DNA from: an uncultured Bdellovibrionales bacterium
GTDB lineage: Bacteria > Bdellovibrionota_C > UBA2361 > J135
Assembly: GCA_964523015.1 (NCBI GenBank)
Contig: CAZFXN010000001.1
Span: 8,976-72,975 of the forward strand
Direction: 5' to 3'
Length of the DNA: 64,000 bases
Part shown: piece after piece, positions 1-64,000 of the stretch
Numbering within the stretch: position 1 is the first letter of the stretch
How the letters are laid out: the number at the start of each line of letters is the position of its first letter
The notes under the pieces: generated by a model
What the model was told of the DNA's origin: nothing
The model's input: the letters and a program-made list of their open reading frames with translations, nothing else
Database searches by the model: none
Translations under genes and position numbers: made by a program

Positions 1-1
1 C

Positions 2-247
2 GGTATAGCTGATGGTGAAGTTTCAATTGAAGACCTAGCCGAACTTAAATCATCCACTAAGATAACTTTTCCTGTCAGATTTGATCATGAGTTAGCTAAT
101 GCTTTTGAGATCTCTAAACTTCCATCACTCGTTGCCATTGACAATTACGATCCAAAGCCAATTTTTTATCGAGGACCATTAGCAATTGAACAGATCTGGG
201 ATTTTATAGATTTCTCCCTTAAAAAAATGAAGGGGAATAAAAGATGA
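2..247 (+). CDS. C-terminal fragment of a thioredoxin-fold T4SS protein (TraF/TrbB-like), 5' partial
   Basis: Open frame from the window edge ends ...TFPVRFDHELANAFEISKLPSLVAIDNYDPKPIFYRGPLAIEQIWDFI, a thioredoxin-fold C-terminus with cis-Pro-like TFPV and a beta-strand. The stop overlaps the next ATG (ATGA). Context is the F-type tra genes. Confidence 0.35.
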   Translation, partial: GIADGEVSIEDLAELKSSTKITFPVRFDHELANAFEISKLPSLVAIDNYDPKPIFYRGPLAIEQIWDFIDFSLKKMKGNKR

Positions 248-1686
248 AAAATCTTGTACTAGCAATATTTATATTTTTAGGCATAACAGAAAGTGCTAAA
301 GCGCTTCCATATGAGCTAATGCCTCTAGAGCAGGAGATGAAAGACATCACTATCTCTGAGCTAGAGCAGAGCTCAAGTTATTCTAAGGGTAGTACTGTTG
401 GTACGCAAAATCGTGCAATCTCTCCCCGACTAAGACCAACCGAAAGTGCCTCCGGATATCTTCAACATGATGAGACTGATTTCAAATCTGAAACGTATCT
501 TCCATTTGAATACTTTGGACGTATTAACAAGGACAAAGTAGAGGAAGGATATTTAAACAGTATCGCTACACTTCAGGGCAGAACAGAGAATGCCCTTAAT
601 AGTGCTGGGGGCACCTGGTATCAGATGCTTATGTTTCAAGAGCCTACGTTAGCTGTTAGTGGAGCTGCCTTATTAAACATTAGTAGTAGCAAGATAGCTG
701 AGTATCAAAGAGATAGAGCAAACGAAATTACATTTAACGCGGCTCGTCCAGAAATTGCAAAAGAGATCATGGATGATTATGAACACTGCATGGCTTCTAA
801 CATAACGGGAAGTACCGCTAGCTCATTAATAGGTGGTTATCTGTTTGGGGGTGGTGGATTCGGAGGCAGTGTTGAGATGGCCAGAGAGATCTGTGAATCA
901 CAAGTATCAACTATTCAGTTTCTAGCTGCTAGAGGAGCAATGGGAATGAACGGTTGTGAGTGGCTATCAATAGTTATGTGGGGTCATCTCTCAATGGAGA
1001 TTCCGTTTAGAATGAGAGCACAATTTGGAGATGATGAAATCTGTCCAGCTGTTCATGAGACCTCTCCTGGCGGCCAATATATTGCTTATCAATTCTCAGC
1101 TGTTCCGCCGTCTTTTTCAACACGCCAAGTTTGGTACGAAGAGTATTCTAAAAGTGTATTAGATCTGCAGTATATATTGGAGCAAGCTTCAACAGATAAT
1201 GGAGGATACCTTTTAACGCCGTATGACCTGGCGACTATTAATATCCGCCCAGGTTTAAAAGCAACTCAGGCTTTAGTATCTGCAATTGAACAAGGGTTTG
1301 ATCCATTAAGAGATCGTCCAGAATTAGTCAACTGGTGGGCCAAAGAGAAAGCTAATGCACTTATCGATACTACCTGCAGTGAAGCACGAATTGCAGTTGA
1401 TGAATCTGCCTCCAGTCAAGCGACGGAAAGAGAGCGAAGACGATGGAAAGATAGAGTCAATGCTGTTTGTAGTACCTTATCAGAGCTTAAAAAGGAGATG
1501 GCTGAAATTACAAAGAATCAGGTGGTCTTTGAAAAGATCTTAACTGAAGGTGATAAGGCAGCTAAGAAATTCTCTCAAAGTGCTTTGGCGCAGGCCCGAT
1601 CAAATAAGCAAAGAGGAAGCGGTTCGCAAGGTACTTGGGCATTGGATGGTGGAATGTCACCAAAGAATGGAGCAAACGACTTTTAA
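244..1686 (+). CDS. traH: TraH-like F-type T4SS periplasmic protein
   Basis: 480 aa with N-terminal signal peptide (MKNLVLAIFIFLGITESAKA) and Gly-rich loop GGGGFGG. Size and position immediately upstream of a TraG-like gene match the F-plasmid traH-traG pair. Assignment by architecture and synteny, not alignment. Confidence 0.45.
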   Translation: MKNLVLAIFIFLGITESAKALPYELMPLEQEMKDITISELEQSSSYSKGSTVGTQNRAISPRLRPTESASGYLQHDETDFKSETYLPFEYFGRINKDKVEEGYLNSIATLQGRTENALNSAGGTWYQMLMFQEPTLAVSGAALLNISSSKIAEYQRDRANEITFNAARPEIAKEIMDDYEHCMASNITGSTASSLIGGYLFGGGGFGGSVEMAREICESQVSTIQFLAARGAMGMNGCEWLSIVMWGHLSMEIPFRMRAQFGDDEICPAVHETSPGGQYIAYQFSAVPPSFSTRQVWYEEYSKSVLDLQYILEQASTDNGGYLLTPYDLATINIRPGLKATQALVSAIEQGFDPLRDRPELVNWWAKEKANALIDTTCSEARIAVDESASSQATERERRRWKDRVNAVCSTLSELKKEMAEITKNQVVFEKILTEGDKAAKKFSQSALAQARSNKQRGSGSQGTWALDGGMSPKNGANDF

Positions 1687-1705
1687 CGGAATTGGGATTT
1701 AATTT

Positions 1706-3820
1706 ATGGCAACCGGCTCTACTGCGACACTAGTCTCAGCAACCATGCAATTAAGTGGAGAATTCAGCCAAGCCCATATCTTGGATGCGGTGGTTAATTC
1801 TCCAATCGGCAATCTTGCGATCTTTATCTATATAATTTCAGCTATCGGATTTTTTATCAGCGTTGCCTTTTTTCAAAATTATAAAATGGGTATCTGGCTA
1901 GTATTTGGCCCTGCTCTCTGGGATATCTCGGCAAATACAAGAGCAGAACAGGTAAATTTAAATTGGATGTATGCTGGGACGGTAGTACAAGATCAGGATT
2001 GGTTAACTCAATTTAGTAACCAAAGTCTTACTGATGACCTCTCTCTTGATAAGGGTCCTGCAACATTATACGTACTATGGGACTCTGTTGTTAGCGGAAC
2101 TGTACAGAATCTAACCGGTTTACTAGCTAAGATTACAAACGATCCTGCAACCAGGCTTTTTGCCAAAACTAATATTCAGGAGGGAATGCTTGGATCTATG
2201 ATCCAGAGTCCTGAGATAAGAGAGGCTGTACGGATCGCTATGGGCCCAGATTGTACTCCAATGGTCCCTGTTAGTAAGGGAAATGAACCAAAAGAGTGGA
2301 ATTTTTTAGAGATTGATGAACTAGAAACAGCACTTGATAACAGATTAGTTAAGGGAGTTCCAGAATCTGTTGTTCGAAAGTTATGTGAATACTCGATGGT
2401 CTATGAGATCTGGCAGTATGGTTCAAATTTAGAATTTGATCAGATCGATACAGAGCCGTGTGTTGTCAATCCATGGGGAGCTATAGGAACCTTTTCCCTT
2501 GGAAACTCAGAGAAATCAAGTTGTCTAGAATTTTCACGAACTACTTGGCAGGCACTTCAGGTAAGCGCTGAATTAAGATTACGAAATCTATATAAATCGT
2601 CAGGAGCAAACTCTTCAGGTGTTAGCGCACTCGGCAGAGATATCTTACCACAGTGGTCACTTGATATGTTGGCACAAGATGACTCTTCGTTAAAAAAACT
2701 TGTGGCTAGCTACATGCTCAAAAATGAGATGGATGATCTTAATTTTTTAAATCCTTCTCGCTCACTATCTGATGGGGGGAAAACTGAATCAGAGCTGAAT
2801 AAACCAGTGGAAGCAATTGTAGGTTGGCTTGAGAGAGAATCAGCTCAGAGCCAAGCTGTATTTTTTGCAAAATCAGTTCCCTACTTACAAGGGGCACTTC
2901 TTTATACCTTAGCAATTGTATACCCCTTTATCTGCATTATTATGCTGATACCTGGATTTCATACTGCAATGATCACCTGGATGGGTGCTTGGGCTTGGGT
3001 TAAGAGCTGGGATATTATGCTTTACGTCATAAGTCTCCTCTCCGGCATTATGTCAGAAAACATTCTGCATAAAGGGATGCTTCATAATAATATCGTGCAG
3101 AATGAATACGTGGGTACTGATGGAAGTGTCTCAAGCTTTGCAGATAATGTAGTCAGCAGATTGGAGGATATTAATTTTCTACATCTCGCAGTTTATAAAG
3201 CATTTGATGACGTGGATCCAAAGTTCGTTGAAGGTATTATTAACTATATCGTTGCGCTTTCGACAATCTCGATCCCTGCTATTACTGGTATATTCTTTTT
3301 ATGGGGCAGAGCATCCTCTCTCAGCTTATTCACTGATGGCATGAAAAATAAAGCAATGGATGCAACGTCAAGAAGAGCTGCTCAACTTCAAGATCAGTGG
3401 TTAAGAGATATCGAGATCGGACGACAACAAGAAGTTCGAACATCAAGTGCTGTAGGTGCTGCTTGGGGATCAGGTATCGGATTTGCACTAGGAAACTTGC
3501 CTGGCGCAATGGTTGGTACTGCTCTTGGTGCTGTTGCTGGGGAGAAATTTGGTTCTGTTAGTGCCGGATATGACCGTGGGCCAGAAGCAGCTCTATACGG
3601 AGGACGTCCGATGGTTGTCTCCTCTGGTGACTTACTAGATCCGTGGGAGAGCATGACTACTGCAGCAGGAGCCATGGTAATCCAGAAACATTTACTTGAT
3701 GCAACCGGTCAAGCTGAGGCTGATCCAGTATCAACCTATATAAATGGCCCAGATAGGTTAAGGCTAAATCAGAACCTACTCGGAAATAGAAGAAACTTTA
3801 TCTGGGGCGGATCAAGATAG
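1706..3820 (+). CDS. traG: TraG-like polytopic membrane protein (VirB6-like N-domain) of F-type T4SS
   Basis: 704 aa with multiple hydrophobic helices in the first ~550 aa and a Gly-rich C-terminal segment (GAAWGSGIGFALGNLPGAMVGTALGAVAG). It follows the traH-like gene with a 19-nt gap. Confidence 0.45.
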   Translation: MATGSTATLVSATMQLSGEFSQAHILDAVVNSPIGNLAIFIYIISAIGFFISVAFFQNYKMGIWLVFGPALWDISANTRAEQVNLNWMYAGTVVQDQDWLTQFSNQSLTDDLSLDKGPATLYVLWDSVVSGTVQNLTGLLAKITNDPATRLFAKTNIQEGMLGSMIQSPEIREAVRIAMGPDCTPMVPVSKGNEPKEWNFLEIDELETALDNRLVKGVPESVVRKLCEYSMVYEIWQYGSNLEFDQIDTEPCVVNPWGAIGTFSLGNSEKSSCLEFSRTTWQALQVSAELRLRNLYKSSGANSSGVSALGRDILPQWSLDMLAQDDSSLKKLVASYMLKNEMDDLNFLNPSRSLSDGGKTESELNKPVEAIVGWLERESAQSQAVFFAKSVPYLQGALLYTLAIVYPFICIIMLIPGFHTAMITWMGAWAWVKSWDIMLYVISLLSGIMSENILHKGMLHNNIVQNEYVGTDGSVSSFADNVVSRLEDINFLHLAVYKAFDDVDPKFVEGIINYIVALSTISIPAITGIFFLWGRASSLSLFTDGMKNKAMDATSRRAAQLQDQWLRDIEIGRQQEVRTSSAVGAAWGSGIGFALGNLPGAMVGTALGAVAGEKFGSVSAGYDRGPEAALYGGRPMVVSSGDLLDPWESMTTAAGAMVIQKHLLDATGQAEADPVSTYINGPDRLRLNQNLLGNRRNFIWGGSR

Positions 3821-3929
3821 AGTTGCAGTAATCTAACATGCTGATTTTAGGTAATATTTTAAAAACATTGAATGATCAGGGGATCAAACTCACTAATAGT
3901 ACTGATATGGTAAAGAGAAGTGTCAATTT

Positions 3930-4352
3930 GTGCCTATTATTAGATCTATTACATTAATAGAACGAGAGAGGAATGGTATGAGATATCTTTATTGCTTAAT
4001 CGCCCTAGTGTCGTTTTTGTCTATATCTTCTGCAAGTTACGCTGATGCGGATTTTGAAAATAGAACCCCCAAAGCCTCTGCAAAATTAGAAGGCGCCAGT
4101 GGTGAAACACTAGCTTCTGCGGTTGGACATTATGCTAGGTCCCGTTCCTTACTTATTGAAGCTATTAGAGAATTTGATAGGGCCAATAAAATTGCAAGGC
4201 CAGACTCCATATTAGATAGCGAAGAGTGGAGAAGCTCACTTATCTCAAGAGCTGAGGATCTTGAACGGATCCTTTCCCCGCAGCCTAGGGTTACCAAGGG
4301 CGGAGTAAAATTTGAAGCTGATACTAGGCTCTTAAATGTCACCAATAAGTAA
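3930..4352 (+). CDS. secreted hypothetical protein (T4SS locus)
   Basis: ORF with an internal Met at ~3978 giving signal peptide MRYLYCLIALVSFLSISSASYA and a charged soluble domain. It sits between the traG-like and traL-like genes. Confidence 0.4.
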   Translation: MPIIRSITLIERERNGMRYLYCLIALVSFLSISSASYADADFENRTPKASAKLEGASGETLASAVGHYARSRSLLIEAIREFDRANKIARPDSILDSEEWRSSLISRAEDLERILSPQPRVTKGGVKFEADTRLLNVTNK

Positions 4353-4433
4353 AGATCATACATAACTATTTGGAGTCACTCTGAAGTTTTACGAAATTAC
4401 AGGGATGAAATTGAAAGATTAAGTTGAGGGAAG

Positions 4434-4859
4434 ATGGATAACGGAGAGGTAATTGGAGCATTAAATGAAGACTGGAACTTTGCTGGTGCAAATCTGCCTG
4501 AGTGGATGTCTGGCTTTGTTGTTTTTCTCATTGCTTCAGAGATGTTCGACAAGATTAGTCGATCGATGCCGATCCTGCTGATGATGTGGATAGGCACAAC
4601 TTTTCTTTTAGCTGCTGCAAGAAAATCATTTCCTGATGAAGAGCGTGGCTTAAGAAATGCAGTCATGGTTGCACTTGGATTTATTCCAATTGGACTTCCA
4701 GCTCCATCTAAATTTTGTCCGATGTGGAGTGGCGCTCCAGTTAAAGAGTTAGGAGAGGATAGTCATTACCAAACTTTAAGATTAGATGAAGCAATTTTAC
4801 GGATTGATGACGGGGAAGAGCCAAACCCTACATACACTCCAAGAGTAGTGAGACAATAA
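4434..4859 (+). CDS. traL: TraL-like small inner-membrane T4SS protein
   Basis: 141 aa with two hydrophobic helices (FVVFLIASEMF; MMWIGTTFLLAAA). It sits immediately upstream of the traE-like gene, as in the F-type traL-traE-traK-traB order. Confidence 0.35.
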   Translation: MDNGEVIGALNEDWNFAGANLPEWMSGFVVFLIASEMFDKISRSMPILLMMWIGTTFLLAAARKSFPDEERGLRNAVMVALGFIPIGLPAPSKFCPMWSGAPVKELGEDSHYQTLRLDEAILRIDDGEEPNPTYTPRVVRQ

Positions 4860-4880
4860 ACAAGGTTATTATAGGTAAAT

Positions 4881-5525
4881 ATGGGAAAGGTTGCGGAGAT
4901 ATTAAGAGCTAGTGAACTGAGAGCCCCGCTCAGTGATAATGACACCATTCGATTATGGGAGAGTCATCAGGAGCAAGCCACACTCTGGCGCTCATTAACT
5001 TTAATTCAAGTTCCAATTACTTTAATCTCTTTAGTACTAGCTCTGGTTTTATGGAGCACAAGAAGCGTAACGCTGAATGTTCCAGCTAAACCATTGCCTG
5101 GAATTTATGCTGCTCAAGATATTCCCGATAGTGAATTTATTGATTTTTCAACTGACTACATTAATTTAATTGCAACATATCAACCAGCAGTTGCTCGTAG
5201 ACAGTTTGAAGAGGCTAGACGAATGCTTTGGAGCCAGATGATTCAGGCTTTTGATTCCGACATGATGGGAACAGAGCTAAGAGCGATCGAAAACACGAAG
5301 CGTACTCAGATCTATTTTGTTGATCCAACAAAAGTAGGAATTAAACGGGAAGGACGAAACGTAACCGTATCTCTTCTTGGTGATCGTTATAAAATTATTG
5401 CTGGCAAAGAGATGCCTGCAGTTAAAACTGAATTTGTAATTACAATGAATACAATTCCAAAGAATAAGTTTAATCCTTATGGAATTGTTGTGACCAATGT
5501 AGCTCTTAAAAATGTGGAGAAATAG
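4881..5525 (+). CDS. traE: TraE-like (VirB8-type) bitopic T4SS protein
   Basis: 214 aa with a single N-terminal TM helix (LIQVPITLISLVLALVLW) and a ~150 aa periplasmic domain. Position is between the traL-like and traK-like genes. Confidence 0.5.
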   Translation: MGKVAEILRASELRAPLSDNDTIRLWESHQEQATLWRSLTLIQVPITLISLVLALVLWSTRSVTLNVPAKPLPGIYAAQDIPDSEFIDFSTDYINLIATYQPAVARRQFEEARRMLWSQMIQAFDSDMMGTELRAIENTKRTQIYFVDPTKVGIKREGRNVTVSLLGDRYKIIAGKEMPAVKTEFVITMNTIPKNKFNPYGIVVTNVALKNVEK

Positions 5526-6342
5526 GATTTTACAAAAGGCAAGCTGTATGGAAACAAAAGTAAAATTGAAAAGTATTGCTCTCATATTCTTACTAGTTGG
5601 TATTGCGACTACCGCTCTAGCTAGGGATGTTGAGTATAACGAGGGCGATGGGGAAATCTCTATCTGGGTAACACCAGGAGAACCAACAAGAGTAGCATTT
5701 CCCGCTATGATTGCTGGTGGATATAAGCGCAAAGATTCAAGTCTTGTCCTTGATAAAAAGGATCATGATCTCATTTTATTTGGCAACCAAACTATCTCTC
5801 CAAATGGAGAAGCTTTTATTGTTCGACTTGAAGATGGACGCTCTTACTCAATTCGAGCTAAAAGAGCGAGTGCTGATAAACCTCGTGATGATGCGGTAAG
5901 TATTACTGACAGTCGTGGCTCAATAATTCTTTCAAAAGAGGAGGAAGAACCAACTTATAGAGAGAAAAGATTTGAGTATGCCCCGCCTAGTCAGATAAGT
6001 GGCTTAATGCGTGAAATGGTTCTGACATCTGAGTTTGGTAAATCAACGATAGCTGGATATCGAAAAAGTGAAAAGTATAGAGGACAAGTTGTACTTAGTG
6101 ACGGCACAATGTTGGCTACTATTGACACTATCTTTATTGGGCCAAATCTTTGGGGATATGTTTTAGATACAAAGAACTTATTAAATACAACACAGAAAAT
6201 TAATCCAGCATCCTTCAGACTTGATGGCACAAGAGCTGTTTCAGCAAGCAATTGGGAATTAACTCCTAAGCCATTTAATATTGAACAGCAGATTGCTGGA
6301 AAAGATTCAACAAAAATTTATATCGTAACTAAGGCACGCTAG
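5512..6342 (+). CDS. traK: TraK-like (VirB9-type) secreted T4SS protein
   Basis: 276 aa with a signal peptide (LKSIALIFLLVGIATTALARD) and a beta-rich domain. It overlaps the traE-like stop and precedes the traB-like gene. Confidence 0.5.
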   Translation: MWRNRILQKASCMETKVKLKSIALIFLLVGIATTALARDVEYNEGDGEISIWVTPGEPTRVAFPAMIAGGYKRKDSSLVLDKKDHDLILFGNQTISPNGEAFIVRLEDGRSYSIRAKRASADKPRDDAVSITDSRGSIILSKEEEEPTYREKRFEYAPPSQISGLMREMVLTSEFGKSTIAGYRKSEKYRGQVVLSDGTMLATIDTIFIGPNLWGYVLDTKNLLNTTQKINPASFRLDGTRAVSASNWELTPKPFNIEQQIAGKDSTKIYIVTKAR

Positions 6343-6352
6343 AAAAGTAAGG

Positions 6353-7528
6353 TTGCATATGAAACAAAAGATTAAAGATTACTTACTACTGCTACAAAAT
6401 GATCGGAAGACCCAGATCTTAACGGGCATTGTACTGGTTATGTTAGTGGCATTTGTGTTTAATTCTCCACCAACAAGGGCCCCACAAAAAGGACCTAAAG
6501 TAACTCAACTTGGAACTGGCGGAACAGGGACTAAAGAAGCTTATGAGGATCTTTTAAATGCGTTCTCTCGAGATCTACAAGTTACCCAGGATCAACTAAA
6601 AAAAGTACAGCAAGAACTAAAGGATAAAGACAAATCCTTCTCTGATTACGACGCTAAAACAGCAGCTATCTTTACTAAAATTCTTGAAAGAATGAATTCT
6701 GGTGAGATGGGAAGTTCTGGCGGGGTTAGTGGGGCTTATGCTCCAATTGATATAGACGGTAGTTCTAGTGCAATTGGAGCTTCTGGATCATTAGCACCTG
6801 GCTCACAGGAACTTGAGCCGTTTGGATTAGATCAATCAGATCCATTACCTCCTCCACCTCCTCCAAGAAACAGATCAGCTTTCGTAGCAGTTGGTGACTC
6901 AGTAAGAATTAAACTTCTTGCGGGCGTGAATGCTCCAACAGACGGAACTCCTTATCCTGTAGTTTTTAAACTAGATGATGACGTGCTTGGTCCTGATGGA
7001 TCTCGCTTGCCATTAGGAGAAGCAAGACTTATTGCCGCAGCCCAAGGATCGCTTAGTGATTCTAGAGCACTCTTTAGACTTACCGATCTTAGCATTAGAC
7101 TTCCTGATGGCCAAAGACGGACTTATAAAGTTGATGGATGGGTTGTCGGAGAAGATGGCATTCGTGGCATGAGGGGAAGGTTAATCGATTATCTTGGCAA
7201 GGCTCTTGGGGCAGCTGGTGCAATTGGTGCAGCAGAAGGGGCAGCAAATGCTCTTCAGGCTGCAAAAACAACTTCTGTTATCTCAGATGATGGAGGTCTC
7301 TCTAATATCGCCACTGGAGGTACTGCTGAATTTATTACTGCAGGTGCTCTATCCGGAGGATTAGGAGCATGGGGAGATATTATCAAGGATCGAATCGATC
7401 AGTTAGTACCACATGTAGAAGTATTGTCTGGCAGAGGAGCAACAGCAATATTTGCAAAATCTGTAGTTATTGATGGTCTATTTGAAGCTCTTGAGGACGA
7501 TAGCACTGCCTTTGGTTCATTAGATTAG
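6353..7528 (+). CDS. traB: TraB/VirB10-like T4SS envelope-spanning protein
   Basis: 391 aa with an N-terminal TM helix (ILTGIVLVMLVAFVF), a Pro-rich linker (DPLPPPPPPRNR) and a C-terminal beta domain (VRIKLLAGVNAPTDGTPYPVVFKL...DGWVVGEDGIRGMRG) typical of VirB10/TraB. The track start is TTG at 6353; ATG at 6359 has a better RBS. Confidence 0.55.
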   Translation: MHMKQKIKDYLLLLQNDRKTQILTGIVLVMLVAFVFNSPPTRAPQKGPKVTQLGTGGTGTKEAYEDLLNAFSRDLQVTQDQLKKVQQELKDKDKSFSDYDAKTAAIFTKILERMNSGEMGSSGGVSGAYAPIDIDGSSSAIGASGSLAPGSQELEPFGLDQSDPLPPPPPPRNRSAFVAVGDSVRIKLLAGVNAPTDGTPYPVVFKLDDDVLGPDGSRLPLGEARLIAAAQGSLSDSRALFRLTDLSIRLPDGQRRTYKVDGWVVGEDGIRGMRGRLIDYLGKALGAAGAIGAAEGAANALQAAKTTSVISDDGGLSNIATGGTAEFITAGALSGGLGAWGDIIKDRIDQLVPHVEVLSGRGATAIFAKSVVIDGLFEALEDDSTAFGSLD

Positions 7529-7545
7529 TTTTTTGTGGAGTTGTT

Positions 7546-8010
7546 ATGAAAAGTAATAAGAGTGGGCTTTTAAAAATTGTGATGGTTGCTACAGCATTAT
7601 TCATCTCAGGGTGTACAGCTATTGGAGATAGATTAAATCCATTTCAAGAGGAGCCAGATCCAATTGCTTTCTTGGGAGATCGAGATGATCACGCTCTAAA
7701 CGGAACAAAAGCGAAAGAAGAGACCGCCAGAACTGCCCTTGAACAGATGGCTAGCTATAGAAGGACGAACTTCCCAGAACCGGTACATCCAGTTATACAA
7801 CCAGCCGTTGTAAGACTTATGTGGATACCGGATCACTTAAACAAAAGCGGGGATCTAGTTCCAGACCACTACTATTATTTAAAAGTTCTTAGCGATCGCT
7901 GGGCAGTACAGGATGCCTTTGAGCTCGAGTCACAACTTGGTCCAAACAAGGATCCAACAAATTTACCTTACGTATATAGCGATGATCGAAAAACTATAAG
8001 AGGACGGTAA
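7546..8010 (+). CDS. traV: TraV-like outer-membrane lipoprotein
   Basis: Lipobox LFISGC. C-terminal VRLMWIPDHLNKSGDLVPDHYYYLKV resembles the TraV signature (RvWvaPw.D..GdLh...yvY). Confidence 0.55.
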   Translation: MKSNKSGLLKIVMVATALFISGCTAIGDRLNPFQEEPDPIAFLGDRDDHALNGTKAKEETARTALEQMASYRRTNFPEPVHPVIQPAVVRLMWIPDHLNKSGDLVPDHYYYLKVLSDRWAVQDAFELESQLGPNKDPTNLPYVYSDDRKTIRGR

Positions 8011-8026
8011 TATTTATTAAGTTTAG

Positions 8027-8596
8027 TTGAATATGATTACTGAGAACAGAAAAACATATATAGCAGCAATAAAGGTAGTCGTACTCTTGGGATGCATTGT
8101 CTTTCTCGTTAGCTGCTCAAGCCAAAAACCTCCTGTTGCGAAAACACCACCTTTATATGACACGGCAAAAAGACAGTTAGCTCCTGAGCCGGTTTATAAT
8201 AGACTGCGCTGGGTCCATTTACCTGAAGTTATTCCTTACAAGGACAATAACAAGGACAAGAAAAAAATCTCTAAGAGCCAAGACTCACTAGAAGACAGGC
8301 CAATGATTTTTCCAATTATGAATTTTGATCTCAAAGATGGAACATTAGCTGAAGCTGCCCAGATGATTGGGGCTAGTGCCAGTTATCGTAGCTACTGCGA
8401 TCCATCAATCGCAGACAAACGACTATCTTTAAATATGCTTGGCACAATTCATGAGTTAGCCAATAGTATTTCAAGGTTAGTTGATGTTGAGATTATAATT
8501 GATCATTCTGCTAGGGAAGTTAGGTTTATGCCCCTAGGCGTAGAGAATAAATTAAGGTTTTTTGATAATACGGTAAGTGAATATGAGCATAGATAG
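8027..8596 (+). CDS. T4SS-associated lipoprotein with secretin-N/TcpQ-like C-terminal domain
   Basis: Lipobox LVSCSS. The C-terminal segment LAEAAQMIGASASYRSYCDPSIADKRLSLNMLGTIHELANSISRLVDVEIIID has an STN/N0-like pattern. It overlaps the traC start by 20 nt. Confidence 0.4.
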   Translation: MNMITENRKTYIAAIKVVVLLGCIVFLVSCSSQKPPVAKTPPLYDTAKRQLAPEPVYNRLRWVHLPEVIPYKDNNKDKKKISKSQDSLEDRPMIFPIMNFDLKDGTLAEAAQMIGASASYRSYCDPSIADKRLSLNMLGTIHELANSISRLVDVEIIIDHSAREVRFMPLGVENKLRFFDNTVSEYEHR

Positions 8597-11351
8597 GTTA
8601 ACACGGGCTCGACTTTATAAAGATGAAGCTCTGTTTAATAAACTACTCCCTTTTGCCAGATATGATATCGAGCAAGGTGTGTTTGTACACGCCGATGCTT
8701 CATTATGGTTGATGTACGAGTTGGAGCCTCTCCTTATAACTGCCACCTCTGATGCCTCTGCTTATCAAACATGCTCTAGTATTCAAGAGCTCTTAGATTC
8801 ATTAGATGTTAGTATTAGTGTCCAGTTTAATTGGGTGGTAACGTTCGACATTGAAGGTCTACTTCAAAAGGCACTCGAGCAGTACCCAGTATCCGGCGTT
8901 GCTGGTTGGATGGCTCGTCGCTGGAACAGAATGATGAAAAAGGCAGCTCGTAGCTCTTTTATTCATCAACGACCTAGAAAAATGCGACTTATCCTTTCTT
9001 TTAGACATGATCCACCATGGAGCAAGGGAAATATATTTCAAGAGCTTAAGAGAGCTTTTTCTATCCTGATTAAAGGTAATGTTGGATTCTCTGCAGATCA
9101 AAGACGAGCAGAGTATCTAAACTACGCCAACAAATTTAAAGGAGAGATTGAGGGTAAAGTATCTCGACTAAGAGACCTTGGTTTCTATCCAAAAAAAGTT
9201 GATGGGCAAGCTTTAATTGATACACTCTATCCGATACTGAATCGACGAAGCGTTAAAGGTGGTAAGTTTAAAAAAGGGCGCACCTCCTCAATCCCTGTGC
9301 CAGTTTTTGATCCGCTTGATTTATTATCAAATCAACTCTCTGAAACTGCTGTTGAGCATCCGCAAAATGGTATTATCAAAAAAGATGGTAGAGTTTTTAG
9401 AACTGTCTCGATGGTAAAATCTCCTAATCAAGCTTTTCCTCTGATGATTGCTCCGCTTCAATCGGCGCCATATGAAAATATTATAAGTGTTACTTATTCA
9501 AAAGATCCGATGCAAGCTCAGATCAAAAAACTTGATACGCTTGATAGCACCCTTGGTCTTCGTGAATTTACTAGCATGGGTAGAGGTAATCAAAAGATTC
9601 AACATCAGATTAGATCTATTAGGGCCGCAAGAGAGAGCTTATATAATAACTCCACTCAAATTGTCCGATTAGGTATCCATCAAACATTTATCTGTCAAAA
9701 TGAACAGGAAGCTATCAGAGCAACCTCTGAGGCAATGGCAGCTTTTCCTCAATTAAATGGTGCTCGTGGCATGGTTCACGAAATTGCTGACCTTGGTGTA
9801 ATGATCAATTCATTACCGGGATGCTATGAGCCAGCACTTGATGGACGTGGATGGACATCTGTATTGCAATCTTCACGCGCAGTTAGAATGCTTCCTTTAT
9901 GGGGCAATTGGAAGGGCAGTAAAGGCTCACTCTTTCTCCTACCAAATCTTTGGAACCGTGAATTAGTAGGATTCGATCTATTCGACTCTAATATTGCACC
10001 TAACGTATTAATAAGCGGAGTATCTGGTGCTGGTAAGAGTTATCTCCTTAACTTTCTTCTGATAACTCTTAATAGAGGGCACTATTCAACTCTCGCAAAT
10101 GGAATGACTGTTGAACGTCCACCAATTACCTTCGTCTTTGACAAAGGAATGCCTAATCAACCGTGTGGATTTGAAAAGATTGCTCATCTATTTGGTGGAA
10201 GAATATACGAAGCTACCCCTTCTAAAGCACCAGCCATGAACTTCTTGGCTCGCTTAGGAGACTGCCCTCACGATAACACCAACGAAGATTTCAAAGATCT
10301 AGTGGATATCTGCTCTGACATAGTTGCAGATATGGCTTCTGAAAATAATCGTCCGTTATCACGACTTCAGGTAGGTGATATTATCACTGCTCTTTTAGAA
10401 GCCCATAGAATCTATAGAGCTGGTCCAATGAAGAGGCAGTTTATTTTAAGTGATGTTGTCGCAGTTCTCCGTGCTCCAAAGAGAGTCGATGAGGATGAGG
10501 CTACAGCTATGCGTCGTGTCGAGATCGCTCTTTTAATGTCTGAGTACTATGGAGAGGGTACATATGCTAGATTCTTTGATAGACCAGGAGCATTAAGACT
10601 AAAAGAAAGATTTATCGTGTTCGATCTTAAGGGATTAAGTAGAAATCCTGACCTACAAAGGGTATTTTTAAAGATCGCTATGCTCTGGGCTGACGAGGTC
10701 ATGAACGATCCAAAAGAGCTCGACTCGAGAAAGGTTCTTGTGTTCGACGAAGCTCATGATCTTATCGGTAAAACATCTTCAGGTGTTATCGAATCAGCTT
10801 TCAGACTTTATCGTAAGAGAAAAGGTATTGTTATTGCCGCTTCTCAATCTGGTGAAGATTTCTATGTTGGTGCTGGTGGACAGGCTATCGTACAAAACAG
10901 CGCGCATAAGATCTTTTTGAGACAAGATCCAAGTAAGTTTCATTTAACAGCAAAAGCGTTCAATCTAAATGAACAACAGAGTGATGTAATTATGCGTTTA
11001 CGTACTATTAAAGGTGTTGAATCTCAATTTTATCTTCTCTCAGATATCGGAGAAGCCGCCCTTGTTCTACCTCTTGAGCCGGCGTACTACTGGGTTAGTA
11101 CAAATAATGGTGACGACAATCAATTATTTCAATCAGTACTTCAGGAATGTAATGGTGATTTTGCAGCAGCACTTGAGAGAGTAAGTATTATAGCTCCAAG
11201 TGGCGCAAGTGCGTTTGCACAGTACAGAGCTGCTATGCAGCAGGCTCAAGAGCAATCTCGAAATGGCGAAAATTCCGTTTCAAAAACAATTAATACCGCT
11301 TTAGGTCAAAATACAGGTTCAAATTCTATTATAAAGGAGCAGCAAATATGA
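8577..11351 (+). CDS. traC: TraC/VirB4-family T4SS ATPase
   Basis: 924 aa with Walker A GVSGAGKSYLLNFLL and Walker B VLVFDEAHDL. The length fits F-type TraC. Confidence 0.85.
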   Translation: MNMSIDRLTRARLYKDEALFNKLLPFARYDIEQGVFVHADASLWLMYELEPLLITATSDASAYQTCSSIQELLDSLDVSISVQFNWVVTFDIEGLLQKALEQYPVSGVAGWMARRWNRMMKKAARSSFIHQRPRKMRLILSFRHDPPWSKGNIFQELKRAFSILIKGNVGFSADQRRAEYLNYANKFKGEIEGKVSRLRDLGFYPKKVDGQALIDTLYPILNRRSVKGGKFKKGRTSSIPVPVFDPLDLLSNQLSETAVEHPQNGIIKKDGRVFRTVSMVKSPNQAFPLMIAPLQSAPYENIISVTYSKDPMQAQIKKLDTLDSTLGLREFTSMGRGNQKIQHQIRSIRAARESLYNNSTQIVRLGIHQTFICQNEQEAIRATSEAMAAFPQLNGARGMVHEIADLGVMINSLPGCYEPALDGRGWTSVLQSSRAVRMLPLWGNWKGSKGSLFLLPNLWNRELVGFDLFDSNIAPNVLISGVSGAGKSYLLNFLLITLNRGHYSTLANGMTVERPPITFVFDKGMPNQPCGFEKIAHLFGGRIYEATPSKAPAMNFLARLGDCPHDNTNEDFKDLVDICSDIVADMASENNRPLSRLQVGDIITALLEAHRIYRAGPMKRQFILSDVVAVLRAPKRVDEDEATAMRRVEIALLMSEYYGEGTYARFFDRPGALRLKERFIVFDLKGLSRNPDLQRVFLKIAMLWADEVMNDPKELDSRKVLVFDEAHDLIGKTSSGVIESAFRLYRKRKGIVIAASQSGEDFYVGAGGQAIVQNSAHKIFLRQDPSKFHLTAKAFNLNEQQSDVIMRLRTIKGVESQFYLLSDIGEAALVLPLEPAYYWVSTNNGDDNQLFQSVLQECNGDFAAALERVSIIAPSGASAFAQYRAAMQQAQEQSRNGENSVSKTINTALGQNTGSNSIIKEQQI

Positions 11352-11656
11352 AATCTTTAATTTTAACTCGAATCTTTCAATCTTTTTGTGTAGTGTTGAT
11401 AGGAATACTGACTGGTTGTGCAGCAGTTAATCCATTTGTACATACAAAAACTGTTTACCGTGAAGTTCCTATTAGTGGACCAAAGGCTGATGTTCCTCCT
11501 GGAGTAGTTGAATATGTTTGGGAAGAGCCTATGGTCGATGTTGTTGACGTGCCGCCAGGATTAGATCCTGAAGGAAGATATTATAGACCTGGTCATCAAG
11601 CTGTAGTTGAAGTTCGCCAAGGTAGATGGAGACATTACAAACTGGAGAATAACTAA
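11348..11656 (+). CDS. small lipoprotein
   Basis: Lipobox ILTGCAAV. ATGA overlap with the traC stop. Confidence 0.4.
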   Translation: MKSLILTRIFQSFCVVLIGILTGCAAVNPFVHTKTVYREVPISGPKADVPPGVVEYVWEEPMVDVVDVPPGLDPEGRYYRPGHQAVVEVRQGRWRHYKLENN

Positions 11657-12059
11657 GTATAGGAGGTTTATTATGGGAGTTCTCTCAGCACGATCTTTTG
11701 TTGCACCGATACTAGATAAGAAAAATCTAATTGCCATCGTTCTTATTGCTGTATTCTTTGCTGTCTATAGGCTTTCAGGGGGCTCTATTGAAACTGGTTC
11801 AAATCAAAGTCGCTCAAACTTAAAAGTAGCACCAGTAAGTGATTCATTTTTCGATCAGATGACTGAATCAGAGTCAATCTCTCCAATTTCAGATCTTAAA
11901 AAGATTCAAGGGAATGAATCCGCTAGGCCAACCAAAAGGAAAGCTGCCTCAAGTGATCTACTAGATGATATTTTGGTTGATAGGAAACCTAAGGAGGAAG
12001 CCCCTACTGGATCAAACTCCCAGCTTGATGATATCGAAAGGAGTCTTGGATTACGTTAA
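11607..12059 (+). CDS. hypothetical bitopic membrane protein
   Basis: Likely true start is ATG at ~11673, preceded by the strong RBS TAGGAGG. N-terminal TM helix LIAIVLIAVFFAVY. Confidence 0.4.
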   Translation: MKFAKVDGDITNWRITKYRRFIMGVLSARSFVAPILDKKNLIAIVLIAVFFAVYRLSGGSIETGSNQSRSNLKVAPVSDSFFDQMTESESISPISDLKKIQGNESARPTKRKAASSDLLDDILVDRKPKEEAPTGSNSQLDDIERSLGLR

Positions 12060-12073
12060 TTTAAAATTGTTAT

Positions 12074-12604
12074 ATGATAGAGGGACAGATTACATTCAAT
12101 CGAAGTTGGCGCTCTCAATGGCAACGCATGATCGTTTTCTTTGTTCTCTCTGGAATAAGTATTTTTTTGTCCTCATATTTTCCTGAAAGCATCATAAGAG
12201 GTCGCTTATTTACCATCGCTGGCGAAGCATTTTTTTTGAACCTTCCTCTATTTAGTTTTTTACCTTTGTACGGATTAGTTAATTTAATGTTGCCGATATA
12301 CGATGCTAGATTTACGATTGATAATCGTGGTCTTGAATCTCGGATAGGAATATTGTCTCTTAATCAACGAATTGTAAAGGTTCGGTATGAAGACATTCGC
12401 AGCCTTGAGCTCAATCAAACTTTACTAGATCGCGGTATTAACGTCGGTGCTATCTCAATTGGCAGTGCTGCAACAAGTACCATTGAAATTGTCTTTGACG
12501 GACTAGTTGAGCCCGTCGAGATTAAAAATCTTATACAACTAGAAAGAGATTCAAGGTTACGTAAAGCGTCATCTGATGAGAAAAAGATTCAGGCAGCGCT
12601 ATAG
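12074..12604 (+). CDS. membrane protein with bacterial PH (bPH_2/YdbT-like) domain
   Basis: Two N-terminal TM helices followed by a domain matching the bPH_2 pattern (RFTIDNRGLESRIGILSLNQRIVKVRYEDIRSLELNQTLLDRG...IEIVFDG). Confidence 0.5.
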   Translation: MIEGQITFNRSWRSQWQRMIVFFVLSGISIFLSSYFPESIIRGRLFTIAGEAFFLNLPLFSFLPLYGLVNLMLPIYDARFTIDNRGLESRIGILSLNQRIVKVRYEDIRSLELNQTLLDRGINVGAISIGSAATSTIEIVFDGLVEPVEIKNLIQLERDSRLRKASSDEKKIQAAL

Positions 12605-12621
12605 TTTTTTGGAGGTATTTT

Positions 12622-13689
12622 ATGAGGTTTGTTTTTAAATCTGCCATAATGGCAAACTATCTGTCAGTAGTCCTGTTAGCGATCCTGATAAGTACATTAA
12701 TTATTTCCAATTCTGCTAAGGCTGATAAGGTCGTAGAAAATCTTAAAGATAAAATCTCAACTCTTAAAGCTAGCGTAGAGGGATCTGATACGAGCGATCG
12801 TGATTTTAGTGCCGAACAGGAAGAGTTCGACCGCATGAGAGAGCAACTCCTTGCTGCAGAAAATGAAATTATAAAAGGGGAAACCAAGAAATCATTAAAT
12901 CAAGCGACTGTATCTGCTGATTATGAATATAAAAAGGAATATCAAAAGGAAGCAAAACTACCTAAAAACGATGATAGCTTTACGGAAGATCTTGATGATT
13001 CCTTAGAGAAGGATGCTAGAGCTGAGATGGCTAAAAAAGCAATCGACAGTACCTTTCAAGAGAATGAAGAATTAAAAGCAAAGTATCAAACTGCACTTAC
13101 CCAACTAGCTGCTAGAAACAAAGAATTGACAGCTCTAAGATCAGAGAAAACTTCTGTTACATCTGAGTCAAAAGTATCTAGAGATAAAATTGCATCCTTA
13201 CAAAAAGAGCTTCAAGGAGCAAAAAATAAACTCCTGGTTAGTGAAGCAGAGGTGGAAAGATTATCCGCACTAGCTGGATCCGGAGCTAAACATGCTAGAC
13301 TCCCTGCTCCTGCTACTGGACGCTCTTCAGTTTACTCAACTGCTAATAGTAACGTACAGACAACTTCCATTAAGCCTGAAACTTCTGATCTAACTGTTTT
13401 AACAGTGGTTGCTAGCAAAGCATACCTACGAACTGGTCCTGGAAAAGATAATTCTCCACTAATGGAGGTACGAAGCGGTACTAAACTAGCTGTAGAAGAC
13501 AGACAGGGAAATTGGTTTAGAGTGACAACGCCTACTGGCACACGTGCCTGGATCGCTTCCGAAGTAGTTGCATTTGGACCGAGCAGTACTGCTCGTCCAT
13601 CCCAAACTGTAAAAATTAAAGCTTCAAGTGAAAAAAATGATCAGATCGAAGAAAAAGCGTTTGAGCTTATTAATAAGCATTCTCGCTAG
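12622..13689 (+). CDS. secreted coiled-coil protein with C-terminal SH3b domain
   Basis: Signal/TM at the N-terminus, a long heptad-rich region (EEFDRMREQLLAAENEI...LQKELQGAKNKLLVSEAEVERL) and a C-terminal SH3_3-like segment AYLRTGPGKDNSPLMEVRSGTKLAVEDRQGNWFRVTTPTGTRAWIASEVV. Confidence 0.5.
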   Translation: MRFVFKSAIMANYLSVVLLAILISTLIISNSAKADKVVENLKDKISTLKASVEGSDTSDRDFSAEQEEFDRMREQLLAAENEIIKGETKKSLNQATVSADYEYKKEYQKEAKLPKNDDSFTEDLDDSLEKDARAEMAKKAIDSTFQENEELKAKYQTALTQLAARNKELTALRSEKTSVTSESKVSRDKIASLQKELQGAKNKLLVSEAEVERLSALAGSGAKHARLPAPATGRSSVYSTANSNVQTTSIKPETSDLTVLTVVASKAYLRTGPGKDNSPLMEVRSGTKLAVEDRQGNWFRVTTPTGTRAWIASEVVAFGPSSTARPSQTVKIKASSEKNDQIEEKAFELINKHSR

Positions 13690-14173
13690 TCTTTTACTAT
13701 TAACGATTGGGTTTCCTAATTTGCCAATCATTGCAGCCCCTAAATTTCCTGGGGATGCATTGAGTACATTTGTTTTTCCACTTTTTGCACCAAGAAAATC
13801 TAGCCCCTTTGGCGAGCGTAAGCATCCGATACTTCGTAAGGTCCGCCACCATGCTGGAATAGATCTAGCTGCCCCTAAGGGAACCCCTATACGTTCGATT
13901 ATGAGTGGTACTGTAGTGTTTGCTGATGACTATGAGGGGTATGGCAAACTAATTACTATTCGACATAATGATGAGCTTACAAGCCACTATGGGCACTGTG
14001 ATAAGATTAAAGTTGAAGTTGGTAAAAGAATAAAAGCAGGTCAGATTATTGGGACAGTAGGTGAAACAGGGCTTGCTTCTGGACCGCACCTTCATTTTGA
14101 AATACGGATAAAAGGAAAGGCTTACAATCCTGAACTCCTTATCCCAGAGTTAAATTCTGAGGCTAAGGGATAA
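13628..14173 (+). CDS. M23 family (LytM-type) peptidoglycan endopeptidase
   Basis: Signal peptide, HAGIDLAAPKGTPIRS (HxxxD metal site) and GYGKLITIRHNDELTSHYGHCD...GPHLHFEIR (HxH motif). It overlaps the upstream gene by ~55-62 nt (GTG 13628 or ATG 13637). Confidence 0.8.
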   Translation: MKKMIRSKKKRLSLLISILASLLLLTIGFPNLPIIAAPKFPGDALSTFVFPLFAPRKSSPFGERKHPILRKVRHHAGIDLAAPKGTPIRSIMSGTVVFADDYEGYGKLITIRHNDELTSHYGHCDKIKVEVGKRIKAGQIIGTVGETGLASGPHLHFEIRIKGKAYNPELLIPELNSEAKG

Positions 14174-14458
14174 TCCTGATTGGTTTCAACTAGTTAGTAG
14201 CCTACCTAGAACTCTGCTAACATATCACCGTATGCAACTAAGAGGATGATTATCCCCATAACATTAGTAATAAAAATGGGACATCTGCCCAACGTGAGTT
14301 GTCGCCAAATTTTATTTTTTTAGGGTGCTTTTTAATATCCCAAAAGGTTATAACTTTGGTTACCTGCCTAGGATGTAAGATTGCAACCTATTAAAGATAG
14401 TATTTGGGGGCAATTCATAAGTAAGCATCTGTCGAAATAAATTAATATAGAAAATATA

Positions 14459-14902
14459 GTGAAAAAACTAATTGGAGTTACTATGAATGAAGTTAATTCT
14501 CTTTTACAAAAAGTAAAGGGAAGCTTTCTATCTACTGGTCAATATATTGGGGCTGTATTTTATGCACCTACAAGAGGCCAGAGTCAGATTGCTCTTTTCT
14601 TACTTGGAGTTATTATCCTATCAGGCGGTCTTACAATCCATGCAATTGCTCAAGGTGATGTGGGATCAGACCTCGTAGGTGAATACAATGACGAGCGTGT
14701 TTCTGAGGCCGTTAATAGAATCTTCGCTTATATCGAAGGTTCCTTTGGAGCCTTAATCATGGTTGCTGCTGGTTTAGGAGCAATTATGGCGGCTGCGTTC
14801 GGACAATATAGAGCTGCTTTAGGATTACTTGTTGTAGCGGTTGGATCATTTATCCTTCGCTCTCTTGTTGGAACATTCTTTAACACAGAGACAATTCAAT
14901 AA
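14459..14902 (+). CDS. T4SS pilin-like protein, paralog 1 (TrbC/VirB2/TraA-type architecture)
   Basis: Long leader with a TM helix ending AIAQ, then a ~85-aa region with two hydrophobic helices rich in small residues (GSFGALIMVAAGLGAIMAAAFG...GLLVVAVGSFILRSLVGTFFNTETIQ). Likely true start is ATG at 14483. Confidence 0.5.
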   Translation: MKKLIGVTMNEVNSLLQKVKGSFLSTGQYIGAVFYAPTRGQSQIALFLLGVIILSGGLTIHAIAQGDVGSDLVGEYNDERVSEAVNRIFAYIEGSFGALIMVAAGLGAIMAAAFGQYRAALGLLVVAVGSFILRSLVGTFFNTETIQ

Positions 14903-14940
14903 CGACAATCCAGTAATCAAAAGAGCTTGATAAGAGCTCT

Positions 14941-14970
14941 AAAAGGGACCTTTAGGGGTCCCTTTTATTT
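14941..14970 (+). terminator. rho-independent terminator after pilin paralog 1
   Basis: aaaaGGGACCtttagGGGTCCCtttta: 6-10 bp GC stem followed by a T-run. A second hairpin agagct..agctct lies at 14921..14939. Confidence 0.7.
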
Positions 14971-15031
14971 TGTCCCCTTTTTATTTTTTCATTATTGACG
15001 GTCATACAGTGATAGTCGTATGATTGATCTA

Positions 15032-15087
15032 ATGTAGCATTAGCTACATATTTATCTAAGCGTTTATCTAAGCGTTTATCTAAAGCG
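15032..15087. repeat. 7-bp-arm palindrome (atgtagc-atta-gctacat) followed by 3 tandem copies of tttatctaa(a)gcg
   Basis: Direct reading of 15032..15049 (palindrome) and 15051..15087 (12-nt unit x3). It lies ~30 nt upstream of the OMP gene start. Confidence 0.8.
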
Positions 15088-15115
15088 GACCTTATTAAAA
15101 TCAAGCGGAGACCGT

Positions 15116-15943
15116 ATGGCATTCTATAAAAAATTCCCTTTTGTTGTTGCAGTGCCTTTTCTTTATATCTCTCCTATGATTGCCAAGGCTGAGACTGGGC
15201 CATTGGGATTTGGTTCTCCTCAGTTTAGCGAAGATATGGAAACTGACCGTCCTGATTTTTCTGAGGGCACTAAAACTGTTGAAGCTGGACACCTACAGAT
15301 AGAAGCGGGGTATACCTTTACTGATAATAATGACGGTGGAGTGATAACTGAATCACACGCAGTTCCAGGGGTACTGGTCCGTATTGGATTAGCTCCAAAA
15401 TATGAACTCAGAATAGGTTGGCAAGGATTTATAGATTCGGAAACAACATCATCAGGTGACAATGCTCAGTCAGATGGTGTTGGCGATATGTCAATTGGCA
15501 CAAAGTTTAGACTTCAAGAAAACGATGCAGGATGGGATGTAAGTAGTATAATAGAAACCTCCTTACCTGTTGGAGATGATGAGGTTGCATCCGATAAACA
15601 TGAGCCTGCTGTTAAATTACTATTTGCCAAGGACTTATCTAGTGACCTTTCATTTGCAACAAATTTGAATGCTACCTACGTTAGTGGCAGTACAGAAAGG
15701 TATTATGAGCTAGCGGCGTCGGCATCATTTGGCACTGACCTAACTGACACCATCGGGCTATTTTTAGAATACTATGGGCAATTTCCTCTTGAAAATGTCC
15801 CTGAAGAGAATCTTCACACTTTAAATGGTGGTCTAACCCTCGCGCTAGATGAAAACCTACAGCTAGATGCATTTGTTGGAACCGGTCTTAATGCTGAAGC
15901 AGATGATTTCTTTACCGGCTTTGGTGTGAGTTTCCGAATGTAA
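15116..15943 (+). CDS. outer-membrane beta-barrel protein (transporter-type OMP)
   Basis: Signal peptide ending AKAET. Alternating hydrophobic beta-strand pattern, aromatic-rich, C-terminal ...GFGVSFRM. It sits between pilin paralogs 1 and 2. Confidence 0.45.
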   Translation: MAFYKKFPFVVAVPFLYISPMIAKAETGPLGFGSPQFSEDMETDRPDFSEGTKTVEAGHLQIEAGYTFTDNNDGGVITESHAVPGVLVRIGLAPKYELRIGWQGFIDSETTSSGDNAQSDGVGDMSIGTKFRLQENDAGWDVSSIIETSLPVGDDEVASDKHEPAVKLLFAKDLSSDLSFATNLNATYVSGSTERYYELAASASFGTDLTDTIGLFLEYYGQFPLENVPEENLHTLNGGLTLALDENLQLDAFVGTGLNAEADDFFTGFGVSFRM

Positions 15944-16157
15944 ATAGTTCTTGATTTATAACTACCTAATTTGTCAGTTAAATATCATCCCCTAACAGGA
16001 TTGATAAACTAAGTCACATATACCTTAAAACCACACATAACACTGCTCATCAAGGTGATATGTCCAACTCTAGCTAGTTCGTATCGCATCAAGTTCTCAC
16101 CAGGTTTCTTTCTCGGTTTTCAACAAAAAAAACGTTAATTTAAACACGGAGACGACA

Positions 16158-16589
16158 ATGTCTGTCTATACGTCATTGATAACCAAAGTAAGTAACTCGA
16201 CACAAAATGTAAGCCAGTATTTAGGCCAGTATTTAAGCACGATGTTTAATGCTCCAACAAAGAAGCAAACTCAATTTATGCTCTTCTGCCTAGGAATAAC
16301 GCTAGTTGCTTCAGGCATTACCGTTGAATTGCTAGCTCAAGGCGATGTGGGATCTGACCTCGTTGGTGAATATAACGATGAGCGTGTAGGTGAAGCTGTT
16401 AATAGAATCTTTGCCTATATTGAGGGATCTTTTGGAGCTTTAATCATGGTAGCCGCTGGATTAGGAGCAATTATGGCAGCTGCCCTTGGTAGCTACTCAG
16501 CAGCTATTGGACTCTTAGTAGTGGCAGTTGGAGCTTTCGTACTTAGATCTCTAGTTGGAACATTCTTTAATACTGAAAGTATTCAGTAA
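16158..16589 (+). CDS. T4SS pilin-like protein, paralog 2
   Basis: The C-terminal 85 aa are near-identical to paralog 1 (GDVGSDLVGEYNDERVGEAVNRIFAYIEGSFGALIMVAAGLGAIMAAALG...LRSLVGTFFNTESIQ), but the N-terminal leader is unrelated. RBS GGAGA upstream. Confidence 0.5.
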   Translation: MSVYTSLITKVSNSTQNVSQYLGQYLSTMFNAPTKKQTQFMLFCLGITLVASGITVELLAQGDVGSDLVGEYNDERVGEAVNRIFAYIEGSFGALIMVAAGLGAIMAAALGSYSAAIGLLVVAVGAFVLRSLVGTFFNTESIQ

Positions 16590-16616
16590 TAATTGGGTGA
16601 TACTGTGCATAAAAGT

Positions 16617-16653
16617 GAGGTTAGTCTACTGATAAACCTCTCTTTTATATTTT
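16617..16653 (+). terminator. putative terminator after pilin paralog 2
   Basis: gaggtt...aacctc stem followed by tcttttatatttt. The loop is long, so prediction is weaker. Confidence 0.4.
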
Positions 16654-16717
16654 AAATGATCTATTAGCGATATATAACAGTTGAATAATTTCAGCCCTAA
16701 GTTAGAATAGTACTATT

Positions 16718-17068
16718 ATGAACCGCCAGCACATACAAAGCCTACTCATTCTAGTTGCCTATGCTCTTATCTTAAGCATCTCTGTGACTGCTTACTCTAA
16801 TATTAATTTTATTGACCTCTCTGATTTTCCAGGCAATGCCCCTGGTTACTATAACGATTTACGGATCGGAGAAGTTGTGAACCGGATCCTTAACTACCTA
16901 GAAGGAAGCCTTGGTGCGTTGATTATGGTTAGTGCCGGATTGCTTGCAATCCTTAGTGCCGCTTTTGGAAACTATAGAGCTTCTATAGCACTCCTTGTGG
17001 TTGCGATCGGGCCATTCATTCTCCGGTCATTTGTTGGTAGCTTTTTTAATGATGAAAATATTCGGTAG
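16718..17068 (+). CDS. T4SS pilin-like protein, paralog 3 (divergent)
   Basis: 116 aa. Signal peptide, then the same two-helix core with ~50% identity (VVNRILNYLEGSLGALIMVSAGLLAILSAAFGNYRASIALLVVAIGPFILRSFVGSFFNDENIR). Confidence 0.5.
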   Translation: MNRQHIQSLLILVAYALILSISVTAYSNINFIDLSDFPGNAPGYYNDLRIGEVVNRILNYLEGSLGALIMVSAGLLAILSAAFGNYRASIALLVVAIGPFILRSFVGSFFNDENIR

Positions 17069-17103
17069 GTATTTCTTTATCTCGCTATCATGATCTTTCA
17101 AGA

Positions 17104-18381
17104 TCATCTCTCGATCCCTAAGATCTTTTTAGCTTCTTCTGGCAAAACTAACCAAGCTTTTTCAGCTTGTCCTGATTCTCTAGTTAAATAATCCCAAAGT
17201 GGTTCACACTTTCCTAAAGATTCCTTTCTCCCATCATCAAGTAATACTTGCATTGAACTCTTAAGATCACCGGCATGTACATCTTCAGTGGTGATATGGT
17301 GTAAGTAATAAGTGGGATCAAATCCAGCATCGGACACTGCTTGTCTCGCTCGCGCAAACAACTGCTTTGAATCTTCCCCTTTTGGAATACGTATAGTTTT
17401 AAGTAAATTTCTATTTATTAATCGATCTGATAGATCACGTAAAATTGTGTCCTCCTCCTTTGACCACATTAATACGTGATAATTCCACCACGATTCTCTC
17501 ATGGCAAAGATCGTATCAAGAGGTAGCTCTAATGAATTCTTACTATTTAAAACCTGCCTTGAATATTGATCAGTAAATTTAAGATCCTTACCTAGATGCC
17601 GTGCCCGATCAACTATCGCTTTATTAAGAGTTTCAGAGGAAAGGAGTACTCGATGATGATAAACCTGGCGATACATTGAATGTCTAGCAATAGCAAAATG
17701 CACCATCGCATCCAATCTATTCTCCCTTAAAGCTATATGGCCATCAGAGGTAATAACCATTGATTCAATAAGTGCTGGAATATTATAACGACCATAGGTG
17801 ACCCCAGCCATTACACTATCAACGATACACCAATTCCCTCTATCAACATTCCATCCACCACCTGAGATAACCTCCCAAGTCCAAGGAGGAATATCTTCAG
17901 ATTCGGATAGAATTTTGCAAACCTTATCTGATAAATCTTTCCCATATTTATTCAGCACTGCTTGTATCTGAGGATCTTCTTGAATAATTTTAATTGAAAC
18001 TTCTTCGTGGCAATCCGGTGCGCCAGGATACCAAGTCTTATAGGCGGTATGAGATCCTGGAGCAATATGGCCAATATCATGAAGCAGGGCTGCCGCACTA
18101 ACAGCCGTTCTATACTCCTCTATCTCTTTAGCCTCCTTTTCTGAATATTGAGCCAATTGATTCATCAAATGACATGCTAGGTAAGCAACCCCTAATGAAT
18201 GACCAAACCTAGAATGCTCAGAGAACATATAAACTAATTTAGTGTTTCCTGTTTGGGCAATATCACGCAATCTTTGAAACCAATTAGTATCAACTAGATC
18301 TAAAACAATTGCTTCTGACTCTATATTTTTAGAGAAGTACATCGTTTGATGAACGACATCTGCAAAGGAAATTTTTGACAT
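17104..18381 (-). CDS. HD-domain dNTP triphosphohydrolase-like phosphohydrolase
   Basis: HD motif FGHSLGVAYLA...LLHDIGHIAPGSH. Overall pattern of the dGTPase/COG1078 family. Confidence 0.7.
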   Translation of the reverse strand: MSKISFADVVHQTMYFSKNIESEAIVLDLVDTNWFQRLRDIAQTGNTKLVYMFSEHSRFGHSLGVAYLACHLMNQLAQYSEKEAKEIEEYRTAVSAAALLHDIGHIAPGSHTAYKTWYPGAPDCHEEVSIKIIQEDPQIQAVLNKYGKDLSDKVCKILSESEDIPPWTWEVISGGGWNVDRGNWCIVDSVMAGVTYGRYNIPALIESMVITSDGHIALRENRLDAMVHFAIARHSMYRQVYHHRVLLSSETLNKAIVDRARHLGKDLKFTDQYSRQVLNSKNSLELPLDTIFAMRESWWNYHVLMWSKEEDTILRDLSDRLINRNLLKTIRIPKGEDSKQLFARARQAVSDAGFDPTYYLHHITTEDVHAGDLKSSMQVLLDDGRKESLGKCEPLWDYLTRESGQAEKAWLVLPEEAKKILGIER

Positions 18382-18391
18382 GAGACAACTC

Positions 18392-19549
18392 CTAACTAAA
18401 TGAGGCTTGGGTGACAGGGATTGCCTGAGTAGCCACTATTTCAATCCCAAAAGTATTTAAACCGACTAATTTTCTCTTACTATTGGTTAATAGATTAATC
18501 TTTTTTACACCTAAATCTAAAAGTATCTGTGCTCCAATTCCATATTCCTTCATCCGATCTGGGGATAAATTTAACTCATTCCCCACACCACTAATCTCTT
18601 TGGTCAGATGACCCACCTCGATTTTTCTTAGGTATAGCAAAACCCCACTGCCCTCTTTTTGAATTGCCTCAAGGCAACTTGCTATCACATCTCTACTTGA
18701 GGGCTTGAGGCCTCCAAAAACATCAGCAAATGTGTTTTCTGTTTGAACTCTTATCAAGACAGGTTTATTAGAATCTATCTCCCCTTTAACTAAAGCTAAA
18801 TGCTCACCACCATGAAGCTCAGACTCAAAGATATAAGCCTTTAACTCTCCGGCTATGCTACTAGGGATAACAGTTTGAGCGACTCTAGATACGATCCTCT
18901 CTTTCTCTAATTTATACCGGATAATATCACTTAGTTTTATAAGGGGGAGCTCGAGCTTTTTAGAAAGGGTGAGCTGATCGCTCGAATTTAAAAATTCTCC
19001 CTCTTGAGATAAGAGGTCAATCATTACCGCTGCATCACTTACTCCTAGAGATGAAACAACATCAAGTGCTCCTTCAATTAGAGAATTTCTAACTAAAACA
19101 CCTCCTTTTCGAGCCTCAACAGGAAAGATATGTCCAGGGCTAACTAGCTTTCGTTTATCTGGAACCTCTTCTCCTAAAATTCTAATTGTACAGGCTCTAT
19201 CTGCGATGCTTATTCCTGTGCTTACTCCCTCTCGTGCCTCAACAGAGATACAGTGTCCATTAAGATCACTTTCATTATTAGGTGAGATCCTTCTAGCAGA
19301 CTTCATTTTAGTTAACCCAAAATCTGCTACCCGCTGTGGGCCTACTACAACATAAACTAACCCATGGGCAATGCTAATCATCTCATTTAAGACTGATTCT
19401 TTAATATCTTGGGCGAATGAAACTAAGACAGCACGAGGATTCTCGCCACAATCATCTGAAAGAATAAGAATTTTTCGTTCTTTAAAATTTTTGAGGCTTA
19501 TTGCGATATCACCAGACATAGCGGTTTTGTAATAAATTAAGGAGCACAA
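18392..19549 (-). CDS. RibBA-like protein (DHBP synthase + GTP cyclohydrolase II folds) lacking catalytic residues
   Basis: N-half aligns to RibB (SPGHIFPVEARKGGVLVR) but has DDCGENPRAV where RibB has DDEDRENEGD. C-half aligns to RibA (GVLLYLR...GIGAQILLDLGVKKINLLTN) but lacks the three Zn-ligand Cys (LIRVQTENTFADVFGGLKPSSRD vs SECLTGD...RCDCG). Confidence 0.65.
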   Translation of the reverse strand: MCSLIYYKTAMSGDIAISLKNFKERKILILSDDCGENPRAVLVSFAQDIKESVLNEMISIAHGLVYVVVGPQRVADFGLTKMKSARRISPNNESDLNGHCISVEAREGVSTGISIADRACTIRILGEEVPDKRKLVSPGHIFPVEARKGGVLVRNSLIEGALDVVSSLGVSDAAVMIDLLSQEGEFLNSSDQLTLSKKLELPLIKLSDIIRYKLEKERIVSRVAQTVIPSSIAGELKAYIFESELHGGEHLALVKGEIDSNKPVLIRVQTENTFADVFGGLKPSSRDVIASCLEAIQKEGSGVLLYLRKIEVGHLTKEISGVGNELNLSPDRMKEYGIGAQILLDLGVKKINLLTNSKRKLVGLNTFGIEIVATQAIPVTQASFS

Positions 19550-19779
19550 TGATACTTAATCTCCCTAAAAATAGCAAAATTTCTCATTATTATTTAGGTA
19601 ATATTCGCAGAAAAATCGCTCATAAGCATGGTGGCAATCAGATAGAAATAAATGATTATAATTTATCTTAGAAAATTATACTGATCTAAAAAGTGTGGTC
19701 AAGAAACTGCATTCCTCCTCCGATACTAAGATATAAGTTAGCGATCTTTATCTTTAAGCCTCAAGGGTAGTGGGTAGTA

Positions 19780-20223
19780 ATGGAACCATCAGTTGAGTTA
19801 AATAATGTAGCTAATAATGCAAATCTAAAAATTATAGAGGCTCGCCGAACAGCTTTTGTAGCAAGATTTATTGTCCTAAGAGAAGCTAGACGAACACGAG
19901 CTCACAGAAATATCGAAAAAATGGACTGGTATATTCATACCTCAGCTGAAGAGTTAGCTGAGCGGTTTCGTCAAGCTTTTATAGAGAATGGCGACAACAT
20001 GGTGCCAGTGAATCGCGATATCCGACGTGCTTTGGCTCATGCGGAAAGATCAATAAATCATTTCATTGGTGAATACGCATCAAGATCTACTTACAATTTC
20101 ATTGACTCTTTATGTGACTATGAGCGATCTAACAAGCTTCTCTTCGGTGAAGATGAGTCTCCAAAAGCTGGTGGGTGGCGACTTATTCAAGAGTTGCTAA
20201 GAGAAAGAACTCCTAAGAAATAA
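19780..20223 (+). CDS. hypothetical protein
   Basis: 147-aa ORF divergent from the ribBA-like operon. No recognisable motif. Confidence 0.4.
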   Translation: MEPSVELNNVANNANLKIIEARRTAFVARFIVLREARRTRAHRNIEKMDWYIHTSAEELAERFRQAFIENGDNMVPVNRDIRRALAHAERSINHFIGEYASRSTYNFIDSLCDYERSNKLLFGEDESPKAGGWRLIQELLRERTPKK

Positions 20224-20226
20224 AGA

Positions 20227-20565
20227 TTAAGATTTCTTAATCTTTGACTGCTCAGGATCTATTATATCTCCAAGATGATCATGATCATCTCGCCATTCTT
20301 TATCTGTAAAATAGAGAAAGCAGAGAATTTCTGCTACTAATTTAAAACTCTCTTCTGGTATTGTATTGCCCGTTTCTATCTTTGATAAAAGATCTGACAG
20401 GGTGTCATCTTTAGTAACTGGCACGCCATTTGATTTAGCAATCGCTACGATCTGTCGAGCTAACTCCCCATATCCTTTTGCTACGATGGTAGGAATCTCA
20501 CTAGCATCATGATATTTAAGCGCAATAGCACGCTCTCGATCCTTATTGTCTTGTTCATCACTCAT
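20227..20565 (-). CDS. FlhB C-terminal domain-like protein (YlqH/EscU-fragment family)
   Basis: IPTIVAKGYGELARQIVAIAKSNGVPVTKDDTLSDLL...EESFKLVAEILCFLYF matches the FlhB/EscU cytoplasmic-domain pattern. Confidence 0.6.
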   Translation of the reverse strand: MSDEQDNKDRERAIALKYHDASEIPTIVAKGYGELARQIVAIAKSNGVPVTKDDTLSDLLSKIETGNTIPEESFKLVAEILCFLYFTDKEWRDDHDHLGDIIDPEQSKIKKS

Positions 20566-20626
20566 ATCGGATGCACCAAGAAATTAGCAAAAACTTACTG
20601 TAATGAAAGTTTGAGAATAAATAGCT

Positions 20627-21160
20627 TTAAGCAGCCTGCTGCTCAGCTATAACTGTTTGCTCATCGATAATCTTATCGACCTCTTCAATTAATGAGCCGA
20701 TTGCATATGCCCAAACGTATTGACCTGCTTTTCTGCCAGTTAATACCTCGGCAATCTGTCCCTTATCCTGGACACGGTGCTTTAAAAATAGCTGGCGACC
20801 ATCAGTTACTAAGATCACATCTTGAGGGCTTTTATTAATATTAGGCAATTTCTTTCTTAGGTAATCTATACCTCTTCTAAATCTATTAACTGGCAACCCC
20901 TCTCTCTTCATTCTAAAAAGCCAACACAAGAGCACCACATCTGAATAGGTATATTTTTTTCTTCCGCGACAGAGAGTTTTTCCACTGCAAGGGACAAGGT
21001 TTGTTCTAGCATAATAATTAAGAAGTGCTAATCCGACCTTATCGGCATTACCAGAAAGCGCTCGAAGAATGGCTTGCACCTCTTTCGCAGAGAACTCTTT
21101 ATTCTGTAAATGAACTGCCATAGCTAATTTCCCGTCGCTTTTAGAATTGTGCCTCAACAA
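20627..21160 (-). CDS. hypothetical protein
   Basis: ORF with a TTG start in the track. ATG at 21122 is more likely. Basic, with no clear domain. Confidence 0.4.
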   Translation of the reverse strand: MLRHNSKSDGKLAMAVHLQNKEFSAKEVQAILRALSGNADKVGLALLNYYARTNLVPCSGKTLCRGRKKYTYSDVVLLCWLFRMKREGLPVNRFRRGIDYLRKKLPNINKSPQDVILVTDGRQLFLKHRVQDKGQIAEVLTGRKAGQYVWAYAIGSLIEEVDKIIDEQTVIAEQQAA

Positions 21161-21363
21161 CAGAACTAAAAGCTAATCCGCTCTTAAATTTCTGTCAATC
21201 TGAAATCTAACTGCAAAATCCCTTCCTTACGAAGCCCAACGATCAAAATAACATATTTGGCCACAAGAATGGAAAGCATCTCTTAGTTCAAGAATTCTAC
21301 CTCAGGTAAACTAATTAGTCACCTAGGTTTAATACGTTTAAAATTAATAAGTTCCGTAATTCT

Positions 21364-22245
21364 CTACCTAATTTCCTGTAAGATTAACGCTGTAGGGACT
21401 GGATCTCGTCCTGCAATAGATTGCTCATAGACTAAACTATCATTTTGATCCTTGACTGAAATATAAAGTTGGGCAGAGCCTCCGCCATCTAAATTTAAAG
21501 CGTCCACACAATTTATCCTTGAATCAGTTAGGATTCTCTGTAATTCAGACATTGTAACACCTCCAAAGGTAGATCGTGAGCAGAAAAAAATTAATCGATC
21601 CTGCGCGTCAATACAAACTCCTGCACGACGTGAGGCTACCTGACTCTGCTTCAGGCCCTGCACTGGGTTACCTGAGGAGAGTAATCTTGGCCCAGCTTGA
21701 GTTGCCTCTAAAATCCCATCTACTTGAAAAGCTCCGCGATTGATAATTGAAATCCCATTGTTTGTAACTTGAAATATCCCTGTTAAAACTTTTCCACCCT
21801 TATGGATCGGATTAAGAGATATTCCACGACTTACGATAAGACCAAGTGGTTCTCCATTAGGATCAAAAAAATTTGAGTTGATTGCCAAAACAGCACCTGA
21901 GGAATTAGCAATGGATTTTACAGTGCTTCGGTTTGATCCATATTCCTTTGCTCTAACAACTTTGACACGGAATTTATCTAGTTTAGTTCTGGCAAAAAGA
22001 AGGGAGGCTGAAAAAATACCTCCATCCGTAGTAGATAGTTCAACAACTTCGAAATCTGGTGCTATTTCCTTCCAATTTGGCTGGGGATTGATGGATTTTA
22101 CTGCCTGAATATTCTCTTGTCCCTTATCTGGAGCTGTTTCAGCATAACCTAAAGGTATCGATATTCCGAGACAGAAGCTGATGACTACTGAGGATAACAA
22201 CGAGTGAATAGAAACAGACTGTAACATTAGAAAACAGCGTATCAC
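21364..22245 (-). CDS. secreted phosphodiester glycosidase family protein (NAGPA/DUF2233-like)
   Basis: Signal peptide. SGAVLAINSNFFD...GLIVSRG...ATQAGPRLLSSG...CVDALNLDGGGSAQLY matches the phosphodiester glycosidase domain pattern. Confidence 0.6.
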   Translation of the reverse strand: MIRCFLMLQSVSIHSLLSSVVISFCLGISIPLGYAETAPDKGQENIQAVKSINPQPNWKEIAPDFEVVELSTTDGGIFSASLLFARTKLDKFRVKVVRAKEYGSNRSTVKSIANSSGAVLAINSNFFDPNGEPLGLIVSRGISLNPIHKGGKVLTGIFQVTNNGISIINRGAFQVDGILEATQAGPRLLSSGNPVQGLKQSQVASRRAGVCIDAQDRLIFFCSRSTFGGVTMSELQRILTDSRINCVDALNLDGGGSAQLYISVKDQNDSLVYEQSIAGRDPVPTALILQEIR

Positions 22246-22267
22246 TTAATAAATAAATATACTAAGT

Positions 22268-22305
22268 CCAAAAAAAATAAGCCGGTCAAGGGCTATTGAC
22301 CGGCT
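22268..22305 (-). terminator. intrinsic terminator on minus strand (no annotated gene upstream of it)
   Basis: Minus strand reads gccggtcaatagcccttgaccggc followed by tta-TTTTTTTT, a 9-bp GC-rich stem plus a T8 run. Confidence 0.55.
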
Positions 22306-22840
22306 TACAAGACAGACTGTCTATACCTCGCAAGAGTGGTTCTCTTCAATAAGAAAGCATCTAGAATTTTAACTAACACAAAGACAGAAAGACGTGGGCT
22401 GATGTGTGTGGTTCAAGGAGGTGTCTTTCAAATCCTTATATTCTTAAAAAGTAGACGTATATATCCCTCTTAAATTAGTTCTCCACTTTACAATAGAAAG
22501 TAGAGCAAGCCTTGTGCCAACATTAATGGATCCTTCAGTGTACTGAGATCTAGTCTTAAACAAGGTTTTAACGTCCTCCATCTCATCTTAATCACTAGAT
22601 CTATATTAAAAATTTAGATTTACCTTGATTTTATACCTTCCAGGCCATTAAGAGTTTATATGAACGTCTATCTATACAAGGATCAAAGTAGGCAATTTTT
22701 TCCTAAAAATTCTCTTTACCGATAAAACCTGCCGATCGGTTTTCAGTTGAATTTAATAACTAGATCGATTACCCTGCGCCTTCCGAATTAATAGGCCCTG
22801 CAATTTAACACTATAATCTTAATCCACTGTAAAGTAGTTC

Positions 22841-23374
22841 ATGGAAGAGCAAACATTCAGATCGAGACTTGTTGAGTTATTAAGCAAAAGCAGGAAAGCT
22901 GTCCGACTATATAGTGGGATAAGTCGCTCTAAAAGAGGCTCCGCTCTAGCAGAACTACAAGCAAATGAATGGTTAAGTATTAACTCTGAGCTTGTTACCC
23001 TCCTCTCCTCAATGCTTGATGATCTCTCAGTAAAAAATCTTACATCTGAAGCATCAATATTACTTGAGCAATTCTTATCTCGTTATCAGATAACAGTTGA
23101 GGAGATGCATTCAAAAAAGAGAAAGTTGATTGAACACGCAGAAACATCTGACTTTGCTCAATCTGTTGTATTAAGTCGTGAACTTGTCGCTATTAAGGCA
23201 CGCGCACAGGCACTGCAAGCCGTTTACAATGAGATTAAAGCTACTGTTAAAAGATCTCGTCCAAAAGTTGAGCCTGTCACGATCAATGAGGATGAACTAT
23301 TCACTAAGATAGAAACCGAAAAGCCAACTATGGCTAAGATCATCCCTTTGAGACAAAAGATCAGCTTAGGATAG
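22841..23374 (+). CDS. hypothetical coiled-coil protein
   Basis: 177-aa ORF, charged and helical. No motif recognised. Confidence 0.45.
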   Translation: MEEQTFRSRLVELLSKSRKAVRLYSGISRSKRGSALAELQANEWLSINSELVTLLSSMLDDLSVKNLTSEASILLEQFLSRYQITVEEMHSKKRKLIEHAETSDFAQSVVLSRELVAIKARAQALQAVYNEIKATVKRSRPKVEPVTINEDELFTKIETEKPTMAKIIPLRQKISLG

Positions 23375-23918
23375 GAAATTTTCTTTTTTCGATCATTCTA
23401 CCTCTATCATTTTGCAGCTGTTTGACACATCCATACAGTATTTTATTTAACCATTCTGTCTAGGCATTCTGATTAGACTTATATTATTAGTTTTTGTACG
23501 AATTCCTCTTGATCTTTTTAGTTTAAATAGGTTAAACCAACAGAGTCGCAAAGAAGTTTTTAAGGCTACTCCATAAATTTGTAAGAGGTCCAAAGTATTG
23601 TCTGCTCTTCTACAATTAGTTGTTGATAATAGTACCAGCCTAGAGTGTGGTAATGACAACGAGAATAATCAACTTACCCATAATCAGCCAAAGATAAAAC
23701 TAGCTAGAACTCTACTAGAAAGAGCATCAATGCTTCTGTGCGATCTTGGAAGTGGATACTCCTCTGTTTCATCGATCATCGATGAGTGTAAAGAGATGTT
23801 AGGACGTCGGGACTGTGAACCTTTTGCTAACCTAGCTCAAGATCAAAGCCTAGAAGATCTTCCTTAATATCCCCTTAATAAACAGACATCATAAATGGTG
23901 CTGTTTAAATAGTGCTGC

Positions 23919-24458
23919 TTACCCTAAGTGAGTGAGCAACCGAACAGGAGATCCTGTGAATGCAGAAGCAACAGGAACTGGCCCAGGTCCAAAGGTTCGA
24001 TCAATAAGAGCAGCCCAACAAGTAATATTAATTCCTTTCAATGTAGCTTTAGTATGAGCTTCCAGACTTGAGCGCGCTGTTGTGATAACATCAGTGACAA
24101 GAATTGTTCTCGCACCTTTATATCTCTCCCCATGACCATTTGATAGTTTCTTTTCCAGATACTGCTCAAGAGGAACCTCTTTACTATCAGGTCGAAACTC
24201 AGAGAAAACAACGGAGAGTCGTTCAGCAAAGAAGCTATAGCCGCCGGGTAATTTTAAAATTAATTCTGGAAACTGTTGGTTATTAACCTCCAAGATTCTT
24301 TTAGCTACATATCTAGCACAGATATTAAGGTCTTCATCACTGAGATCTTCCACCCGATAATACACACTACTCTCACAACGAGAGCCAATGCTAACAGGTT
24401 CATCAAACTCTTCGGTAATCTTACTAAAAATCTCGCTTACTTCCTCAAAGTCGACCAT
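23919..24458 (-). CDS. type I phosphoribosyltransferase-domain protein
   Basis: PRPP-binding-like motif TILVTDVITTARSSLEA followed by ALIDRT. Confidence 0.5.
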   Translation of the reverse strand: MVDFEEVSEIFSKITEEFDEPVSIGSRCESSVYYRVEDLSDEDLNICARYVAKRILEVNNQQFPELILKLPGGYSFFAERLSVVFSEFRPDSKEVPLEQYLEKKLSNGHGERYKGARTILVTDVITTARSSLEAHTKATLKGINITCWAALIDRTFGPGPVPVASAFTGSPVRLLTHLG

Positions 24459-24582
24459 ATCACCCTCTCTTTATTGAGCGGTAATTCTATCACAAAAGGA
24501 AGAGATCCGTAAGATGAATATAAGCGCTCCCTGTATATGGCTGAGGATATTCATCCATAACAGGTTTTACTCTCAGTATAAC

Positions 24583-24987
24583 TTACTTGATCGTCCTAAC
24601 TTTTCGCTCCGCCGAGCTAACCGCTAACGAAAGCGTAGCTTGCTGATTTTCAATATTTGAATAATAGGAATCAATTTCTGGAACAAGTAATCCTGAACTA
24701 ATATCAGAGATAGAACAGAGCCGTTGAACCTTATCAAGGGTCTGTAAAGCCAGTGTTGGATTCTTTTTAACGTAATCTTTCGCTATTGCGACAACCTCTT
24801 CCGCATCTCTAAGACCGTGCAGATACCCAGACATGTAAAGTTGTTTGCCATTACTATCTAGGTGCTTCCAGGTTGGATAAAATGGGTCAGCGTAAACGGC
24901 ATTAATAGCCAAAAAGCAACTAAGCGTCACTACCAGGGGGAAAAGATATCGTTTCAAATGCCTAAAATGGGTACAGTAATGTTGCAT
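24583..24987 (-). CDS. secreted hypothetical protein
   Basis: Signal peptide YLFPLVVTLSCFLAINAVYA. Confidence 0.4.
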   Translation of the reverse strand: MQHYCTHFRHLKRYLFPLVVTLSCFLAINAVYADPFYPTWKHLDSNGKQLYMSGYLHGLRDAEEVVAIAKDYVKKNPTLALQTLDKVQRLCSISDISSGLLVPEIDSYYSNIENQQATLSLAVSSAERKVRTIK

Positions 24988-25056
24988 AGATACATCAATC
25001 CTTTATAGTATTGGCACCTTGATTAGACATCAATTATCGCTCTTGGGCAAGATTTC

Positions 25057-26217
25057 ATGGCAACCACAAACTCATTAGTTAAACGAAAGACACGGGAAGT
25101 TCCCATTGGAAACATCGCTGTAGGTGGTAATAACCCTATTGCTGTGCAGAGCATGTGCGCTACTAAGACACAAAATATTGAAGCAACGATAAATCAGATT
25201 AAACTACTAGAGGAACACGGGGCTGATATCATTAGAATTGCAATCGATAGTAAGCGTGACGTTGAGGCTTTAAAAGAGATCCGCACCAAGACAAAGGCCA
25301 ATATTGTAATAGATCTTCAGGAAAATTATCGATTGATCGAATTGGTCGCTCCACTTGTTCAAAAGGTGAGATATAATCCAGGCCACCTTCATCATCATGA
25401 AAAGGAAGTTCCAGTTGAAGAGAAAGTTAAATTCCTCGTAACTACTGCTAAAAAATACGGCATCGCTCTTAGGATTGGTGTAAATTTTGGATCCCTTGAT
25501 CCAAATGCAAAAGAGCGCAGTGAAAGTGATATTGATGCCGCCCTTGATTCTGCCAGTAAGCATGTAACACTTGTTGAAGATCTAAATTTTACAAATTTCG
25601 TTGTTTCACTAAAAAGCTCAGATCCAAATGAAGTGATCGAAATTAATAAAAAATTTGCAACTAAGTATCCTGAAATTCCGCTTCACCTAGGTGTTACGGA
25701 GGCTGGTATGTTGCCAATGGGTGAAATCAAAACTCGGGTTGCTTATGAAAATCTAATTCCGCTAGGAATTGGGGATACAATTCGAGTTTCTCTAACACTC
25801 CCTTTTGCTGAAAAATATCAAGAGATCTTAGTTGGTAAAAAGATTCTTTTAGATATCGAAGAGGGTCGCTTTCGTTCAGTTCCTAAGTTTGTTCAAGAGG
25901 GTCTAAATATTATTTCATGTCCAAGCTGCTCCCGGGTTGAAAATGAAGCATTTATTGAACTAGCTCAAAATGTTCGTGAGATGAGCCAATACGCCTCAAA
26001 GTACAATCTTACTATCGCTGTTATGGGTTGCCGGGTTAATGGACCTGGCGAAACTGATGACGCTGACTTAGGTCTTTGGTGTGCACCAAAGCATGTAAAT
26101 TTAAAACGCAAAGGGGAGCTTGTTGGGGCGTTTGGGTATGATGAGATTTTACCAAGGGTAAAGGCGGAGCTTGATGGGTTGATATGCGGCGAGCCTTTGG
26201 TGGCAAACAGATCTTAA
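25057..26217 (+). CDS. ispG: 4-hydroxy-3-methylbut-2-enyl diphosphate synthase (IspG/GcpE)
   Basis: N-terminal [23 protein letters not shown]...IIRIA matches the IspG TIM-barrel. The C-terminal 4Fe-4S motif is IISCPSCSR...GCRVNGPGE. Confidence 0.85.
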
Positions 26218-26232
26218 AGCGAGTCTTCCCTT

Positions 26233-27450
26233 TTAAACTAGAAATTCGCTAATAGGTTGGCTAAAGAATTCTTCGAGTGGAACCCCACCTGAACCAATAA
26301 TGTATACAGAAGATTTTGGATACAATGACTTAAAGACGGAGAGCCCTTTCGGTGTCTTAGGTAACCCGCTCTTAACCTCTAAAGCAAAAATTTGATCTCG
26401 CTGACTAATTACGAAGTCCACCTCATTTTGACTATCTTGCCAGTACGAAAGGTGCCAACTTTTATCTGGAATTGTATTTAAAATATGAGCACCGACAGCG
26501 TTTTCAACAAGACGACCCCATAAGGTTGTATTTTTCCTTGCAGACTCAAAATCATATGTAAGCGAGGAGCTAACAAGCGCATTGTTCCAAGCTATAAGCT
26601 TAGGACTACTGGCTCTTTTTCTTCTCTGTCCTTTAGCAAATTTTTGAATACCTGCAACAAGATATCCACCATTTAAGAGATCAAGATAGTGGGCAAGTGT
26701 TGTAGTATTTCCGGAATCTTGAAGCTGTCCGAGCATCTTATTGTATGACACCACCTGAGCTGGATAAGTACAAACTATTCCAAAAAGCGCACGCAATAAG
26801 GCTGGTTTATGAACCACCGCCCGTTGAAGTACATCGCGAGATATTGCAGGATCAACAAGCGAATCGGATATATATCTCTTCCAAATAGCTTCCTCCGACC
26901 TAAATACTGCAGCACCTGGATATCCACCAAAGTAGATCCACTCATCAAGGGACCAATCAAACGCCTTTTGACACTCTGTAAAACTCCAGTGCGGGAAATA
27001 ATGTAACAAAAATCTCCCAGCTAGGCTTTCGGTTAATCCCTGTTCAAGTAACAATGCCGACGATCCTAAAATTAGAGGCTTAACTATCTCCTTTCTTTTT
27101 TTCTGCCCACTTTTTTTTTGTCCATCCCATAAGCTTTTAATCACCTCACTCCAGCCATGGATTTTTTGTGCTTCATCTAATATGAGGAGGCACTGTCCGC
27201 TCTTCCTTGCGATAAGATTTGCGGTATTCCATTGAGCTTCTATCCACTCTGGAGTGAGAGGTCGTGGTGAATCTGCACTGGAATAGTGAAAAGGCCAATT
27301 TAAAGTTTGTGCAATCTGTTCTGCTGCAGTTGATTTGCCTACTTGCCTTGGGCCAATGATCGCATGAATGATAGGTGGCGATACCTGCAAAAGTTTAATA
27401 ATCTTTTTTGTTTCTTCCCTGATAATCACTTTATTCAAATCGATCTTCAT
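26233..27450 (-). CDS. AAA-type ATPase with DUF4143-like C-terminal domain
   Basis: Walker A IIGPRQVGKST and Walker B LLILDEAQ. Same family as the ORF at 46973..48142 (paralog). Confidence 0.65.
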   Translation of the reverse strand: MKIDLNKVIIREETKKIIKLLQVSPPIIHAIIGPRQVGKSTAAEQIAQTLNWPFHYSSADSPRPLTPEWIEAQWNTANLIARKSGQCLLILDEAQKIHGWSEVIKSLWDGQKKSGQKKRKEIVKPLILGSSALLLEQGLTESLAGRFLLHYFPHWSFTECQKAFDWSLDEWIYFGGYPGAAVFRSEEAIWKRYISDSLVDPAISRDVLQRAVVHKPALLRALFGIVCTYPAQVVSYNKMLGQLQDSGNTTTLAHYLDLLNGGYLVAGIQKFAKGQRRKRASSPKLIAWNNALVSSSLTYDFESARKNTTLWGRLVENAVGAHILNTIPDKSWHLSYWQDSQNEVDFVISQRDQIFALEVKSGLPKTPKGLSVFKSLYPKSSVYIIGSGGVPLEEFFSQPISEFLV

Positions 27451-27462
27451 ATAAATTTAATA

Positions 27463-27480
27463 CTAGCTGATTGAGTAAAA
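27463..27480. promoter_or_regulatory. perfect 8-bp-arm palindrome TTGAGTAAAATTACTCAA in divergent promoter region
   Basis: Read directly. It is followed by a partial third half-site (ctgagtaatttt). It lies between the starts of the 26233..27450 (-) and 27599..28582 (+) genes. Confidence 0.4.
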
Positions 27481-27598
27481 TTACTCAATGGCTGAGTAAT
27501 TTTATAACTACTTGATATGACATATTATTATCGACAACTAATGTATGAGCTTTACATATTAGGAATACGAAAGCCGTATTATCAACATTTGAGCTCTT

Positions 27599-28582
27599 AT
27601 GAAAAATATCAACTATTGTCTGATAATCTTATTTTTACTCACATTATACCCATTGAATTTACTCGCCGACACCAAAATTGGTGTTATTTTACCAATGTCA
27701 GGTGATTTCGCTCGCTATGGAGACAAAATACGTCAGGGCTTAGAAAGTGAACAACTGCCTCCTGGAATTCGCCTTGTCTACGAAGATGAAGGATGTCATC
27801 CAAAAACGGCCACAACTGCCTACAAAAAATTAAACGCGGCTGATGGCATTAACATTTTTCTAGGCCCGTGGTGCGGATCCCCTCAAACTGTTGTCGCAAG
27901 TTTAATGAAGCGAAATAATGCTATCTCCATACTTGGTAGTAGTGCGCCAAGGCGTGTCTTTGAATTATCTGGGGGCAAGATGTTTTCAGTCCAACACTCT
28001 ATCGAAGAGGAATCAAAATTTAATGCTGAAAATGCCTATAAAATAGGTGTCCGAAAGGTTGTCATAATATTTCTTGAAAATGATTTTAGTCGTGCCCATG
28101 AGGCAGCATTTAGGGAAAATTTTAAGGGCCAGGGTTTAGAAACTCTAACTTATTCATCACCCGATGCCTCTGCTCTTAAGCCACTGGTGACGAGAATAAA
28201 ACAATTAGGTCCCGATACTCTCTATGTTCCTGATGCATTTCCTTTAATGCATGGATTAATGAAGGAGTTGGCCGCGATCGCTCTTAATAATCTTCGTGTA
28301 TTTTCAGTCTATTCTGCACAATCCGATGATGTTCTTAGTGCAATAGGGCCTGTAGGTGACGGATTAATCTTCTCATATCCTAAGATAGATAGTGAAGCAC
28401 TTCTTTATTACCCAAAGCTTGCGATGCAGGTATTAACTTTTGGGCTAAATGCTTGTCCAACTCGTGATCCTAATTGCATTTCGAATGCCATCAAAGCTCA
28501 ATATAAATTTGATGAATATGGGGTCCTGCCCGGCGAGCTAGCCTTAAAAATAGTGAAGGGGGGGGGAATTGTATGGTATTAA
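27599..28582 (+). CDS. ABC transporter periplasmic substrate-binding protein (branched-chain amino acid/LivJ-like family)
   Basis: Signal peptide. KIGVILPMSGDFARYGDKIRQGLE is characteristic of the Peripla_BP_6 N-terminus. Confidence 0.65.
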   Translation: MKNINYCLIILFLLTLYPLNLLADTKIGVILPMSGDFARYGDKIRQGLESEQLPPGIRLVYEDEGCHPKTATTAYKKLNAADGINIFLGPWCGSPQTVVASLMKRNNAISILGSSAPRRVFELSGGKMFSVQHSIEEESKFNAENAYKIGVRKVVIIFLENDFSRAHEAAFRENFKGQGLETLTYSSPDASALKPLVTRIKQLGPDTLYVPDAFPLMHGLMKELAAIALNNLRVFSVYSAQSDDVLSAIGPVGDGLIFSYPKIDSEALLYYPKLAMQVLTFGLNACPTRDPNCISNAIKAQYKFDEYGVLPGELALKIVKGGGIVWY

Positions 28583-28731
28583 GCTCTCCCGATTTATAAC
28601 AAAACCTGAAGCAAATTAGCTAATTACACCGACATGAGTGTGAGCAGGAGTGTTCTCCGATCGATAAGCTAATACTATCAAGTAGTTACACATTCCTCTA
28701 AGTCTCAGAGACGTAGAGGTAAGAGGTTTTA

Positions 28732-31353
28732 ATGAAGCAGCGGCAGCATCTATCACTTGTAAATGAAAAGGGGGGTACTCCCAAAACTGTCGTCCGTGAG
28801 GTTGTGGGAGTTGAAAACCTCTCCTCGATCCAAAACGATTTAGTTAAAAAGTATGTAAGCAAAGTTGGTGTTAAGGGAGTTTTAGTTGGTGCCCTTTTAG
28901 GGGAGGAGCCATGGGATCTAAGACCGATTTTAATTCATGAAAGCAAATTATCAATTCTAAGATTTAGTAACCCAGCTTGGGTAATTGATAGAAATAAACT
29001 TAACTCCCTCCGTTCTATTTATGCCCATACAAAAAATAATTCCGATCTAATTAAGTCAATCATAAGTTATAATGAAATTGATGGACAAATTTGGGTCTTA
29101 AGAAGGTTTCATCAAAATACCCTTTCTAATATTACAAAAGCAGCAATTGGAACTGCCTCTCTGCATCCTGTTCAGCAGGCTCAACAATTAATCTCCACAG
29201 TTTATTCTTTACACTCTAGTGGAATTATTCACGGCCATATCAATCTTAACAACGTAGGAGCAGATGAAGACTCTCCTACTCTATTAGACTATGGATTCGG
29301 CGCCCTTCAAAAGGCAGATGATTGCGCTCCCGAGATCAAAGCTGGACTTCCTCCATCTTTAGCCAGCGATATATTTGGTCTTGGTCAAACTCTAGCTCAG
29401 CTATTAACTAATAATCTTAGCGAAGCTCACTCTTTATTTTTAAACCGCATGCTTTCACATGAGCCAAGTGAACGCCCATCTATTAATGAAGTTAAGACAA
29501 CTTTTTTTGTAGAAACAAAGTCAAAAAATAATATTACTTCATTCCCTTCAGTTTCAGGAAAAGTAATTACATCTGGATCTTTTATTAATGCGCCAGCTAT
29601 CAGACCTCCTACTAATCCTCCTATAGAAACAGTTAAACAAAATATCTCTTCAAGCTTTGTCAATGATCTGATCAAAGAAGATCTCCTATCTAGTAAAGCA
29701 TCCACCAAACCTAAAACTCCTATTCGAACAGAAAAACTCACCACTTTTATACAACCCAACATTAGTGTACCTGAAGCTGCTTCAAATATTTCAGCAAATA
29801 CTTCAGCAAATACTTCAGAGCGTCATCTTCAAGCGCGGAAACCAACTGTTGCTCTTAGCCAGGTCGAGTCTTTTAAAATTGATATCATCACTCCAAGAGA
29901 AAAAGTCAGAAGAGCTGAGCAATCAAAAAGGGAGCTCACCCTAAAAGCAAATAAGAAAGATGACCTTTCTAGCACTCGCTTTTTTGTAACAATCGCTATG
30001 TTTACTGCTCTTATCTCTCTATTAGTAGGTGTTGGGGTTTTTCAATTCATGAAACCGGCAATGTCACCTAAAGAAGATTCCGACTTTGAAGCATTCTGGG
30101 TAAGCGGTCAGCCAACTTTACAAGAAAAAGTTGTTGAAGCTGCGGTACTAAATAACGATGTAGAAGCACAACAAGTGATCGTCAACTATTCATTAAAAGA
30201 TAGTAAGATTAAAGGAGTTCGAGAAGGTCTAGTAAAAATAGCATTTAATAAGGCTTGGATTAATCAATTAACAAGGGCAGATAAAGAGATCATATTTTCA
30301 CTAGCCCTAGAAAAGCCGAACGGTAAAGTTTTAAGTACTCTGCCACCAATTGCAAAAGCTTCTCCTGCTGTTATATTTTCAGTGCTCTCTCAACTTGAGG
30401 GAGACGAACCTTCTTTAACATCGTTACCTTTAAGTACATTCACCAAACTACCTCAACCATATGGAAAGCTTTTTGCTGATTTAGAAAAGTTAGGGATAAA
30501 ACAGATTGGAGCACCTGAATCTAGAGGCCTAATACGTCTTATAAATAATGATTTTTCCTCTAATAGTGTTGCTAACTTTTTTGGTTCAAGTGGTAATGGT
30601 AAAATTCCTCTATTGTTACCACTCCTAGAGATCTATGACGGCAAATTCGCATTGTCTCTAGTTTCAACACTACATGACTTACCATCTGGAGTTGTTCCAA
30701 CCTTTGATTGGTTCTTTGAACCATCCGAAGTTGATTGGAAAGAGGTTTCAGCAATAGCCCTCTTAGAACTCTCCGCAGGAAAGCCATCATTTGATTCTCT
30801 TTCTCTTGAACATGAATTAGATCTCCTCTCGTTTCCAAAGGCTCCTATAAGACAGGTCGTTAGTGCTAAACTAGAATCTAGATTTGGAGTAGAGATTAAA
30901 CCGGTACTAAAAGTTATTGAGGAGAGCAACCAAAAACTTACCCGATCACAGATTGTCACACTAGTGTCAGCATTAGCCTATAAAGGTCAATACTCGCGAA
31001 GTTACATATCACTCTGGTTTGCTAGCAATCCTGACCCTCAAGTAACGCTAGATCTCCTTATGGCTAGAAATAGACTTGATACTAATGATTTCTTTAATTT
31101 GGAAGCATCTAGATATTTAGCAGATAAAGATTGGGATGCTAGTTTCAATACTCTGAAACAGATGAGCGTTCACCTAGAGCAGGTAGCTCGTGCTTTAGCA
31201 TACTCAAAAATGGATCCAACAGATAAAGAGCAACTAAAATTCCTAAGAAAAATGTCAAATATTGAGCCAAGTAATACAGTTAGAAAAGGGATTTTAGAAA
31301 AGATTAAACCGTTTGAGCCAAGATCTACCCTTACCTATCAATCAGTTGAATAG
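28732..31353 (+). CDS. membrane-anchored protein with N-terminal Ser/Thr-kinase-like (pseudokinase) domain
   Basis: Kinase-like subdomains are present: HGHINLNN in place of HRDxKxxN (catalytic Asp replaced), DYGFG (DFG), CAPE (APE), DIFGLGQTLAQLL and EPSERPS (subdomain XI). A TM helix FFVTIAMFTALISLLVGVGVF follows at ~aa 400, then a ~450-aa C-terminal domain. Confidence 0.5.
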   Translation: MKQRQHLSLVNEKGGTPKTVVREVVGVENLSSIQNDLVKKYVSKVGVKGVLVGALLGEEPWDLRPILIHESKLSILRFSNPAWVIDRNKLNSLRSIYAHTKNNSDLIKSIISYNEIDGQIWVLRRFHQNTLSNITKAAIGTASLHPVQQAQQLISTVYSLHSSGIIHGHINLNNVGADEDSPTLLDYGFGALQKADDCAPEIKAGLPPSLASDIFGLGQTLAQLLTNNLSEAHSLFLNRMLSHEPSERPSINEVKTTFFVETKSKNNITSFPSVSGKVITSGSFINAPAIRPPTNPPIETVKQNISSSFVNDLIKEDLLSSKASTKPKTPIRTEKLTTFIQPNISVPEAASNISANTSANTSERHLQARKPTVALSQVESFKIDIITPREKVRRAEQSKRELTLKANKKDDLSSTRFFVTIAMFTALISLLVGVGVFQFMKPAMSPKEDSDFEAFWVSGQPTLQEKVVEAAVLNNDVEAQQVIVNYSLKDSKIKGVREGLVKIAFNKAWINQLTRADKEIIFSLALEKPNGKVLSTLPPIAKASPAVIFSVLSQLEGDEPSLTSLPLSTFTKLPQPYGKLFADLEKLGIKQIGAPESRGLIRLINNDFSSNSVANFFGSSGNGKIPLLLPLLEIYDGKFALSLVSTLHDLPSGVVPTFDWFFEPSEVDWKEVSAIALLELSAGKPSFDSLSLEHELDLLSFPKAPIRQVVSAKLESRFGVEIKPVLKVIEESNQKLTRSQIVTLVSALAYKGQYSRSYISLWFASNPDPQVTLDLLMARNRLDTNDFFNLEASRYLADKDWDASFNTLKQMSVHLEQVARALAYSKMDPTDKEQLKFLRKMSNIEPSNTVRKGILEKIKPFEPRSTLTYQSVE

Positions 31354-31374
31354 GATATTCAGCCATAGCAGGTT

Positions 31375-32157
31375 TTGCTATACTATCCGTCAATGAATTC
31401 ACTTTTACTTTTTTCCGATGAAATCCAAAACTCAATCGCCACTATAACTGGGGAACATTTAGCCTATGTTCAAGAGATGCATGATCTGTCAAATGGTCAA
31501 ACAATTCCAGTCGTAGTATGGGGGAAATTTCGCGGCAGGGGAGTAATAACTCAACTTAATAAAGATTCGATCTCTTTAGAAATTGCCCTTGATAGCAGTA
31601 TCATTGAAAGGGAACCTACAACATTAATAGTTGCGATTCCTAGGCCACAAACTCAGAAAAAAATAATTCATCTGGCAACTGTATTGGGAGTTAAGGATCT
31701 GCATTTTATCAGATCAGAGAACACTGAGAAAAGCTACCTAGAATCAAAGTCACTAATTCCTCATGCAATTAAGTATGAGATCGTTAAAGGATTAGAGCAG
31801 TCATACGATTGTATGCCTCCAACAATAACTGTGCATAAACGATTTAGACCTTTTATTGAGGATGTCTTAGTCACTGCTTTAAACAGTACAAAGGAGCCAT
31901 TAAAAGTCCTATGCGATACGGCTGAAGATCCTTTGTTATGTATTAATGAAGATGCCCTTCAAAGCAAAGACTCTCATGCATTTATTGCTATCGGTCCCGA
32001 AGCTGGATGGAATGATTTTGAAAGAGAAGCCTTTAAATCACTAGGATTTAAGTCGGTATCGCTTGGCCCCAGAATCCTGCGGTGCGAAACTGCCACCTCC
32101 GTGATCCTCGCTCAGGTTGCGTTAATTAGAGAACTTTGTAACAAACCCTCGTCTTAA
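31375..32157 (+). CDS. rsmE: 16S rRNA (uracil1498-N3)-methyltransferase RsmE
   Basis: SPOUT C-terminus AIGPEAGW...LGPRILRCETA matches the RsmE signature. Confidence 0.7.
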   Translation: MLYYPSMNSLLLFSDEIQNSIATITGEHLAYVQEMHDLSNGQTIPVVVWGKFRGRGVITQLNKDSISLEIALDSSIIEREPTTLIVAIPRPQTQKKIIHLATVLGVKDLHFIRSENTEKSYLESKSLIPHAIKYEIVKGLEQSYDCMPPTITVHKRFRPFIEDVLVTALNSTKEPLKVLCDTAEDPLLCINEDALQSKDSHAFIAIGPEAGWNDFEREAFKSLGFKSVSLGPRILRCETATSVILAQVALIRELCNKPSS

Positions 32158-32335
32158 CAACTAGTAAACCGATCGGTAACATCTTCCCAGTTGATAACTT
32201 TATCAACCCAGAACGGGGATCTAGACGGATCGTCTTAGCACAAAGCATTAAATTATTCTGGTTTTCGTCCACAATACATACCCTACTCATCCGCCACCTC
32301 CTGCTTGTGTTCAAGTCGTGCTCGGGCGGATTGGA

Positions 32336-32569
32336 TCATGTCGTGGAGTTTCTTTTGTAAAAGATCCATTTGACCTTTATCGGCTGGCTTAAAATTGCGT
32401 CTTCAAGATCATTTTCGCTATAGGCTCCGGCTAAGCCTAAGAAATCTAAAAAATATGGATCGCCGAAGAATAGGTCGGGAGTGAGTGTCCCCTTTTCATG
32501 TAAGATATCCAGTTCAGTGGCTATTAGTGACTCTGGTTTTTTTGAAAGAGCTGTTCGTTCAAAAAGCAT
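32336..32569 (-). pseudogene. remnant of a DUF1016/YhcG-family PD-(D/E)xK nuclease gene
   Basis: The 77-aa ORF MLFERTALSKKPESLIATELDILHEKGTLTPDLFFGDPYFLDFLGLAGAYSENDLEDAIL matches the central region of ~350-aa YhcG proteins. No N-terminal or nuclease-core continuation is found in any frame. Confidence 0.45.
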
Positions 32570-32840
32570 TCCCTACACAGTGGGTATAGAATCTTCTGAT
32601 CAGGAAAAAGTTCATCCAAAGAGATAGGAAGCTCCTGTTAGCTTTGCCGCTAGATATCAATTGCGACACTTAGATATTGTCGATCATTTGTATTTGCGAC
32701 AGTTGCGATTTTAATACTCACAGATCAGGTTAATTATCTGAATTAACTTGAAAAGAATACCTCTCCTCTATTGTAGCAGTCAAGCATAGCAGTCAAGAAA
32801 ACAGGGAACTTTCAGCTAAAATTCCTGAATAATAAATGAG

Positions 32841-33515
32841 ATGAAACGAATATCAGAGATCCCAGAATCAGAACGTCCTCGTGAAAAGTTAGAAGCGCGA
32901 GGTGCAATGGTACTTAGCGACATAGAACTGTTAGCCATCCTGCTTGGATCAGGGAGGAAGGGCAAGAATGTGCTTACTCTTTCAAGCGAGATACTAGGTA
33001 TTATTGATCAGAAAAACGGTTCACTTCATGTTAGGGACCTAATAGAAACACATGGAATAGGTCGGGCCAAGGCGTGTTTGATCACAGCCGCAATGGAGTT
33101 TGCACGACGACGTATTCAATCACATCAAACCAAGATTCGCTCGGCTGAGGATATTATTCCACTACTTCGCCACTTTGCTGAGCGAAAACAGGAACATTTT
33201 ATTTGTATATCTTTAAATGGCGCCCACGAAGTTATCGCCACACGAGTAGTAACAGTTGGTCTAGTAAATAGCACCCAAGTTCATCCTAGAGAGGTTTTTG
33301 CTGAACCGATAGTAGATCGGGCCTGCGCAATTATAGTGGCCCACAATCATCCATCAGGAGACTGCACTCCAAGTCCAGAGGATTTTGAGATTACAAGAAT
33401 TCTTCGAGAAGCCGGACAATTACTAGGAATTAAATTACTGGATCACATTATATTTACTCCCTCAGCATCCTATAGCATTCACGAAAGGAAATTAATTTTG
33501 CCAGCTAAAAGGTAG
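32841..33515 (+). CDS. RadC-like JAB-domain protein (UPF0758)
   Basis: HhH-like N-terminus. JAMM-like motif VAHNHPSGDCTPSPED. Confidence 0.8.
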   Translation: MKRISEIPESERPREKLEARGAMVLSDIELLAILLGSGRKGKNVLTLSSEILGIIDQKNGSLHVRDLIETHGIGRAKACLITAAMEFARRRIQSHQTKIRSAEDIIPLLRHFAERKQEHFICISLNGAHEVIATRVVTVGLVNSTQVHPREVFAEPIVDRACAIIVAHNHPSGDCTPSPEDFEITRILREAGQLLGIKLLDHIIFTPSASYSIHERKLILPAKR

Positions 33516-33553
33516 TTATTGAATCCAATTTAACTGTAAGTTAACATACTCCG

Positions 33554-34609
33554 CATGTCAGAATCAATTAGCAACCTAACCCCTAACAGCTCCTGTCCCT
33601 GTGGGAGTATAGCCGTAAGTTTAAAAAATGTTGTCAGACCACCACCTCTAAAGCTGAGGAGTGCGCTCGTGAGGATATGCTCAGAGCTTTTGTCAGGGAG
33701 GCGGAAGCTGATTTAACACAAAAGTTTATGAGGTTCTTTTTTGAGCGGGTGGGAGATATAGATCTCGCTGAGGATTTAATAATGAGGTATCTTCCCGCAG
33801 AATTCGAATTTGGTAGAGAATTTGGTAGAGAAGGAAAAATTCTAACAAATGATGTTCTCGAGTATGGATTTTTCCCTTGGCTATTTTATACCCGGATATT
33901 TTTAGGCCCCGAGTTCAATCAGGTAGGGCTACCACTTCAACGACCATTTTCAGTGGGTGAATTCTTGATAGAGTTAAGTGGTAAGCAGTTATAACATCGT
34001 CAAAAACTATTAATTAAAGCTGCGGCAGATGCGCGATACCAAATTTATCAAGTAGTAGATGTTGATCCTGGCCGATCAGTTACCTTGCGCGAATTGGAGG
34101 GAGATACTACACATCGGCTAATAGAGTATAGCCTAAGTCAAGAGGTTCCTAAGGGTGTGTTTATCTTAACTAGGTTAGTTAAGATGTGTGGACGATCGTG
34201 GATGCTCGGTACTTATCCGATGGTAATACCGGCAGGATACCACAACACATTGCTAAATGATCTGACTCAAGAACGCCTCGATGATTTGGCTCAGATCGTA
34301 GAAGCAGAATATTCAGAACTGAATCGTGCAGATTCAAATTATGCAAAATTAGAAACAATTTCTGAGGATACAATAGTTCGTTATAGATTCTTCTCCGCTC
34401 TTAACCTCTCATTACAACCTCCTACCCTGACAAATACAGATGGTGAACCCATCGGAGTATTTGTAGATGCTTATACCATTGATCTAGCTCCCAATGGTCT
34501 TGCAAAAATTTTCAGTAAAGTGACACATGGTCTTGATAAACGAAAAACTGGACAAATAATTGAAATAGGCAAAGGTAGAGCTACGAGGAATAAAAACTAC
34601 CTGGTATAA
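33554..34609 (+). pseudogene. SEC-C motif protein gene disrupted by a frameshift and an in-frame TAA
   Basis: ATG at ~33554 gives MSESISNLTPNSSCPCGS. The remainder of the SEC-C motif (RKFKKCC) is in the +1 frame, 8 nt later. That frame continues as ORF 33677..33994. After the TAA at 33992, the same frame is open into ORF 34085..34609 (TTG start in the track). Confidence 0.4.
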
Positions 34610-34643
34610 TTGGATTAGTGCTAAATCAAAAAAGGCAGTTGTT

Positions 34644-35180
34644 TTGGGAGATCCGGTACAAGTCGCTGAGATCGCTGTCCAAGGTGATCAGGTCTTTGTA
34701 AGAGCTAACTCAGATCGACGCGCTGGACTATTTTATAAGCGTATCTTTGAGTTAGTAGGTGGCGATAATATTATCGATTACGAATATCTAGTTTCAACTT
34801 ACGATTTACAAATGGAGATCAGCGATAACGGGTTTCCAACTCCTAAGGATTCTGAAGGAAATTCTCTACGTGTCTTTGCCAAAAATGCGCGAGCAGAGAC
34901 TTCAGACGAGCTCCCAGAAGAGATCATGGCAGAGGTACAAAAGCACTTAGAGCGGTATTTACACGAGTGGCTAGACATCGCTATCCCTGCGCTTAGAAAC
35001 AAGACTCCACGTGAAGCGAGTAAAGACAAGGCTTTAAAACCTCTGCTTGAATCCCTACTTATAGACTACGAGTTCCGAGCTAAAAGCATGGTAGCCAATA
35101 AAAATAAAGGACATATTGCTATTACAAGCAACGACATCGCACGCCTTAGGGCTCAGCGAGGGATGACAACGGGGCAATAA
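34644..35180 (+). CDS. hypothetical protein
   Basis: 178-aa ORF. The track start is not ATG. Acidic, with no motif. Confidence 0.4.
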   Translation: MGDPVQVAEIAVQGDQVFVRANSDRRAGLFYKRIFELVGGDNIIDYEYLVSTYDLQMEISDNGFPTPKDSEGNSLRVFAKNARAETSDELPEEIMAEVQKHLERYLHEWLDIAIPALRNKTPREASKDKALKPLLESLLIDYEFRAKSMVANKNKGHIAITSNDIARLRAQRGMTTGQ

Positions 35181-35194
35181 AATTTTCACCCAAA

Positions 35195-35237
35195 AATTTC
35201 ACTGCCCCAATTTCACTGCTCCAATTTCACTGCCCCC
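35195..35237. repeat. three tandem copies of 14-nt unit AATTTCACTGC(C/T)CC
   Basis: Read directly. A degenerate fourth copy (aattttcaccc) is at 35181..35191. It lies in the convergent intergenic space between the 34644..35180 ORF and the sod gene. Confidence 0.85.
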
Positions 35238-35248
35238 AGGCTTTATCA

Positions 35249-35839
35249 CTAGCAGCTAGTAAATCGATCTGTAACATCATTCCAATTAATAACTTTGGTA
35301 AATGCTTCAAGATACTCAGCACGGCGATTTTGATACTTTAAGTAGTAGGCATGTTCCCAAACATCACATGCCAATAGTGGTACAGTAACCCACTGTCCAA
35401 GATCTTGATGCTTTTCAGCTGTGAGAATCTCTAGGTCCTTAGTCATCAAATTATTGGCTAAGATTACCCAACCTGAGCCTTCAACCTGAGTACCTGCTGC
35501 TTTAAATTGAGCCATAAATTTAGCAAAGCTGCCAAATTTTTTGTTGATGGAGTCCATTAATTTTCCACTCGGCTCACCACCTCCCTTAGGGCTCATGTTC
35601 TGCCAAAAGATACAATGCAAGAAATGGCCTGCTCCATGAAACGCCAACTCTCGCTCCCAATGTTTTGCCAGAGCAAAGTCTCCTGACTCTCTAGCTGCAG
35701 CAAGTTTCTCCTCTGCTGCATTTAATCCTTTGACATACCCAAGATGGTGTAGATCATGATGTAACTTCATAGTCTGAGCATCAATATGAGGCTCTAATGC
35801 TTCATATTCATACGGTAAAGCTGGTAATTCATGTGCCAT
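35249..35839 (-). CDS. Fe/Mn-family superoxide dismutase
   Basis: HHDLHH, FGSGW-type region and DVWEHAYY signature. 196 aa. Confidence 0.9.
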   Translation of the reverse strand: MAHELPALPYEYEALEPHIDAQTMKLHHDLHHLGYVKGLNAAEEKLAAARESGDFALAKHWERELAFHGAGHFLHCIFWQNMSPKGGGEPSGKLMDSINKKFGSFAKFMAQFKAAGTQVEGSGWVILANNLMTKDLEILTAEKHQDLGQWVTVPLLACDVWEHAYYLKYQNRRAEYLEAFTKVINWNDVTDRFTSC

Positions 35840-36094
35840 AAAGAACTCCTTTTAAGAATTTCATGATGTTAATTTAATTCTTTACATAATGTAAAAGCCA
35901 ATCATTAAAATGCTGGCTAATTAAGTGACATTTGATCATACTAAATTAACTGTTAATTTTCAATTAACTCATTACAATCGCTTATAATAAACGAACATTA
36001 TTATTAATTCTCCTTTTGCTGTTGTAGCTAATACAGTAGAGTATGAAACTAATTATAGAGATTCTTATGAATGATTAGAATTAATTGCCGATGA

Positions 36095-37054
36095 ATGCCG
36101 ATGAACAAAGAGATGAGCAATGAGATGAATAAAGCACCGAATAATACAATCTTCTTTCTATCACTATTGTTATTGGCACTTCTTGTCAGTGGGACAAAGG
36201 CCTGTCAAGAGGACTATGATTTAGGATCAAGAACGAGTACTACACCAACATCTGAGAGTACTCCAACACCGACTCCATCTCCTACGCCTACTCCTACTCC
36301 AACACCAGAGGAGACAGTCACACCAACAGATACTCCAACGACAACACCGACTACCACACCAAGTGCAACACCTACTCCGACTCCAACTCCTGATGATGAG
36401 GATGAAGAGGAGGCGCAGGGCCAGGGACAGGCAAATGCTTTACAAAAAAGCTTAGCTGCAATCTCAGGCGGCAAAAAGAATCAAAAGATCGGCAACTGGG
36501 GAGATCAATGGAAGAAAAAAGATCCTGCACTTAATGGTGAGGAGATAGATCTCATCCCAGGCACAGTCTCCGATCCCGATAACGATGGCTATACAGACTG
36601 GCTTGAGAATTTATTTGGAACAGATCCATCAGATTACGGATCGTTCCCAAAAAATATAACAACAACAGCGTTAGCACAGCGACTTGTTGGGTTGGATGAT
36701 GACGGAGATGGATTATCCAATGAGCTTGAAAAGCAGCTCGGAACTCATGAAAACAATGGGGATTCTGATGGTGATGGCTCAAGAGATAATGCCGAAAAAC
36801 TATCCGGCACGGATCCACTAGACAAAGAGAGCAGGCCAAACGATCTAGATGGTGATGGATTAAGTGACAGTTTTGAAAATGCGCAGGGTACTAATCCTAC
36901 TAATCCAGATACAGATGATGATGGACTAAGAGATGATCTTGAATTGGCTTTAGGCACTAATTCATTCGATCCAGATACTGACAAAGATGGTATTTTAGAT
37001 GGTAAAGAAGTGGAATTAGGATCCGACCCTCTAAAACCAGAGCAGTCTCGATAA
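36095..37054 (+). CDS. secreted protein with Pro/Thr linker and thrombospondin type-3-like Ca-binding repeats
   Basis: Signal peptide, then TPTPSPTPTPTPEET...TPTPTPD. Six or more D-x-D-x-D-G repeats follow (DPDNDGYTDW, DDDGDGLSNE, DSDGDGSRDN, DLDGDGLSDS, DTDDDGLRDD, DTDKDGILDG). Confidence 0.6.
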   Translation: MPMNKEMSNEMNKAPNNTIFFLSLLLLALLVSGTKACQEDYDLGSRTSTTPTSESTPTPTPSPTPTPTPTPEETVTPTDTPTTTPTTTPSATPTPTPTPDDEDEEEAQGQGQANALQKSLAAISGGKKNQKIGNWGDQWKKKDPALNGEEIDLIPGTVSDPDNDGYTDWLENLFGTDPSDYGSFPKNITTTALAQRLVGLDDDGDGLSNELEKQLGTHENNGDSDGDGSRDNAEKLSGTDPLDKESRPNDLDGDGLSDSFENAQGTNPTNPDTDDDGLRDDLELALGTNSFDPDTDKDGILDGKEVELGSDPLKPEQSR

Positions 37055-37089
37055 GCACCTAAATAGCATTCAATTTGCTATGACATTTT

Positions 37090-38883
37090 CTAAGACTTTG
37101 ACAGGAACTCTTGTAGTTTTTTAATATCAACTACAGCTGATTGATCATCACGATAGATCAGAAATGGATATCGCTCTAAATCCACCTCCTTAGGAAGTTT
37201 TTTATAGGCGTACTCCTCAGCAGGATGTGAGGCCAACTCTTTAACCAAGGTATCAAAGGGAGAGAAATAGGTAACCTTAGAAAGAGCATCTGGATAAAAA
37301 GCTTTTCGCTTAAAAATAAAATAGGAGATCCCCTCTGGCTCAAGGAGGGTAACGATTTCAGAAAGATCTCTTGAATAGTGAGCCCTAAGAGATATGTCTA
37401 ATCTCCTACTCATCTCCTGATAATACTTATCGTAAAAAGGATGGGCTGTCTCATTAGTAACGTATCCTTGGCGCTTGCCAAAGAGCTGAACTCCATCAAT
37501 ATGTGCTGGATGACCAGCAATTATGGCATCCTGAGGTAGCGTTGCGCTGACCCAATTCCAGAGATCTCCACGTATATATCGGGGCATATTAAAATTTGCA
37601 TCCCCGGTTAGCCCAGATCCACTTCCAGCATAAACAAATAATCCAACAACCAAGAGTCCTAAAACGCCTCGGATAGATCTTTTAAACTTTATATCCTTTG
37701 CATTGACGTGCATTCTCCAAACTAAGATAGGAATAAAAGCGATAAAAAAGATCGCCATCGGAATTTGAATATATCTTTGTGGTACAAATAATTTAAAGGC
37801 AAAAAGTCTTGAGGCTTCATAGGTTAAAAGAATTGCTAAAAGAAAAGTTACGATCTCACTAATCTGAAATTTTTCTTTTTTCCGACGCACAATCGCCAAA
37901 AGAGAAACAAGAAGTAAAATTGCGACATGCGGAGTATACGATTCTACTAATTCAGAACTTTTGGTTAGTGAGGTATTAAAAGCTTGAAATCCAAACTGTG
38001 AAATCTCAGTCCAACGTGGCCATAGCGGGGTCATTTTAAACCGTCCATTTACGGAAGAGAATTCAGGCATATTAGCAGCGACTTCATACGTCACCATATC
38101 GCCCAAATATTCAGGCTTTTTAGTCCCATAAAAAGCGAGCAGAGCAAAGAGTGGACAGAGCAGTAAATAGGTTACAAAGGTTTTACTGAAATCTCTCCGT
38201 GTTTCGAGCTGAATAAATTTCCATAGCAGAAACAGCCCATAACTAGCAGATATTAAAAGAGCTGATGGTGCGTGTAAAAGCCAAGATACGCCGATTAAAA
38301 AATAAATCGCTTTGTGATTTTGCTTGTAAAGAAAATAGATATAAGCAGCAAGTAGTGCTGGGGCCCAACCTCGCTGTAATCCTGCAGTTAAGCGTTGCAT
38401 AATATTACGGGTATGGAGTAACCATATTACACTTGCACAAGCTGGAATAAATCCAGCAGCCTGCTTTACTGCCGCGAACAAAAATCCGACCGCTAAACCT
38501 ACTTGAATCAACATAATCCAATGACCGGTCATCATTGGATCTTGAGTGAAATATGTAATAGCAGTCCCTAACCAAAGATGAATAGGGGATAAATAATTCA
38601 CCATCATGTCAGTGATCATATCGTTTACAAAAACGCCCGGTGCAGTTACCTCGTGAAACATGAATGCTTGCTGTAGGGAGTCATCAGTTGTCCAGCGAGG
38701 ATCAAACCACCTACCCTGAAGGCTCTCAATAAATAGATATCCGTAAAAACAGGTGGCCAGAAAGAAAAGGGTTCTAGTGAGAGTTGAGAGATCTATGGGT
38801 TTTTCGATCAGGGATTGAGGCGTACGGTAGATTTTTTGCTCTTCCTCGTCTTCAGCACTTCTAAATTTTTGAAGAGGTCTCAT
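37090..38883 (-). CDS. polytopic membrane protein, possible GT-C-fold glycosyltransferase
   Basis: 597 aa with ≥10 hydrophobic helices and a C-terminal soluble domain. It is adjacent to the GT2 genes and the TSP3 protein. The GT-C assignment is inference. Confidence 0.4.
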   Translation of the reverse strand: MRPLQKFRSAEDEEEQKIYRTPQSLIEKPIDLSTLTRTLFFLATCFYGYLFIESLQGRWFDPRWTTDDSLQQAFMFHEVTAPGVFVNDMITDMMVNYLSPIHLWLGTAITYFTQDPMMTGHWIMLIQVGLAVGFLFAAVKQAAGFIPACASVIWLLHTRNIMQRLTAGLQRGWAPALLAAYIYFLYKQNHKAIYFLIGVSWLLHAPSALLISASYGLFLLWKFIQLETRRDFSKTFVTYLLLCPLFALLAFYGTKKPEYLGDMVTYEVAANMPEFSSVNGRFKMTPLWPRWTEISQFGFQAFNTSLTKSSELVESYTPHVAILLLVSLLAIVRRKKEKFQISEIVTFLLAILLTYEASRLFAFKLFVPQRYIQIPMAIFFIAFIPILVWRMHVNAKDIKFKRSIRGVLGLLVVGLFVYAGSGSGLTGDANFNMPRYIRGDLWNWVSATLPQDAIIAGHPAHIDGVQLFGKRQGYVTNETAHPFYDKYYQEMSRRLDISLRAHYSRDLSEIVTLLEPEGISYFIFKRKAFYPDALSKVTYFSPFDTLVKELASHPAEEYAYKKLPKEVDLERYPFLIYRDDQSAVVDIKKLQEFLSKS

Positions 38884-39099
38884 TCTAACCCATTGAAATT
38901 ACATGAAATAGAACGGCAATACTACACATATTTGCCCTCATTTACAAATTATAGCTGAACATTTCAAAGCTCTTCAATTAGGTGCGTCATTTGGAGCTCC
39001 AAGTGAATCTAATGGTTTAGCGTGCAGAGCTTAAAAAGGCTCTAAAACAGTTCAGTATATTTTAGTGACAATTTTAACTGATAATTTTAACCAAAAACT

Positions 39100-41196
39100 A
39101 TGAGCTTATCGATATCAGGATACACTACAAGCCTAAACTGTCTCGACATGGAATATCCAATCGAGCAATGTTTACGATCGCTCCTACCTTTCTGTGATGA
39201 AATTATCGTTGTTGATGGTGGCAGTAAAGACGGAACAATTGAATTAATTCAAAGTATCTCTAAAAAAGAGCCCCGAGTTAAGCTTTTCGTAGAGCCGGTT
39301 GATTTTTCTCATCCACGCTGGGCGATTTATCAAGATGGATATCTAAAGCGAAGTGCCAGATCTAAATGTACTGGACAGTATTGCTGGCAAACAGATAGTG
39401 ATGAGATCGTAGACCCATCCTCCTATGATAAGATCCCTCTTTTACCTGAAGTCATTACTAATAGTGGTCATGAGTTAGTTATGCTTCCGATGGTGGAGTT
39501 CTGGGGATCTTACAACAGGATTCGTGGCGATTTTATGTCATGGAAAAATCGCTTCTCTTTGAATAATAAAAATATTACTCATGGCATTCCACAGCAATTT
39601 AAAAACTACGATCAAAACGGTCATGAATATCCAAGGCCATTTGAATCAGATACCTGTAACTATATCTATGCCGACAAACTAGTTGAGGTAGTGCCAATCG
39701 CACCGATCGGTATTACCTCAGAGGAATTTAATAAGCACACCTACGAAGCTAGAAAGCAATGGTTTATGGAGAGTTTAGAAAGGATGCCTCATGTCCTGCA
39801 TGTTTCTTGGCTATCTTTAGAAAGAAAAATCTCTCACTACCAGAAGTTTTGGCAAAACTTTCATGCCTCGATGTACAATTTACAGATCGAGGACAATGCT
39901 CAAACAAATGTAATGTTTGATAAGCCTTGGGCTTCAGTGACTAAAGAGGAGATCAAAGCTAGGGCAACACAACTGATCCAAATTGGCCCAAGATCTTTTC
40001 ACAAAAAAATTGATCCGACTAAGATAGGACCAACATTTGAATATACGCGTCCTGTGCCAAATGACCTAATTGAATGGCAGAAAAATTTAAGTTCTAATAC
40101 TCCTTTAGATGTTCAAACTGAATCTCCTTCTCAAACTCCTACGGTTAAAACAAGTTCTCCACCCTTAATTTCAGTAGTTATTCCAAGTTACAATAAAGGG
40201 AGCTATCTTGCTGAAACAGTTGAGAGTGTTTTAAATCAGGATTATAAAAATACTGAGATCATTATTGTTAATGATGGTAGCACTGACTCAACAGCTGAAG
40301 TTGCTAAAAACTTGATCAATCAGTATCCACATCGCTCTATTAGTTTAGTTGATAAACAGAATGGCGGCGCACCAGAGGCGCGAAATGCCGGCATTGAGCG
40401 CGCCAGAGGCGATCTCTATATGGCCCTTGATGGCGACGATCTCTTACAGCCCTCATTTCTTAGACGAGCCTTACAAGAGATGCATGATCGAAACGCGAAT
40501 GTTGTCTGCTCAGATCTAGAGCTATTTGGAAAAGAGACCGGAGTTTGGCGACCAGCTTTGTATAATGATTACGTCATTCGATACGACAATGTTATTCCGA
40601 TGGGTTCATTAGCAGAGAAGCGATTGTGGCAAGAAGTCGGTGGCTTTAAGCGTGGATTTCCATTTGCTGAAGATTGGGAATTTTGGGTTGCCTGCTCACA
40701 AATTGGGATGAAAGTTTATAAGATCGAAGAACCCCTTTTTAGATACCGAGTTACTGGAGATGGGCTTTCTGAGATATTTAGAAATAGTCATAGCGAAATG
40801 ATGAGTGTTATTATGACCTCTCACCCTCATCTATATCCAGTTGAAGAGGTGATCCTTGCCCATGATCTTTTAATAAAGAATTTTCCAGAACGGTTCGTTA
40901 AGGGCTGGCAAAAACGGGACGCTTTATTTAACAGTGAATGGCACCTTAAGTTTTGGCTTGGCTGCGTTTGTGAGGGTCAAAACGCGCTACAAGAAGCGTT
41001 AAACTTATATACTACGGCAGTGCAATTAACTAATTTCAAAAATTGGCAGCCGCTATACAGGATCGGCAAGATCCTTATGCATGCTAACGAACCTAAACAG
41101 GCTTACGAGTTTCTCTCTGCTGCAAGAAATCTAAGGCCAGACATGAAAAAGCACATTGAGCCACTACTAGCTAAGGTTCAACAGGTGAATGTTTAA
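39100..41196 (+). CDS. two-domain family-2 glycosyltransferase with C-terminal helical repeat region
   Basis: First GT-A-like segment IIVVDGGSKDGT. Second canonical GT2 segment ISVVIPSYNKGSYLAETVESVLNQDYKNTEIIIVNDGSTDST...LDGDD. Confidence 0.65.
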   Translation: MSLSISGYTTSLNCLDMEYPIEQCLRSLLPFCDEIIVVDGGSKDGTIELIQSISKKEPRVKLFVEPVDFSHPRWAIYQDGYLKRSARSKCTGQYCWQTDSDEIVDPSSYDKIPLLPEVITNSGHELVMLPMVEFWGSYNRIRGDFMSWKNRFSLNNKNITHGIPQQFKNYDQNGHEYPRPFESDTCNYIYADKLVEVVPIAPIGITSEEFNKHTYEARKQWFMESLERMPHVLHVSWLSLERKISHYQKFWQNFHASMYNLQIEDNAQTNVMFDKPWASVTKEEIKARATQLIQIGPRSFHKKIDPTKIGPTFEYTRPVPNDLIEWQKNLSSNTPLDVQTESPSQTPTVKTSSPPLISVVIPSYNKGSYLAETVESVLNQDYKNTEIIIVNDGSTDSTAEVAKNLINQYPHRSISLVDKQNGGAPEARNAGIERARGDLYMALDGDDLLQPSFLRRALQEMHDRNANVVCSDLELFGKETGVWRPALYNDYVIRYDNVIPMGSLAEKRLWQEVGGFKRGFPFAEDWEFWVACSQIGMKVYKIEEPLFRYRVTGDGLSEIFRNSHSEMMSVIMTSHPHLYPVEEVILAHDLLIKNFPERFVKGWQKRDALFNSEWHLKFWLGCVCEGQNALQEALNLYTTAVQLTNFKNWQPLYRIGKILMHANEPKQAYEFLSAARNLRPDMKKHIEPLLAKVQQVNV

Positions 41197-41245
41197 GTAT
41201 CTAATTTTACTAGTCCATATACTCGATCAATGGTAGAATAGTTGG

Positions 41246-41473
41246 GTGACAAAGATACCTTCAGATATCGCAAAAAAATACATGACCGCTTGGAAAAAGG
41301 CCTCTGTCCTTTTTGATAATCTTAGAGCAGAAGAATTATCAGCAATAGATACAACTCAGGGGCTGCTTAGTTTGCTTCCTGCTTTTAATGCCTGCGTCAA
41401 AGAGCGAGAACTTTCTCTTACCTCCGGATTAATTGAACAACAGAAAATTTTCTCTCGCGCATATTCTAAATGA
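41246..41473 (+). CDS. small hypothetical protein (possible partner of downstream nucleotidyltransferase-fold protein)
   Basis: 75 aa. Its stop overlaps the next start (ATGA). Confidence 0.3.
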   Translation: MTKIPSDIAKKYMTAWKKASVLFDNLRAEELSAIDTTQGLLSLLPAFNACVKERELSLTSGLIEQQKIFSRAYSK

Positions 41474-42042
41474 AAAATATATTTGAAGAGGCCTATGTTT
41501 TGCAAGAATTTCTTGTAAAGAAGAAATTCGACTTCTGTTTTATAGGAGGACTTGCTCTACAGAGATGGGGAGATCTGCGCACTACAAATGATATCGATCT
41601 GACCTTACTAACAGGATTCAAAAATGAAGAGAGATTCATTGATGCCTTACTTGAGGAATATGAAGGAAGAATTCCATCAGTAAGAGAAACTGCCCTTACA
41701 GCCCGCGTTTTATTACTTAAAACTAAATCAGGGGTTGGCATAGATATAGCTTTAGGTGGTTTGCCGTTTGAGGAATCCAGTATCAAGCGATCTTCTCAAT
41801 CTGAATATTTGCCCGGTATTTTTCTAAGAACGTGTTCAGCTGAGGATCTCATTATTCACAAAGCATTTGCGTCTCGAAGAAAAGATTGGCTTGATATTGA
41901 AGGAATAATTCTACGTCAAAAAAATATAGATTGGGAGTATATAGAAAAACAATTGAAACCTCTGCTAGATCTAAAAGAAGAGCCAGAGAACTGGGATACC
42001 TTACTCCAACTACAAAATTCACTGCTCAAAACAAGTAAGTAG
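41470..42042 (+). CDS. nucleotidyltransferase-fold protein
   Basis: FIGGLALQRWGDLRTTNDIDLTL resembles the minimal NTase G[GS]...D.D motif. Confidence 0.35.
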   Translation: MKNIFEEAYVLQEFLVKKKFDFCFIGGLALQRWGDLRTTNDIDLTLLTGFKNEERFIDALLEEYEGRIPSVRETALTARVLLLKTKSGVGIDIALGGLPFEESSIKRSSQSEYLPGIFLRTCSAEDLIIHKAFASRRKDWLDIEGIILRQKNIDWEYIEKQLKPLLDLKEEPENWDTLLQLQNSLLKTSK

Positions 42043-42123
42043 CGTTAGAATATCGATTTTTGGTAAGCGTTCACGTGGTATCGCGACAAACGCAAACCAG
42101 AAACATTCTCTACCAACCCCTCA

Positions 42124-42184
42124 GTGGGAGGCCCTGTACTAAATATAGGGCCTAACATTGCAATTGCGAGCTGGCGAGCAATTG
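42124..42184 (+). repeat. copy A of a conserved structured element (GTGGGAGG + stem-loop + AACATTGC + stem-loop)
   Basis: gtgggAGGCCCTgtactaaatatAGGGCCTAACATTGCaattgc...gcaattg. A second copy is at 51946..52015 with compensatory changes in the first stem. Confidence 0.6.
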
Positions 42185-42344
42185 ACTCAACAGCCATTTG
42201 CGGAGCAAATCCGGGGTGATAAAGACTAACCGTTCACAAAAACGACAAAAGCGATCAGCTTTTGTCCCCTGGAATTACCACAAACTCACAATCTTAACCA
42301 CTTGATTGCAAGAACTATTTGTTACCCCGTGAACGGTTACGATT

Positions 42345-43853
42345 TTATTGTCGTGATTTTAAAAACGCTCTGGCATCTGCCACAAGTGAATCAGGAAAAT
42401 TTAAAGCGTATCCATGACCGACTCGCATCTTTGTAAATGGATCAGTCTCAATCTCTTCGGCACAATCAGAGATAATTTGTGAAGTAATTAGGTCGCTATT
42501 AGCACTGAGATACTCCTGATCATTTTTTAAATCTCCCTGCCAGGCTACTTCAAGTGAGTTATCGATATTAACAAACCAGCCCTTATGAATAGCTCTTACA
42601 AGTAGCTCTCTAGATGACATTGATAAGGCATCTGTATGTTTAAACCAACCAACATCCTGAAGGGCAACTTTACGAATAGCAAAATTCATCCCAGTAAATG
42701 GAGAAGAAAAAAGTTTATCAACTTGAACATGTCCGTCTGGGCCCTTTAATGATTCTTTAAGGGGACTCATTGAGCCACTTGGAATAATAATCGAAACTCG
42801 ATCTTCACGGAAAATTTTTATCGCTTCTAAAGCAAAATTTGAAGGAACAGTTGCCCCAACATGTAAAAAGGAGAGATAAAGGGAGCAAGAGGACTGTGCG
42901 CCAACATTCAGGGCTGCCCCAAAGGATCGTGTCAAACTTCTTACATACCTAAGTCGAGAACTGATTTTCCCAATCTCACCATCCTTTAAAGAGAGTAATT
43001 TGCGAAGCTCTTTGGCGACTTTTCTATCCTCAGAGTAATCAACAAGTAACACCTCAAAGTTTGTCATTGATTGCTGTGATAAATTCTCCAAAGTTTTCTT
43101 TAAAGCATCATCACAAGCATTAACCGGAACAATATAAGAGAATCCCCTTTCAACTATGTTAGCTGCGTGGGAATACCGATTAAAGATCCGAGACATCTCT
43201 GGCAGAAGCGGATCATTACCCTGACCGGTTTTATTATCTTCATACATTCGGTAATAAGAGAAAACTTTAGGAATCTGCTTTACGGTATGTCGTCCCCAAA
43301 CCCGCATCCATAGATCATAATCCATGCAGTAATAAAGCTCTTCATCAAGAAGCTTACCATCATGTCGACGAACCTCTTCAATTACTGATCTTCTAAAAAA
43401 TATCGAGGGTTGTGTAGGAATTGAGTAAGAGCACCAGTACTTCAGTAGATCATGCCAAGTTCTTGGAACGTTAACGACAGTGTAATCAACTTTTCCCGCG
43501 CGATCAGTAATCTGACACGCGCCAACAATCATCGAATGGATCTTTAGCTCTTCGGCCACCAATGGAAAAATATTCGGCTCATACCAATCATCAGAATTAA
43601 GCCAAGTGACGATATCACCAGTCGACTTTGCAAAACCCTTATTTAAGGCATCGGTTTGGCCGTTATCTGGCTCACTTGTCCAGATCAGATGTTTGTATGA
43701 TTTAAGGATCTCAACGGTATTATCGGTCGATCCTCCATCAACAACTATATGCTCAACATTTGGATAATCTTGGGCCAGGACTGATTCAATCGTATCTCGA
43801 ATAAATTCCCCCTGATTAAATGAGGGAGTGATAATCGAGATCTTCGACATCAT
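42345..43853 (-). CDS. two-domain family-2 glycosyltransferase
   Basis: ISIITPSFNQGEFIRDTIESVLAQDYPNVEHIVVDGGSTDNT. Second GT-like half FEVLLVDYSEDR. Confidence 0.7.
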   Translation of the reverse strand: MMSKISIITPSFNQGEFIRDTIESVLAQDYPNVEHIVVDGGSTDNTVEILKSYKHLIWTSEPDNGQTDALNKGFAKSTGDIVTWLNSDDWYEPNIFPLVAEELKIHSMIVGACQITDRAGKVDYTVVNVPRTWHDLLKYWCSYSIPTQPSIFFRRSVIEEVRRHDGKLLDEELYYCMDYDLWMRVWGRHTVKQIPKVFSYYRMYEDNKTGQGNDPLLPEMSRIFNRYSHAANIVERGFSYIVPVNACDDALKKTLENLSQQSMTNFEVLLVDYSEDRKVAKELRKLLSLKDGEIGKISSRLRYVRSLTRSFGAALNVGAQSSCSLYLSFLHVGATVPSNFALEAIKIFREDRVSIIIPSGSMSPLKESLKGPDGHVQVDKLFSSPFTGMNFAIRKVALQDVGWFKHTDALSMSSRELLVRAIHKGWFVNIDNSLEVAWQGDLKNDQEYLSANSDLITSQIISDCAEEIETDPFTKMRVGHGYALNFPDSLVADARAFLKSRQ

Positions 43854-44626
43854 TACGCTGCAGTCTCCTGAACTACTTCTTCGCTTTCTTCAGAGTTTTC
43901 TTCAGCACCTTCATCATTGGCCATTTCAGACTCAACAACTTCAGGCCACAAACAAACTATCTGCTCATCGGCTTTAAAATAAACCCCTAATTCATCGCCA
44001 TATCGCTGAAATCCGTACCGAACAGCACCGCCGTTATCACGTAGAAGATCTCTACAAGCTTTCTCCTCTCCCTTAAACCAGAGCTCCTGGTATCTTAAAA
44101 GAAGATCGCTATCATCAAGTAACTCTCGATCGATCATAGCTAAGCATCGTGTATCGACAAAGATTGTACCAAGCAACTCAGTACTCTCACGAGTCAACTC
44201 CTGTCCCTCTGTTCTACTTCCCTCAGGATGCACAACGATAGAGAACTCAAAAGGATCCCGTTCGATTCTATAAAGACCTGGTTCTACTTTAACTACACAG
44301 CCACCAAATTCCTGAACCAAGCTATCTCGGTCCTCTGGTGCAGCATCAACACTTTTGATAACAGCATCTACAAACTGTGGGTTGGCCAACATAAATTGGT
44401 CGATAATTATAAGCTGTCCACTCTCAACTGAGATTCTCTCTCGCTTATTACCACTTTGAGAAGCTTCTCTTGGATTACGAGAACGTCCACCACGGTTAGA
44501 CCTACCGTATCCACCAGTGCGACGTCCGCCGCCACCGCTTCTTAATCGATAAGAGGAACCGCCTCTACTACTACTACTACCACCACCACTACGTCCTCCT
44601 CGGCCTCTTGAATTTCGATAATTCAT
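43853..44626 (-). CDS. protein with N-terminal RGG/Gly-Arg-Ser-rich low-complexity region and acidic C-terminal tail
   Basis: The first 65 aa are RGRGGRSGGGSSSSRGGSSYRLRSGGGGRRTGGYGRSNRGGRSRNPRE. The C-terminus is EGAEENSEESEEVVQETAA. The stop overlaps the GT2 start (TAATG). Confidence 0.55.
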   Translation of the reverse strand: MNYRNSRGRGGRSGGGSSSSRGGSSYRLRSGGGGRRTGGYGRSNRGGRSRNPREASQSGNKRERISVESGQLIIIDQFMLANPQFVDAVIKSVDAAPEDRDSLVQEFGGCVVKVEPGLYRIERDPFEFSIVVHPEGSRTEGQELTRESTELLGTIFVDTRCLAMIDRELLDDSDLLLRYQELWFKGEEKACRDLLRDNGGAVRYGFQRYGDELGVYFKADEQIVCLWPEVVESEMANDEGAEENSEESEEVVQETAA

Positions 44627-44834
44627 ACTTCAACTCTATGTAACTAATAACAAAAATAATAAGCACCCTGCTCGGGCACCAAACAAACTCAAAGAAGCCT
44701 TGTATCATAAATTAGTACTAATATGCCAATTAGCCACTATGTAATTGCTTAAGCACTATCAAAGTCAGGTCGATAATTCATTATAGGTTAGATTTATACA
44801 ATCCGTAGTATTTTCAGTAGGTTATTTACAAAAA

Positions 44835-45338
44835 ATGAATCAGACATGTATCATAAATTCTGAAGGGGTCTGCTTTGATCCTGATGATATCACCCTTCTA
44901 GGAGTTTATTCTGATGAGTTATCTCTTTTTAGAGCAAAAAGCGGATGGACCAAGGTTTTAGAGTCCAACTTTATGCTTGAAGATACGCATGACTTTTCAA
45001 TTGAGATAGTAAAAGACTATGAGTCCCTTAGATTTCGACTAGCTTGCAGATTTAACACTGCTTGCGGACGGTATGCATTTTGGCGAATTACTAACTATCA
45101 GGCTCCAGAAGCTCAATATGAGATAGAAACTGCTCATATTCCTAACTCTAGCTCGCGACAACTTGATTTAATTTCAGCACCTGATCTACTTCCGCTTTAT
45201 AGTACACCGTTAGTAGTTACAGGACTCTCTGAGCAGCGTAGTAGTTCAGTACTTGCAAAGGTACTCTCTCAGATCAGTAAATTTCGTAGTAGGCTTCTTA
45301 GTGGGCTTCGTAGAAAGCTTGATAGTAAGTTCTCCTAA
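44835..45338 (+). CDS. hypothetical protein
   Basis: 167-aa ORF. No motif. Confidence 0.4.
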   Translation: MNQTCIINSEGVCFDPDDITLLGVYSDELSLFRAKSGWTKVLESNFMLEDTHDFSIEIVKDYESLRFRLACRFNTACGRYAFWRITNYQAPEAQYEIETAHIPNSSSRQLDLISAPDLLPLYSTPLVVTGLSEQRSSSVLAKVLSQISKFRSRLLSGLRRKLDSKFS

Positions 45339-45478
45339 AAATACCTACATCGTATCTACGGTTCTTTACCATTCTTTATACCACCATTGTATCTTCAATC
45401 TGATTAAGCAACTTGTTGAAGATTCTATCTAATAACAATAGGTGGGTCTGTTGATAACGATCTTTTCATTCGAATAAA

Positions 45479-46408
45479 TTGAGTAAGCTTATGCCACGCC
45501 TAAATAAAGATGGTAAATTTATAATCTCTGCCAGTGAAGTTGGCAGCTATACAGTATGTCCAGAGAGTTGGCGTTTACGCAGCGTGTTAGCTGTGAACAG
45601 AGAAGATACCGATCGCTCAAAAAAAGGGATGGTTAAGCACGATGAATGGACTGTTACCTATGACGAGCATCTCTTTTTAGCTCGTAGTTCTAGAATTGTT
45701 TTAGCCTTACTTATCTTAGCAATTGCTGCATTTCTTTTAATTAGTGAACACTCGATTGTTTTACCTTAGGTTTTTATGAATGAATCCATCAAAGAATTCT
45801 CGATCGAAACTCTAAGTCAGATCGTCCTTCTTGACACTGATTTTATCTTACTCGCAGTTTTAGTGGCTGTAGTTGTTATTCTCTACGATAGTTTTTATTA
45901 CGTTTCCCGAAAGAAGCTAAAAGAGACCGGAATTCAACCAAAAGCTGTTGCGCATTCAATAGACGGCAGTAAGAATCTACCGATTAAAAATTATATCTCA
46001 GAGATTCAAGGTTTAGCTGGACGTCCTGATGCATTAATTATTGAAAATGGGTTTATAATTCCAGTAGAGAGAAAACCATTAGCACGCAAATTACGGGATA
46101 GGTACGTGGCTCAACTCTTAGTCTACATGCGATTAATCGAAGAGTTTGAGGGGAAGAAACCACCGTACGGTTACTTAATCCTTGGCGGTAATTGTCGGCG
46201 AATTAAAATAATGAATACCCCAAAACGTCAAATATGGGTTCAAGGTATTATAGATGAGATGCGTGCTATTTTAGCTGGCCAAGAATCCCGACCAACACCA
46301 GAAGCACGAAAATGCTCAAAGTGCGATGTTAAAAACCACTGCAAATTTGATGCTTCAAAAAGTAGTGATATGGCCGTACAGATAAATGCGCAGATCAATA
46401 AGAGATAG
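45479..46408 (+). pseudogene. Cas4/DUF83-like PD-(D/E)xK nuclease interrupted by in-frame TAG, with internal TM hairpin
   Basis: ORFs 45479..45769 and 45776..46408 are in the same frame, separated by TAG-GTT-TTT. The N-terminal part has a YxxCP-like motif (GSYTVCPESWRLRSV). The C-terminal part has GRPDALI, IPVERKP (ExK), QLLVYMRLIEE (QxxxY) and CSKCDVKNHC. Hydrophobic helices flank the stop. Confidence 0.4.
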
Positions 46409-46474
46409 ATAGTGTTGTGGTAGGTGGAAATCCCTTGCGGTGAACTCTCAGGGCTCTCTTTCAAAATCACAGAA

Positions 46475-46939
46475 TCATAGCTCTTTCTCTAAGATAATTC
46501 CATGGTGCTTCTCTCTAATTTTTTTGTAAACGCCCGTAATATCAAACCCTTCACGGATGTTCAGAAGTAACATGCCACGATACTTGTTCTTGGTTTGGGT
46601 TCTAATAAATTTAAATCCTTTCGCCTTAGCAATCTCGTGTTGTCTTTTCAAAAGGGATCGAGCAATGCCTTTTCTGCGAAACCCCTCCATGACTCCACCG
46701 TTCCAACTGTAGAAATACTCATTGTCCGAGTGATACTCAAAGCCAATCTTATAGGCGCATGGTTTGCCCTCGAAATATCCGACCAATATGGTCAGATTGG
46801 GGCGAGTTTCAAGCTCTCTCTTTAGAATTTCTCGACTGAGAGGCTCTTCGAAGATCTTAGCCTCAAGTTCAATGAGCAGGTTCAGGACCGACTCGGTCAA
46901 TTCAGTAAACTCTTTAATTTCAAATTTATCCATAAGCAA
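46475..46939 (-). CDS. GNAT family N-acetyltransferase
   Basis: Motif A FRRKGIARSLLKRQHEIAKAKGFKFI. Confidence 0.7.
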   Translation of the reverse strand: MLMDKFEIKEFTELTESVLNLLIELEAKIFEEPLSREILKRELETRPNLTILVGYFEGKPCAYKIGFEYHSDNEYFYSWNGGVMEGFRRKGIARSLLKRQHEIAKAKGFKFIRTQTKNKYRGMLLLNIREGFDITGVYKKIREKHHGIILEKEL

Positions 46940-46972
46940 TAACTCTCAGGCTGACAATATCAAGGTTAGCAG

Positions 46973-48142
46973 TCAAATAGTCGAACTAACTCCTAATATT
47001 TTCAATATTCCTTTATCCCACGACATACTTGTAATTGGACCAATCTCTTTTTCGAATGAATCACGACTAAGGCAGTATGCTCCAGAGTGTTTCATATCAG
47101 CAGCCAAAGTTTTAAATGATCCTAGGTCCTCTGGGTAAATTGTTCTAGCAGATTTAATTTCGACAAGAATCGGATCTTTGTTAGGCAACTCAACTATAAG
47201 ATCTATCTCAGCTCCATCTTTAGTTCGTAGATATGAGAATTTAGCTCTTTTCTTAAAATAACTGTTTAGTCGAATGAACTCAAGTATTACATGTTGCTCA
47301 AAAGTATCTCCATATAATGAAGTACTTTCATTTAGAGCTGATTCATTTGTTCTTAAAATTGCACGTGGCACACCGCAATCAAAAAAGTAAAACTTTGGTG
47401 CTTGAGTTTGCTGTTTTCTTATCGACCGACTATATGCTGGTAATATCACACCAATATACGTCTCTTCTAATATTGCAAAATACTCCTTTATGGTGTCAGG
47501 AGTAACACCAACATCCCGTCCAATACTAGAATAGTTCAATATCTTAGTATTCATTTGTGCGGCAACATCAAGAAATCTCCTAAATGGTGGCAACTGTCTT
47601 ATAAGTTGCTCAGCAACAATCTCTTCCTTTAAATAAGTATCTACGTAGGAATGAAGATACTCAATCTTTAACTCCCGACTAGTTAGCTTAGTAAGACTGG
47701 GGAGCGTTCCCCAATCTAGTGCTGACTGAAGATCAAAATCCTCTTTAAGCTCAAGATATGTTAGCGGATACAGTTCGTATAATAGCGCTCTGCCTGCAAG
47801 TAGGTTTGCATTCCCACGTTTTAATTTTCTAGAGCTAGACCCACTAAGGATAAAGATTAAATCATTCTCTTCAATGAGCAGATGCACAACATTAAGTAAG
47901 TTAGGAACTCTTTGAACTTCATCAATAATAATCAGTGATTTAGGAGGCGCTTTTCTGACTCTTTCAACTATCGAATCCGGTCTCTGGCTCAACGAATAAT
48001 ATTCATCATCATTAAGGAGATTTACGGAGAGGTAGGCCTGCGATGCAAATCTCTCCCTTAATATCGTAGATTTTCCTACGGCACGTGCTCCAAACAGGAA
48101 AAAACTACTGTCTTTTAAGGGGGTTATTAATCTATCTATCAT
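46973..48142 (-). CDS. AAA-type ATPase with DUF4143-like domain (paralog of 26233..27450)
   Basis: Walker A LFGARAVGKST and Walker B LIIIDEVQ. Confidence 0.65.
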   Translation of the reverse strand: MIDRLITPLKDSSFFLFGARAVGKSTILRERFASQAYLSVNLLNDDEYYSLSQRPDSIVERVRKAPPKSLIIIDEVQRVPNLLNVVHLLIEENDLIFILSGSSSRKLKRGNANLLAGRALLYELYPLTYLELKEDFDLQSALDWGTLPSLTKLTSRELKIEYLHSYVDTYLKEEIVAEQLIRQLPPFRRFLDVAAQMNTKILNYSSIGRDVGVTPDTIKEYFAILEETYIGVILPAYSRSIRKQQTQAPKFYFFDCGVPRAILRTNESALNESTSLYGDTFEQHVILEFIRLNSYFKKRAKFSYLRTKDGAEIDLIVELPNKDPILVEIKSARTIYPEDLGSFKTLAADMKHSGAYCLSRDSFEKEIGPITSMSWDKGILKILGVSSTI

Positions 48143-48231
48143 ACTCGTTATTTATCGCATAAATCACGAGTGTTGTCTACATAAATTCATTCAGGATTCC
48201 ATGGATGGAAAGAAGTCAACGAACTCTAAGG

Positions 48232-49533
48232 CTAAGTCCCATCATCCTCCAACACCTTATCCCCTTCTGAAACTGCAATGATAGCTGAGCCGACACTATC
48301 GCCCCAGACATTGACAGAGGTACGAACCATATCAAGCACACGATCGACGACGACAATTAGTTGGATTCCTTCTAGTGGTAAATTAACGACTCCTAAAACC
48401 ATGGTCATCATCACTAGACCTGCGCCTGGAATTCCTGCTGCGCCAATAGCTGAAAAGGTGGCGGTTATAAAGATAGCAAACTGTTGTGGGAATGTAAGAT
48501 CAACTCCATACATATTAGCGATAAAGATGGCCGCGATAGCTTCATAGATAGCTGTACCATCCATATTAGCAGTAGCGCCAAGAGGGGCTACGAATCCAGC
48601 TACCTTATTTGACACTCCTGCTCTCTTCTCTAAACAGTCAATCGTTATCGGTAAAGTCATTGAGGAGGACGCAGTCGAAAATGATGTAGATATAGCTGGG
48701 AAAAGAGCCTTAAAAAGCTTCAATGGATTAACTTTAAATACTAATGCTAGGAGTGATAAGCTGATAACACCATGAAAAAACAACCCGCATAGTACAGTTA
48801 CTGTGTAAGATCCGATATGAGTGCCTAATTCTACTAACCGGTCGTCATTGTAAAACTCTAAGGTCAGATTTGCTACTAAGGAAAAAATTCCAAATGGCGC
48901 AACATACATCACCTTATCAACCATCCAAATAATCGCCCCAAAGAGACAATCAACTAACTCTCTAACTGTATGAGTAACCTTATGTTGGGTATTTAAAATT
49001 GCTAATCCCAAAAAGATGGAGAAAAATATAAGTCCTAATATATTTCCTTTAGAAGCTGCTTCGAAGATATTTTTAGGAAAGATTCCTTTTATAACTTCAG
49101 TTAATCCTCCATGTCCCGCTACCTGCGCTACCTGCCCTACTTCTGGTATAATATTAACAGCTGCAACTAGACCCCCAGATTTTCCTGGCTCTATGATATT
49201 CACTAATATGAGTCCAGTTAGTACTGCTATGGCAGTTGTAGCAGTATAATAAACGATCGCTTTTAATCCTAACCTGCCTAAGCTTTCAGTATCTCCTAGA
49301 TTTAAGATTCCAGAGATCATTGAAACTACAACCACCGGCACAATTAGCATCATGAGAAGTCGTAAAAAGATCTCTCCTAGGATTTTTATCGAAGGAACTA
49401 GCTCTGGTAGAAAAACTCCGCCCAATGCTCCAAACAGAATTGAAAGCATCATTAGGGTGTTAAGATGTCCTTTGTAAAAGGTAAATATCTTTTGAATAAA
49501 AGATTTATGCAAAATTCCCCTGATTCGCAGCAA
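48232..49533 (-). CDS. dicarboxylate/amino acid:cation symporter (DAACS/GltP family)
   Basis: 8-10 TM helices with characteristic reentrant-loop-like motifs (SSS..TLP, AxxxxGxPGAG). Confidence 0.75.
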   Translation of the reverse strand: MLRIRGILHKSFIQKIFTFYKGHLNTLMMLSILFGALGGVFLPELVPSIKILGEIFLRLLMMLIVPVVVVSMISGILNLGDTESLGRLGLKAIVYYTATTAIAVLTGLILVNIIEPGKSGGLVAAVNIIPEVGQVAQVAGHGGLTEVIKGIFPKNIFEAASKGNILGLIFFSIFLGLAILNTQHKVTHTVRELVDCLFGAIIWMVDKVMYVAPFGIFSLVANLTLEFYNDDRLVELGTHIGSYTVTVLCGLFFHGVISLSLLALVFKVNPLKLFKALFPAISTSFSTASSSMTLPITIDCLEKRAGVSNKVAGFVAPLGATANMDGTAIYEAIAAIFIANMYGVDLTFPQQFAIFITATFSAIGAAGIPGAGLVMMTMVLGVVNLPLEGIQLIVVVDRVLDMVRTSVNVWGDSVGSAIIAVSEGDKVLEDDGT

Positions 49534-50314
49534 AGAGCGAAAGCTGTGAAGATGGAATTCCTAAGAAAAGCATAATTTCCTTTATTACCTCATGCACTTC
49601 ATCAGGCCAACTTTGCGGATCAAGGATATCAAGGTTTACGCTTAGCGGTGCAATATCTAAAGAGAGAACTTCATTTCTCTCTGGATGAGCCACATTTAAA
49701 AGTTTTGTTTTGGGCTCCCAGGCAAATCGAGCAACAGTACCAGATGACTTCTTTACCCCTGTCTCAAAGCTTTCTGCTAAAAAATCCCTGCCACTGATTA
49801 TAGTTAAATCAGGATTTGCTTGTTTTGCAAAAGTTTCTCCTACTTTGATCATTCTAGCGGCTGATAAAAATAGATTTCTTAAATTCTGCTCATTTCCAGG
49901 TAACCGAAGCCCCCCTTCAACAGTACCGTATCTATTTTTAAGAGAGCTTCGACACAGCCAAAGAATATTTTCCCCCTCAAATGTAACATCGGAGATATTT
50001 CTAAGCTCAAAACCCTGGGCCCACCTAAATGTGGAATCTAAATCTTTAGAGGTAACATATGATGAAATGTAGTTGATCGATATCTCAGTATTCTCTGACA
50101 AATCTTCTGCTTCTTTTTTACAACCAAAGCACTCTCCAAATCTCCTCTTTAATCCACTTTCTGGAACAACTCGTCGATCACAAACTGTAAAACAACCATT
50201 GCAGGAGAGCGAAGTGACAACATGGCCAAAATCAGAGACATAACTAGCTAGCAGAGATATCAGTGGTGTTTCAGGAGAGGCCAAACTATACGGATTAAAT
50301 AATGCTATCTTCAT
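49505..50314 (-). CDS. hypothetical Cys-rich protein
   Basis: CNGCFTVCDRR...FGECFGCKK paired CxxC motifs (Zn-ribbon-like). Overlaps the transporter gene by 29 nt. Confidence 0.45.
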   Translation of the reverse strand: MKIALFNPYSLASPETPLISLLASYVSDFGHVVTSLSCNGCFTVCDRRVVPESGLKRRFGECFGCKKEAEDLSENTEISINYISSYVTSKDLDSTFRWAQGFELRNISDVTFEGENILWLCRSSLKNRYGTVEGGLRLPGNEQNLRNLFLSAARMIKVGETFAKQANPDLTIISGRDFLAESFETGVKKSSGTVARFAWEPKTKLLNVAHPERNEVLSLDIAPLSVNLDILDPQSWPDEVHEVIKEIMLFLGIPSSQLSLFAANQGNFA

Positions 50315-51057
50315 ATTGCCTGCACTGAGGTAATTTTTGACGTGTTAGTATCCCTATAAATTAAATAATACGATATTGAGTCTGTCGGGAGATAATCTGT
50401 TGTGACAGAGAGAGATTTCATAAGGCCCCAGCTCATCTCTTGAGGGTATAGGTTTGTAAAAGTGGCTCCTTCTAATTTTCGCTCAACTACAGAGGCTGGT
50501 GGAACCTGTCCAAGAGGCACAATTGATTTTACCACCTCTCCGCCTTTACTCTCTTTTATATAGATACCGGGACGAAGCTCAGACTGAGTTCCATTCACTA
50601 TAACTATTGATGGAGTCACTGAAGCATCTTTCATCAGTAAATGAGGAGTCGGTGTTGTTAATGGTGGAGTTACGTTCCCTTGTACCTCATCTTGCATGAT
50701 CATTTTGCGAGGTGCAAATTTTAAAGGTCTTTCAATATTAGAAAACTCAATTACACATTGAGAGGCTGAAACATCAGACCGTGTTTGACTTGAGTAGACA
50801 TCTACCTCAAGAGCAACCATATTTGTAGGATCAGCTGATTCTAACGGGAAAAGTGATGCTATTCTGACACCATCTGGATGAAATAATCGGGCCCCATCAA
50901 TCGCAAGACGAGATCTTTCAACGCCACGTCCATATACAGTAAATGCCATTTCAACTGGATATGGTGTTGCTGCTCCTGGGGTAGCTGGCAGGAAATGTAC
51001 TGTGGTCTCAGCCGCACTCTCAGGATTTGCAAAAACTAGCCAACGAACAGCCTTCAT
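50311..51057 (-). CDS. hypothetical protein
   Basis: 248-aa ORF. ATGA overlap with the downstream gene. Confidence 0.45.
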   Translation of the reverse strand: MKAVRWLVFANPESAAETTVHFLPATPGAATPYPVEMAFTVYGRGVERSRLAIDGARLFHPDGVRIASLFPLESADPTNMVALEVDVYSSQTRSDVSASQCVIEFSNIERPLKFAPRKMIMQDEVQGNVTPPLTTPTPHLLMKDASVTPSIVIVNGTQSELRPGIYIKESKGGEVVKSIVPLGQVPPASVVERKLEGATFTNLYPQEMSWGLMKSLSVTTDYLPTDSISYYLIYRDTNTSKITSVQAI

Positions 51058-51070
51058 TAAGATATCCTAT

Positions 51071-51733
51071 TTAATTCACCATAATATAATTACACCCATT
51101 TTCTGTCGCATATTGTTCAAACATGCCAACTGCCAAAGCGTTCTCCGTTTTACAACGTGTCCTTACATATGAAGAGATTCTCTGCTTCATACTCAAATCT
51201 GTAATTTCATCAAATTCAGCTTCAACGCTTATCAGTTTTGTAGTGTAAGGTTTCAGCTCATAGTTATTTTCCGGAGCTCTATTTGGAGCAATCAGTCTTA
51301 CAATCGCTTCAATGGGATTTTCTGTTGGATTTGAAAGAATGAGATATGAGCTAATAGATCTTGAAAACAACTTTGGAAAGAATGCTGGCTCTAATGTTGA
51401 CACCTTTCTAAGTGGTCCAGCAAAAAAAGTATTAAAGGCCGATTTAAGGCGAACACCAACCGCACATGAGTCAGGCATGGTTAACGACATTAACGAATGC
51501 CTAAATCCTAAATCAGGTAAAAGCTCCCCTATTAAATTATCAAGCTCAACTGAGAGCGCCTTGCCTGGATCGATTCCAATAGAGAGCTCCTTAAAGAGCT
51601 CTCCCTTAGGAGAATACAACTTTAAAAGGTACTCAGCTGCGCTACCTTGCTTAATGCCATCCTCATTTCCAGAGAGATGCAGTGTAGAGCTTAGGTCTCC
51701 ACCACAGGGCCCCCAATAATTAAGTGTCTTCAC
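51071..51733 (-). CDS. hypothetical protein
   Basis: 220-aa ORF, first gene of a 4-gene minus-strand operon. Confidence 0.45.
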   Translation of the reverse strand: MKTLNYWGPCGGDLSSTLHLSGNEDGIKQGSAAEYLLKLYSPKGELFKELSIGIDPGKALSVELDNLIGELLPDLGFRHSLMSLTMPDSCAVGVRLKSAFNTFFAGPLRKVSTLEPAFFPKLFSRSISSYLILSNPTENPIEAIVRLIAPNRAPENNYELKPYTTKLISVEAEFDEITDLSMKQRISSYVRTRCKTENALAVGMFEQYATENGCNYIMVN

Positions 51734-51945
51734 TTAACAGTTCCATATTACTAAAAAATGTTTAAAAAAATGGTAACAGAATAACCGCGTTTGGCCTAGA
51801 GTATATTTAAGTTAGTTAAACTACTCTTATCCCCTACTACTAATTCAGAGAAATTTCATACTCTTGGAAGATCCGATATCAGTTGTAAAATGTTTGAGAC
51901 AAGTACTGTATATGCCCCTTTAAGGGGCCCCCAAGCGAAGCTTGG

Positions 51946-52015
51946 GTGGGGAGGCTCTTTAGCACGAAGTGCAATAAGAGCCTAACATTGCTGACGCTAG
52001 CTAGCGTAGCGTCAG
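51946..52015 (+). repeat. copy B of the conserved structured element
   Basis: gtggggAGGCTCTTtagcacgaagtgcaatAAGAGCCTAACATTGCtgacgcta..tagcgtcag. Preceded by two more hairpins (gcccctttaaggggc; cccaagcGAAgcttggg). Confidence 0.6.
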
Positions 52016-52213
52016 ATTCAACATTAAGATAAACAGCAGTTGTCATAAGTAAAAAAGTAAAGCCGGTAGGCTTTTCAAGAAAGCTTTACAACAAATTCTA
52101 CTTACCAAACCCACATATTTTCATCTCAATCTCTATGACAACTGATATAACTCTTTAATCAAATCGGCAACTTGCCGATAAACATAATAACGACAAGCCA
52201 TTAGAAAGGTAAA

Positions 52214-52528
52214 ATGGTAACGATTAGTGAACCAGTAATGAAGCGGATCTATCTCACCGCTGGTGTTGCAGCGATTATTGCGCTTACTGGGATTGTGCTA
52301 TTGATCACTTTGGCAGCGATATTTCCTGATAAGTTTGAGTCTTTAGGTATTACCATCTTTCATAATCGACAGACTGGCGTATTTGCTGACTGCTTCTCTG
52401 CGGCCGGCGAACATGTCCCTGCATGTAAGCTAGAGAAACAAAAAGCAAGCCAAAAGCGGAGCCTTGATGCCGCTCCAGACCCAAAAAGTATAAGAAAACC
52501 AAGGTTTACACCCTTCACATTTGATTAG
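52214..52528 (+). CDS. small membrane protein
   Basis: N-terminal TM helix LTAGVAAIIALTGIVLLITLAAIF. Confidence 0.35.
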   Translation: MVTISEPVMKRIYLTAGVAAIIALTGIVLLITLAAIFPDKFESLGITIFHNRQTGVFADCFSAAGEHVPACKLEKQKASQKRSLDAAPDPKSIRKPRFTPFTFD

Positions 52529-52695
52529 CCATTATCTCCGCTTAGTGATCAGATCATAAATTTTTTCTATACATTTTTGCTATCCATTTTTTCTATGCAT
52601 TTTTTCTTTGATAATGGTTTCTCTTCTTGATACTCTTTCATTTCACTAAAGAATTAAGCTAAAAAATCAAGATTGAACAATTCGAAAGAGGAATC

Positions 52696-53055
52696 ATGTT
52701 AAATTCGACGCATAAGCAATCTCTTAGATCTCTTGGAAGTCTAAGCGAGAGAATAGACCATGAGATATTAAGCCTACTCGGTGTGCGTAGAGAGGTGACA
52801 GCTCTAATTGGCGTTGTAAAAGCTGACTCTGGCCTTCCAATAAAAAACAAAAAGAGTGAAACTCAAATCTTAAGCCGTGCCACTAAAATTGCTAAGAAAC
52901 ACGGACTTGATCCAAAAACGATTTCATCAATCTATCAATCAGTTCTTAAAGATGCCTTCTTTTTACAGAAAGGGATTAAGAAAACATTAGATAGTCTTAG
53001 GACAAGCTCAGTAAAAACCCCTCGAAAAACTACCAAGAGATCTCGTCGCAGATAG
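52696..53055 (+). CDS. chorismate mutase-like (AroQ class) protein
   Basis: LRSLGSLSERIDHEILSLLGVRREVTALIGVVK...KHGLDPKTISSIYQSVL fits the AroQ helical pattern (R..ID.iD..ll.LL..R..l...vg.K). Confidence 0.45.
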   Translation: MLNSTHKQSLRSLGSLSERIDHEILSLLGVRREVTALIGVVKADSGLPIKNKKSETQILSRATKIAKKHGLDPKTISSIYQSVLKDAFFLQKGIKKTLDSLRTSSVKTPRKTTKRSRRR

Positions 53056-53068
53056 ATCAGGTTATCCT

Positions 53069-53914
53069 TTATTTTAGTGCGACAGGTGGCTCAACTTTTG
53101 TTGAAGCATCACTGCTTACGTGACCATGTTTTTTACTCTTACTAATATCCCAGTTATCAATAATTTTTGGCTGAACATGTGGTCGATTGGATACATATCC
53201 CTGATCATCATCTTGCGAAGATGCAAATCTAGTTTGAAACATAGTTAAAGGAACTGAGTATTGAGCTAAATGTTTAACAGGAATCCGCTCAAGACTTGAT
53301 GGCATACTGCCACCACGTAAAAGCTTTGCTACTTCATAGTTCTTAGAAACTTCAACTGACCCGCTTGAAAGAATCATTGATGAAGCTGGATCAATTAACC
53401 TGACATTTACATACACAGTCTCAGGTGAAGCGATGTAAGTCCCAGCTAAGATAGCTGCTAAGTCATGTGATTTTCGTATAGATCCAACATCTCTTGATAG
53501 AGAAAATTCTCCAGCATCTGATAAGAACCTTAGAGCGTCCCCTTGACGCAACTCAATTACATCATATCCGCGCATTACTAATTCACTGATCAACTGTTCA
53601 GCGAATATACGTCCAAATGCAGATGTAGAATATAAATCGTTAAGGTTAACCATTGTGGTTACGCCAATTGGCCCTGAGGATGTTCCACGATAGTAGTAAT
53701 CAATCTGGTCAGCTATGTAAGAGGTCTTAAAGCTCCCCACTCCAAAGTTGTGTGGATTCCCCATATTAACTGGCATATAGGAGGGAACATCGTGATATCG
53801 CTTGCTGCACCCTGACATTGAGACGATAGCCCAAATAAGGATTGTAAGACTTATCGATTGGCCCAATAATTGTATCCAATCTACTTTAGATTTAGCTTTA
53901 TTTTTATCTTCCAT
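53069..53914 (-). CDS. CsgG/LpoB-fold-like lipoprotein
   Basis: Lipobox VSMSGC. Alternating pattern similar to CsgG (IGVTTMVNLND; ILAGTYIASPETVYVNVRLIDPASSMILSS). Confidence 0.4.
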   Translation of the reverse strand: MEDKNKAKSKVDWIQLLGQSISLTILIWAIVSMSGCSKRYHDVPSYMPVNMGNPHNFGVGSFKTSYIADQIDYYYRGTSSGPIGVTTMVNLNDLYSTSAFGRIFAEQLISELVMRGYDVIELRQGDALRFLSDAGEFSLSRDVGSIRKSHDLAAILAGTYIASPETVYVNVRLIDPASSMILSSGSVEVSKNYEVAKLLRGGSMPSSLERIPVKHLAQYSVPLTMFQTRFASSQDDDQGYVSNRPHVQPKIIDNWDISKSKKHGHVSSDASTKVEPPVALK

Positions 53915-53944
53915 GACTAACCCTGTGATTTAATGAGGTGTTAA

Positions 53945-54658
53945 ATGAGGCATCCGTTCAAAATACTTACTTTGTCTGTCAATCTCTTGACACTTACCGC
54001 TACTCTCGTATTAGCAAGTGGATGCACCACAACACTGAAACATAAGGAGTCGTGCAATTTGCGTGCTTACTTGAATAATGATCTTGAGGAATACATAACT
54101 ACCCGATTTGATTCAAAAGCACCGGTTCGTATGGCCATAGTCCCATTTTCCACACCGGCAAATCTTTCCTGGACCAGTGGAGAGAATCAAGGATTAGGGA
54201 GAGAACTTGCCTGGCGAATTCATAGTGAATTTTTGACGAATTCTACTTTGCCGATCGTGGAAGTTTTTAATCGTGAGGACTGGCCTGGTAAGAAAGAGGA
54301 GTTTTTTGGTGGCAATTTTGGTGCAATAGCTCAAGCACGTGAAGCTGGGTATGACTTTATAATGGTTGGGTTAGTTGAGCCAATGAAGGGCATGGGCACT
54401 CTTACTATGCATTCTAAAATAATCGATGCCGATGCCGGCATTACAGTTTGGTATGGCACAACCAATGTAAAATCAGAAAAATCAAAGATTGATAAAAGTC
54501 CGCTTTACCGTTTTGGTCCTGAAATCAGGCCCGATCTACTTTACTTTGATGAGATGGTCTCAATGGCCGCAAGCTGCACCGTTGATAAGATTACTCAGAT
54601 TGAATACGTTAAGACCCCACCTGCTATGACTCCGCAACGGGCGCAGTTTGGGAAGTGA
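53945..54658 (+). CDS. CsgG/LpoB-fold-like lipoprotein (divergent paralog)
   Basis: Lipobox LASGC. VRMAIVPFSTP...IMVGLVE...TLTMHSKIIDADAGITVWYG. Confidence 0.4.
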   Translation: MRHPFKILTLSVNLLTLTATLVLASGCTTTLKHKESCNLRAYLNNDLEEYITTRFDSKAPVRMAIVPFSTPANLSWTSGENQGLGRELAWRIHSEFLTNSTLPIVEVFNREDWPGKKEEFFGGNFGAIAQAREAGYDFIMVGLVEPMKGMGTLTMHSKIIDADAGITVWYGTTNVKSEKSKIDKSPLYRFGPEIRPDLLYFDEMVSMAASCTVDKITQIEYVKTPPAMTPQRAQFGK

Positions 54659-54777
54659 CCTAATCCAGAATCCTGCTTAAAGGCGAGCATACTATTTCTA
54701 CTTTCAACGTTGAAAGTAAAAGATTGGAAATTTTGTTAGTGTCGCTATTTCCGGACAACTACCAATCAAAAGTCGAA

Positions 54778-55176
54778 CTACAAAGCTTTTAGTAACTTTT
54801 CTATATCTTTTAGTCCAGTATTCAAAACTTGAATGACCTTTGAATAATCGATTTTTGAGTAACCGTGAGTTAAAACATTTCTAAAGCCGACCATCTTTAG
54901 TAAATTATCACAAAGCTTGTCATCAATAACTTTATTATCACGAAGGATAACGATAGCTTCATGCATAGATGCTGGGCGCTGAAATTCTTTCAGATGACAA
55001 TATGATTCGGCAAGATCAATTGCAGCTTGGGTAACCAAAAAAAGAGAACGCTCAACTGCCAGTCGCTTTTCATCATTAGCAAGTAAAAGCTTTTCAGTGA
55101 TACTTGAATACCGCCGTGCCTGCTTAAGAAACTTCTTAACAAGTTGAATTTTTGATTCTAAGTCTCTCTTAGTCAT
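54778..55176 (-). CDS. hepT: HepT-like HEPN toxin (DUF86)
   Basis: C-terminal R-x4-H motif FRNVLTHGY. Immediately downstream of an MntA-like gene. Confidence 0.75.
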   Translation of the reverse strand: MTKRDLESKIQLVKKFLKQARRYSSITEKLLLANDEKRLAVERSLFLVTQAAIDLAESYCHLKEFQRPASMHEAIVILRDNKVIDDKLCDNLLKMVGFRNVLTHGYSKIDYSKVIQVLNTGLKDIEKLLKAL

Positions 55177-55180
55177 AGAA

Positions 55181-55582
55181 CTAATCTTTATAATACTGAC
55201 TCTCTAGTATCCGAAAATCTCGATATTCTCCGATGATAGCTAATTCAACGTCAAGTCTTACCTTTGAAACTTCGTATATAACCACTCCGTCTCGAACGAT
55301 ATTGTACTTTAAGATGATGCTATCTAAATGGTTTAAAATAACGACATCCACTTTGTCGGTATTTAAAATAACCGGTATCTGTCCCATTAAAGTAAGCAAC
55401 AAATCAAAGGCTGCGTCTCTTTTTTTAGGATCAATATAAACAGCAAAGTCATAGTCACTATTCTTTCCCGATTTGCCGGTTGCGCGGGAGCCAAAAAGAT
55501 AAACGAGCTTGATTGCTTTATATTTCTGAAAGAGGGCATTCAGTTTGGTTTTGGTGCTTTTATTAAATTTTTTAGTGCTCAT
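55181..55582 (-). CDS. mntA: MntA-like minimal nucleotidyltransferase antitoxin
   Basis: GSRATG...DYDFAVYI (GS-x9-13-DxD). Confidence 0.75.
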   Translation of the reverse strand: MSTKKFNKSTKTKLNALFQKYKAIKLVYLFGSRATGKSGKNSDYDFAVYIDPKKRDAAFDLLLTLMGQIPVILNTDKVDVVILNHLDSIILKYNIVRDGVVIYEVSKVRLDVELAIIGEYRDFRILESQYYKD

Positions 55583-55656
55583 ATTAATTACTTTGCTACA
55601 TTACTCAACTACACTACCCTACTACATTACCCTACTACATTACTCCACCATCCAAA

Positions 55657-56694
55657 TTACTCCACCATCCAACTCCAGGCGTGACCTCTGCGAGTTACCT
55701 GGCGAATTTCAGCGCGAGCTGTGCGAATCTGTTCAATGCTTGAGTAACCCAGATCTTCCCAAAGCTGATCTGGAATATCAGATAAATTACCACCTCGGAT
55801 CTGCTCTAACATAAGCAATGCGGTACGCCAGCGTTTCTGATCATCAGTTAACTCATCAACTGAGATAAGATCCTCTCCTGCTACGGCCATAATTCCATAA
55901 GCGCCATCTCTCCCGCATCCACTAGCGATAAGCATCATGGCACTAACTTGAAGAGGCTCTGAACGATAAACTTCCCGACCAATTCTTTGTATTGATCCAC
56001 CTTCAGCAATTTTATCAATCGTATCTTTTGCTTGTTCAAGGGTACCGGTCGCTATTTGAATTGCTAATCCTACACGCCCAGCAAAGCCAGCTAACATACC
56101 TCTCCCTGGTCCAAACCCTTTTAAGTGTCTCCCTAATGAGTACCCTATTCGGGTCCTTAAAAGAGCCTCTTCCAAAATTGGGTGCCAAATTCTCTCAAAC
56201 TGTTTAGTTTTTAACTTTCGACCAATGGCATGAATAATTGCACAGGCACAAAATACATCTGGGGGTAATACTCTAACAGCCTCTTGTGGGTCAGTGATCT
56301 CTGCCCCTCTCTCAATAATATCTGGATCCTGCGCAGTAAGTATTAATAACTTTCTAAGCGCAAAAACCATCCCAAGATCAAATGATTTAATTTTACCTGC
56401 CCTACCAAGGGTGTGATTTACAATTCGCCAGATATACCAAGGAACTGGCTTAAACTGCTCAACAGTTAATCTTGAATTCTTCCAATTCTGTTTATGATCA
56501 TGACTTGAGATATAACTAGCAGCTTTCTCTTCAGCTTCTTCAAGTTCCTTTCTAATATTCTTTTCAATCTCTGTTTCTTCATCGATTGGGCTAACAGAGG
56601 AGGTATAAGTCACTTCAAACGCAGTTTTTTTAGGCCTCTCCTTTTTCGGATCTTTTTTTGGATTTTTTGATTGGGATTTTGTCTGCTCTACCAT
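55657..56694 (-). CDS. hypothetical protein (weak HDOD-like pattern)
   Basis: 345-aa ORF with a Lys-rich N-terminus. CACAIIHAIGRKL weakly resembles the HDOD core. Confidence 0.35.
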   Translation of the reverse strand: MVEQTKSQSKNPKKDPKKERPKKTAFEVTYTSSVSPIDEETEIEKNIRKELEEAEEKAASYISSHDHKQNWKNSRLTVEQFKPVPWYIWRIVNHTLGRAGKIKSFDLGMVFALRKLLILTAQDPDIIERGAEITDPQEAVRVLPPDVFCACAIIHAIGRKLKTKQFERIWHPILEEALLRTRIGYSLGRHLKGFGPGRGMLAGFAGRVGLAIQIATGTLEQAKDTIDKIAEGGSIQRIGREVYRSEPLQVSAMMLIASGCGRDGAYGIMAVAGEDLISVDELTDDQKRWRTALLMLEQIRGGNLSDIPDQLWEDLGYSSIEQIRTARAEIRQVTRRGHAWSWMVE

Positions 56695-56709
56695 AAGTTT
56701 TTGATACCT

Positions 56710-57576
56710 TTAAGACTGATTCATCCTAGAAGTAATTAGCGTGCTGCTCGGGATCCGGCGTTGAGTTTTCTCCTCTATCAAGCAAAGCTGGCTCACCGTC
56801 ACATTATCTGGGGAAAATTGCATTTTATCTAGTATGAGATTTCTGATTATCTCTCCATTTAATTCTGAGCCATGAAAAGTAAAAAAAAGAGCTCCATTGA
56901 CTGGGTCAATTACTTGATGACAAAGGCTTATAACCTCTAAAACAACTTCTGAAATATTCCAACTCCCCTCTTTAAACCGACTAAAGCCAGGGGGATCTAA
57001 GACAATGACCTGATATTTTTTCCCCCGCTTTGACTCCTTTTTAATAAAGGATACTGCATCCTCTTTTATAAGACGGATATTTGATAGATTATTTAATTCA
57101 AAGTTCTGCTTAGCCCAATCAAGTGAAGCTTTTGACGAATCAACGTGACAAACTTCAGCACCTTCCTTAGCGGCAACAATTGAGCACATTCCAGTGTAAG
57201 CAAAGAGATTTAAAACTTGCGGCGGTGTAATAGATGCGCTTACATCATTTTTTATACTAGATAGGTGCGCTGTTACTTTATCCAGATAACTAGCATGTTC
57301 TGGAAAAAGACCAATTTGACCATTCTCTTGTAATCGTAAAATGAGTGAAAAGCCTTTCTCTTTCATCTCCCAGTTTTCAAATTGCCCTGCCTGATGTTTC
57401 CATCCGCTGTGTTCATTAACTTGTTCAGTAAATTCTGCACTGATTTCTTTCCAAAGTTCAGGAAATCGTCTAGCAGAGAAGGCCTGGCTGCTCGGACGAA
57501 CTACTGTTTTGCTGCCAAATTGCTCAAGCTTCTGCCCATCACCAAAGTCTAACAGTTTATAACTATTTAATTTCAT
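56710..57576 (-). CDS. class I SAM-dependent RNA methyltransferase (RlmI/YccW-like catalytic domain)
   Basis: LNLFAYTGMCSIVAAKEGA (motif I) and VIVLDPPGFS (motif IV, DPP). Confidence 0.6.
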   Translation of the reverse strand: MKLNSYKLLDFGDGQKLEQFGSKTVVRPSSQAFSARRFPELWKEISAEFTEQVNEHSGWKHQAGQFENWEMKEKGFSLILRLQENGQIGLFPEHASYLDKVTAHLSSIKNDVSASITPPQVLNLFAYTGMCSIVAAKEGAEVCHVDSSKASLDWAKQNFELNNLSNIRLIKEDAVSFIKKESKRGKKYQVIVLDPPGFSRFKEGSWNISEVVLEVISLCHQVIDPVNGALFFTFHGSELNGEIIRNLILDKMQFSPDNVTVSQLCLIEEKTQRRIPSSTLITSRMNQS

Positions 57577-57822
57577 TGAACTATCTATAACTACCTAGAA
57601 TTACTTATCGAAAATTATCACAGTTCTATGATTCATGCGACAATTTGTGGATCCATCAAGGTACATTTATCGTCTTATCCAGTAGAGATATACCTGATAT
57701 CATTCTAATTTCTTGTCTTTAACCAAAAACTAGGTTAGGAATTAGAGGGTTCCAGGTTCTTTTTCTAGTATCTAGTTTGGTTAGTGCTTATTACATGATT
57801 TCATATATTTAGAGAGCTAAAC

Positions 57823-58155
57823 ATGAACAATAATCGTCATTGCGTTACTAAGGCTGAATTGGCAGAGGCAATTTATGAGAAACTGCCTGTTGATAAGCAG
57901 AAAGCAGCCCAGATCGTTGAAGATTATATTGAGCTGATTAAAGAGGGGCTAGATAAAGATAGCAAAGTCATGCTTTCAGGATTCGGATCTTTTGAGGTCA
58001 AATCAAAACCAGCACGTCGGGGCAGAAACCCACAAACTGGAGCAACAATAACATTACGAGCCAGAAAGGTAGTAAAATTTAAACCTAGTCAGCTTCTTAG
58101 AAAAGCTATTAATGATGGTGTTAATCCATCATCTGATGAAAAAGACGATATCTAG
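57823..58155 (+). CDS. HU/IHF family DNA-binding protein
   Basis: GFGSFEVKSKPARRGRNPQTGATI and the beta-arm RNPQTG. Confidence 0.85.
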   Translation: MNNNRHCVTKAELAEAIYEKLPVDKQKAAQIVEDYIELIKEGLDKDSKVMLSGFGSFEVKSKPARRGRNPQTGATITLRARKVVKFKPSQLLRKAINDGVNPSSDEKDDI

Positions 58156-58189
58156 CTAAAAATAAATTTCGAATTGTTATTTAAAAAAA

Positions 58190-58214
58190 GACCGGCTATT
58201 TGCCGGTCTTTTTT
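58190..58214. terminator. bidirectional rho-independent terminator
   Basis: aaaaaaaGACCGGCtatttGCCGGTCtttttt, with an A-run 5' and a T-run 3'. It lies between convergent genes. Confidence 0.75.
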
Positions 58215-58245
58215 ATTTTGTGTCTTTCACTGAAGAATCAGTTTC

Positions 58246-58581
58246 TCAAACAAGCTCTTCAAACAACATTGGCGGAGATTTAATATGAAATCCTGCCTGT
58301 TTTAATCTTAGCCATATATCACGGGCTATTTCTCGATTATCATCAGTCATAGTCTGATATACGTTAGGCAATGTAAGAACATGCGATAACGCACTTAGCG
58401 CATAAGATGCAGGACAACTCCCATCTGACATTCTATCCCTTATCATAGATAGGAACTTTTTAAGATCTTCAGGGGTCAATATATCAGTGCCTAATGATAC
58501 CTGCTCAAGAGTCTGGAGATTATCATCCTTACCATCAGTCTCTTTATCTTTCTTTGCTTTTGGGCTCTTCTCTTTTGTCAT
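58246..58581 (-). CDS. hypothetical protein
   Basis: 111-aa ORF. Confidence 0.4.
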   Translation of the reverse strand: MTKEKSPKAKKDKETDGKDDNLQTLEQVSLGTDILTPEDLKKFLSMIRDRMSDGSCPASYALSALSHVLTLPNVYQTMTDDNREIARDIWLRLKQAGFHIKSPPMLFEELV

Positions 58582-58658
58582 TTATTTACTCCAGTATTTA
58601 TCCTGTAATTCCAGTATTTATCCTGTAATTTAGATGTCGAACATTTCTCAAAGTTTCA

Positions 58659-59366
58659 TTAACGATCAATTGGGGTTATCTCTACAGCTTGATTATAACG
58701 CAATGGGTCATCTTTAGGATCAAGTAGTATCGGGGCTTCTATTATCATAGCCCTAGCTTCAATACGACGTGGCTCAAGACCACTATGAATCAACCTATTG
58801 GCAATAGCTTTAGAGCGTTCCTCAGCCAAATGGTAAGCATAGTCCTGTCCCGAGCTAATTCCCTCCTTAGCCTTACTTCGTGAATATGTTGTTATAACTA
58901 GCCTAGACCAAGGAAGTCGCTCCTTATTAAGACGGGCGATCTCATCGATTAGTGAAACTGCAGTTTTGGTAAGAGTGACTTCATCACCATAGAAAAAGTA
59001 ATCGGCTGGATAAATATCCCTAGTTGGATGTAGCTCTAGGCGTCTCTGATAATGTTCAGCCAAGATCGTATGAGCATTTGCTTGAGCACGTTCACTAGCG
59101 ATTTGCCTACTTAATCGAATCTGCGCTTCTTCGGTAGCATCAGCCATCGCTCCTTGCAATGCTCCAGCAACTGCACCAACACCTGCGCCAACTACGACAG
59201 CAGGGCCAGTAGGGGAAGTAACTTGTATGCCCGTAACAGCACCTGTGCCTGCTCCAGTGATCGCGCCCTGTAACATTCCACCACCCTGCTTATCAGGCCC
59301 TGGAGAATACTGGCATGCACTAAAAGAAATTGTACAAAAAATAAATACTATTGTGCTTAATTTCAT
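58659..59366 (-). CDS. lipoprotein with glycine-zipper segment and OmpA-like C-terminal domain
   Basis: Lipobox SFSAC. GAITGAGTGAVTGIQ...VVGAGVGAVAGALQGA. The C-terminus resembles the OmpA_C pattern. Confidence 0.45.
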   Translation of the reverse strand: MKLSTIVFIFCTISFSACQYSPGPDKQGGGMLQGAITGAGTGAVTGIQVTSPTGPAVVVGAGVGAVAGALQGAMADATEEAQIRLSRQIASERAQANAHTILAEHYQRRLELHPTRDIYPADYFFYGDEVTLTKTAVSLIDEIARLNKERLPWSRLVITTYSRSKAKEGISSGQDYAYHLAEERSKAIANRLIHSGLEPRRIEARAMIIEAPILLDPKDDPLRYNQAVEITPIDR

Positions 59367-59368
59367 AC

Positions 59369-60853
59369 TTATTGAATTAGCTTCTGATCAAATTTAACTT
59401 TCTGTAGGGACAGCCCTGCCAATGGCCCTGGGTCATCTCTAAGTCTTACTGACAGCCGATCATACGCATCTTCATTTCCTACGACAACTACAACAAATTT
59501 TGAAAGATCCCAACGACGTACGGCAACGCTCTGGACATCCCCGACGGTAACCTCTCTTAATTTTGGTAGATACGTTTCATCAAAATCATCAGGAAAACCA
59601 AGAAGCTTGATTGAAGCTCTTCGACTAAGGATCTCACTTGGGGAATCAAAGTTAAAAACAAAGGAGTTCTCAACTGAACGTCTTACTTCATCTAACTCAG
59701 TTGGTGGAACAGTTTCCTTCTGTAATGTAGTCAGGACATTTATAGATTCAATTATTGCAACATCGGTTGACTGGGATTTGGTTTGAACCATAATAATATT
59801 AGTTCCTTTTACCAATCCAGTTCTAATAGCTCCGTAGACTGAATAGGCCAAGCCAAGATCTGTTCTTATTCTATTAAAGAGTCTCGACAATCCAAATCCA
59901 GAACTTCCAAAAATTTCATTAAATGCATCAATAGCCGGATAGTCTGGTGTTAATCTTGGTACGCCAAGATGTCCAATTAGAATATTTGATTGAGTAACTG
60001 GAAGCGAAACAAAATATATGCCTGGCTTAGGATCCTGCAGAGTTTTAGATATAGGAGGTAGTTCAGGCTCTCCATTCCATTTATTTAAGTGCTTGGCCAA
60101 AAGTTCATTCAATTTTTCTTCAGATATCTTCCCTCCAATTGTTAGGAGTGCTTTTCCGGGCTTAACAAACTTTGAATACATCTTTAAGAGATCTGCACGT
60201 GAAATTTTCTCTATATCTTTAGCTGTAGAGACTCTACCAAAAACTGAATCGCCAAAACTAAGCTGTAAGTATGCAATCTGGGCAACTTCATCTGGATTCT
60301 CGATTCGACGTTTAATCGAATCTATTGTGTTTCCCTTCCAAATATCCAGCCTCTCTTTTTGAAATTTAGGACGTAGGACAACGTCAGCAAACATTGAGAA
60401 CACCTGATCCAGATCTCTATCTAATGAGGAAAAACTAACAGATCCAGATTCCTGTGAAAATGAACTAGAGATCCCTGCTGCTAACTTATCAAGCTGCATA
60501 TCAAGCTCTGAAGGAGAATAATTCCCGGCTCCTCCATCACGCATCTGTGAACCCATTGCTGAAGCCATTCCCATTTCATCTTGGCTCTGCCAGTAAGTTC
60601 CTCCAGGGAGATATAAGGTTCCATAAACTATAGGTAATTCATTGTCCTCAAGATAGAGAACGGTCAATCCGTTTTTAAGTCGCCATTCTTTCGGCTTTGG
60701 AGCATCAAAAAAAACTTCACCCTCTTTAAAATCAGCTGGTGAGATCCTACTACCAGAACTACATCCTAAAAAAATTCCTGAGCAGGCAGCAACAACCATC
60801 AACAACAAGATCTTGATGTTACAAACTACGATTTTTGTGGGAATCATCCTCAT
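59369..60853 (-). CDS. M16 family peptidase-like protein, non-catalytic subunit
   Basis: M16 fold pattern with a signal peptide but no HxxEH. ATGA overlap with the upstream active paralog. Confidence 0.65.
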   Translation of the reverse strand: MRMIPTKIVVCNIKILLLMVVAACSGIFLGCSSGSRISPADFKEGEVFFDAPKPKEWRLKNGLTVLYLEDNELPIVYGTLYLPGGTYWQSQDEMGMASAMGSQMRDGGAGNYSPSELDMQLDKLAAGISSSFSQESGSVSFSSLDRDLDQVFSMFADVVLRPKFQKERLDIWKGNTIDSIKRRIENPDEVAQIAYLQLSFGDSVFGRVSTAKDIEKISRADLLKMYSKFVKPGKALLTIGGKISEEKLNELLAKHLNKWNGEPELPPISKTLQDPKPGIYFVSLPVTQSNILIGHLGVPRLTPDYPAIDAFNEIFGSSGFGLSRLFNRIRTDLGLAYSVYGAIRTGLVKGTNIIMVQTKSQSTDVAIIESINVLTTLQKETVPPTELDEVRRSVENSFVFNFDSPSEILSRRASIKLLGFPDDFDETYLPKLREVTVGDVQSVAVRRWDLSKFVVVVVGNEDAYDRLSVRLRDDPGPLAGLSLQKVKFDQKLIQ

Positions 60854-62352
60854 GGAGTCCTCTCAGATTCAATCCTAGCTATAGTTCTTGTTTTGCCTGT
60901 TAAGTATGTATTAGCGACTCGCTTAACATCATCAGCAGTTACAGCCATCGCTTGATCGTACCAATCAATTGAAGATTCCCAGCCACCATGCAGTAATTCA
61001 GATGAGCCAAAATCTCGTGCCAGTGAGAGATTAGATTTAAGGTGTCCTAAGTACGACATTGCCAGACTTCTTTTTGCAATTTCGAGCAGCTCTTCATCAA
61101 CCTTACTTTTCTTAAACATCGTAACTACTTCATCAAATGAACGAATGAAATCATCATTACTATGTGGTGCCCTTACCACGCCGGAAAAAAGTAAAAGATT
61201 CGGATACGCGGTGCCGGGGGTTTCATCGTAGTCAATACTTGTTACAACTTTTCTCTTTCTAACAAGCTCAGTAAACAAAGGTGACGATCTTGTCCCAGCC
61301 AACATCTCAGCCATAACTCCAATTGGAGCATCATCAGGATGAGGATAGTTTGGTTTTTTAAATGCAAGGAAGGCTTGAGGAGCAGCACGAGTATTAAACC
61401 GAACCTCTCTTTGTCCGTCCTGTACAGGTTCAACTATACTGATTCTTTTTGGCTCGGGACCTTTTGGAAGTCTTCCAAAGTATTTCTCTAAGATTGCAAT
61501 ATCTTCTTTAGGATCCACATCTCCAACAATACTCACAACTATATTACTTGGTACGTAATAATGTTTTCGAAAAGCTTCTGTTTCCGTAGCTGTTAGGCTC
61601 ATTATATCTTGTGGGTGGCCAATGACAGGATTTCTATAGGGATGAATTGTAAATGCTGTAGAGAGTAAAAGTTCATATAGTTTACCAGGAGGACTGTCGT
61701 CATAACGCATTCTGCGTTCTTCCATAACAACATCACGCTCTTGATAGAACTGCCTTAATACTGGGTTTAGTAGTCGCTCTGACTCAATCCAACACCAAAA
61801 CTCAAATGCTGAGCTTGGTAAACTAATCATATAGTTGGTTAATTCTTTTGCAGTGGTCGCGTTTAACTCCTGTCCTCCTTTTATTCTAAAGGATTTTACA
61901 AGATCATCAGCACGCCATATCTTATTTAGTTCAGTCGTTAACTCCGCCCATCTATCTTGATCCTCCTTCGAGAGCTCTTTTCCTGCTGGATATCGAAGTG
62001 CTATCTCCTCAATCTGTTCTAGGAGTTTTTTCTCCTTAGAATAATCTAACGTGCCAATAGTAGAAGTTCCTTTAAAGGCCATATGTTCAAACATGTGGGA
62101 GATCCCTGTTTGACCTTCTTGCTCATCAACTCCGCCAACTCTTACAGTTATCACTCCTGAAAAAACAGGAGCGAATCCCCGCCGATACATTATGACTCGT
62201 AGACCATTACTGAGTGTATATTTTTTTGTTTTTTCCTTAAGCGTAGCCAAGGCACTGCTTGACTCAGACGTCTGAGCCGACACAGAAGCCAGCACGTTAG
62301 TGGTTATAAAAAAGAGAATAAGTATTAGACGTATCATGGTGCTCAAGATCAA
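60850..62352 (-). CDS. M16 family zinc metallopeptidase (pitrilysin-type)
   Basis: Signal peptide. Inverted zinc motif HMFEHMAFKGT (HxxEH). Confidence 0.8.
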   Translation of the reverse strand: MILSTMIRLILILFFITTNVLASVSAQTSESSSALATLKEKTKKYTLSNGLRVIMYRRGFAPVFSGVITVRVGGVDEQEGQTGISHMFEHMAFKGTSTIGTLDYSKEKKLLEQIEEIALRYPAGKELSKEDQDRWAELTTELNKIWRADDLVKSFRIKGGQELNATTAKELTNYMISLPSSAFEFWCWIESERLLNPVLRQFYQERDVVMEERRMRYDDSPPGKLYELLLSTAFTIHPYRNPVIGHPQDIMSLTATETEAFRKHYYVPSNIVVSIVGDVDPKEDIAILEKYFGRLPKGPEPKRISIVEPVQDGQREVRFNTRAAPQAFLAFKKPNYPHPDDAPIGVMAEMLAGTRSSPLFTELVRKRKVVTSIDYDETPGTAYPNLLLFSGVVRAPHSNDDFIRSFDEVVTMFKKSKVDEELLEIAKRSLAMSYLGHLKSNLSLARDFGSSELLHGGWESSIDWYDQAMAVTADDVKRVANTYLTGKTRTIARIESERTP

Positions 62353-62408
62353 ATGCGTTCTAACTTTAGATAAGACTATCTAATTAAGAGAGTTATAGCA
62401 ATCGTTCC

Positions 62409-63551
62409 TTAGTTTGGACAATGGGCTAATGGAATATGCAAGCTTACAACAGCTCCGCCCTGCTCTCGCTTGAGAAACTCCAACTGAGATTTATTAATTT
62501 CAGCATATCGATGAGCAATAGCCAGGCCTAGCCCACTTCCCTGCTGTTCAAATTTATCTCGATCCACTTGTGTAAAAGCACCGATCGAATTTTTAATTTT
62601 TGAAGGATCCATTCCGATTCCACTATCGGCGATAGATATTATAACCTCTTCAGTCGTGCAATACGCGGCAACTTCTATCATCTTATTTGCACCTGAAAAC
62701 TTTACCGCATTATCTGCTATTCTTTTTAGTGCTTCAACAACTTGTGGTTCATAGATATTAATTTTTTTATCAGGACACAGAATTGATGTCTGCACACGAA
62801 ATCCATTTTCCGAGACAAGACTTTCAATTGAAGAGAGAAAAGTGCTTACCACAGTATTAACACTACAAGGTTGTGATTTCTTCTCGAATAATCCATGAGC
62901 AATCCCAGCTTCAATCTGCTGTAGTAGCATAAAGTCATTTACTAACCTTTCGAGACGCAGACCGCCTCGATGGATTGCTTCAAGCAATCTCTTCGACTTA
63001 GAATTCTCATCTTCTCCGTTTAACTGAATATCATCTAACAGAATTTCTGTGCCTGTATTAATTGCAACTAATGGAGTTCGAAATTCGTGAGATAAAGTAT
63101 GTAAAACTCTCTTTCTAAATCTGTCCTGATTATCATCAACCGATTTTTTAATATTGCGAGATCTAGAAACTTTTCCTTTAACCGTTGATATTAACAGCTC
63201 AGGATCAAATGGTTTTGTAAAGTATCCATCACACCCAGATTGCCAACCTTTTTTCAGTTCATCATGCGAATCAAGTGCAGTTAGAAAAACAAATGGGATG
63301 TGGGCATGGAGATCATTATTGCGAACAGAATTAAAAAATTCGTATCCATCCATTTCAGGCATCATCACATCACAGATGATCACATCAAAGGAATCATGTT
63401 CAAGTACACTAAGAGCTTCAACACCATTGGTTGCCGTTTGAACATCAAAATGTTCACACTGAAATAATTTTTGGATAACACTTCTGATTAGATGATTATC
63501 ATCAACAATGAGAACTGACGCCCGATCAGAGGATTTTACTACTACTTCCAC
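62409..63551 (-). CDS. hybrid response-regulator receiver / histidine kinase
   Basis: REC N-terminus (LIVDDNHLIR...DVIICDVMMPEMDGY...K), HisKA H-box LSHEFRTPLVAI and a HATPase_c tail (ADSGIGMD, GSGLGLAI). Confidence 0.75.
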   Translation of the reverse strand: MEVVVKSSDRASVLIVDDNHLIRSVIQKLFQCEHFDVQTATNGVEALSVLEHDSFDVIICDVMMPEMDGYEFFNSVRNNDLHAHIPFVFLTALDSHDELKKGWQSGCDGYFTKPFDPELLISTVKGKVSRSRNIKKSVDDNQDRFRKRVLHTLSHEFRTPLVAINTGTEILLDDIQLNGEDENSKSKRLLEAIHRGGLRLERLVNDFMLLQQIEAGIAHGLFEKKSQPCSVNTVVSTFLSSIESLVSENGFRVQTSILCPDKKINIYEPQVVEALKRIADNAVKFSGANKMIEVAAYCTTEEVIISIADSGIGMDPSKIKNSIGAFTQVDRDKFEQQGSGLGLAIAHRYAEINKSQLEFLKREQGGAVVSLHIPLAHCPN

Positions 63552-63783
63552 AACTCTATACCCTACGACTATTTAGAACCTATAAACCTAGCTTGCCTTC
63601 TATATGGGCGACAGAATTAGCATGCACTTCAACCTATACCTTAAGACATCGACTTTAAGGAGAGTCTCCTAAAGCTTATATTCATATTCAAGGTCTGGAT
63701 TTTCTTACGAATTCTTCCTAAGCTGGAAAATTACTTAGCTCATTGATAAAAGTGAGCTTTCTTGAATTTAATAAGGAATAGTT

Positions 63784-64000
63784 ATGTCTGACTCCAAAAT
63801 AATCTTAGGCTTATTTCCCGGACAAGGCTCACAAAAAGTGGGGATGGGTGCACTTTTACATGCACAATCTGATCTTTCGCGTAGCTATTTTGCTGAAGCA
63901 GACAAAGTCCTAGGGTTTAGCCTCTCAGGTATCTGCTTTAACGGGCCAGGAGAAAAGTTAACCAATACTGCAATTGCGCAGCCAGCAATTTTAACGGTCA
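63784..64000 (+). CDS. fabD: malonyl CoA-ACP transacylase FabD, N-terminal part (runs off window)
   Basis: LFPGQGSQKVGMG and AQPAIL. RBS aagga upstream. Confidence 0.85.
   Translation, partial: MSDSKIILGLFPGQGSQKVGMGALLHAQSDLSRSYFAEADKVLGFSLSGICFNGPGEKLTNTAIAQPAILTV

Follow-up and report, generated by a model that had tools for sequence, protein, structure and literature searches.

A probable domesticated F-lineage type IV secretion system with its own coupling complex in an uncultured Bdellovibrionota bacterium

A long series of F-type tra genes, with its modules in an unusual order and no relaxase or coupling protein alongside, raises the question of whether it belongs to a mobile element, to a chromosomal conjugation apparatus or to a machine put to another use. 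We addressed this for a 64,000-nucleotide stretch of contig CAZFXN010000001.1 (the window) from an uncultured Bdellovibrionota bacterium labelled Oligoflexia/Bdellovibrionales. In our best reading, which we consider probable, the locus is a domesticated, chromosomally fixed and vertically inherited F-lineage type IV secretion system (T4SS) with its own coupling complex, and the window holds about two-thirds of a roughly 26-kb T4SS of F-type ancestry.

The recognisable Tra genes were initially annotated as a run at 244-11351 from traH and traG through traL-traE-traK-traB-traV to traC. This co-directional series on the forward strand was confirmed and continues as far as 17068. From position 2 onwards, its features occur in the following order:

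2-247, +: 3' end (81 codons) of a gene for a TraF/TrbB-like periplasmic thioredoxin-fold protein, read from the frame-2 translation
244-1686, +: 480-aa secreted protein with a signal peptide, at the site expected of TraH and flanked by the TraF-like gene and TraG; label positional only
1706-3820, +: 704-aa polytopic membrane protein, TraG_N/VirB6-like (PF07916), with a glycine zipper at the C-terminus
3930-4352, +: small secreted helical protein, in every case encoded at the head of the traL-traC operon
4434-4859, +: TraL/VirB3-like small membrane protein; label positional, always between the 3930 gene and TraE
4881-5525, +: TraE (VirB8-class), bitopic (PF05309, E 2.4e-4)
5512-6342, +: TraK, VirB9-class outer-membrane core component (TIGR02756, E 2.5e-4)
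6353-7528, +: TraB/VirB10, TrbI domain (PF03743, 55 bits, cut-off 35)
7546-8010, +: TraV lipoprotein, lipobox LFISGC (PF09676, E 3.7e-3)
8027-8596, +: second lipoprotein, 189 aa, lineage-specific, lipobox LVSC
8577-11351, +: TraC, F-type VirB4 ATPase (TIGR02746, E 6.6e-60)
11348-11656, +: small lipoprotein, the third, whose C-terminus has a motif like that of TraV, lipobox LTGC
11607-12604, +: two small membrane proteins, one of 150 aa with no family assigned and one of 176 aa with a bPH_2 domain (PF03703, E 1.5e-8)
12622-14173, +: coiled-coil and SH3b protein (PF08239, E 2.3e-11) and M23 (LytM) peptidase (PF01551, E 5.4e-36)
14459-14902, +: pilin-like gene 1, with which the operon ends (VirB2/TrbC-like; leader and two hydrophobic helices), from sequence and paralog alignment
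14940-14967, +: strong hairpin resembling an intrinsic terminator (12-bp stem, then a T-run) at the close of the operon
15116-15943, +: outer-membrane beta-barrel of the Phenol_MetA_deg family (PF13557, E 7.9e-22), between pilin paralogs
16158-16589, +: pilin-like paralog 2, 70% identical to pilin 1
16718-17068, +: pilin-like paralog 3, 51% identical to pilin 1

Profile searches of each ORF matched TraC, TraB, TraK, TraV, TraE and TraG_N, and gave no match for TraH or TraL. Profile support for the gene labels is strong for TraC and TraB and moderate for TraK, TraV, TraE and TraG_N, while the TraH, TraL and TraF labels are positional only. TraC exceeded the cut-offs of both PF11130 (TraC_F_IV) and PF19044, and its best VirB4 model was TIGR02746 at 203 bits, short of the equivalog cut-off of 567, whereas the MPF_G model scored 44 bits and TrbE 21. 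It belongs to the F-type TraC clade of VirB4 ATPases, has GVSGAGKS as its Walker A and VLVFDE as its Walker B motif, and is 66-86% identical to >120 metagenomic clusters and at best ~23% identical to plasmid TraC. TraB was further matched by PRK13729 (E 6.6e-8) and by hhalign (98.9%), TraK aligned with canonical TraK by hhalign at 63% and 50%, and TraV at 70%, with the C-terminal TraV motif in the alignment. By these matches, an MPF_F outer-membrane core of TraK, TraB and TraV is present.

For the inner-membrane set, PF05309 (TraE) was matched by 8 family members (best E 3.1e-8), and PF07916 by TraG_N at E 5.6e-6 in the window, under the gathering score, with a family best of 9e-8. The TraL-like protein has a hydrophobic core visible in the sequence and is named from position, size and topology, with no support from Pfam, NCBIfam or hhalign. 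In the 5' block, the translation of 2-247 is identical to the C-terminus of the protein encoded at L001:1807-2772; this TraF-like family gave weak matches to PF13905 Thioredoxin_8 (best E 3.9e-4) and no hhalign signal to TraF. Orthologues of the TraH-position protein are 42-48% identical and keep its position in loci L005, L006, L007, L019 and L021, and no match to TraH was obtained in Pfam, NCBIfam or hhalign.

In 12 loci the 3930 gene, whose product is conserved at 32-68% identity and has no family match in Pfam, NCBIfam or hhalign, immediately precedes the TraL-like gene. The second lipoprotein (27-60% identity), likewise without a family match, separates TraV from TraC in 13 loci. The third lipoprotein is kept after TraC in 12 loci and aligned to TraV by hhalign at 42% over 25 columns, and the gene pair at 11607-12604 was found in most relatives, not all. 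The SH3b and M23 genes, which come after TraC and before the pilin gene in at least 10 loci, are candidates for a peptidoglycan-remodelling pair of the machine.

Pilin-like genes had been placed downstream of traC, and three paralogs were indeed found there, sharing an invariant C-terminal two-helix core in the paralog alignment; relatives have a single pilin gene after M23. PF04956 (TrbC/VirB2 pilin) was matched by two members of the pilin family (E 4e-4), and the AF2 model of pilin 1 shows, at low confidence (pLDDT 50), two long helices in addition to a leader helix. No similarity was found to TraA by hhalign or to solved pilins, so that a TraA-type propilin was not recovered. The hairpin after pilin 1 is the top-scoring terminator-like site within 1-17500. 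The beta-barrel beyond it is window-specific, with no homologue among the related loci examined. A DUF4143/AAA_14 gene pair lies elsewhere in the window.

The gene order, initially described as non-canonical, is a rearrangement in which modules have come to lie side by side within one subclade. Most often, members of the family have a T4CP module followed by traL...traC...pilin, with a traU-F-H-G block located elsewhere, and SXT-type F systems likewise keep traFHG separate, with traA placed after traV.

What lies to the left of the series was read from relatives, whose taxon names are MAG labels. The closest of them carry X211-TraU-TraF-like genes directly upstream and, beyond these, a divergent operon P668-T4CP-X170, followed by UDP-glucose dehydrogenase and ABC-transporter genes. 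TraU aligned by hhalign at 77% over 223 columns and has a CAxxWGxIYPxxxH motif and a C-terminal CC; X211 is a TraW candidate by position only. P668 is a 664-aa membrane protein, the coupling protein (T4CP) is DotL/SXT-TraD-like, and X170 is a conserved cytoplasmic protein of ~170 aa. The T4CP matched PF12696, with TIGR03743 SXT_TraD (E 1e-16) as its best NCBIfam match and NF041447 TrbC at E 9e-14; it aligned with TraD by hhalign at 87% over 309 columns, and its sole match among PDB sequences was DotL (E 5e-12), confined to the Walker-A region. It has Walker A (AKTGVGKT) and Walker B (LVVIDE) motifs, is conserved to a degree like that of TraC (65-82% identity) and is tightly linked to the cluster.

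In the window itself, tblastn found no T4CP. A T4CP (P0124) and a P668 (P0257) are 79% and 56% identical to their counterparts in the closest relative, L092, which has a complete layout. The NCBI contig on which they lie measures 140,959 bp, as does that of the window's TraC (P0001), and linkage in the window's own genome is read from this equality of size together with the relatives' layout. The initial statement that 17 kb hold neither T4CP nor TraU stands for the window, but in the closest relatives both lie immediately upstream. The apparent lack of a coupling protein and TraU is an edge effect of the window, and a T4CP with Walker A and B motifs belongs to the system, which overturns the premise of a machine without one.

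The same upstream inspection revealed no recognisable relaxase or integrase. No relaxase domain was found in the window ORFs scanned or in the flanks of relatives, and MobH and F TraI had no tblastn match in 748 kb of related loci. TraN, TraW/TrbC, relaxase and integrase were not found in these 748 kb either, in keeping with the absence of TraN, TraW and relaxase first noted in the window; this is a weak negative because the proteins are highly divergent, and even the family's own TraG, TraE and TraL are invisible to BLAST. A relaxase may have its gene at another place in the genome, or P668 may itself be one. Since no relaxase is recognisable, the machine may, as first suggested, have been re-purposed.

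MOBH relaxases are HD-domain enzymes, some of them membrane-associated, and their TraI_2 domain carries HD and alternative 3H (HHH) motifs (PMC6736028). We examined P668 as a MOBH relaxase and rejected this assignment, as hhalign to MobH gave a probability of <=0.2% and no TraI_2 motifs were present. No HD dyad, HHH motif or invariant tyrosine occurs among its conserved columns, and the fold resemblance to the HD superfamily is weak. Pfam matched 0 of 51 members, and the family is closed, its 282 clusters sharing one architecture. P668 occupies the gene position of MobH (or DotM), yet is a member of no known family.

It is nevertheless conceivable, if rather unlikely, that the T4SS handles DNA, with P668 as a new nuclease or relaxase that is anchored in the membrane and has a function analogous to that of MobH, and chromosomal DNA exported or transferred by conjugation or by a release like that of the gonococcal genetic island (GGI). 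In SXT-type F systems, mobH immediately precedes traD. The P668-T4CP-small protein order mirrors the mobH-traD-small-DUF4400 order in four F-type plasmids, and the closeness of the T4CP to SXT_TraD and the many invariant arginines of P668 are consistent with such a role, as is the membrane association of some MOBH enzymes. Against it stand the lack of sequence or profile similarity of P668 to MobH, its closed family, its two true TM helices, unlike known relaxases, and the regions upstream of P668, where an oriT was sought and which on alignment of 12 loci showed no clearly conserved block and no inverted-repeat block that stood out.

The surroundings of the cluster argue for a chromosomal location and vertical inheritance. 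Housekeeping genes flank it in the window (RibBA, IspG, RsmE, RadC and others) and in relatives (UDPG-DH, Kup, ABC, IleRS, FtsJ, Tgt); in the closest complete relative, no more than 1-5 kb separates them on either side from the terminal T4SS genes. The IspG/kinase-like/p179 flank is kept in 7-8 loci plus the window, and flanks are common to genomes whose TraC is only 67% identical. TraC and IspG identities are nearly the same and rise and fall together (r=0.97 over 21 pairs, a correlation of identities among non-independent pairs and not a phylogenetic test). GC, GC3 and codon usage of the cluster are indistinguishable from those of the flanks, so the comparison initially proposed for locating an island boundary gave no signal of one. 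No integrase or tRNA was found in the window, and the system had no match among 72,556 plasmids. From genome to genome the modules are reshuffled or scattered, in some with core genes between them; in one relative, traC stands alone between gyrA/pepA and polA/icd. All genes of the cluster are intact, and the ATPases are under strong purifying conservation.

These observations agree with one of the initial proposals, a rearranged chromosomal F-like apparatus, and run against the other, an ICE end with its DNA-processing module upstream, where the nearest relatives have further T4SS genes and then UDP-glucose dehydrogenase and ABC-transporter genes. That the locus is part or a decaying remnant of an ICE, its relaxase/integrase module farther off than the DNA examined, we regard as very improbable: F-type T4SSs with a T4CP are normally conjugative, the left boundary of the cluster is read from relatives and the DUF4143/AAA_14 pair hints at mobile or defence content, but the conserved housekeeping flanks, the co-divergence with IspG, the missing compositional signal, the core genes between modules and the intact genes all speak against it. 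About as improbable is an organelle that translocates nothing and builds only a surface filament, a pilus or adhesin with which the cell attaches or moves. In its favour, the window's genome has three pilin paralogs with an adjoining outer-membrane barrel, and no TraN-type mating-pair stabiliser was found in the 748 kb of related loci. However, F and VirB systems can make pili without their coupling proteins, and retention of a tightly linked T4CP with intact Walker motifs, as conserved as TraC, therefore argues for substrate transfer.

Compared with known systems, the T4SS is closest to the SXT/R391-IncA/C-R27 branch of MPF_F. TraC is nearest to the F-type VirB4 model, the TraL-E-K-B-V...TraC order is kept, the F-specific TraU, TraG_N, TraV and TraE are present in the window's system or its relatives, and the T4CP is closest to SXT_TraD. 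As in SXT-like plasmids, traF, traH and traG stand in a block of their own, and no pilin gene precedes traL. It differs in being chromosomal and vertically inherited, with ~23% TraC identity to any plasmid TraC; in the VirB2/TrbC-like, not TraA-like, pilin; in the extra lipoproteins and the SH3 and M23 pair in place of an SLT transglycosylase; and in the lineage-specific P668 ahead of the T4CP. MobH, TraN, TrbC/TraW, DsbC, the S26 peptidase (TrhF) and DUF4400 are not recognisable in the window's system or its relatives.

The coupling module also recalls Legionella Dot/Icm and IncI TrbA-TrbC, since the T4CP matches DotL and the IncI TrbC/DotL-type model NF041447. In Legionella, icmP (dotM) precedes icmO (dotL), and P668, whose TM helices are N-terminal and whose cytoplasmic domain is helical and Arg-rich, is likewise encoded immediately upstream of the T4CP. 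Both systems are chromosomal, non-mobile and derived from a conjugation lineage, but the apparatus here is of the F type and not of the I type, no resemblance of P668 to DotM was detected in sequence or fold, and homologues of DotN and IcmSW were not identified.

The F-type tra clusters of obligate intracellular bacteria, Rickettsiales RAGE and the Parachlamydiaceae island, also place chromosomal tra genes in bacteria living on or in other cells. They resemble ICEs, carry integrase, relaxase (TraA/TraI) and TraD genes and are often in decay, whereas the system described here is intact, has no integrase or relaxase nearby and co-diverges with its host. Dispersal among core genes, seen here in L009 and L045, resembles that of the Rickettsiales vir homolog (rvh), which is P-type and not F-type. 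The GGI is another F-like apparatus used beyond classical self-transfer, for ssDNA release. The GGI relaxase TraI, whose gene adjoins that of TraD, is an atypical MOBH enzyme that has an HD domain and associates with the membrane (PMC6736028). The GGI is, however, a horizontally acquired island with a genuine TraI_2 relaxase and recognisable standard Tra proteins, and the window's system has neither character.

Genes are present for an envelope-spanning core (TraK, TraB, TraV and the extra lipoproteins) and an inner-membrane platform (TraE, TraG_N and the TraL-like protein), together with TraC, putative F-specific factors for periplasmic assembly (the TraF-like and TraH-position proteins, with TraU upstream), the SH3 and M23 pair and VirB2-like pilins. 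We propose that these would assemble a pilus-bearing channel, energised by TraC, to which the T4CP with P668 and X170 would recruit and pass substrates for contact-dependent delivery into another cell. The substrates may be protein effectors, which we tentatively and somewhat favour over DNA, itself a doubtful candidate. The system would not mobilise itself, being neither ICE nor plasmid. Because a T4CP is present just upstream, the system is fixed in the chromosome and no relaxase is recognisable, the machine looks like an inherited organelle for cell-to-cell delivery and not like a mobile element.

The T4SS genes of the window form a single array at 2–17068, with all genes co-directional on the + strand:

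2–247, +, 3′ end of a TraF/TrbB-like periplasmic thioredoxin-like gene, identical to that of the related locus L001; PF13905 is weakly matched by relatives
244–1686, +, secreted protein of 480 aa (TraH position), no profile support
1706–3820, +, TraG_N (PF07916, E 5.6e-6)
3930–4352, +, small secreted protein
4434–4859, +, small membrane protein (TraL position), no profile support
4881–5525, +, TraE (E 2.4e-4)
5512–6342, +, TraK (TIGR02756, E 2.5e-4)
6353–7528, +, TraB/VirB10 (PF03743, 55 bits, above cut-off)
7546–8010, +, TraV lipoprotein
8027–8596, +, second lipoprotein
8577–11351, +, TraC/VirB4 (TIGR02746, E 6.6e-60; PF11130 and PF19044 above cut-off)
11348–11656, +, third lipoprotein
following the third lipoprotein, +, 150-aa protein, then bPH_2 protein
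12622–13689, +, coiled-coil SH3b protein
13628–14173, +, M23 peptidase
14459–14902, +, pilin-like gene 1
14940–14967, strong terminator-like hairpin, ending the operon 3′ of pilin 1
3′ of pilin 1 to 17068, +, outer-membrane barrel, then two more pilin paralogs

The initial annotation is confirmed in part: its gene series was recovered, and it does not stop at 11351, as more genes lie 3′ of traC. As listed, the SH3 and M23 ORFs (12622–13689 and 13628–14173) overlap by 62 nt; the M23 gene was probably given a GTG start too far upstream, and a later start would abolish the overlap. Two extra lipoprotein genes, 8027–8596 and 11348–11656, flank traC. The product of the latter ends in a motif resembling that of TraV (hhalign 42% over 25 columns), while the C-terminal half of the former appears, by eye, to resemble secretin-N0/DotD-like domains. 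The pilin gene is triplicated within 14459–17068; identity to copy 1 is 70% and 51% for the further copies, the two-helix core is invariant, and a Phenol_MetA_deg outer-membrane barrel gene sits between the copies. Most relatives have a single pilin gene and no barrel, and one locus (L019) has two pilin genes. An AF2 model of the pilin from a three-sequence alignment reached a pLDDT of 50, and no solved pilin was matched by sequence.

Since nearly all Pfam and NCBIfam matches fell below curated thresholds, family alignments were made from orthologues in related loci and set against canonical annotated F-type plasmid proteins using hhalign. This supported TraB (98.9%), TraK (50–63%), TraV (70%, with the C-terminal motif in the alignment) and the coupling protein (T4CP) against TraD (87%). 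A 355-aa protein encoded upstream in relatives aligned with TraU (77% over 223 columns), sharing a CA(S/G)AWGxIYPxxxH motif and a terminal CC. In Pfam scans, TraE was matched by 8 of 83 family members (best 3e-8), TraG_N by two of the 83 (best 9e-8) and the TrbC/VirB2 pilin also by two (4e-4). Pfam, NCBIfam and hhalign with thin profiles gave no support for TraH, TraL, TraF, TraW, TrbC or TraN, and hhalign with thin profiles supported no DUF4400 or S043 equivalent. The TraH (244–1686) and TraL (4434–4859) labels are thus inferred from gene position: in F and SXT the gene between the TraF-like gene and TraG is TraH, and the small membrane protein preceding TraE is TraL.

The premise that the locus has no coupling protein was not supported. 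Searching with the 480-aa TraH-position protein matched two short "uncultured Bdellovibrionales" MAG contigs; the TraU-like protein of L001 gave no match in a first metagenome scan. In both contigs, the products of a divergent operon upstream include a protein of 668 aa and one of 718 aa that carries PF12696 (TraG-D_C). The latter is a T4CP, matching TIGR03743 (SXT_TraD, E 1e-16) and NF041447 (TrbC, E 9e-14), with intact Walker A and Walker B motifs and DotL as its sole PDB sequence match (E 5e-12). Homologues of the T4CP (P0124) and of its neighbour (P0257, 664 aa) are absent from the window itself; each is encoded on a 140,959-bp NCBI contig, and the window's TraC is also on a 140,959-bp contig. 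In the closest long relative (TraC 86%, T4CP 79% and P668 56% identical), genes for a UDPG-dehydrogenase and an ABC transporter are followed by X173 ← T4CP ← P671 and then, divergently, X238 → TraU → TraF-like → TraH-position → TraG → 3930-like → TraL-like → TraE ... TraC ... pilins. Read from these relatives and the 140,959-bp contigs, a T4CP gene is predicted just beyond the window edge. Absence calls for a coupling protein are therefore untrustworthy where a window edge cuts the locus.

The membrane-protein family encoded directly before the T4CP in every case, P668, has two TM helices (residues ~24–46 and ~125–147) and a cytoplasmic domain of ~500 residues with many invariant arginines and the invariant motifs LGxxxNGRLF[YF]SGxR, GLAC, FPQLxARxxLHS, RQWxE, CPHE and DEVEL. 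It matched nothing in Pfam, NCBIfam or the PDB sequences; of 1.84 billion representatives searched by profile, only 282 proteins (clusters at 50% identity) were recovered, all of one architecture. In SXT-type systems this gene position is occupied by MobH, in the order mobH-traD-small-DUF4400. MobH was rejected at the sequence level, with no hhalign similarity, no Pfam match and no HD dyad or HHH motif; the conserved columns also lack an invariant tyrosine. The gene position of P668 also matches that of DotM in icmP-icmO; P668 gave neither a PDB sequence match nor a fold match to DotM. Given its topology and arginine richness, P668 fits a DotM-like membrane adaptor better than MobH. It could also act as a nuclease, since it bears a weak HD-like fold resemblance and MOBH relaxases are HD enzymes (PMC6736028). 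When the 450-bp stretches preceding P668 in 12 loci were aligned (MAFFT), neither an inverted repeat nor an oriT-like block was convincingly conserved. A short (C/A)AGCTATTCTGTA motif, which may be an operator, lies where the promoters of P668 and the traL operon diverge in three related loci (L039:5060–5463, L040:5105–5495, L011:7550–7928) and is not kept in the window's subclade.

A second family, X170, is invariably encoded after the T4CP:

L007:12184–12696, L009:12513–13001, L011:12563–13042 and L092:12407–12928, ~160–173-aa cytoplasmic protein

Its GGLWATxRAFLYGVESLDENVI and CWLRIVTGRSEEERRRIKLGPRDL motifs are almost invariant, it matched no family, and it may be a coupling-complex adaptor or chaperone. 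P668 and X170 are thus two orphan families linked to the T4CP, possibly new substrate receptors or a new DNA-processing enzyme.

The T4SS is chromosomal and vertically inherited, which supports the chromosomal F-like apparatus that the initial annotation gave as one of its readings. The other 47 kb of the window hold ordinary chromosomal genes, including RibBA, IspG, RsmE, RadC, glycosyltransferases, an SDF transporter, M16 peptidases and two-component proteins, with no tRNA or Rfam match within the window. The T4SS genes match their flanks in GC, GC3 and codon usage, with no break in composition. A metagenome scan with the TraC alignment identified 71 loci, most commonly arranged as X170 ← T4CP ← P668, 3930-like → TraL → E → K → B → V → lipoprotein → TraC → lipoprotein → (bPH) → SH3 → M23 → pilin; the TraU-F-H-G block lies apart from this cluster, whereas in the window's subclade it lies between both operons. 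One genome has the T4CP operon by itself, with IleRS on one side and histidine kinases on the other. At L045:9995–12703 (Ga0308389_1000011; TraC 52%), a lone traC lies between gyrA/pepA and polA/icd, the sole further gene being an unrelated upstream 413-aa cytoplasmic ORF, similar to the scattering of rvh T4SS genes among core genes. Downstream, 7–8 loci share genes for IspG, Tgt, a kinase-like protein of 750 aa and a 179-aa protein; all but Tgt, which had no match in the window, are also found at 22.8–31.3 kb of the window. TraC identity to the window (62–74%) is on par with that of IspG (62–69%), pairwise identities of the two across seven genomes correlate at r = 0.97, and the best TraC identity to plasmids is ~23%. 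Housekeeping flanks, composition, conserved synteny, TraC/IspG co-divergence and plasmid distance together argue against a recent ICE or plasmid origin. The alternative that the array is one end of an ICE is not supported either: the relatives' outer flanks are the UDPG-dehydrogenase and ABC transporter genes, with no relaxase or integrase recognised.

Other window genes were noted. An 873-aa protein (28732–31353), weakly protein-kinase-like at its N-terminus (PF00069, E 2e-5), has a homologue beside the T4SS/IspG region in each of eight related loci, a neighbourhood that is thus conserved (27–29% identity to L039); this could reflect a functional link or mere synteny. Paralogous AAA_14 + DUF4143 ATPase genes (26233–27450 and 46973–48142, both −) lie ~20 kb apart among housekeeping genes. 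A 319-aa protein (36095–37054) with four bacterial thrombospondin type-3 (TSP3) repeats (E 4e-29) is predicted to be calcium-binding and surface-exposed or secreted.

MPF_T and MPF_I membership was rejected on profile scores, and MPF_G (ICEHin1056-type) membership on NCBIfam scores. Judged by VirB4, TraB, TraK, TraU, TraV, TraE and TraG_N sequences, the system is assigned to the F lineage. It differs from the F family in that a TraA-type pilin, TraN, TrbC/TraW and TraH failed or were not established, and among the defining features of conjugative elements only the T4CP was found. Relaxase, integrase and canonical F protein queries gave no tblastn match in 748 kb of family loci; as canonical F proteins were also unmatched, BLAST negatives are weak for this family. 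The searchable literature gave no relevant T4SS description for Bdellovibrionota, Oligoflexia or Silvanigrella, and we found no prior description of this system in it.

Together the genes encode a channel of F descent that looks complete and a coupling module of its own; pilus genes, a pair of cell-wall enzymes and two ATPases whose motifs are intact are also present. We propose that TraK/TraB/TraV and the extra lipoproteins would form the outer core, and that TraE, TraG, the TraL-like protein and TraC would form an inner platform that polymerises the VirB2-like pilin. The SH3/M23 pair would open the sacculus locally, and T4CP-P668-X170 would select the substrate. The T4CP is conserved at 65–82%, like TraC, which speaks for the transfer of a substrate and against a pilus alone. 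Self-transfer is disfavoured by vertical inheritance together with the fact that no relaxase, integrase or TraN could be recognised. Protein effectors delivered to prey or host cells are our tentative first choice of substrate, at less than even odds, with DNA not far behind; other substrates account for the remainder.

To our knowledge, protein-translocating T4SSs are known from two lineages only, P/VirB (MPF_T) and I/Dot-Icm (MPF_I), and F-type systems are viewed as conjugative apart from the gonococcal DNA-release island. On a reading that we consider less likely than not, the system would belong to a previously undescribed class of host-encoded T4SS: like Dot/Icm from the IncI lineage, an F-lineage apparatus would have been domesticated early in an uncultured Bdellovibrionota clade, with a DotL-like ATPase and the lineage-specific P668 and X170 replacing the relaxosome, and would inject protein effectors into prey or host cells. 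The F-type system looks like a core feature, intact and diverging in step with its host across a widespread environmental lineage, the related loci coming from metagenome contigs whose records name marine, activated-sludge and microbial-mat sources; it has a coupling ATPase and no relaxase that could be recognised. If the effector-injecting reading is true, this would be the first effector-translocating system of MPF_F descent. If confirmed, such a core-like F-type system would represent an independent domestication of conjugation machinery and, in a phylum noted for predation, a concrete candidate for what uncultured Bdellovibrionota would use as a contact-dependent weapon or for feeding.

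Follow-up and report, generated by a model that had tools for sequence, protein, structure and literature searches.

A bPH membrane protein, a helical SH3b protein and an M23 metallopeptidase encoded in an F-like type IV secretion gene block of uncultured Bdellovibrionota

Gene layout and the surrounding T4SS locus

The window, a 64,000-nt stretch of a contig from an uncultured Bdellovibrionales bacterium, carries a trio of plus-strand genes whose products all match Pfam families above the gathering scores: a 176-aa bacterial PH-domain (bPH) membrane protein (12074-12604; bPH_2); a 355-aa protein with a helical region and an SH3b domain, designated CC-SH3b (12622-13689; SH3_3); and an M23 metallopeptidase (13628-14173; Peptidase_M23). 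An earlier annotation made without database searches, referred to here as the sequence-only reading, had placed the three ORFs at just these positions. It also put them directly downstream of traC. They do lie downstream of the gene for a TraC/VirB4-type ATPase of an F-like type IV secretion system (T4SS), taken here as the upstream anchor of the locus (8577-11351, plus strand, by Pfam match), but not immediately so: two small tra-linked plus-strand ORFs intervene, one for a 102-aa lipoprotein with an LTGC lipobox (11348-11656), the other for a 128-aa protein with a single transmembrane (TM) segment (11673-12059), a gene call confirmed in the related lineage L059. Neither has a family match in Pfam or NCBIfam; both are conserved at this place in almost all of the related loci.

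On the other side, the trio is followed by a gene for a small hydrophobic protein of 147 aa (14459-14902, plus strand), which also follows the trio in most lineages and is found 3′ of the M23 or SH3b gene in many loci. Paralogs are encoded at 16158-16589 and 16718-17068 (51-70% identity in a paralog alignment). The 147-aa protein has a predicted leader and a C-terminal helical hairpin, which is reminiscent of a pilin; its AlphaFold2 (AF2) model is poor (pLDDT only 50) and the paralogs match no Pfam or NCBIfam family, so they are called pilin-like here only in a putative sense. Gaps around the trio are 14-17 nt where the genes do not overlap. A strong terminator-like hairpin (14940-14967, plus strand; 12-bp stem, then a T run), identified by consensus scan only, lies just 3′ of the pilin-like gene, with no earlier site of this kind between it and traC on that strand. 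It is the one site cited from the terminator and promoter scans, whose site numbers were not above shuffle expectation. Co-transcription of the trio would fit this arrangement.

Upstream of traC is a block of plus-strand T4SS genes in F-like order (1706-8596), syntenic in all related loci: a TraG_N-like gene (1706-3820), two small ORFs, traE (4881-5525), a gene in the TraK position (5512-6342), trbI/traB (6353-7528), a gene for a TraV-like lipoprotein (7546-8010), and a 189-aa ORF (8027-8596). Of the F-specific proteins, TrbI/TraB scores above its Pfam cutoff (TrbI, E 1.3e-14); the TraE, TraV and TraG_N matches are below theirs, and their assignment rests also on gene order. TraC itself matches TraC_F_IV (E 2.8e-13, 50.1 bits against a cutoff of 28.1) and P-loop_TraG (E 2.9e-9) and is 63-86% identical across the related loci. 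When TraC was searched against plasmids, all matches were annotated as traC, at only about 23-24% identity, and no T4SS closer than 24% was found among them. TraH, TraU, TraW, TraN and TraF were not recognisable by Pfam in the window block or in the upstream half of the locus of a relative, L035. The extended locus of that relative does include a coupling protein (TraG-D_C, 27.6 bits against a cutoff of 22); no relaxase was recognised in the T4SS locus. The locus is chromosomal and adjoins HD/ribBA genes in one sub-clade; from genome to genome, the chromosomal genes on either side vary widely. It draws attention to an F-like T4SS of deep-branching type that is fixed in the chromosome of uncultured Bdellovibrionota. 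In some genomes a full chemosensory cluster also adjoins the locus. The pilin-like paralogs number one to three.

The absence of a visible VirB1-like lytic transglycosylase, pointed out in the sequence-only reading, was borne out by family searches. The window starts inside the T4SS locus, and the check was extended with the upstream region of a relative: no match to SLT (PF01464) or other VirB1-like families was found among 19 window proteins (Pfam, E≤0.1) or among eight proteins from the upstream half of the L035 locus (E≤1). A cryptic copy in the window was also sought with an SLT protein from the lineage L007 (tblastn) and a six-frame motif scan, both negative. Many of the T4SS proteins are too divergent for Pfam, so one of the unmatched ORFs may yet encode a cryptic transglycosylase. 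FtsE and FtsX likewise had no Pfam match among the locus proteins scanned.

Properties of the three proteins

The bPH_2 match (PF03703; YdbS/YdbT-like) covers residues 78-153 of 176 (E 1.5e-8, 35.2 bits against a cutoff of 22). Hydropathy indicates two N-terminal TM segments, at about 19-37 and 57-75, and nearly all orthologs likewise have two hydrophobic segments ahead of the domain; in the other two proteins of the trio it shows signal-like segments at the N-terminus. Conserved motifs are WRS at the N-terminus, P..x.G.L in the loop, LPL in the second TM segment, R.EDIR, and GTAA. The positive-inside rule would put the bPH domain in the cytoplasm. A fusion in the lineage L032, where bPH and CC-SH3b form a single, topologically coherent 544-aa ORF, points the same way; it comes from one MAG, may be an assembly error, and is given little weight. 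No other locus is fused: PF03703 occurs in 0 of 81 CC-SH3b homologs found in a protein-database search, and an SH3 domain in 0 of 14 bPH homologs.

The CC-SH3b gene has a Shine-Dalgarno sequence (GGAGG) 7 nt upstream of its ATG. The protein has an N-terminal signal peptide (…SNSAKA/DK) followed by about 190 aa of long helices, and its SH3b domain is of the SH3_3/SH3_4 type by Pfam (SH3_3: E 2.3e-11, 44.1 bits against a cutoff of 27, residues 266-316). The AF2 model (pLDDT 77 overall, about 95 for helix 126-224 and for the SH3b barrel) consists of helices at 35-53, 61-104 and 126-224, a disordered linker, the SH3b barrel at 258-318, and a C-terminal helix. Foldseek comparison of this model with the PDB returned SH3b/SH3 domains only, among them those of YkfC-type NlpC/P60 proteins, the endolysin Psm and YrvJ (1.2-1.5 Å rmsd), and nothing EnvC-like; Pfam found no LytM domain. 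The only parts conserved at the 80% level or above are an L..AETEVERLS motif (residues ~204-215) and the SH3b domain. Among NCBIfam models, TIGR04211 (SH3_and_anchor, YgiM-like) matches in the SH3 part only and below its cutoff (42.5 bits against 65), and by hydropathy CC-SH3b has no C-terminal TM segment, where that model describes a membrane anchor. Its named homologs are all from Bdellovibrionota, Oligoflexia or “delta” MAGs; a search for sequences identical to the window's CC-SH3b gave no match.

The M23 match (PF01551; E 5.4e-36, 123.1 bits against a cutoff of 28.7) spans residues 74-168 of 181 and positions 2-96 of the 96 in the profile. The sequence-only reading had proposed an alignment check of the active site, and this came out in favor of a functional enzyme: aligned to the solved structures 3slu/6muk and 5j1l, the protein has the metal ligands H83-x3-D87 (within HHAGID) and H153-L-H155 and the catalytic H122 (SHYGH), and none of the 28 orthologs examined has lost HxxxD, the catalytic His or HxH. 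A C-terminal tail, P(G/E)L…A(E/K)G, is also conserved. All orthologs have the same simple build, a signal peptide and a bare catalytic domain. The best solved relatives are M23B enzymes of the Neisseria NMB0315/NGO1686 type (3slu, 6muk), Csd1/2 and ShyA; the best NCBIfam models are the MepM, ShyA and ShyC DD-endopeptidases, all below their cutoffs, and the EnvC and NlpD models score 74 bits (cutoff 270) and 87.9 bits (cutoff 311), respectively.

The M23 gene starts inside the SH3b gene, in a different frame (frame 2, with CC-SH3b in frame 1). With the SH3b stop at 13689, the overlap is 62 nt if M23 starts at a GTG at 13628 (181 aa), and 53 nt if it starts at an ATG at 13637 (178 aa), in good agreement with the ~55 nt first estimated. 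The shared segment (13628-13689) encodes the C-terminal helix of CC-SH3b and the M23 signal peptide, and has no obvious Shine-Dalgarno sequence for M23. About 10 lineages share an overlap of 53-62 nt; others have an overlap of 1-4 nt or a gap of up to 39 nt. A programmed frameshift joining the two into a single lysostaphin-like protein was considered and rejected, since all M23 orthologs carry a signal peptide of their own and many lineages lack the overlap.

Distribution among related lineages

Conservation was surveyed in 49 de-duplicated related lineages, all of them Bdellovibrionota/Oligoflexia MAGs or metagenome contigs; L037 and L039 are 100% identical JGI fragments. Co-conservation of the trio by traC had been suggested as a check, and it is borne out: among the lineages that could be evaluated, CC-SH3b lies downstream of TraC in 32 of 34, while 38 of 39 have bPH and 39 of 45 have M23. 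T4SS linkage extends to the most divergent members of the family (L033 and L034). The three genes belong to the T4SS gene block, and this linkage is strong. The six lineages without M23 are scattered, and have kept the T4SS block, CC-SH3b and bPH. M23 is therefore not essential to the machine, and the role of the other two cannot be solely its activation.

Sub-clades recur in the TraC, bPH, SH3b and M23 trees (the window with L001 and L004; L011, L013 and L016; L021, L022 and L033; L005 and L014), and distances for the trio proteins correlate with those for TraC at 0.26-0.48. The local trio clades are congruent with the TraC tree, in neighbor-joining trees that are poorly resolved overall.

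Two lineages are exceptions to the linkage. The sequence-only reading had named conservation of the trio at unrelated locations, in relatives lacking the T4SS, as evidence against a T4SS role, and something of this kind does occur. In L006/L027 the whole trio lies beside tolB-pal-ybgF and lpxL/mur ligase/ftsW, with no T4SS gene within 10 kb, and in L044 the SH3b-M23 pair (rather than the trio) is found away from TraC, beside an O-antigen-ligase-like gene and one for a PilB-like ATPase. The module can evidently be kept without an adjacent T4SS.

Possible functions and known counterparts

Any machine that spans the cell envelope must cross the cell wall; in the textbook view, Gram-negative T4SSs do so with the help of a VirB1-type lytic transglycosylase. 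The locus described here suggests a different solution, conserved across a clade: an M23 enzyme, a separate SH3b stalk protein, and a bPH membrane partner. On balance we favor, at a probability of roughly 55%, the reading that the trio is the dedicated wall tether and wall cutter of this clade's F-like T4SS, taking the place of the transglycosylase. The core pair would be bPH and CC-SH3b, tethering or positioning the machine in the wall. In this model bPH would sit in the inner membrane, its PH domain facing the cytoplasm, and CC-SH3b would be exported; its SH3b domain would bind peptidoglycan, and its helical region, probably a homo-oligomeric coiled coil, would space the membrane complex from the sacculus. 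M23, presumably co-expressed with CC-SH3b from its overlapping or abutting gene, would be a small secreted enzyme, most likely a DD-endopeptidase cutting peptide cross-links. It has no targeting domain of its own, so CC-SH3b, acting in trans, may be what keeps its cutting restricted to the site of assembly; contacts among the three proteins would be expected. Such cutting could open the mesh for a periplasm-spanning T4SS or pilus, a VirB1 role filled by different chemistry, with M23 (like VirB1) helpful but dispensable.

The same genes could also be read with hydrolysis as their main purpose. CC-SH3b, possibly signalled through bPH, would then be an allosteric activator or inhibitor of M23, comparable to the control of wall hydrolases by EnvC- and NlpD-type proteins, and controlled cutting rather than tethering would be the point. 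A bare periplasmic M23 domain would be dangerous if uncontrolled, and these orthologs all lack the regulatory domains of ShyA, MepM and Mpg; the SH3b and M23 genes overlap or abut in every M23-bearing lineage, M23 is never found in these loci without CC-SH3b immediately upstream, and the invariant AETEVERLS helix motif could be an interaction site. The sequence-only reading had leaned in this direction, likening the two genes to an EnvC-LytM activator-hydrolase pair. Its proposal of a T4SS-serving module survives as regards linkage, but the EnvC analogy fares badly: CC-SH3b has neither a LytM domain nor an EnvC-like fold match, M23 is catalytically intact, the NCBIfam EnvC model matches only the M23 protein and falls far short of its cutoff, there is no FtsEX-like partner in the locus, and CC-SH3b, bPH and the motif itself persist in the six lineages without M23. 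Regulation as the main function is judged unlikely. A housekeeping module for general wall growth, division or shape, fixed beside a vertically inherited cluster and playing no specific part in the T4SS, is rated slightly lower again. It would account for the copies beside tolB-pal-ybgF and ftsW and for the separate pair in L044, which are as conserved as the T4SS-linked ones (M23 56% identical to that of the window); the characterised enzymes nearest to M23 are endopeptidases with housekeeping roles in elongation and shape, and the T4SS locus is chromosomal, with its position by HD/ribBA kept in one sub-clade. Against this, the trio stays inside the tra block in nearly all lineages despite widely differing flanks, the CC-SH3b family is found only in this clade, and six losses of M23 with its partners kept are unexpected for a housekeeping endopeptidase. 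The L006 copy, moreover, nests within the T4SS-linked copies, albeit in poorly resolved neighbor-joining trees, which suggests secondary relocation.

Two further readings turn on the probable predatory habit of these bacteria. M23 might be a weapon against the walls of prey or competitors, delivered through or alongside the T4SS, with CC-SH3b and bPH as chaperone, immunity or delivery factors. The clade does belong to the Bdellovibrionota, bacteria-killing T4SSs that deliver wall hydrolases are reportedly known, M23 varies in presence and absence as accessory effectors often do, and the extended locus includes a coupling protein. All M23 orthologs, however, have a classical Sec signal peptide and no C-terminal secretion domain beyond the short conserved tail; the enzyme is single-copy and conserved among orthologs (44-60% identity), showing none of the diversification seen in effectors, and CC-SH3b, which greatly exceeds immunity proteins of typical size, is kept where M23 is absent. 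An offensive enzyme is rated the least probable of the readings considered. Only somewhat less far-fetched, and still very improbable, is a machine that is an organelle of contact or predation rather than of conjugation, with which the chemosensory cluster beside the locus in some genomes, the pilin-like paralogs and the coupling protein would agree. In that case bPH and CC-SH3b would form a new class of stator spanning from the inner membrane to the peptidoglycan, and M23 would act at the contact site, cutting the wall of the prey or both walls.

If the tether-and-cutter reading is correct, it would assign a definite task to bPH_2 membrane proteins, a large family about whose function almost nothing is known. 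The locus would also amount to a naturally “split” lysostaphin, catalysis being carried by one protein and targeting by another, and would offer a case for asking why endopeptidases and transglycosylases can or cannot stand in for each other, as for EppA and AtlA in Neisseria.

A close functional parallel is with the lytic transglycosylases VirB1, P19/Orf169 and AtlA/LtgX, which like M23 are secreted periplasmic wall-degrading enzymes encoded within a T4SS cluster. They are thought to open the sacculus locally for assembly of the machine, the role proposed here for M23. They are considered facilitating rather than strictly essential for the T4SS (reviewed in PMC12857230). Their dispensability matches the repeated loss of M23. 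The chemistry differs, M23 being a zinc endopeptidase acting on peptide cross-links and VirB1 a transglycosylase acting on glycan strands, and VirB1 systems lack the bPH and CC-SH3b partner genes that accompany M23.

An M23 endopeptidase in an F-like T4SS island has a precedent in Neisseria: eppA occurs in class III gonococcal genetic islands, at the place of the atlA transglycosylase gene. EppA reportedly cannot replace AtlA in the gonococcal island, a point against the reading of M23 as a substitute transglycosylase, and islands with eppA are reported to be unable to secrete DNA. Compared with EppA as described in the literature, the M23 enzyme here is present in most lineages of an apparently maintained system, and has both bPH and CC-SH3b beside it, partners not described for EppA. 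In another setting, the Neisseria enzyme Mpg (NGO1686) is required for full type IV piliation, an indication that a pilus machine spanning the envelope can depend on an M23 enzyme if it is to assemble normally or be stable. Mpg, MepM, ShyA and the Csd enzymes are the closest solved or curated sequence relatives of the M23 domain. They are, however, multi-domain proteins (with LysM, OapA or other N-terminal regulatory domains) encoded in housekeeping loci, unlike the bare catalytic domain inside this T4SS gene block, and the scores are so far below the equivalog cutoffs that M23 can be taken as an ortholog of none of them. Among other T4SSs, PrgK of pCF10 carries a LytM domain.

Lysostaphin, LytM and ALE-1 likewise pair an M23 endopeptidase with a wall-binding SH3b domain, but in one polypeptide; here the two are encoded by separate overlapping genes, and M23 has its own signal peptide. 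The SH3b domain of lysostaphin is of the SH3_5 type, as opposed to the SH3_3 type on a long helical stalk, and in a Gram-negative organism the substrate is likely to be different. EnvC, a coiled coil and a degenerate LytM domain in one protein, is an amidase activator controlled by FtsEX. It resembles CC-SH3b, as proposed here, in being a periplasmic coiled-coil protein tied to an inner-membrane partner and to wall hydrolysis, and its LytM domain is homologous to M23 (E 1e-16). That domain is catalytically dead, whereas M23 has intact catalytic residues; the coiled-coil protein here bears SH3b in place of LytM, and neither FtsEX nor an amidase is found in the locus.

To our knowledge, an SH3b domain on a coiled-coil stalk together with a bPH membrane protein is undescribed for any T4SS. 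Wall-anchoring accessories are known from other envelope-spanning machines: the OmpA-like DotK/IcmN, TagL and TagN of type VI secretion, GspAB of type II secretion, TsaP and FimV of type IV pili, and MotB. These use OmpA-like, LysM or PF01471 domains where CC-SH3b uses SH3b, but all provide a dedicated wall-binding subunit that is encoded with the machine and tied to a membrane component, which is the role proposed here for bPH and CC-SH3b.

Gene content of the trio and its T4SS locus

The three open reading frames that the sequence-only reading had placed at 12074–14173 are present at exactly those coordinates on the forward strand, and every domain assignment scores above its Pfam gathering threshold. 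The first (12074–12604) encodes a 176-aa bPH protein with two hydrophobic helices N-terminal to a bPH_2 domain (E 1.5e-8); the second (12622–13689), with GGAGG upstream, a 355-aa protein combining helical regions with an SH3_3 domain at residues 266–316 (E 2.3e-11), here called CC-SH3b; and the third (13628–14173) a 181-aa Peptidase_M23 protein (E 5.4e-36). The M23 start codon, GTG at 13628 or ATG at 13637, lies within the CC-SH3b gene (stop at 13689), giving an overlap of 62 or 53 nt, respectively, where ~55 nt had been estimated. Genes around the trio are otherwise separated by 14–17 nt, or overlap, and the first strong terminator-like hairpin on this strand (14940–14967) is 3′ of the pilin-like gene.

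The trio had also been described as lying directly downstream of traC (8577–11351, forward strand; Pfam match). It is downstream, but two conserved small ORFs on the same strand intervene: a 102-aa lipoprotein (11348–11656), whose first 4 nt overlap the end of traC, and, 5′ of the bPH gene, a 128-aa single-TM protein (11673–12059). The lipoprotein matched no known family; its identity across lineages is up to 83%, and its C-terminal motif WEEPMVDVVDVPPGLDPEGRYYRPGHQ is very strongly conserved. The 128-aa protein has a weak, non-significant NCBIfam match to IcmG/DotF (E 0.01, 15.6 bits against a cutoff of 200). The genes 5′ of traC are in F-plasmid order: TraG_N-like, TraE, a TraK-position gene, TrbI/TraB and a TraV-like lipoprotein.

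The window begins within the T4SS locus, the 5′ remainder of which was read from relatives found via the window's first gene. There the locus extends by three further co-oriented genes, and upstream, in divergent orientation, are genes for a coupling protein (TraG-D_C, 27.6 bits; cutoff 22) and for a 665-aa protein (related loci L035, 1–21392, and L036). No relaxase or integrase was recognised at window positions 1–17068 or in these two loci. TraC is only 23–24% identical to any plasmid TraC, and 63–86% identical among about 30 Bdellovibrionota lineages; as judged by sequence, this T4SS (window 1–17068) is a deep-branching chromosomal F-like system.

On its 3′ side the window encodes three paralogous small hydrophobic pilin-like proteins (14459–14902, 16158–16589, and 16718–17068; 51–70% identical), with an outer-membrane beta-barrel of the Phenol_MetA_deg family (15116–15943; E 8e-22) between the first and second. 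There are two pilin-like copies in the L001 group of lineages, and one in other lineages. In the window's closest relatives (L001, 11324–15124; L002, 6792–14123; L004, 9405–16625), a complete chemosensory cluster (CheW, CheA, CheR, CheD, CheY, CheX, CheB, and a response regulator) lies directly 3′ of the pilin-like gene and precedes HD/ribBA genes; the same genes flank the window's locus, with the outer-membrane protein and two extra pilin-like paralogs in the cluster's place. Parts of the window are matched at 100% identity by three short metagenome contigs (L037, Ga0163150_10138296; L039, Ga0163149_10076449; L059, ERZ505514), suggesting that this organism or a very close relative was present in the communities sampled. 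On the first of these contigs, also listed as L060, the gene caller split CC-SH3b into two pieces; this may be a frameshift in that assembly.

Linkage of the trio to the T4SS across relatives

CC-SH3b has 81 database homologs, and every taxon-named one is from a Bdellovibrionota, Oligoflexia, or “Deltaproteobacteria” MAG; gene neighbourhoods were inspected for homologs spanning the entire identity range. A family-alignment scan gave 25 loci from species-representative genomes and 22 from metagenome contigs. The window's proteins served as tblastn queries for scoring each locus, and 49 lineages were left once loci at least 95% identical had been merged.

The co-conservation next to traC that the sequence-only reading had suggested looking for was found: of the 34 lineages whose upstream DNA was long enough to judge, 32 have CC-SH3b downstream of TraC; bPH occurs in 38 of 39 and M23 in 39 of 45. 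The recurrent block runs from a small ORF through a TraL-position ORF, TraE, TraK, TraB, TraV, and an ORF to TraC, and then through the lipoprotein, a small ORF, bPH, CC-SH3b, and M23 to a pilin-like gene. Within it, identities to the window's proteins are 63–86% for TraC, 44–60% for M23, 30–70% for bPH, and 27–48% for CC-SH3b. Because the block recurs while the chromosomal genes flanking it vary from genome to genome, the trio travels with the tra genes rather than with a particular chromosomal setting. Neighbour-joining trees of TraC, bPH, CC-SH3b, and M23, which are poorly resolved at depth and were used for coarse statements only, have local clades in common, and pairwise distances of the trio proteins correlate with those of TraC (Spearman 0.26–0.48). 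A T4SS association of the trio is strongly supported by these comparisons.

Copies apart from T4SS genes, the finding that the sequence-only reading had said would count against its proposal, occur in 2 of the 34 lineages; they qualify the T4SS reading and do not overturn it. On an 805-kb Oligoflexia contig (L006, from GCA_035324815.1) and its near-identical counterpart (L027, CALMIO01), the trio is complete with no T4SS gene within 10 kb, flanked by an NYN-domain gene and tolB-pal-ybgF on one side and by lpxL, a Mur ligase gene, and ftsW on the other. In locus L044 (Ga0163144_10015829), an SH3b-M23 pair is 3′ of genes for an O-antigen-ligase-like membrane protein, a 472-aa protein, and a PilB/GspE-like ATPase, with neither bPH nor TraC in the 10 kb upstream. 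Conservation of these copies equals that of the others. Since L006 is nested among T4SS-linked copies in all three trees, relocation fits it better than an ancestral T4SS-free state.

The module is interrupted in a few places. In L021 (7343–9133), a 596-aa polytopic GT-C/ArnT-like membrane protein lies between bPH and CC-SH3b; the O-antigen-ligase-like protein 5′ of CC-SH3b in L044 (5420–7210), where the 472-aa protein is also found, is 596 aa long; and in L053 (3137–4369) a gap of ~1.2 kb separates SH3b and M23. The inserted proteins may be glycosylation enzymes for pilin or wall.

The M23 peptidase and its partner proteins

All 28 M23 orthologs examined retain HxxxD, the catalytic His of (S/T)HYGH, and HxH. 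Each has nothing but a signal peptide and the adjoining catalytic domain, and ends in a conserved PGL…AEG tail. The nearest solved structures are of the Neisseria NMB0315/NGO1686 (Mpg) type, Csd1/2, and ShyA; NCBIfam ranks the DD-endopeptidases MepM, ShyA, and ShyC highest, with scores that fall far short of the equivalog cutoffs. From this family resemblance we infer a DD-endopeptidase, putatively acting on the cell's own peptidoglycan; unlike MepM/ShyA/ShyC and the Mpg type, it has neither a regulatory nor a targeting domain. Six lineages (the L001 group, L004, L032, L047, L051, and L054) lack M23. Because the nearest relative of each has it, M23 was probably lost several times independently, with the bPH/CC-SH3b/T4SS block kept. 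The 53–62 nt overlap with the SH3b gene is found in about ten lineages, and the rest have an overlap of 1–4 nt or a gap of at most 39 nt; going by these coordinates, the conserved feature of the pair is tight juxtaposition, not overlap as such.

The AlphaFold2 model of CC-SH3b (alignment of 52 homologs; mean pLDDT 77, about 95 in structured parts) has a signal helix, helices at 35–53 and 61–104, a ~100-residue helix (126–224), a disordered linker, an SH3b barrel (258–318), and a C-terminal helix found only in some lineages. N-termini resemble cleavable Sec signal peptides with AxA sites. Conservation of at least 80% is confined to the L..AETEVERLS motif ending the long helix and to the SH3b domain; the remaining helical part differs between homologs in both sequence and length, from 265 to about 410 aa. 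By Foldseek, the SH3b domain resembles those of YkfC-type NlpC/P60 peptidases, phage endolysin Psm, and YrvJ (1.2–1.5 Å rmsd), and no EnvC-like fold is among the matches of the model. The proposed analogy to an EnvC-LytM pair is not borne out: EnvC features fail, and CC-SH3b is retained in lineages without M23. The bPH proteins share the motifs WRS, P…G.L, LPL, R.EDIR, and GTAA; bPH_2 membrane proteins have almost no established function, with a link to bacteriocin transport in one report.

In L032 (9250–10884), the bPH and CC-SH3b frames form one 544-aa ORF, with two TM helices, bPH, a hydrophobic segment, helices, and then SH3b. With the bPH domain in the cytoplasm and the remainder in the periplasm, this arrangement would make topological sense, and it hints at physical coupling of the two proteins. 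It was seen in one MAG only, with no counterpart among the 81 CC-SH3b or 14 bPH database homologs, and may be a real fusion or an assembly error. The 1.3 kb 3′ of this ORF contain neither M23 nor the pilin-like gene, and no ORF there exceeds 90 aa.

As first noted, no VirB1-like enzyme is visible. None of the 19 proteins of the window's block matched SLT or other lytic-transglycosylase families, the relatives' additional genes (three co-oriented, 665-aa protein, coupling protein) had no SLT match at E ≤ 1, and tblastn and a motif scan of the whole window were negative. A cryptic transglycosylase could still be present, because most proteins of this T4SS are too divergent for Pfam.

Possible roles and known systems

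The best explanation, with a probability of roughly 0.55, is a wall tether of bPH and CC-SH3b with M23 as an accessory cutter in place of a VirB1-type enzyme. The first two would be the core: a stalk, linked to the inner membrane and binding peptidoglycan, by which the T4SS machine is positioned or tethered in the wall. M23, without a targeting domain of its own, would be a cross-link cutter confined in trans by CC-SH3b, opening the mesh for assembly and dispensable as VirB1 is (PMC12857230). Such a biochemical role is plausible.

A purely regulatory activator-hydrolase pair is rather unlikely, given the persistence of CC-SH3b without M23 and the failure of EnvC features. That the trio is a housekeeping envelope module merely linked to the T4SS would suit the L006 and L044 copies, but is weakened by the trio's place within the tra block in 32 of the 34 lineages, and we regard it as unlikely. 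Use of M23 as an offensive enzyme on prey seems very improbable in view of the Sec signal peptides and ortholog-like conservation.

For the tether-and-cutter reading, VirB1-type transglycosylases would be functional analogues of M23 with a different chemistry. There is precedent for an M23 gene within an F-like T4SS island: in gonococcal islands of class III, eppA takes the place of atlA. Those islands secrete no DNA, and EppA reportedly does not substitute for AtlA. The M23 enzyme Mpg can be needed for full piliation in another trans-envelope machine, and pCF10 PrgK has a LytM domain beside SLT and CHAP. In lysostaphin-type enzymes a single polypeptide carries both M23 and SH3b, which here are on separate proteins. 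T4SS-encoded wall remodelling is of a known kind; what would be new is its basis in an M23 enzyme with two novel conserved partners.

Follow-up and report, generated by a model that had tools for sequence, protein, structure and literature searches.

Genes and features at the locus

The window (the whole 64,000-nucleotide stretch of DNA that was analyzed, from an uncultured Bdellovibrionales bacterium) carries an F-like T4SS operon followed on the same strand by three pilin-like genes, here called paralogs 1, 2, and 3. An earlier note, made from the letters alone, had proposed three such genes in tandem, and the list of open reading frames places them on one strand at 14459/14483-14902, 16158-16589, and 16718-17068. 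Coordinates in the following list are those of the window.

244-14173, + strand: F-like T4SS operon upstream of the pilin-like genes (Pfam and NCBIfam matches)
14483-14902, + strand: paralog 1, 139 aa (ORF list; database protein P0001)
14483-14650, + strand: leader of paralog 1, 56 aa, ending AIA↓Q (predicted)
14651-14899, + strand: mature pilin part of paralog 1, 83 aa (predicted)
14940-14967, + strand: terminator-like hairpin 3′ of paralog 1, 12-bp stem, then a T run
15032-15049, + strand: palindrome 5′ of the outer-membrane gene
15051-15083, + strand: 12-bp unit TTTATCTAAGCG, 2.8 copies, 5′ of the outer-membrane gene
15116-15943, + strand: outer-membrane gene, PF13557 (Phenol_MetA_deg), Pfam E 7.9e-22
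16158-16589, + strand: paralog 2, 143 aa (ORF list)
16158-16337, + strand: leader of paralog 2, 60 aa, ending LLA↓Q (predicted)
16338-16586, + strand: mature part of paralog 2, 83 aa (predicted)
~16609-16648, + strand: terminator-like hairpin 3′ of paralog 2, z -4.2, then UAUAUUUU
16718-17068, + strand: paralog 3, 116 aa (ORF list)

Paralog 1 lies ~300 bp beyond the last operon gene, on the same strand, and has two start codon options, GTG at 14459 and ATG at 14483. A GGAG lies 6 nt 5′ of the ATG, which is most likely the start and yields P0001; GTG 14459 is less likely. The terminator-like hairpins that the earlier note assigned to each paralog are strong after paralog 1 (fold energy -27.8 kcal/mol, z -4.3) and paralog 2 (-20.4 kcal/mol for 16590-16665), but weak after paralog 3 (z -1.8). 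Because every gene is preceded by an intergenic region and followed by a hairpin of its own (even if that of paralog 3 is weak), separate regulation of the three is plausible. Upstream of paralog 3 there is a promoter-like site (16681-16708) and no obvious Shine-Dalgarno sequence, and an Rfam scan of 13900-17300 returned nothing near gathering score.

The operon encodes, in order, an unknown protein of 480 aa, a TraG_N/VirB6-like protein, a secreted protein of 140 aa, a TraL-like protein of 141 aa, TraE, TraK, TraB/TrbI, TraV, a lipoprotein, TraC/VirB4, a further lipoprotein, a protein of 150 aa, bPH_2, SH3, and an M23 peptidase, and its genes match the F-type models TraE, TraK, TraV, TraC_F_IV, and TraG_N. 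Dozens of MAG loci share this gene order. In ~50 of 79 related loci one member of the pilin-like family sits directly 3′ of a block comprising TraL-like, TraE, TraK, TraB, TraV, TraC, SH3, and M23 genes, at the operon end of a T4SS cluster with VirB4/TraC, and the tie to an F-like T4SS that the earlier note drew is borne out by this synteny. The gene in the TraL/VirB3 position is a separate one (4434-4859), the ORF 5′ of it (3930-4352, 140 aa) is secreted and non-hydrophobic, and the operon contains no other hydrophobic pilin candidate; nor was a TraQ or TraX homologue seen in the cluster. A T4CP-like gene (PF12696, 27.6 bits, cut-off 22) adjoins the operon in two relatives, L098 and L100, and the matching region here falls outside the window. 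In an uncultured Bdellovibrionota lineage the T4SS operon is a fixed part of the chromosome; the literature searched, including a comprehensive T4SS review (December 2025), contained nothing specific on T4SSs in Bdellovibrionota.

Between paralogs 1 and 2 lies, as the earlier note described, an outer-membrane gene preceded by a palindrome and a 12-bp repeat, whose product we read, from its PF13557 match, as a member of an outer-membrane beta-barrel family. The tblastn search found this gene in L001-L003, which are the window's own species, and in no other fetched locus, and in L005 and L006 the two pilin-like genes are directly adjacent, with no outer-membrane gene intervening. The palindrome and repeat were likewise seen only alongside the inserted gene, which is a species-specific insertion and not a conserved part of the system; its confinement to L001-L003 among the fetched loci rules it out as a system component.

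Relation of the family to VirB2 and TrbC

The three proteins belong to a family with more than 500 members, for which clustering gives 532 clusters at 90% identity and 663 at 50% identity. Its members are called "hypothetical" wherever they are named and have no curated family match. Extra copies are common across the lineage, in tandem or dispersed, and many are orphans whose conserved neighbours are housekeeping genes (e.g., IspG, PanC), none of them T4SS-related. A tblastn search of 72,556 plasmids with paralog 1 gave nothing relevant, and the family is thus not on known plasmids. Within the mature part, an acidic N-terminal segment, YND.R..AVN, and a C-terminal TFFN motif are conserved.

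Profile-profile comparison by hhalign matched the family profile to eight annotated VirB2/TrbC proteins over 76 columns (probability 88.9%, E 2.4e-6), and a broader family profile gave a similar result (probability 91.6%, E 8e-7), a level near 90% that speaks well for proteins so short and hydrophobic without being conclusive. In register, this match brings together the signal-peptidase site A-x-A↓Q, the two hydrophobic helices, and the Arg of the lumen loop, and its score of 41.1 compares with 12.6 +/- 2.7 (maximum 24.4) for column-shuffled and 16.4 +/- 4.3 (maximum 34.3) for block-shuffled controls, which places it 5.8-10 sd above them. Searches with single members agree: PF04956 is matched by 33 of 64 at E <= 1 and, at the stricter E <= 0.01, by 18 of 112 (best 3.4e-6), and no other Pfam family matched more than one member at E <= 0.01; the NF010431 VirB2 model gave weak matches to six of 64. 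None of the window paralogs reaches gathering score in Pfam or NCBIfam: against PF04956 (cut-off 27.9) paralog 1 has 10.3 bits, and paralogs 2 and 3 have no match to it at E <= 0.1. Searches of PDB sequences, with single sequences and with profiles, gave chance matches only, and fold searches were unspecific.

The comparison with TrbC/VirB2 and TraA profiles that the earlier note suggested thus gave a match to VirB2/TrbC and none to TraA. The hhalign probability for the family against a TraA alignment is 0.2-0.3%, but this is a weak test, since VirB2 against TraA itself reaches only 0.4%. The search for F TraA homologues returned close relatives only (>= 81% identical), and hence a shallow profile, to which three more distant plasmid TraA were added, and the family still showed no similarity. 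Judged by sequence, the proteins are VirB2/TrbC-like and not TraA-like.

Published descriptions give VirB2 homologues as proteins of 100-140 aa with long signal peptides and two transmembrane helices (10.1101/2022.04.28.489814), and the architecture of the paralogs matches this. Of 90 copies, 87 have Ala at position -1 of the predicted cleavage site, 85 have Ala, Val, or Ser at -3, and 60 have Gln at +1; the site aligns with A45-x-A47-Q48 of VirB2, invariant in alignment A4. Predicted leaders of 56, 60, and 25 aa precede mature parts of 83, 83, and 91 aa in paralogs 1, 2, and 3, respectively. By hydropathy each mature part has two hydrophobic segments separated by a loop of 3-4 residues, and the AlphaFold2 model of paralog 1 (pLDDT 80) is a hairpin of helices 78-113 and 117-140. 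The loop carries an Arg or Lys in 84 of the 90 copies. A typical mature VirB2-type pilin has 60-80 aa, and the mature parts here are slightly longer. The pilin likeness proposed earlier is upheld by profile homology to TrbC/VirB2 together with a pilin architecture (long predicted leader, A-x-A↓Q, two helices, basic loop); no unrelated family was matched, and a cleavage-type site is present.

Divergence of the three copies

The cores of paralogs 1 and 2, which the earlier note called near-identical, agree at 75 of 83 positions (90% protein identity) and form a 255-nt direct repeat (14648-14902 and 16335-16589) with 78% DNA identity. Since dS is 1.44 and dN 0.088 (dN/dS ~0.06), the duplication is an old one under purifying selection. 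The nucleotide alignment proposed as a check on recent gene conversion showed no such event, which is ruled out by the dS and a longest identical DNA run of 17 nt. Orthologues of both genes are present in L005 and L006. The two leaders had been described as entirely different, which does not hold: they are ~30% identical, and their global alignment scores 13.5 sd above shuffles (z = 13.5); they are homologous. They share with the whole family the motif K..Y...GQ..GA...AP[ST]..Q.Q..LF..G.

Where paralog 1 has the loop FGQYR, paralog 2 has LGSYS, with Ser in place of the basic residue, and the loop Arg or Lys has been lost in the paralog 2 clade. Orthologues with the LGSYS loop are kept in L005 and L006, where they are the second tandem copy, and in L009 the sole operon-linked family copy carries it. 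Paralog 3 is 51-53% identical to the others overall and 68% from the YND motif on, and it has the short N-terminal signal-like segment noted earlier, a predicted Sec-type signal of ~25 aa ending VTA↓Y ahead of a mature part of ~91 aa. It aligns to the family HMM over positions 28-136 with 141 bits, keeps all 17 family-invariant residues, and falls in the tree on a long branch with two orphan copies (L064 and L058).

Pilin reading, rival explanations, and known systems

We consider it probable that the three genes encode prepilins of a hitherto unannotated, highly divergent branch of the TrbC/VirB2 superfamily, and that this family supplies the pilus subunit of an F-like T4SS, complete with an SH3/M23 pair of cell-wall hydrolases, that is chromosomal and conserved in the uncultured Bdellovibrionota lineage. 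Within this reading, paralog 1 is the canonical pilin and closes the operon, paralog 2 goes back to an ancient tandem duplication, and paralog 3 is an older, more divergent copy. The leader, which in paralogs 1 and 2 is long (56-60 aa, with an amphipathic helix followed by a hydrophobic segment) and in paralog 3 short and Sec-type, would insert each prepilin into the inner membrane; signal peptidase I would cut at the conserved (A/V)-x-A↓Q; and the mature subunit of 83-91 aa, a two-helix hairpin, would be extracted and polymerized by the T4SS. By likeness to solved pili, the termini would point outward and the inter-helix loop toward the lumen, and paralog 2 would offer the same outer termini as paralog 1 without the loop Arg or Lys that aligns with VirB2 Arg91. 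The three paralogs may act as alternative subunits or as co-assembling ones, and the pilin switching or heterogeneity suggested in the earlier note is conceivable. Counting against a pilin are the scores below gathering thresholds, the slightly long predicted mature part, and the gene's position at the operon end, unlike that of traA or virB2.

It is unlikely that the proteins are not pilus subunits at all but other small two-transmembrane inner-membrane proteins linked to the T4SS, such as entry-exclusion or immunity, holin-like, or accessory VirB3-like proteins. The lack of any match above curated HMM thresholds, the unspecific fold searches, and the many orphan copies beside housekeeping genes would all suit such a role, but the in-register match of site, helices, and loop Arg to VirB2/TrbC beats shuffled controls, PF04956 is the only Pfam family to recur among members, the TraL/VirB3 position has its own gene, and the operon is otherwise without a pilin. 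Similarly improbable is that paralog 1 alone is the working pilin and that paralogs 2 and 3 are redundant duplicates heading to decay. The low dN/dS at saturated dS, the LGSYS-loop genes of L005, L006, and L009, the 17 of 17 invariant residues in paralog 3, and the frequency of extra copies across the lineage speak against decay, whereas the missing basic loop residue of paralog 2, at a position where a change of VirB2 Arg91 abolishes T-pilus formation, and the weak terminator and unclear ribosome-binding site of paralog 3 speak for it.

Least likely, and by our estimate very improbable, is that these are F-type TraA pilins with F-style processing (TraQ-assisted insertion and TraX N-acetylation). 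F-pilin TraA (PF05513, TIGR02758) is of like structure, its prepilin having two hydrophobic helices behind a leader of ~50 aa; the 56-60 aa leaders resemble its 51 aa, partners of the TraL, E, K, B, V, C, and G type accompany it in the F system as they do the family here, and paralog 3 has a weak match to the NF041281 TraA_gammapb model (E 0.0078, 16 bits, cut-off 50). However, beyond the lack of a detectable sequence relationship in the weak hhalign test, F traA opens the transfer operon and is followed directly by traL, whereas here the family gene comes last, the TraL-like gene is preceded by the non-hydrophobic secreted ORF, and the cluster showed neither a TraQ nor a TraX gene, unlike in the F system.

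The closest comparison for the preferred pilin reading is with the PF04956 family (Agrobacterium VirB2, RP4 TrbC, pKM101 TraM), whose members share with the proteins here the profile-profile match, a T4SS-cluster location, a long leader (here predicted) with A-x-A↓Q at its end, a two-helix hairpin as the mature form, and an "FG..R" loop in which the Arg aligns with the lumen-exposed Arg91 of VirB2. Unlike that family, the window proteins score below the Pfam gathering score and have a longer predicted mature part, their family has the conserved YND.R..AVN and TFFN motifs, and the gene closes an operon that is otherwise F-like and not VirB-like.

Systems of the Bartonella Trw type have several VirB2-type paralogs and no coupling protein; for the system here, a T4CP-like gene adjoins the operon in the relatives L098 and L100. 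The earlier note had called a multi-pilin arrangement unusual; several pilin-like paralogs are indeed present, but there are precedents in the chromosomal T4SSs of Bartonella (Trw, with tandem trwL/VirB2 copies; PMC4676284) and the Anaplasmataceae (rvh, with 8-15 virB2 paralogs; PMC3556328), where the multiple paralogs are believed to make the surface pili variable. As in Bartonella Trw and Anaplasma rvh, the T4SS here is chromosomal with several VirB2-type paralogs, tandem or dispersed; it differs in having 2-3 copies, an F-like scaffold, and a host from an uncultured, probably free-living or predatory Bdellovibrionota group instead of an animal pathogen. The basic conclusion extends known biology, T4SS pilins and their occurrence in multiple copies (Trw, rvh) being already known, and as VirB2/TrbC relatives that end a lineage-fixed F-like operon, the genes are worth annotating and mildly curious, but they do not make a novel type of system. 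A bolder joint reading, which we hold to be doubtful though conceivable, is that of a new T4SS subtype, chromosomally fixed throughout an uncultured Bdellovibrionota clade, with a mixed or switchable pilus for prey or host contact and not for plasmid conjugation. It would combine an F-like scaffold, a VirB2-like pilin at the operon 3′ end, a T4CP-like gene, an SH3/M23 endopeptidase pair replacing a lytic transglycosylase, no recognizable relaxase, and at least two co-evolving paralogs with the same outer termini and a lumen loop with or without a basic residue.

The probable pilin assignment would give a functional annotation to a family so far labelled "hypothetical", and would mean that a whole uncultured Bdellovibrionota lineage has a conserved T4SS in its chromosome, equipped with pilins of a separate family. 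Within the genome the paralogs here have their terminal regions in common and diverge in the leader and lumen loop; Anaplasma paralogs instead vary ahead of an N-terminal Cys and in a second region close to the C-terminus. With shared termini and a systematic difference at the residue aligned with VirB2 Arg91, the paralog pattern would be a natural experiment on the charge of the pilus lumen.

Three tandem genes and their flanking signals

As the earlier note had described, three small pilin-like ORFs, paralogs 1 to 3, lie in tandem. They are on one strand, 3' of a divergent F-like T4SS operon.

Features around the paralogs (window positions; paralogs from ORF calls)
12622-14173: SH3 protein and M23 (LytM-type) endopeptidase, at the operon end just 5' of the pilin gene
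14459-14902: paralog 1, same strand as paralogs 2 and 3; likely ATG at 14483
15032-15049: palindrome 5' of the outer-membrane gene
15051-15083: 12-bp unit, 2.8 copies, 5' of the outer-membrane gene
15116-15943: outer-membrane gene between paralogs 1 and 2; PF13557 Phenol_MetA_deg, E 8e-22
16158-16589: paralog 2, same strand as paralogs 1 and 3
16718-17068: paralog 3, same strand as paralogs 1 and 2

The likely start of paralog 1, ATG 14483, has GGAG 6 nt upstream and yields the 139-aa database protein P0001. Also as previously noted, the cores of paralogs 1 and 2 are nearly identical, matching at 75 of 83 residues (90%) from a conserved A|Q junction to the C-terminus and corresponding to a 255-nt direct repeat with 78% DNA identity; identity over the whole protein is 70%. 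Paralog 3 is ~51-53% identical to these two overall and 68% from a YND motif on. Leaders of 56, 60, and 25 aa precede mature parts of 83, 83, and 91 aa in paralogs 1, 2, and 3, respectively. The long leaders of paralogs 1 and 2 had been thought unrelated; however, they align 13.5 sd above shuffles and both carry a motif conserved across the family, and on this comparison they are homologous. Within the paralog 2 leader, a 12-bp unit (GCCAGTATTTAG) is perfectly duplicated in tandem (1.9 copies, 16213-16235); the repeat encodes SQYLGQYL and accounts for a 4-aa insert relative to paralog 1.

The claim that each paralog has its own terminator-like hairpin holds for paralogs 1 and 2 (z -4.3 and -4.2), but the hairpin 3' of paralog 3 is weak (z -1.8). 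The start region of paralog 3 (16681-16718) lacks a Shine-Dalgarno sequence, and because a promoter-like -10 element ends ~10 nt before the ATG, its transcript may have little or no 5' leader. The intervening gene, with its upstream palindrome and 12-bp repeat, was found as reported; we take PF13557 to be an outer-membrane beta-barrel family. Among the loci fetched, no contig from outside the species of the window has this gene, and in the related MAGs L005 and L006 the two tandem pilin genes are directly adjacent; it is therefore an insertion incidental to the system rather than a component of it.

Relationship to VirB2/TrbC pilins

Homologues of paralog 1 form 532 clusters at 90% identity, and a profile search for the family returned 663 clusters at 50% identity; wherever a source name is given it is "hypothetical protein", and the database clusters carry no precomputed Pfam domain. 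Several members of 190-310 aa (P0144, P0181, P0184, P0211, and P0216, among others) match the pilin profile twice and appear to be fused double pilins. The HMM check proposed in the earlier note gave a divided answer: no pilin-like protein of the window passes a curated Pfam or NCBIfam threshold, but PF04956 (TrbC/VirB2 pilin) is the only Pfam family that recurs among members, reaching E <= 1 in 33 of 64 and E <= 0.01 in 18 of 112 (best E 3.4e-6); every other Pfam family matches at most a single member at the latter cut-off.

We aligned the family profile by hhalign to eight annotated plasmid VirB2/TrbC proteins (the VirB2 sequence used is 99.2% identical to a pTi record). The match has a probability of 88.9% (E 2.4e-6, 76 columns), rising to 91.6% (E 8e-7) with a more diverse family profile, and its score of 41.1 exceeds all 100 column-shuffled (12.6 +/- 2.7, maximum 24.4) and all 100 block-shuffled controls (16.4 +/- 4.3, maximum 34.3). 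In register are the A-x-A|Q junction, with a VirB2 counterpart (A45-x-A47-Q48) that never varies among the reference proteins, the first amphipathic or hydrophobic helix, the "FG..R" loop, and the second helix. Site counts at the junction (Ala at -1 in 87/90 copies; Ala, Val, or Ser at -3 in 85/90; Gln at +1 in 60/90), the leader and mature lengths, and an AlphaFold2 model (pLDDT 80) in which a leader helix pair precedes helices 78-113 and 117-140, folded as a hairpin, all agree with this alignment. The pilin reading is thus partly supported, with VirB2/TrbC rather than TraA as the type. The family gave no hhalign signal to an alignment of F TraA (sequence verified at 100%); since VirB2 against TraA is equally blank, this null says no more than that VirB2/TrbC is the nearer of the two in sequence.

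The reading with the most support makes paralogs 1-3 prepilins of VirB2/TrbC type belonging to the neighbouring T4SS, their processing and assembly being predicted. Paralog 1 would be the canonical subunit. In its FGQYR loop the Arg aligns with VirB2 Arg91, a lumen-exposed residue whose mutation abolishes T-pilus formation, and that position is Arg or Lys in 84 of 90 family copies. In paralog 2 and its orthologues the residue is Ser (LGSYS loop). Paralogs 2 and 3 would be conserved extra subunits, each with its own upstream intergenic region and downstream hairpin (weak for paralog 3).

Age and divergence of the copies

The duplication behind paralogs 1 and 2 is old and its copies are under strong purifying selection, as follows from a core dN of 0.088, a dS of 1.44, and synonymous-only differences in 36 of 84 codons. 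Recent gene conversion, for which the earlier note had proposed a nucleotide alignment, is ruled out by the same dS and by a longest identical DNA run of 17 nt. L005 and L006 have tandem pairs too, and in a neighbour-joining tree of 90 family copies their first members group with paralog 1 and their second members with paralog 2; paralog 3 shares a long branch with orphan copies.

In the three genomes having both tandem copies (14651-14899 vs 16338-16586 in the window, and the pairs of L005 and L006), 4 sites tell one paralog from the other, and each of them falls within the loop or the second helix. Another 8 are the same within a genome and differ between genomes, all in the mature N-terminal tail, first helix, or C-terminal tail; sites of this genome type are absent from the leaders. 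The pairs still have a within-genome dS of 1.0-2.0, and their synonymous sites are saturated. This points either to co-evolution of the termini or to partial gene conversion long ago. Pilin termini face outward in the solved F-pilus and T-pilus structures.

Several VirB2-type copies per T4SS are a known arrangement: Anaplasma has 8-15 VirB2 paralogs, believed to make for a surface organelle of variable antigenicity (PMC3556328), and in Bartonella the Trw system uses duplicated TrwL and TrwJ to build surface pili that vary (PMC4676284). What is unusual is the setting, an F-like scaffold with an M23/SH3 hydrolase pair in an uncultured Bdellovibrionota lineage; literature searches found no paper describing this T4SS. 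That it is a distinct domesticated subtype using co-evolving pilin paralogs for cell contact strikes us as rather unlikely.

The T4SS and its chromosomal setting

Besides TraG_N, a TraL-position gene, TraE, TraK, TraB/TrbI, TraV, and TraC/VirB4, the operon encodes lipoproteins, a bPH_2 protein, and the SH3 and M23 proteins. No SLT/VirB1-type lytic transglycosylase was seen in it, and the SH3/M23 pair, in the same position at ~50 loci (such as L005-L036), may be its cell-wall-opening enzyme. Scanning one genome per GTDB species gave 155 coding stretches, of which 79 loci were kept, all in MAGs labelled Bdellovibrionota, Bdellovibrionales, Oligoflexia, Deltaproteobacteria, or Dadabacteria. A family member lies directly 3' of the same T4SS block at ~50 of the 79 and is an orphan beside housekeeping genes at 30; at least eight MAGs have two family loci, and several have tandem doubles or a triple.

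Relatives carry, divergently upstream of the operon, a T4CP-like gene (PF12696 TraG-D_C, 27.6 bits vs cut-off 22) and a 665-aa gene without assigned function.

Region of the T4CP-like and 665-aa genes in two fetched loci
L098 2916-7070, minus strand
L100 2-3833

Housekeeping genes flank the island in relatives, no relaxase domain was found around it there (L098, L100), and ordinary chromosomal sequence makes up the remainder of the window; this places the T4SS in the chromosome throughout the clade, with no obvious sign of a mobile element. Beyond the window start, one of three unassigned genes (locus L094, 1807-2772) that lie 5' of a 480-aa ORF has a weak thioredoxin-like match (E 0.06). TraF and TrbB of F-type systems have a thioredoxin fold, a possible resemblance. 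Elsewhere in the window, two paralogous AAA_14 + DUF4143 ATPase genes lie ~20 kb apart (26233-27450 and 46973-48142, minus strand).
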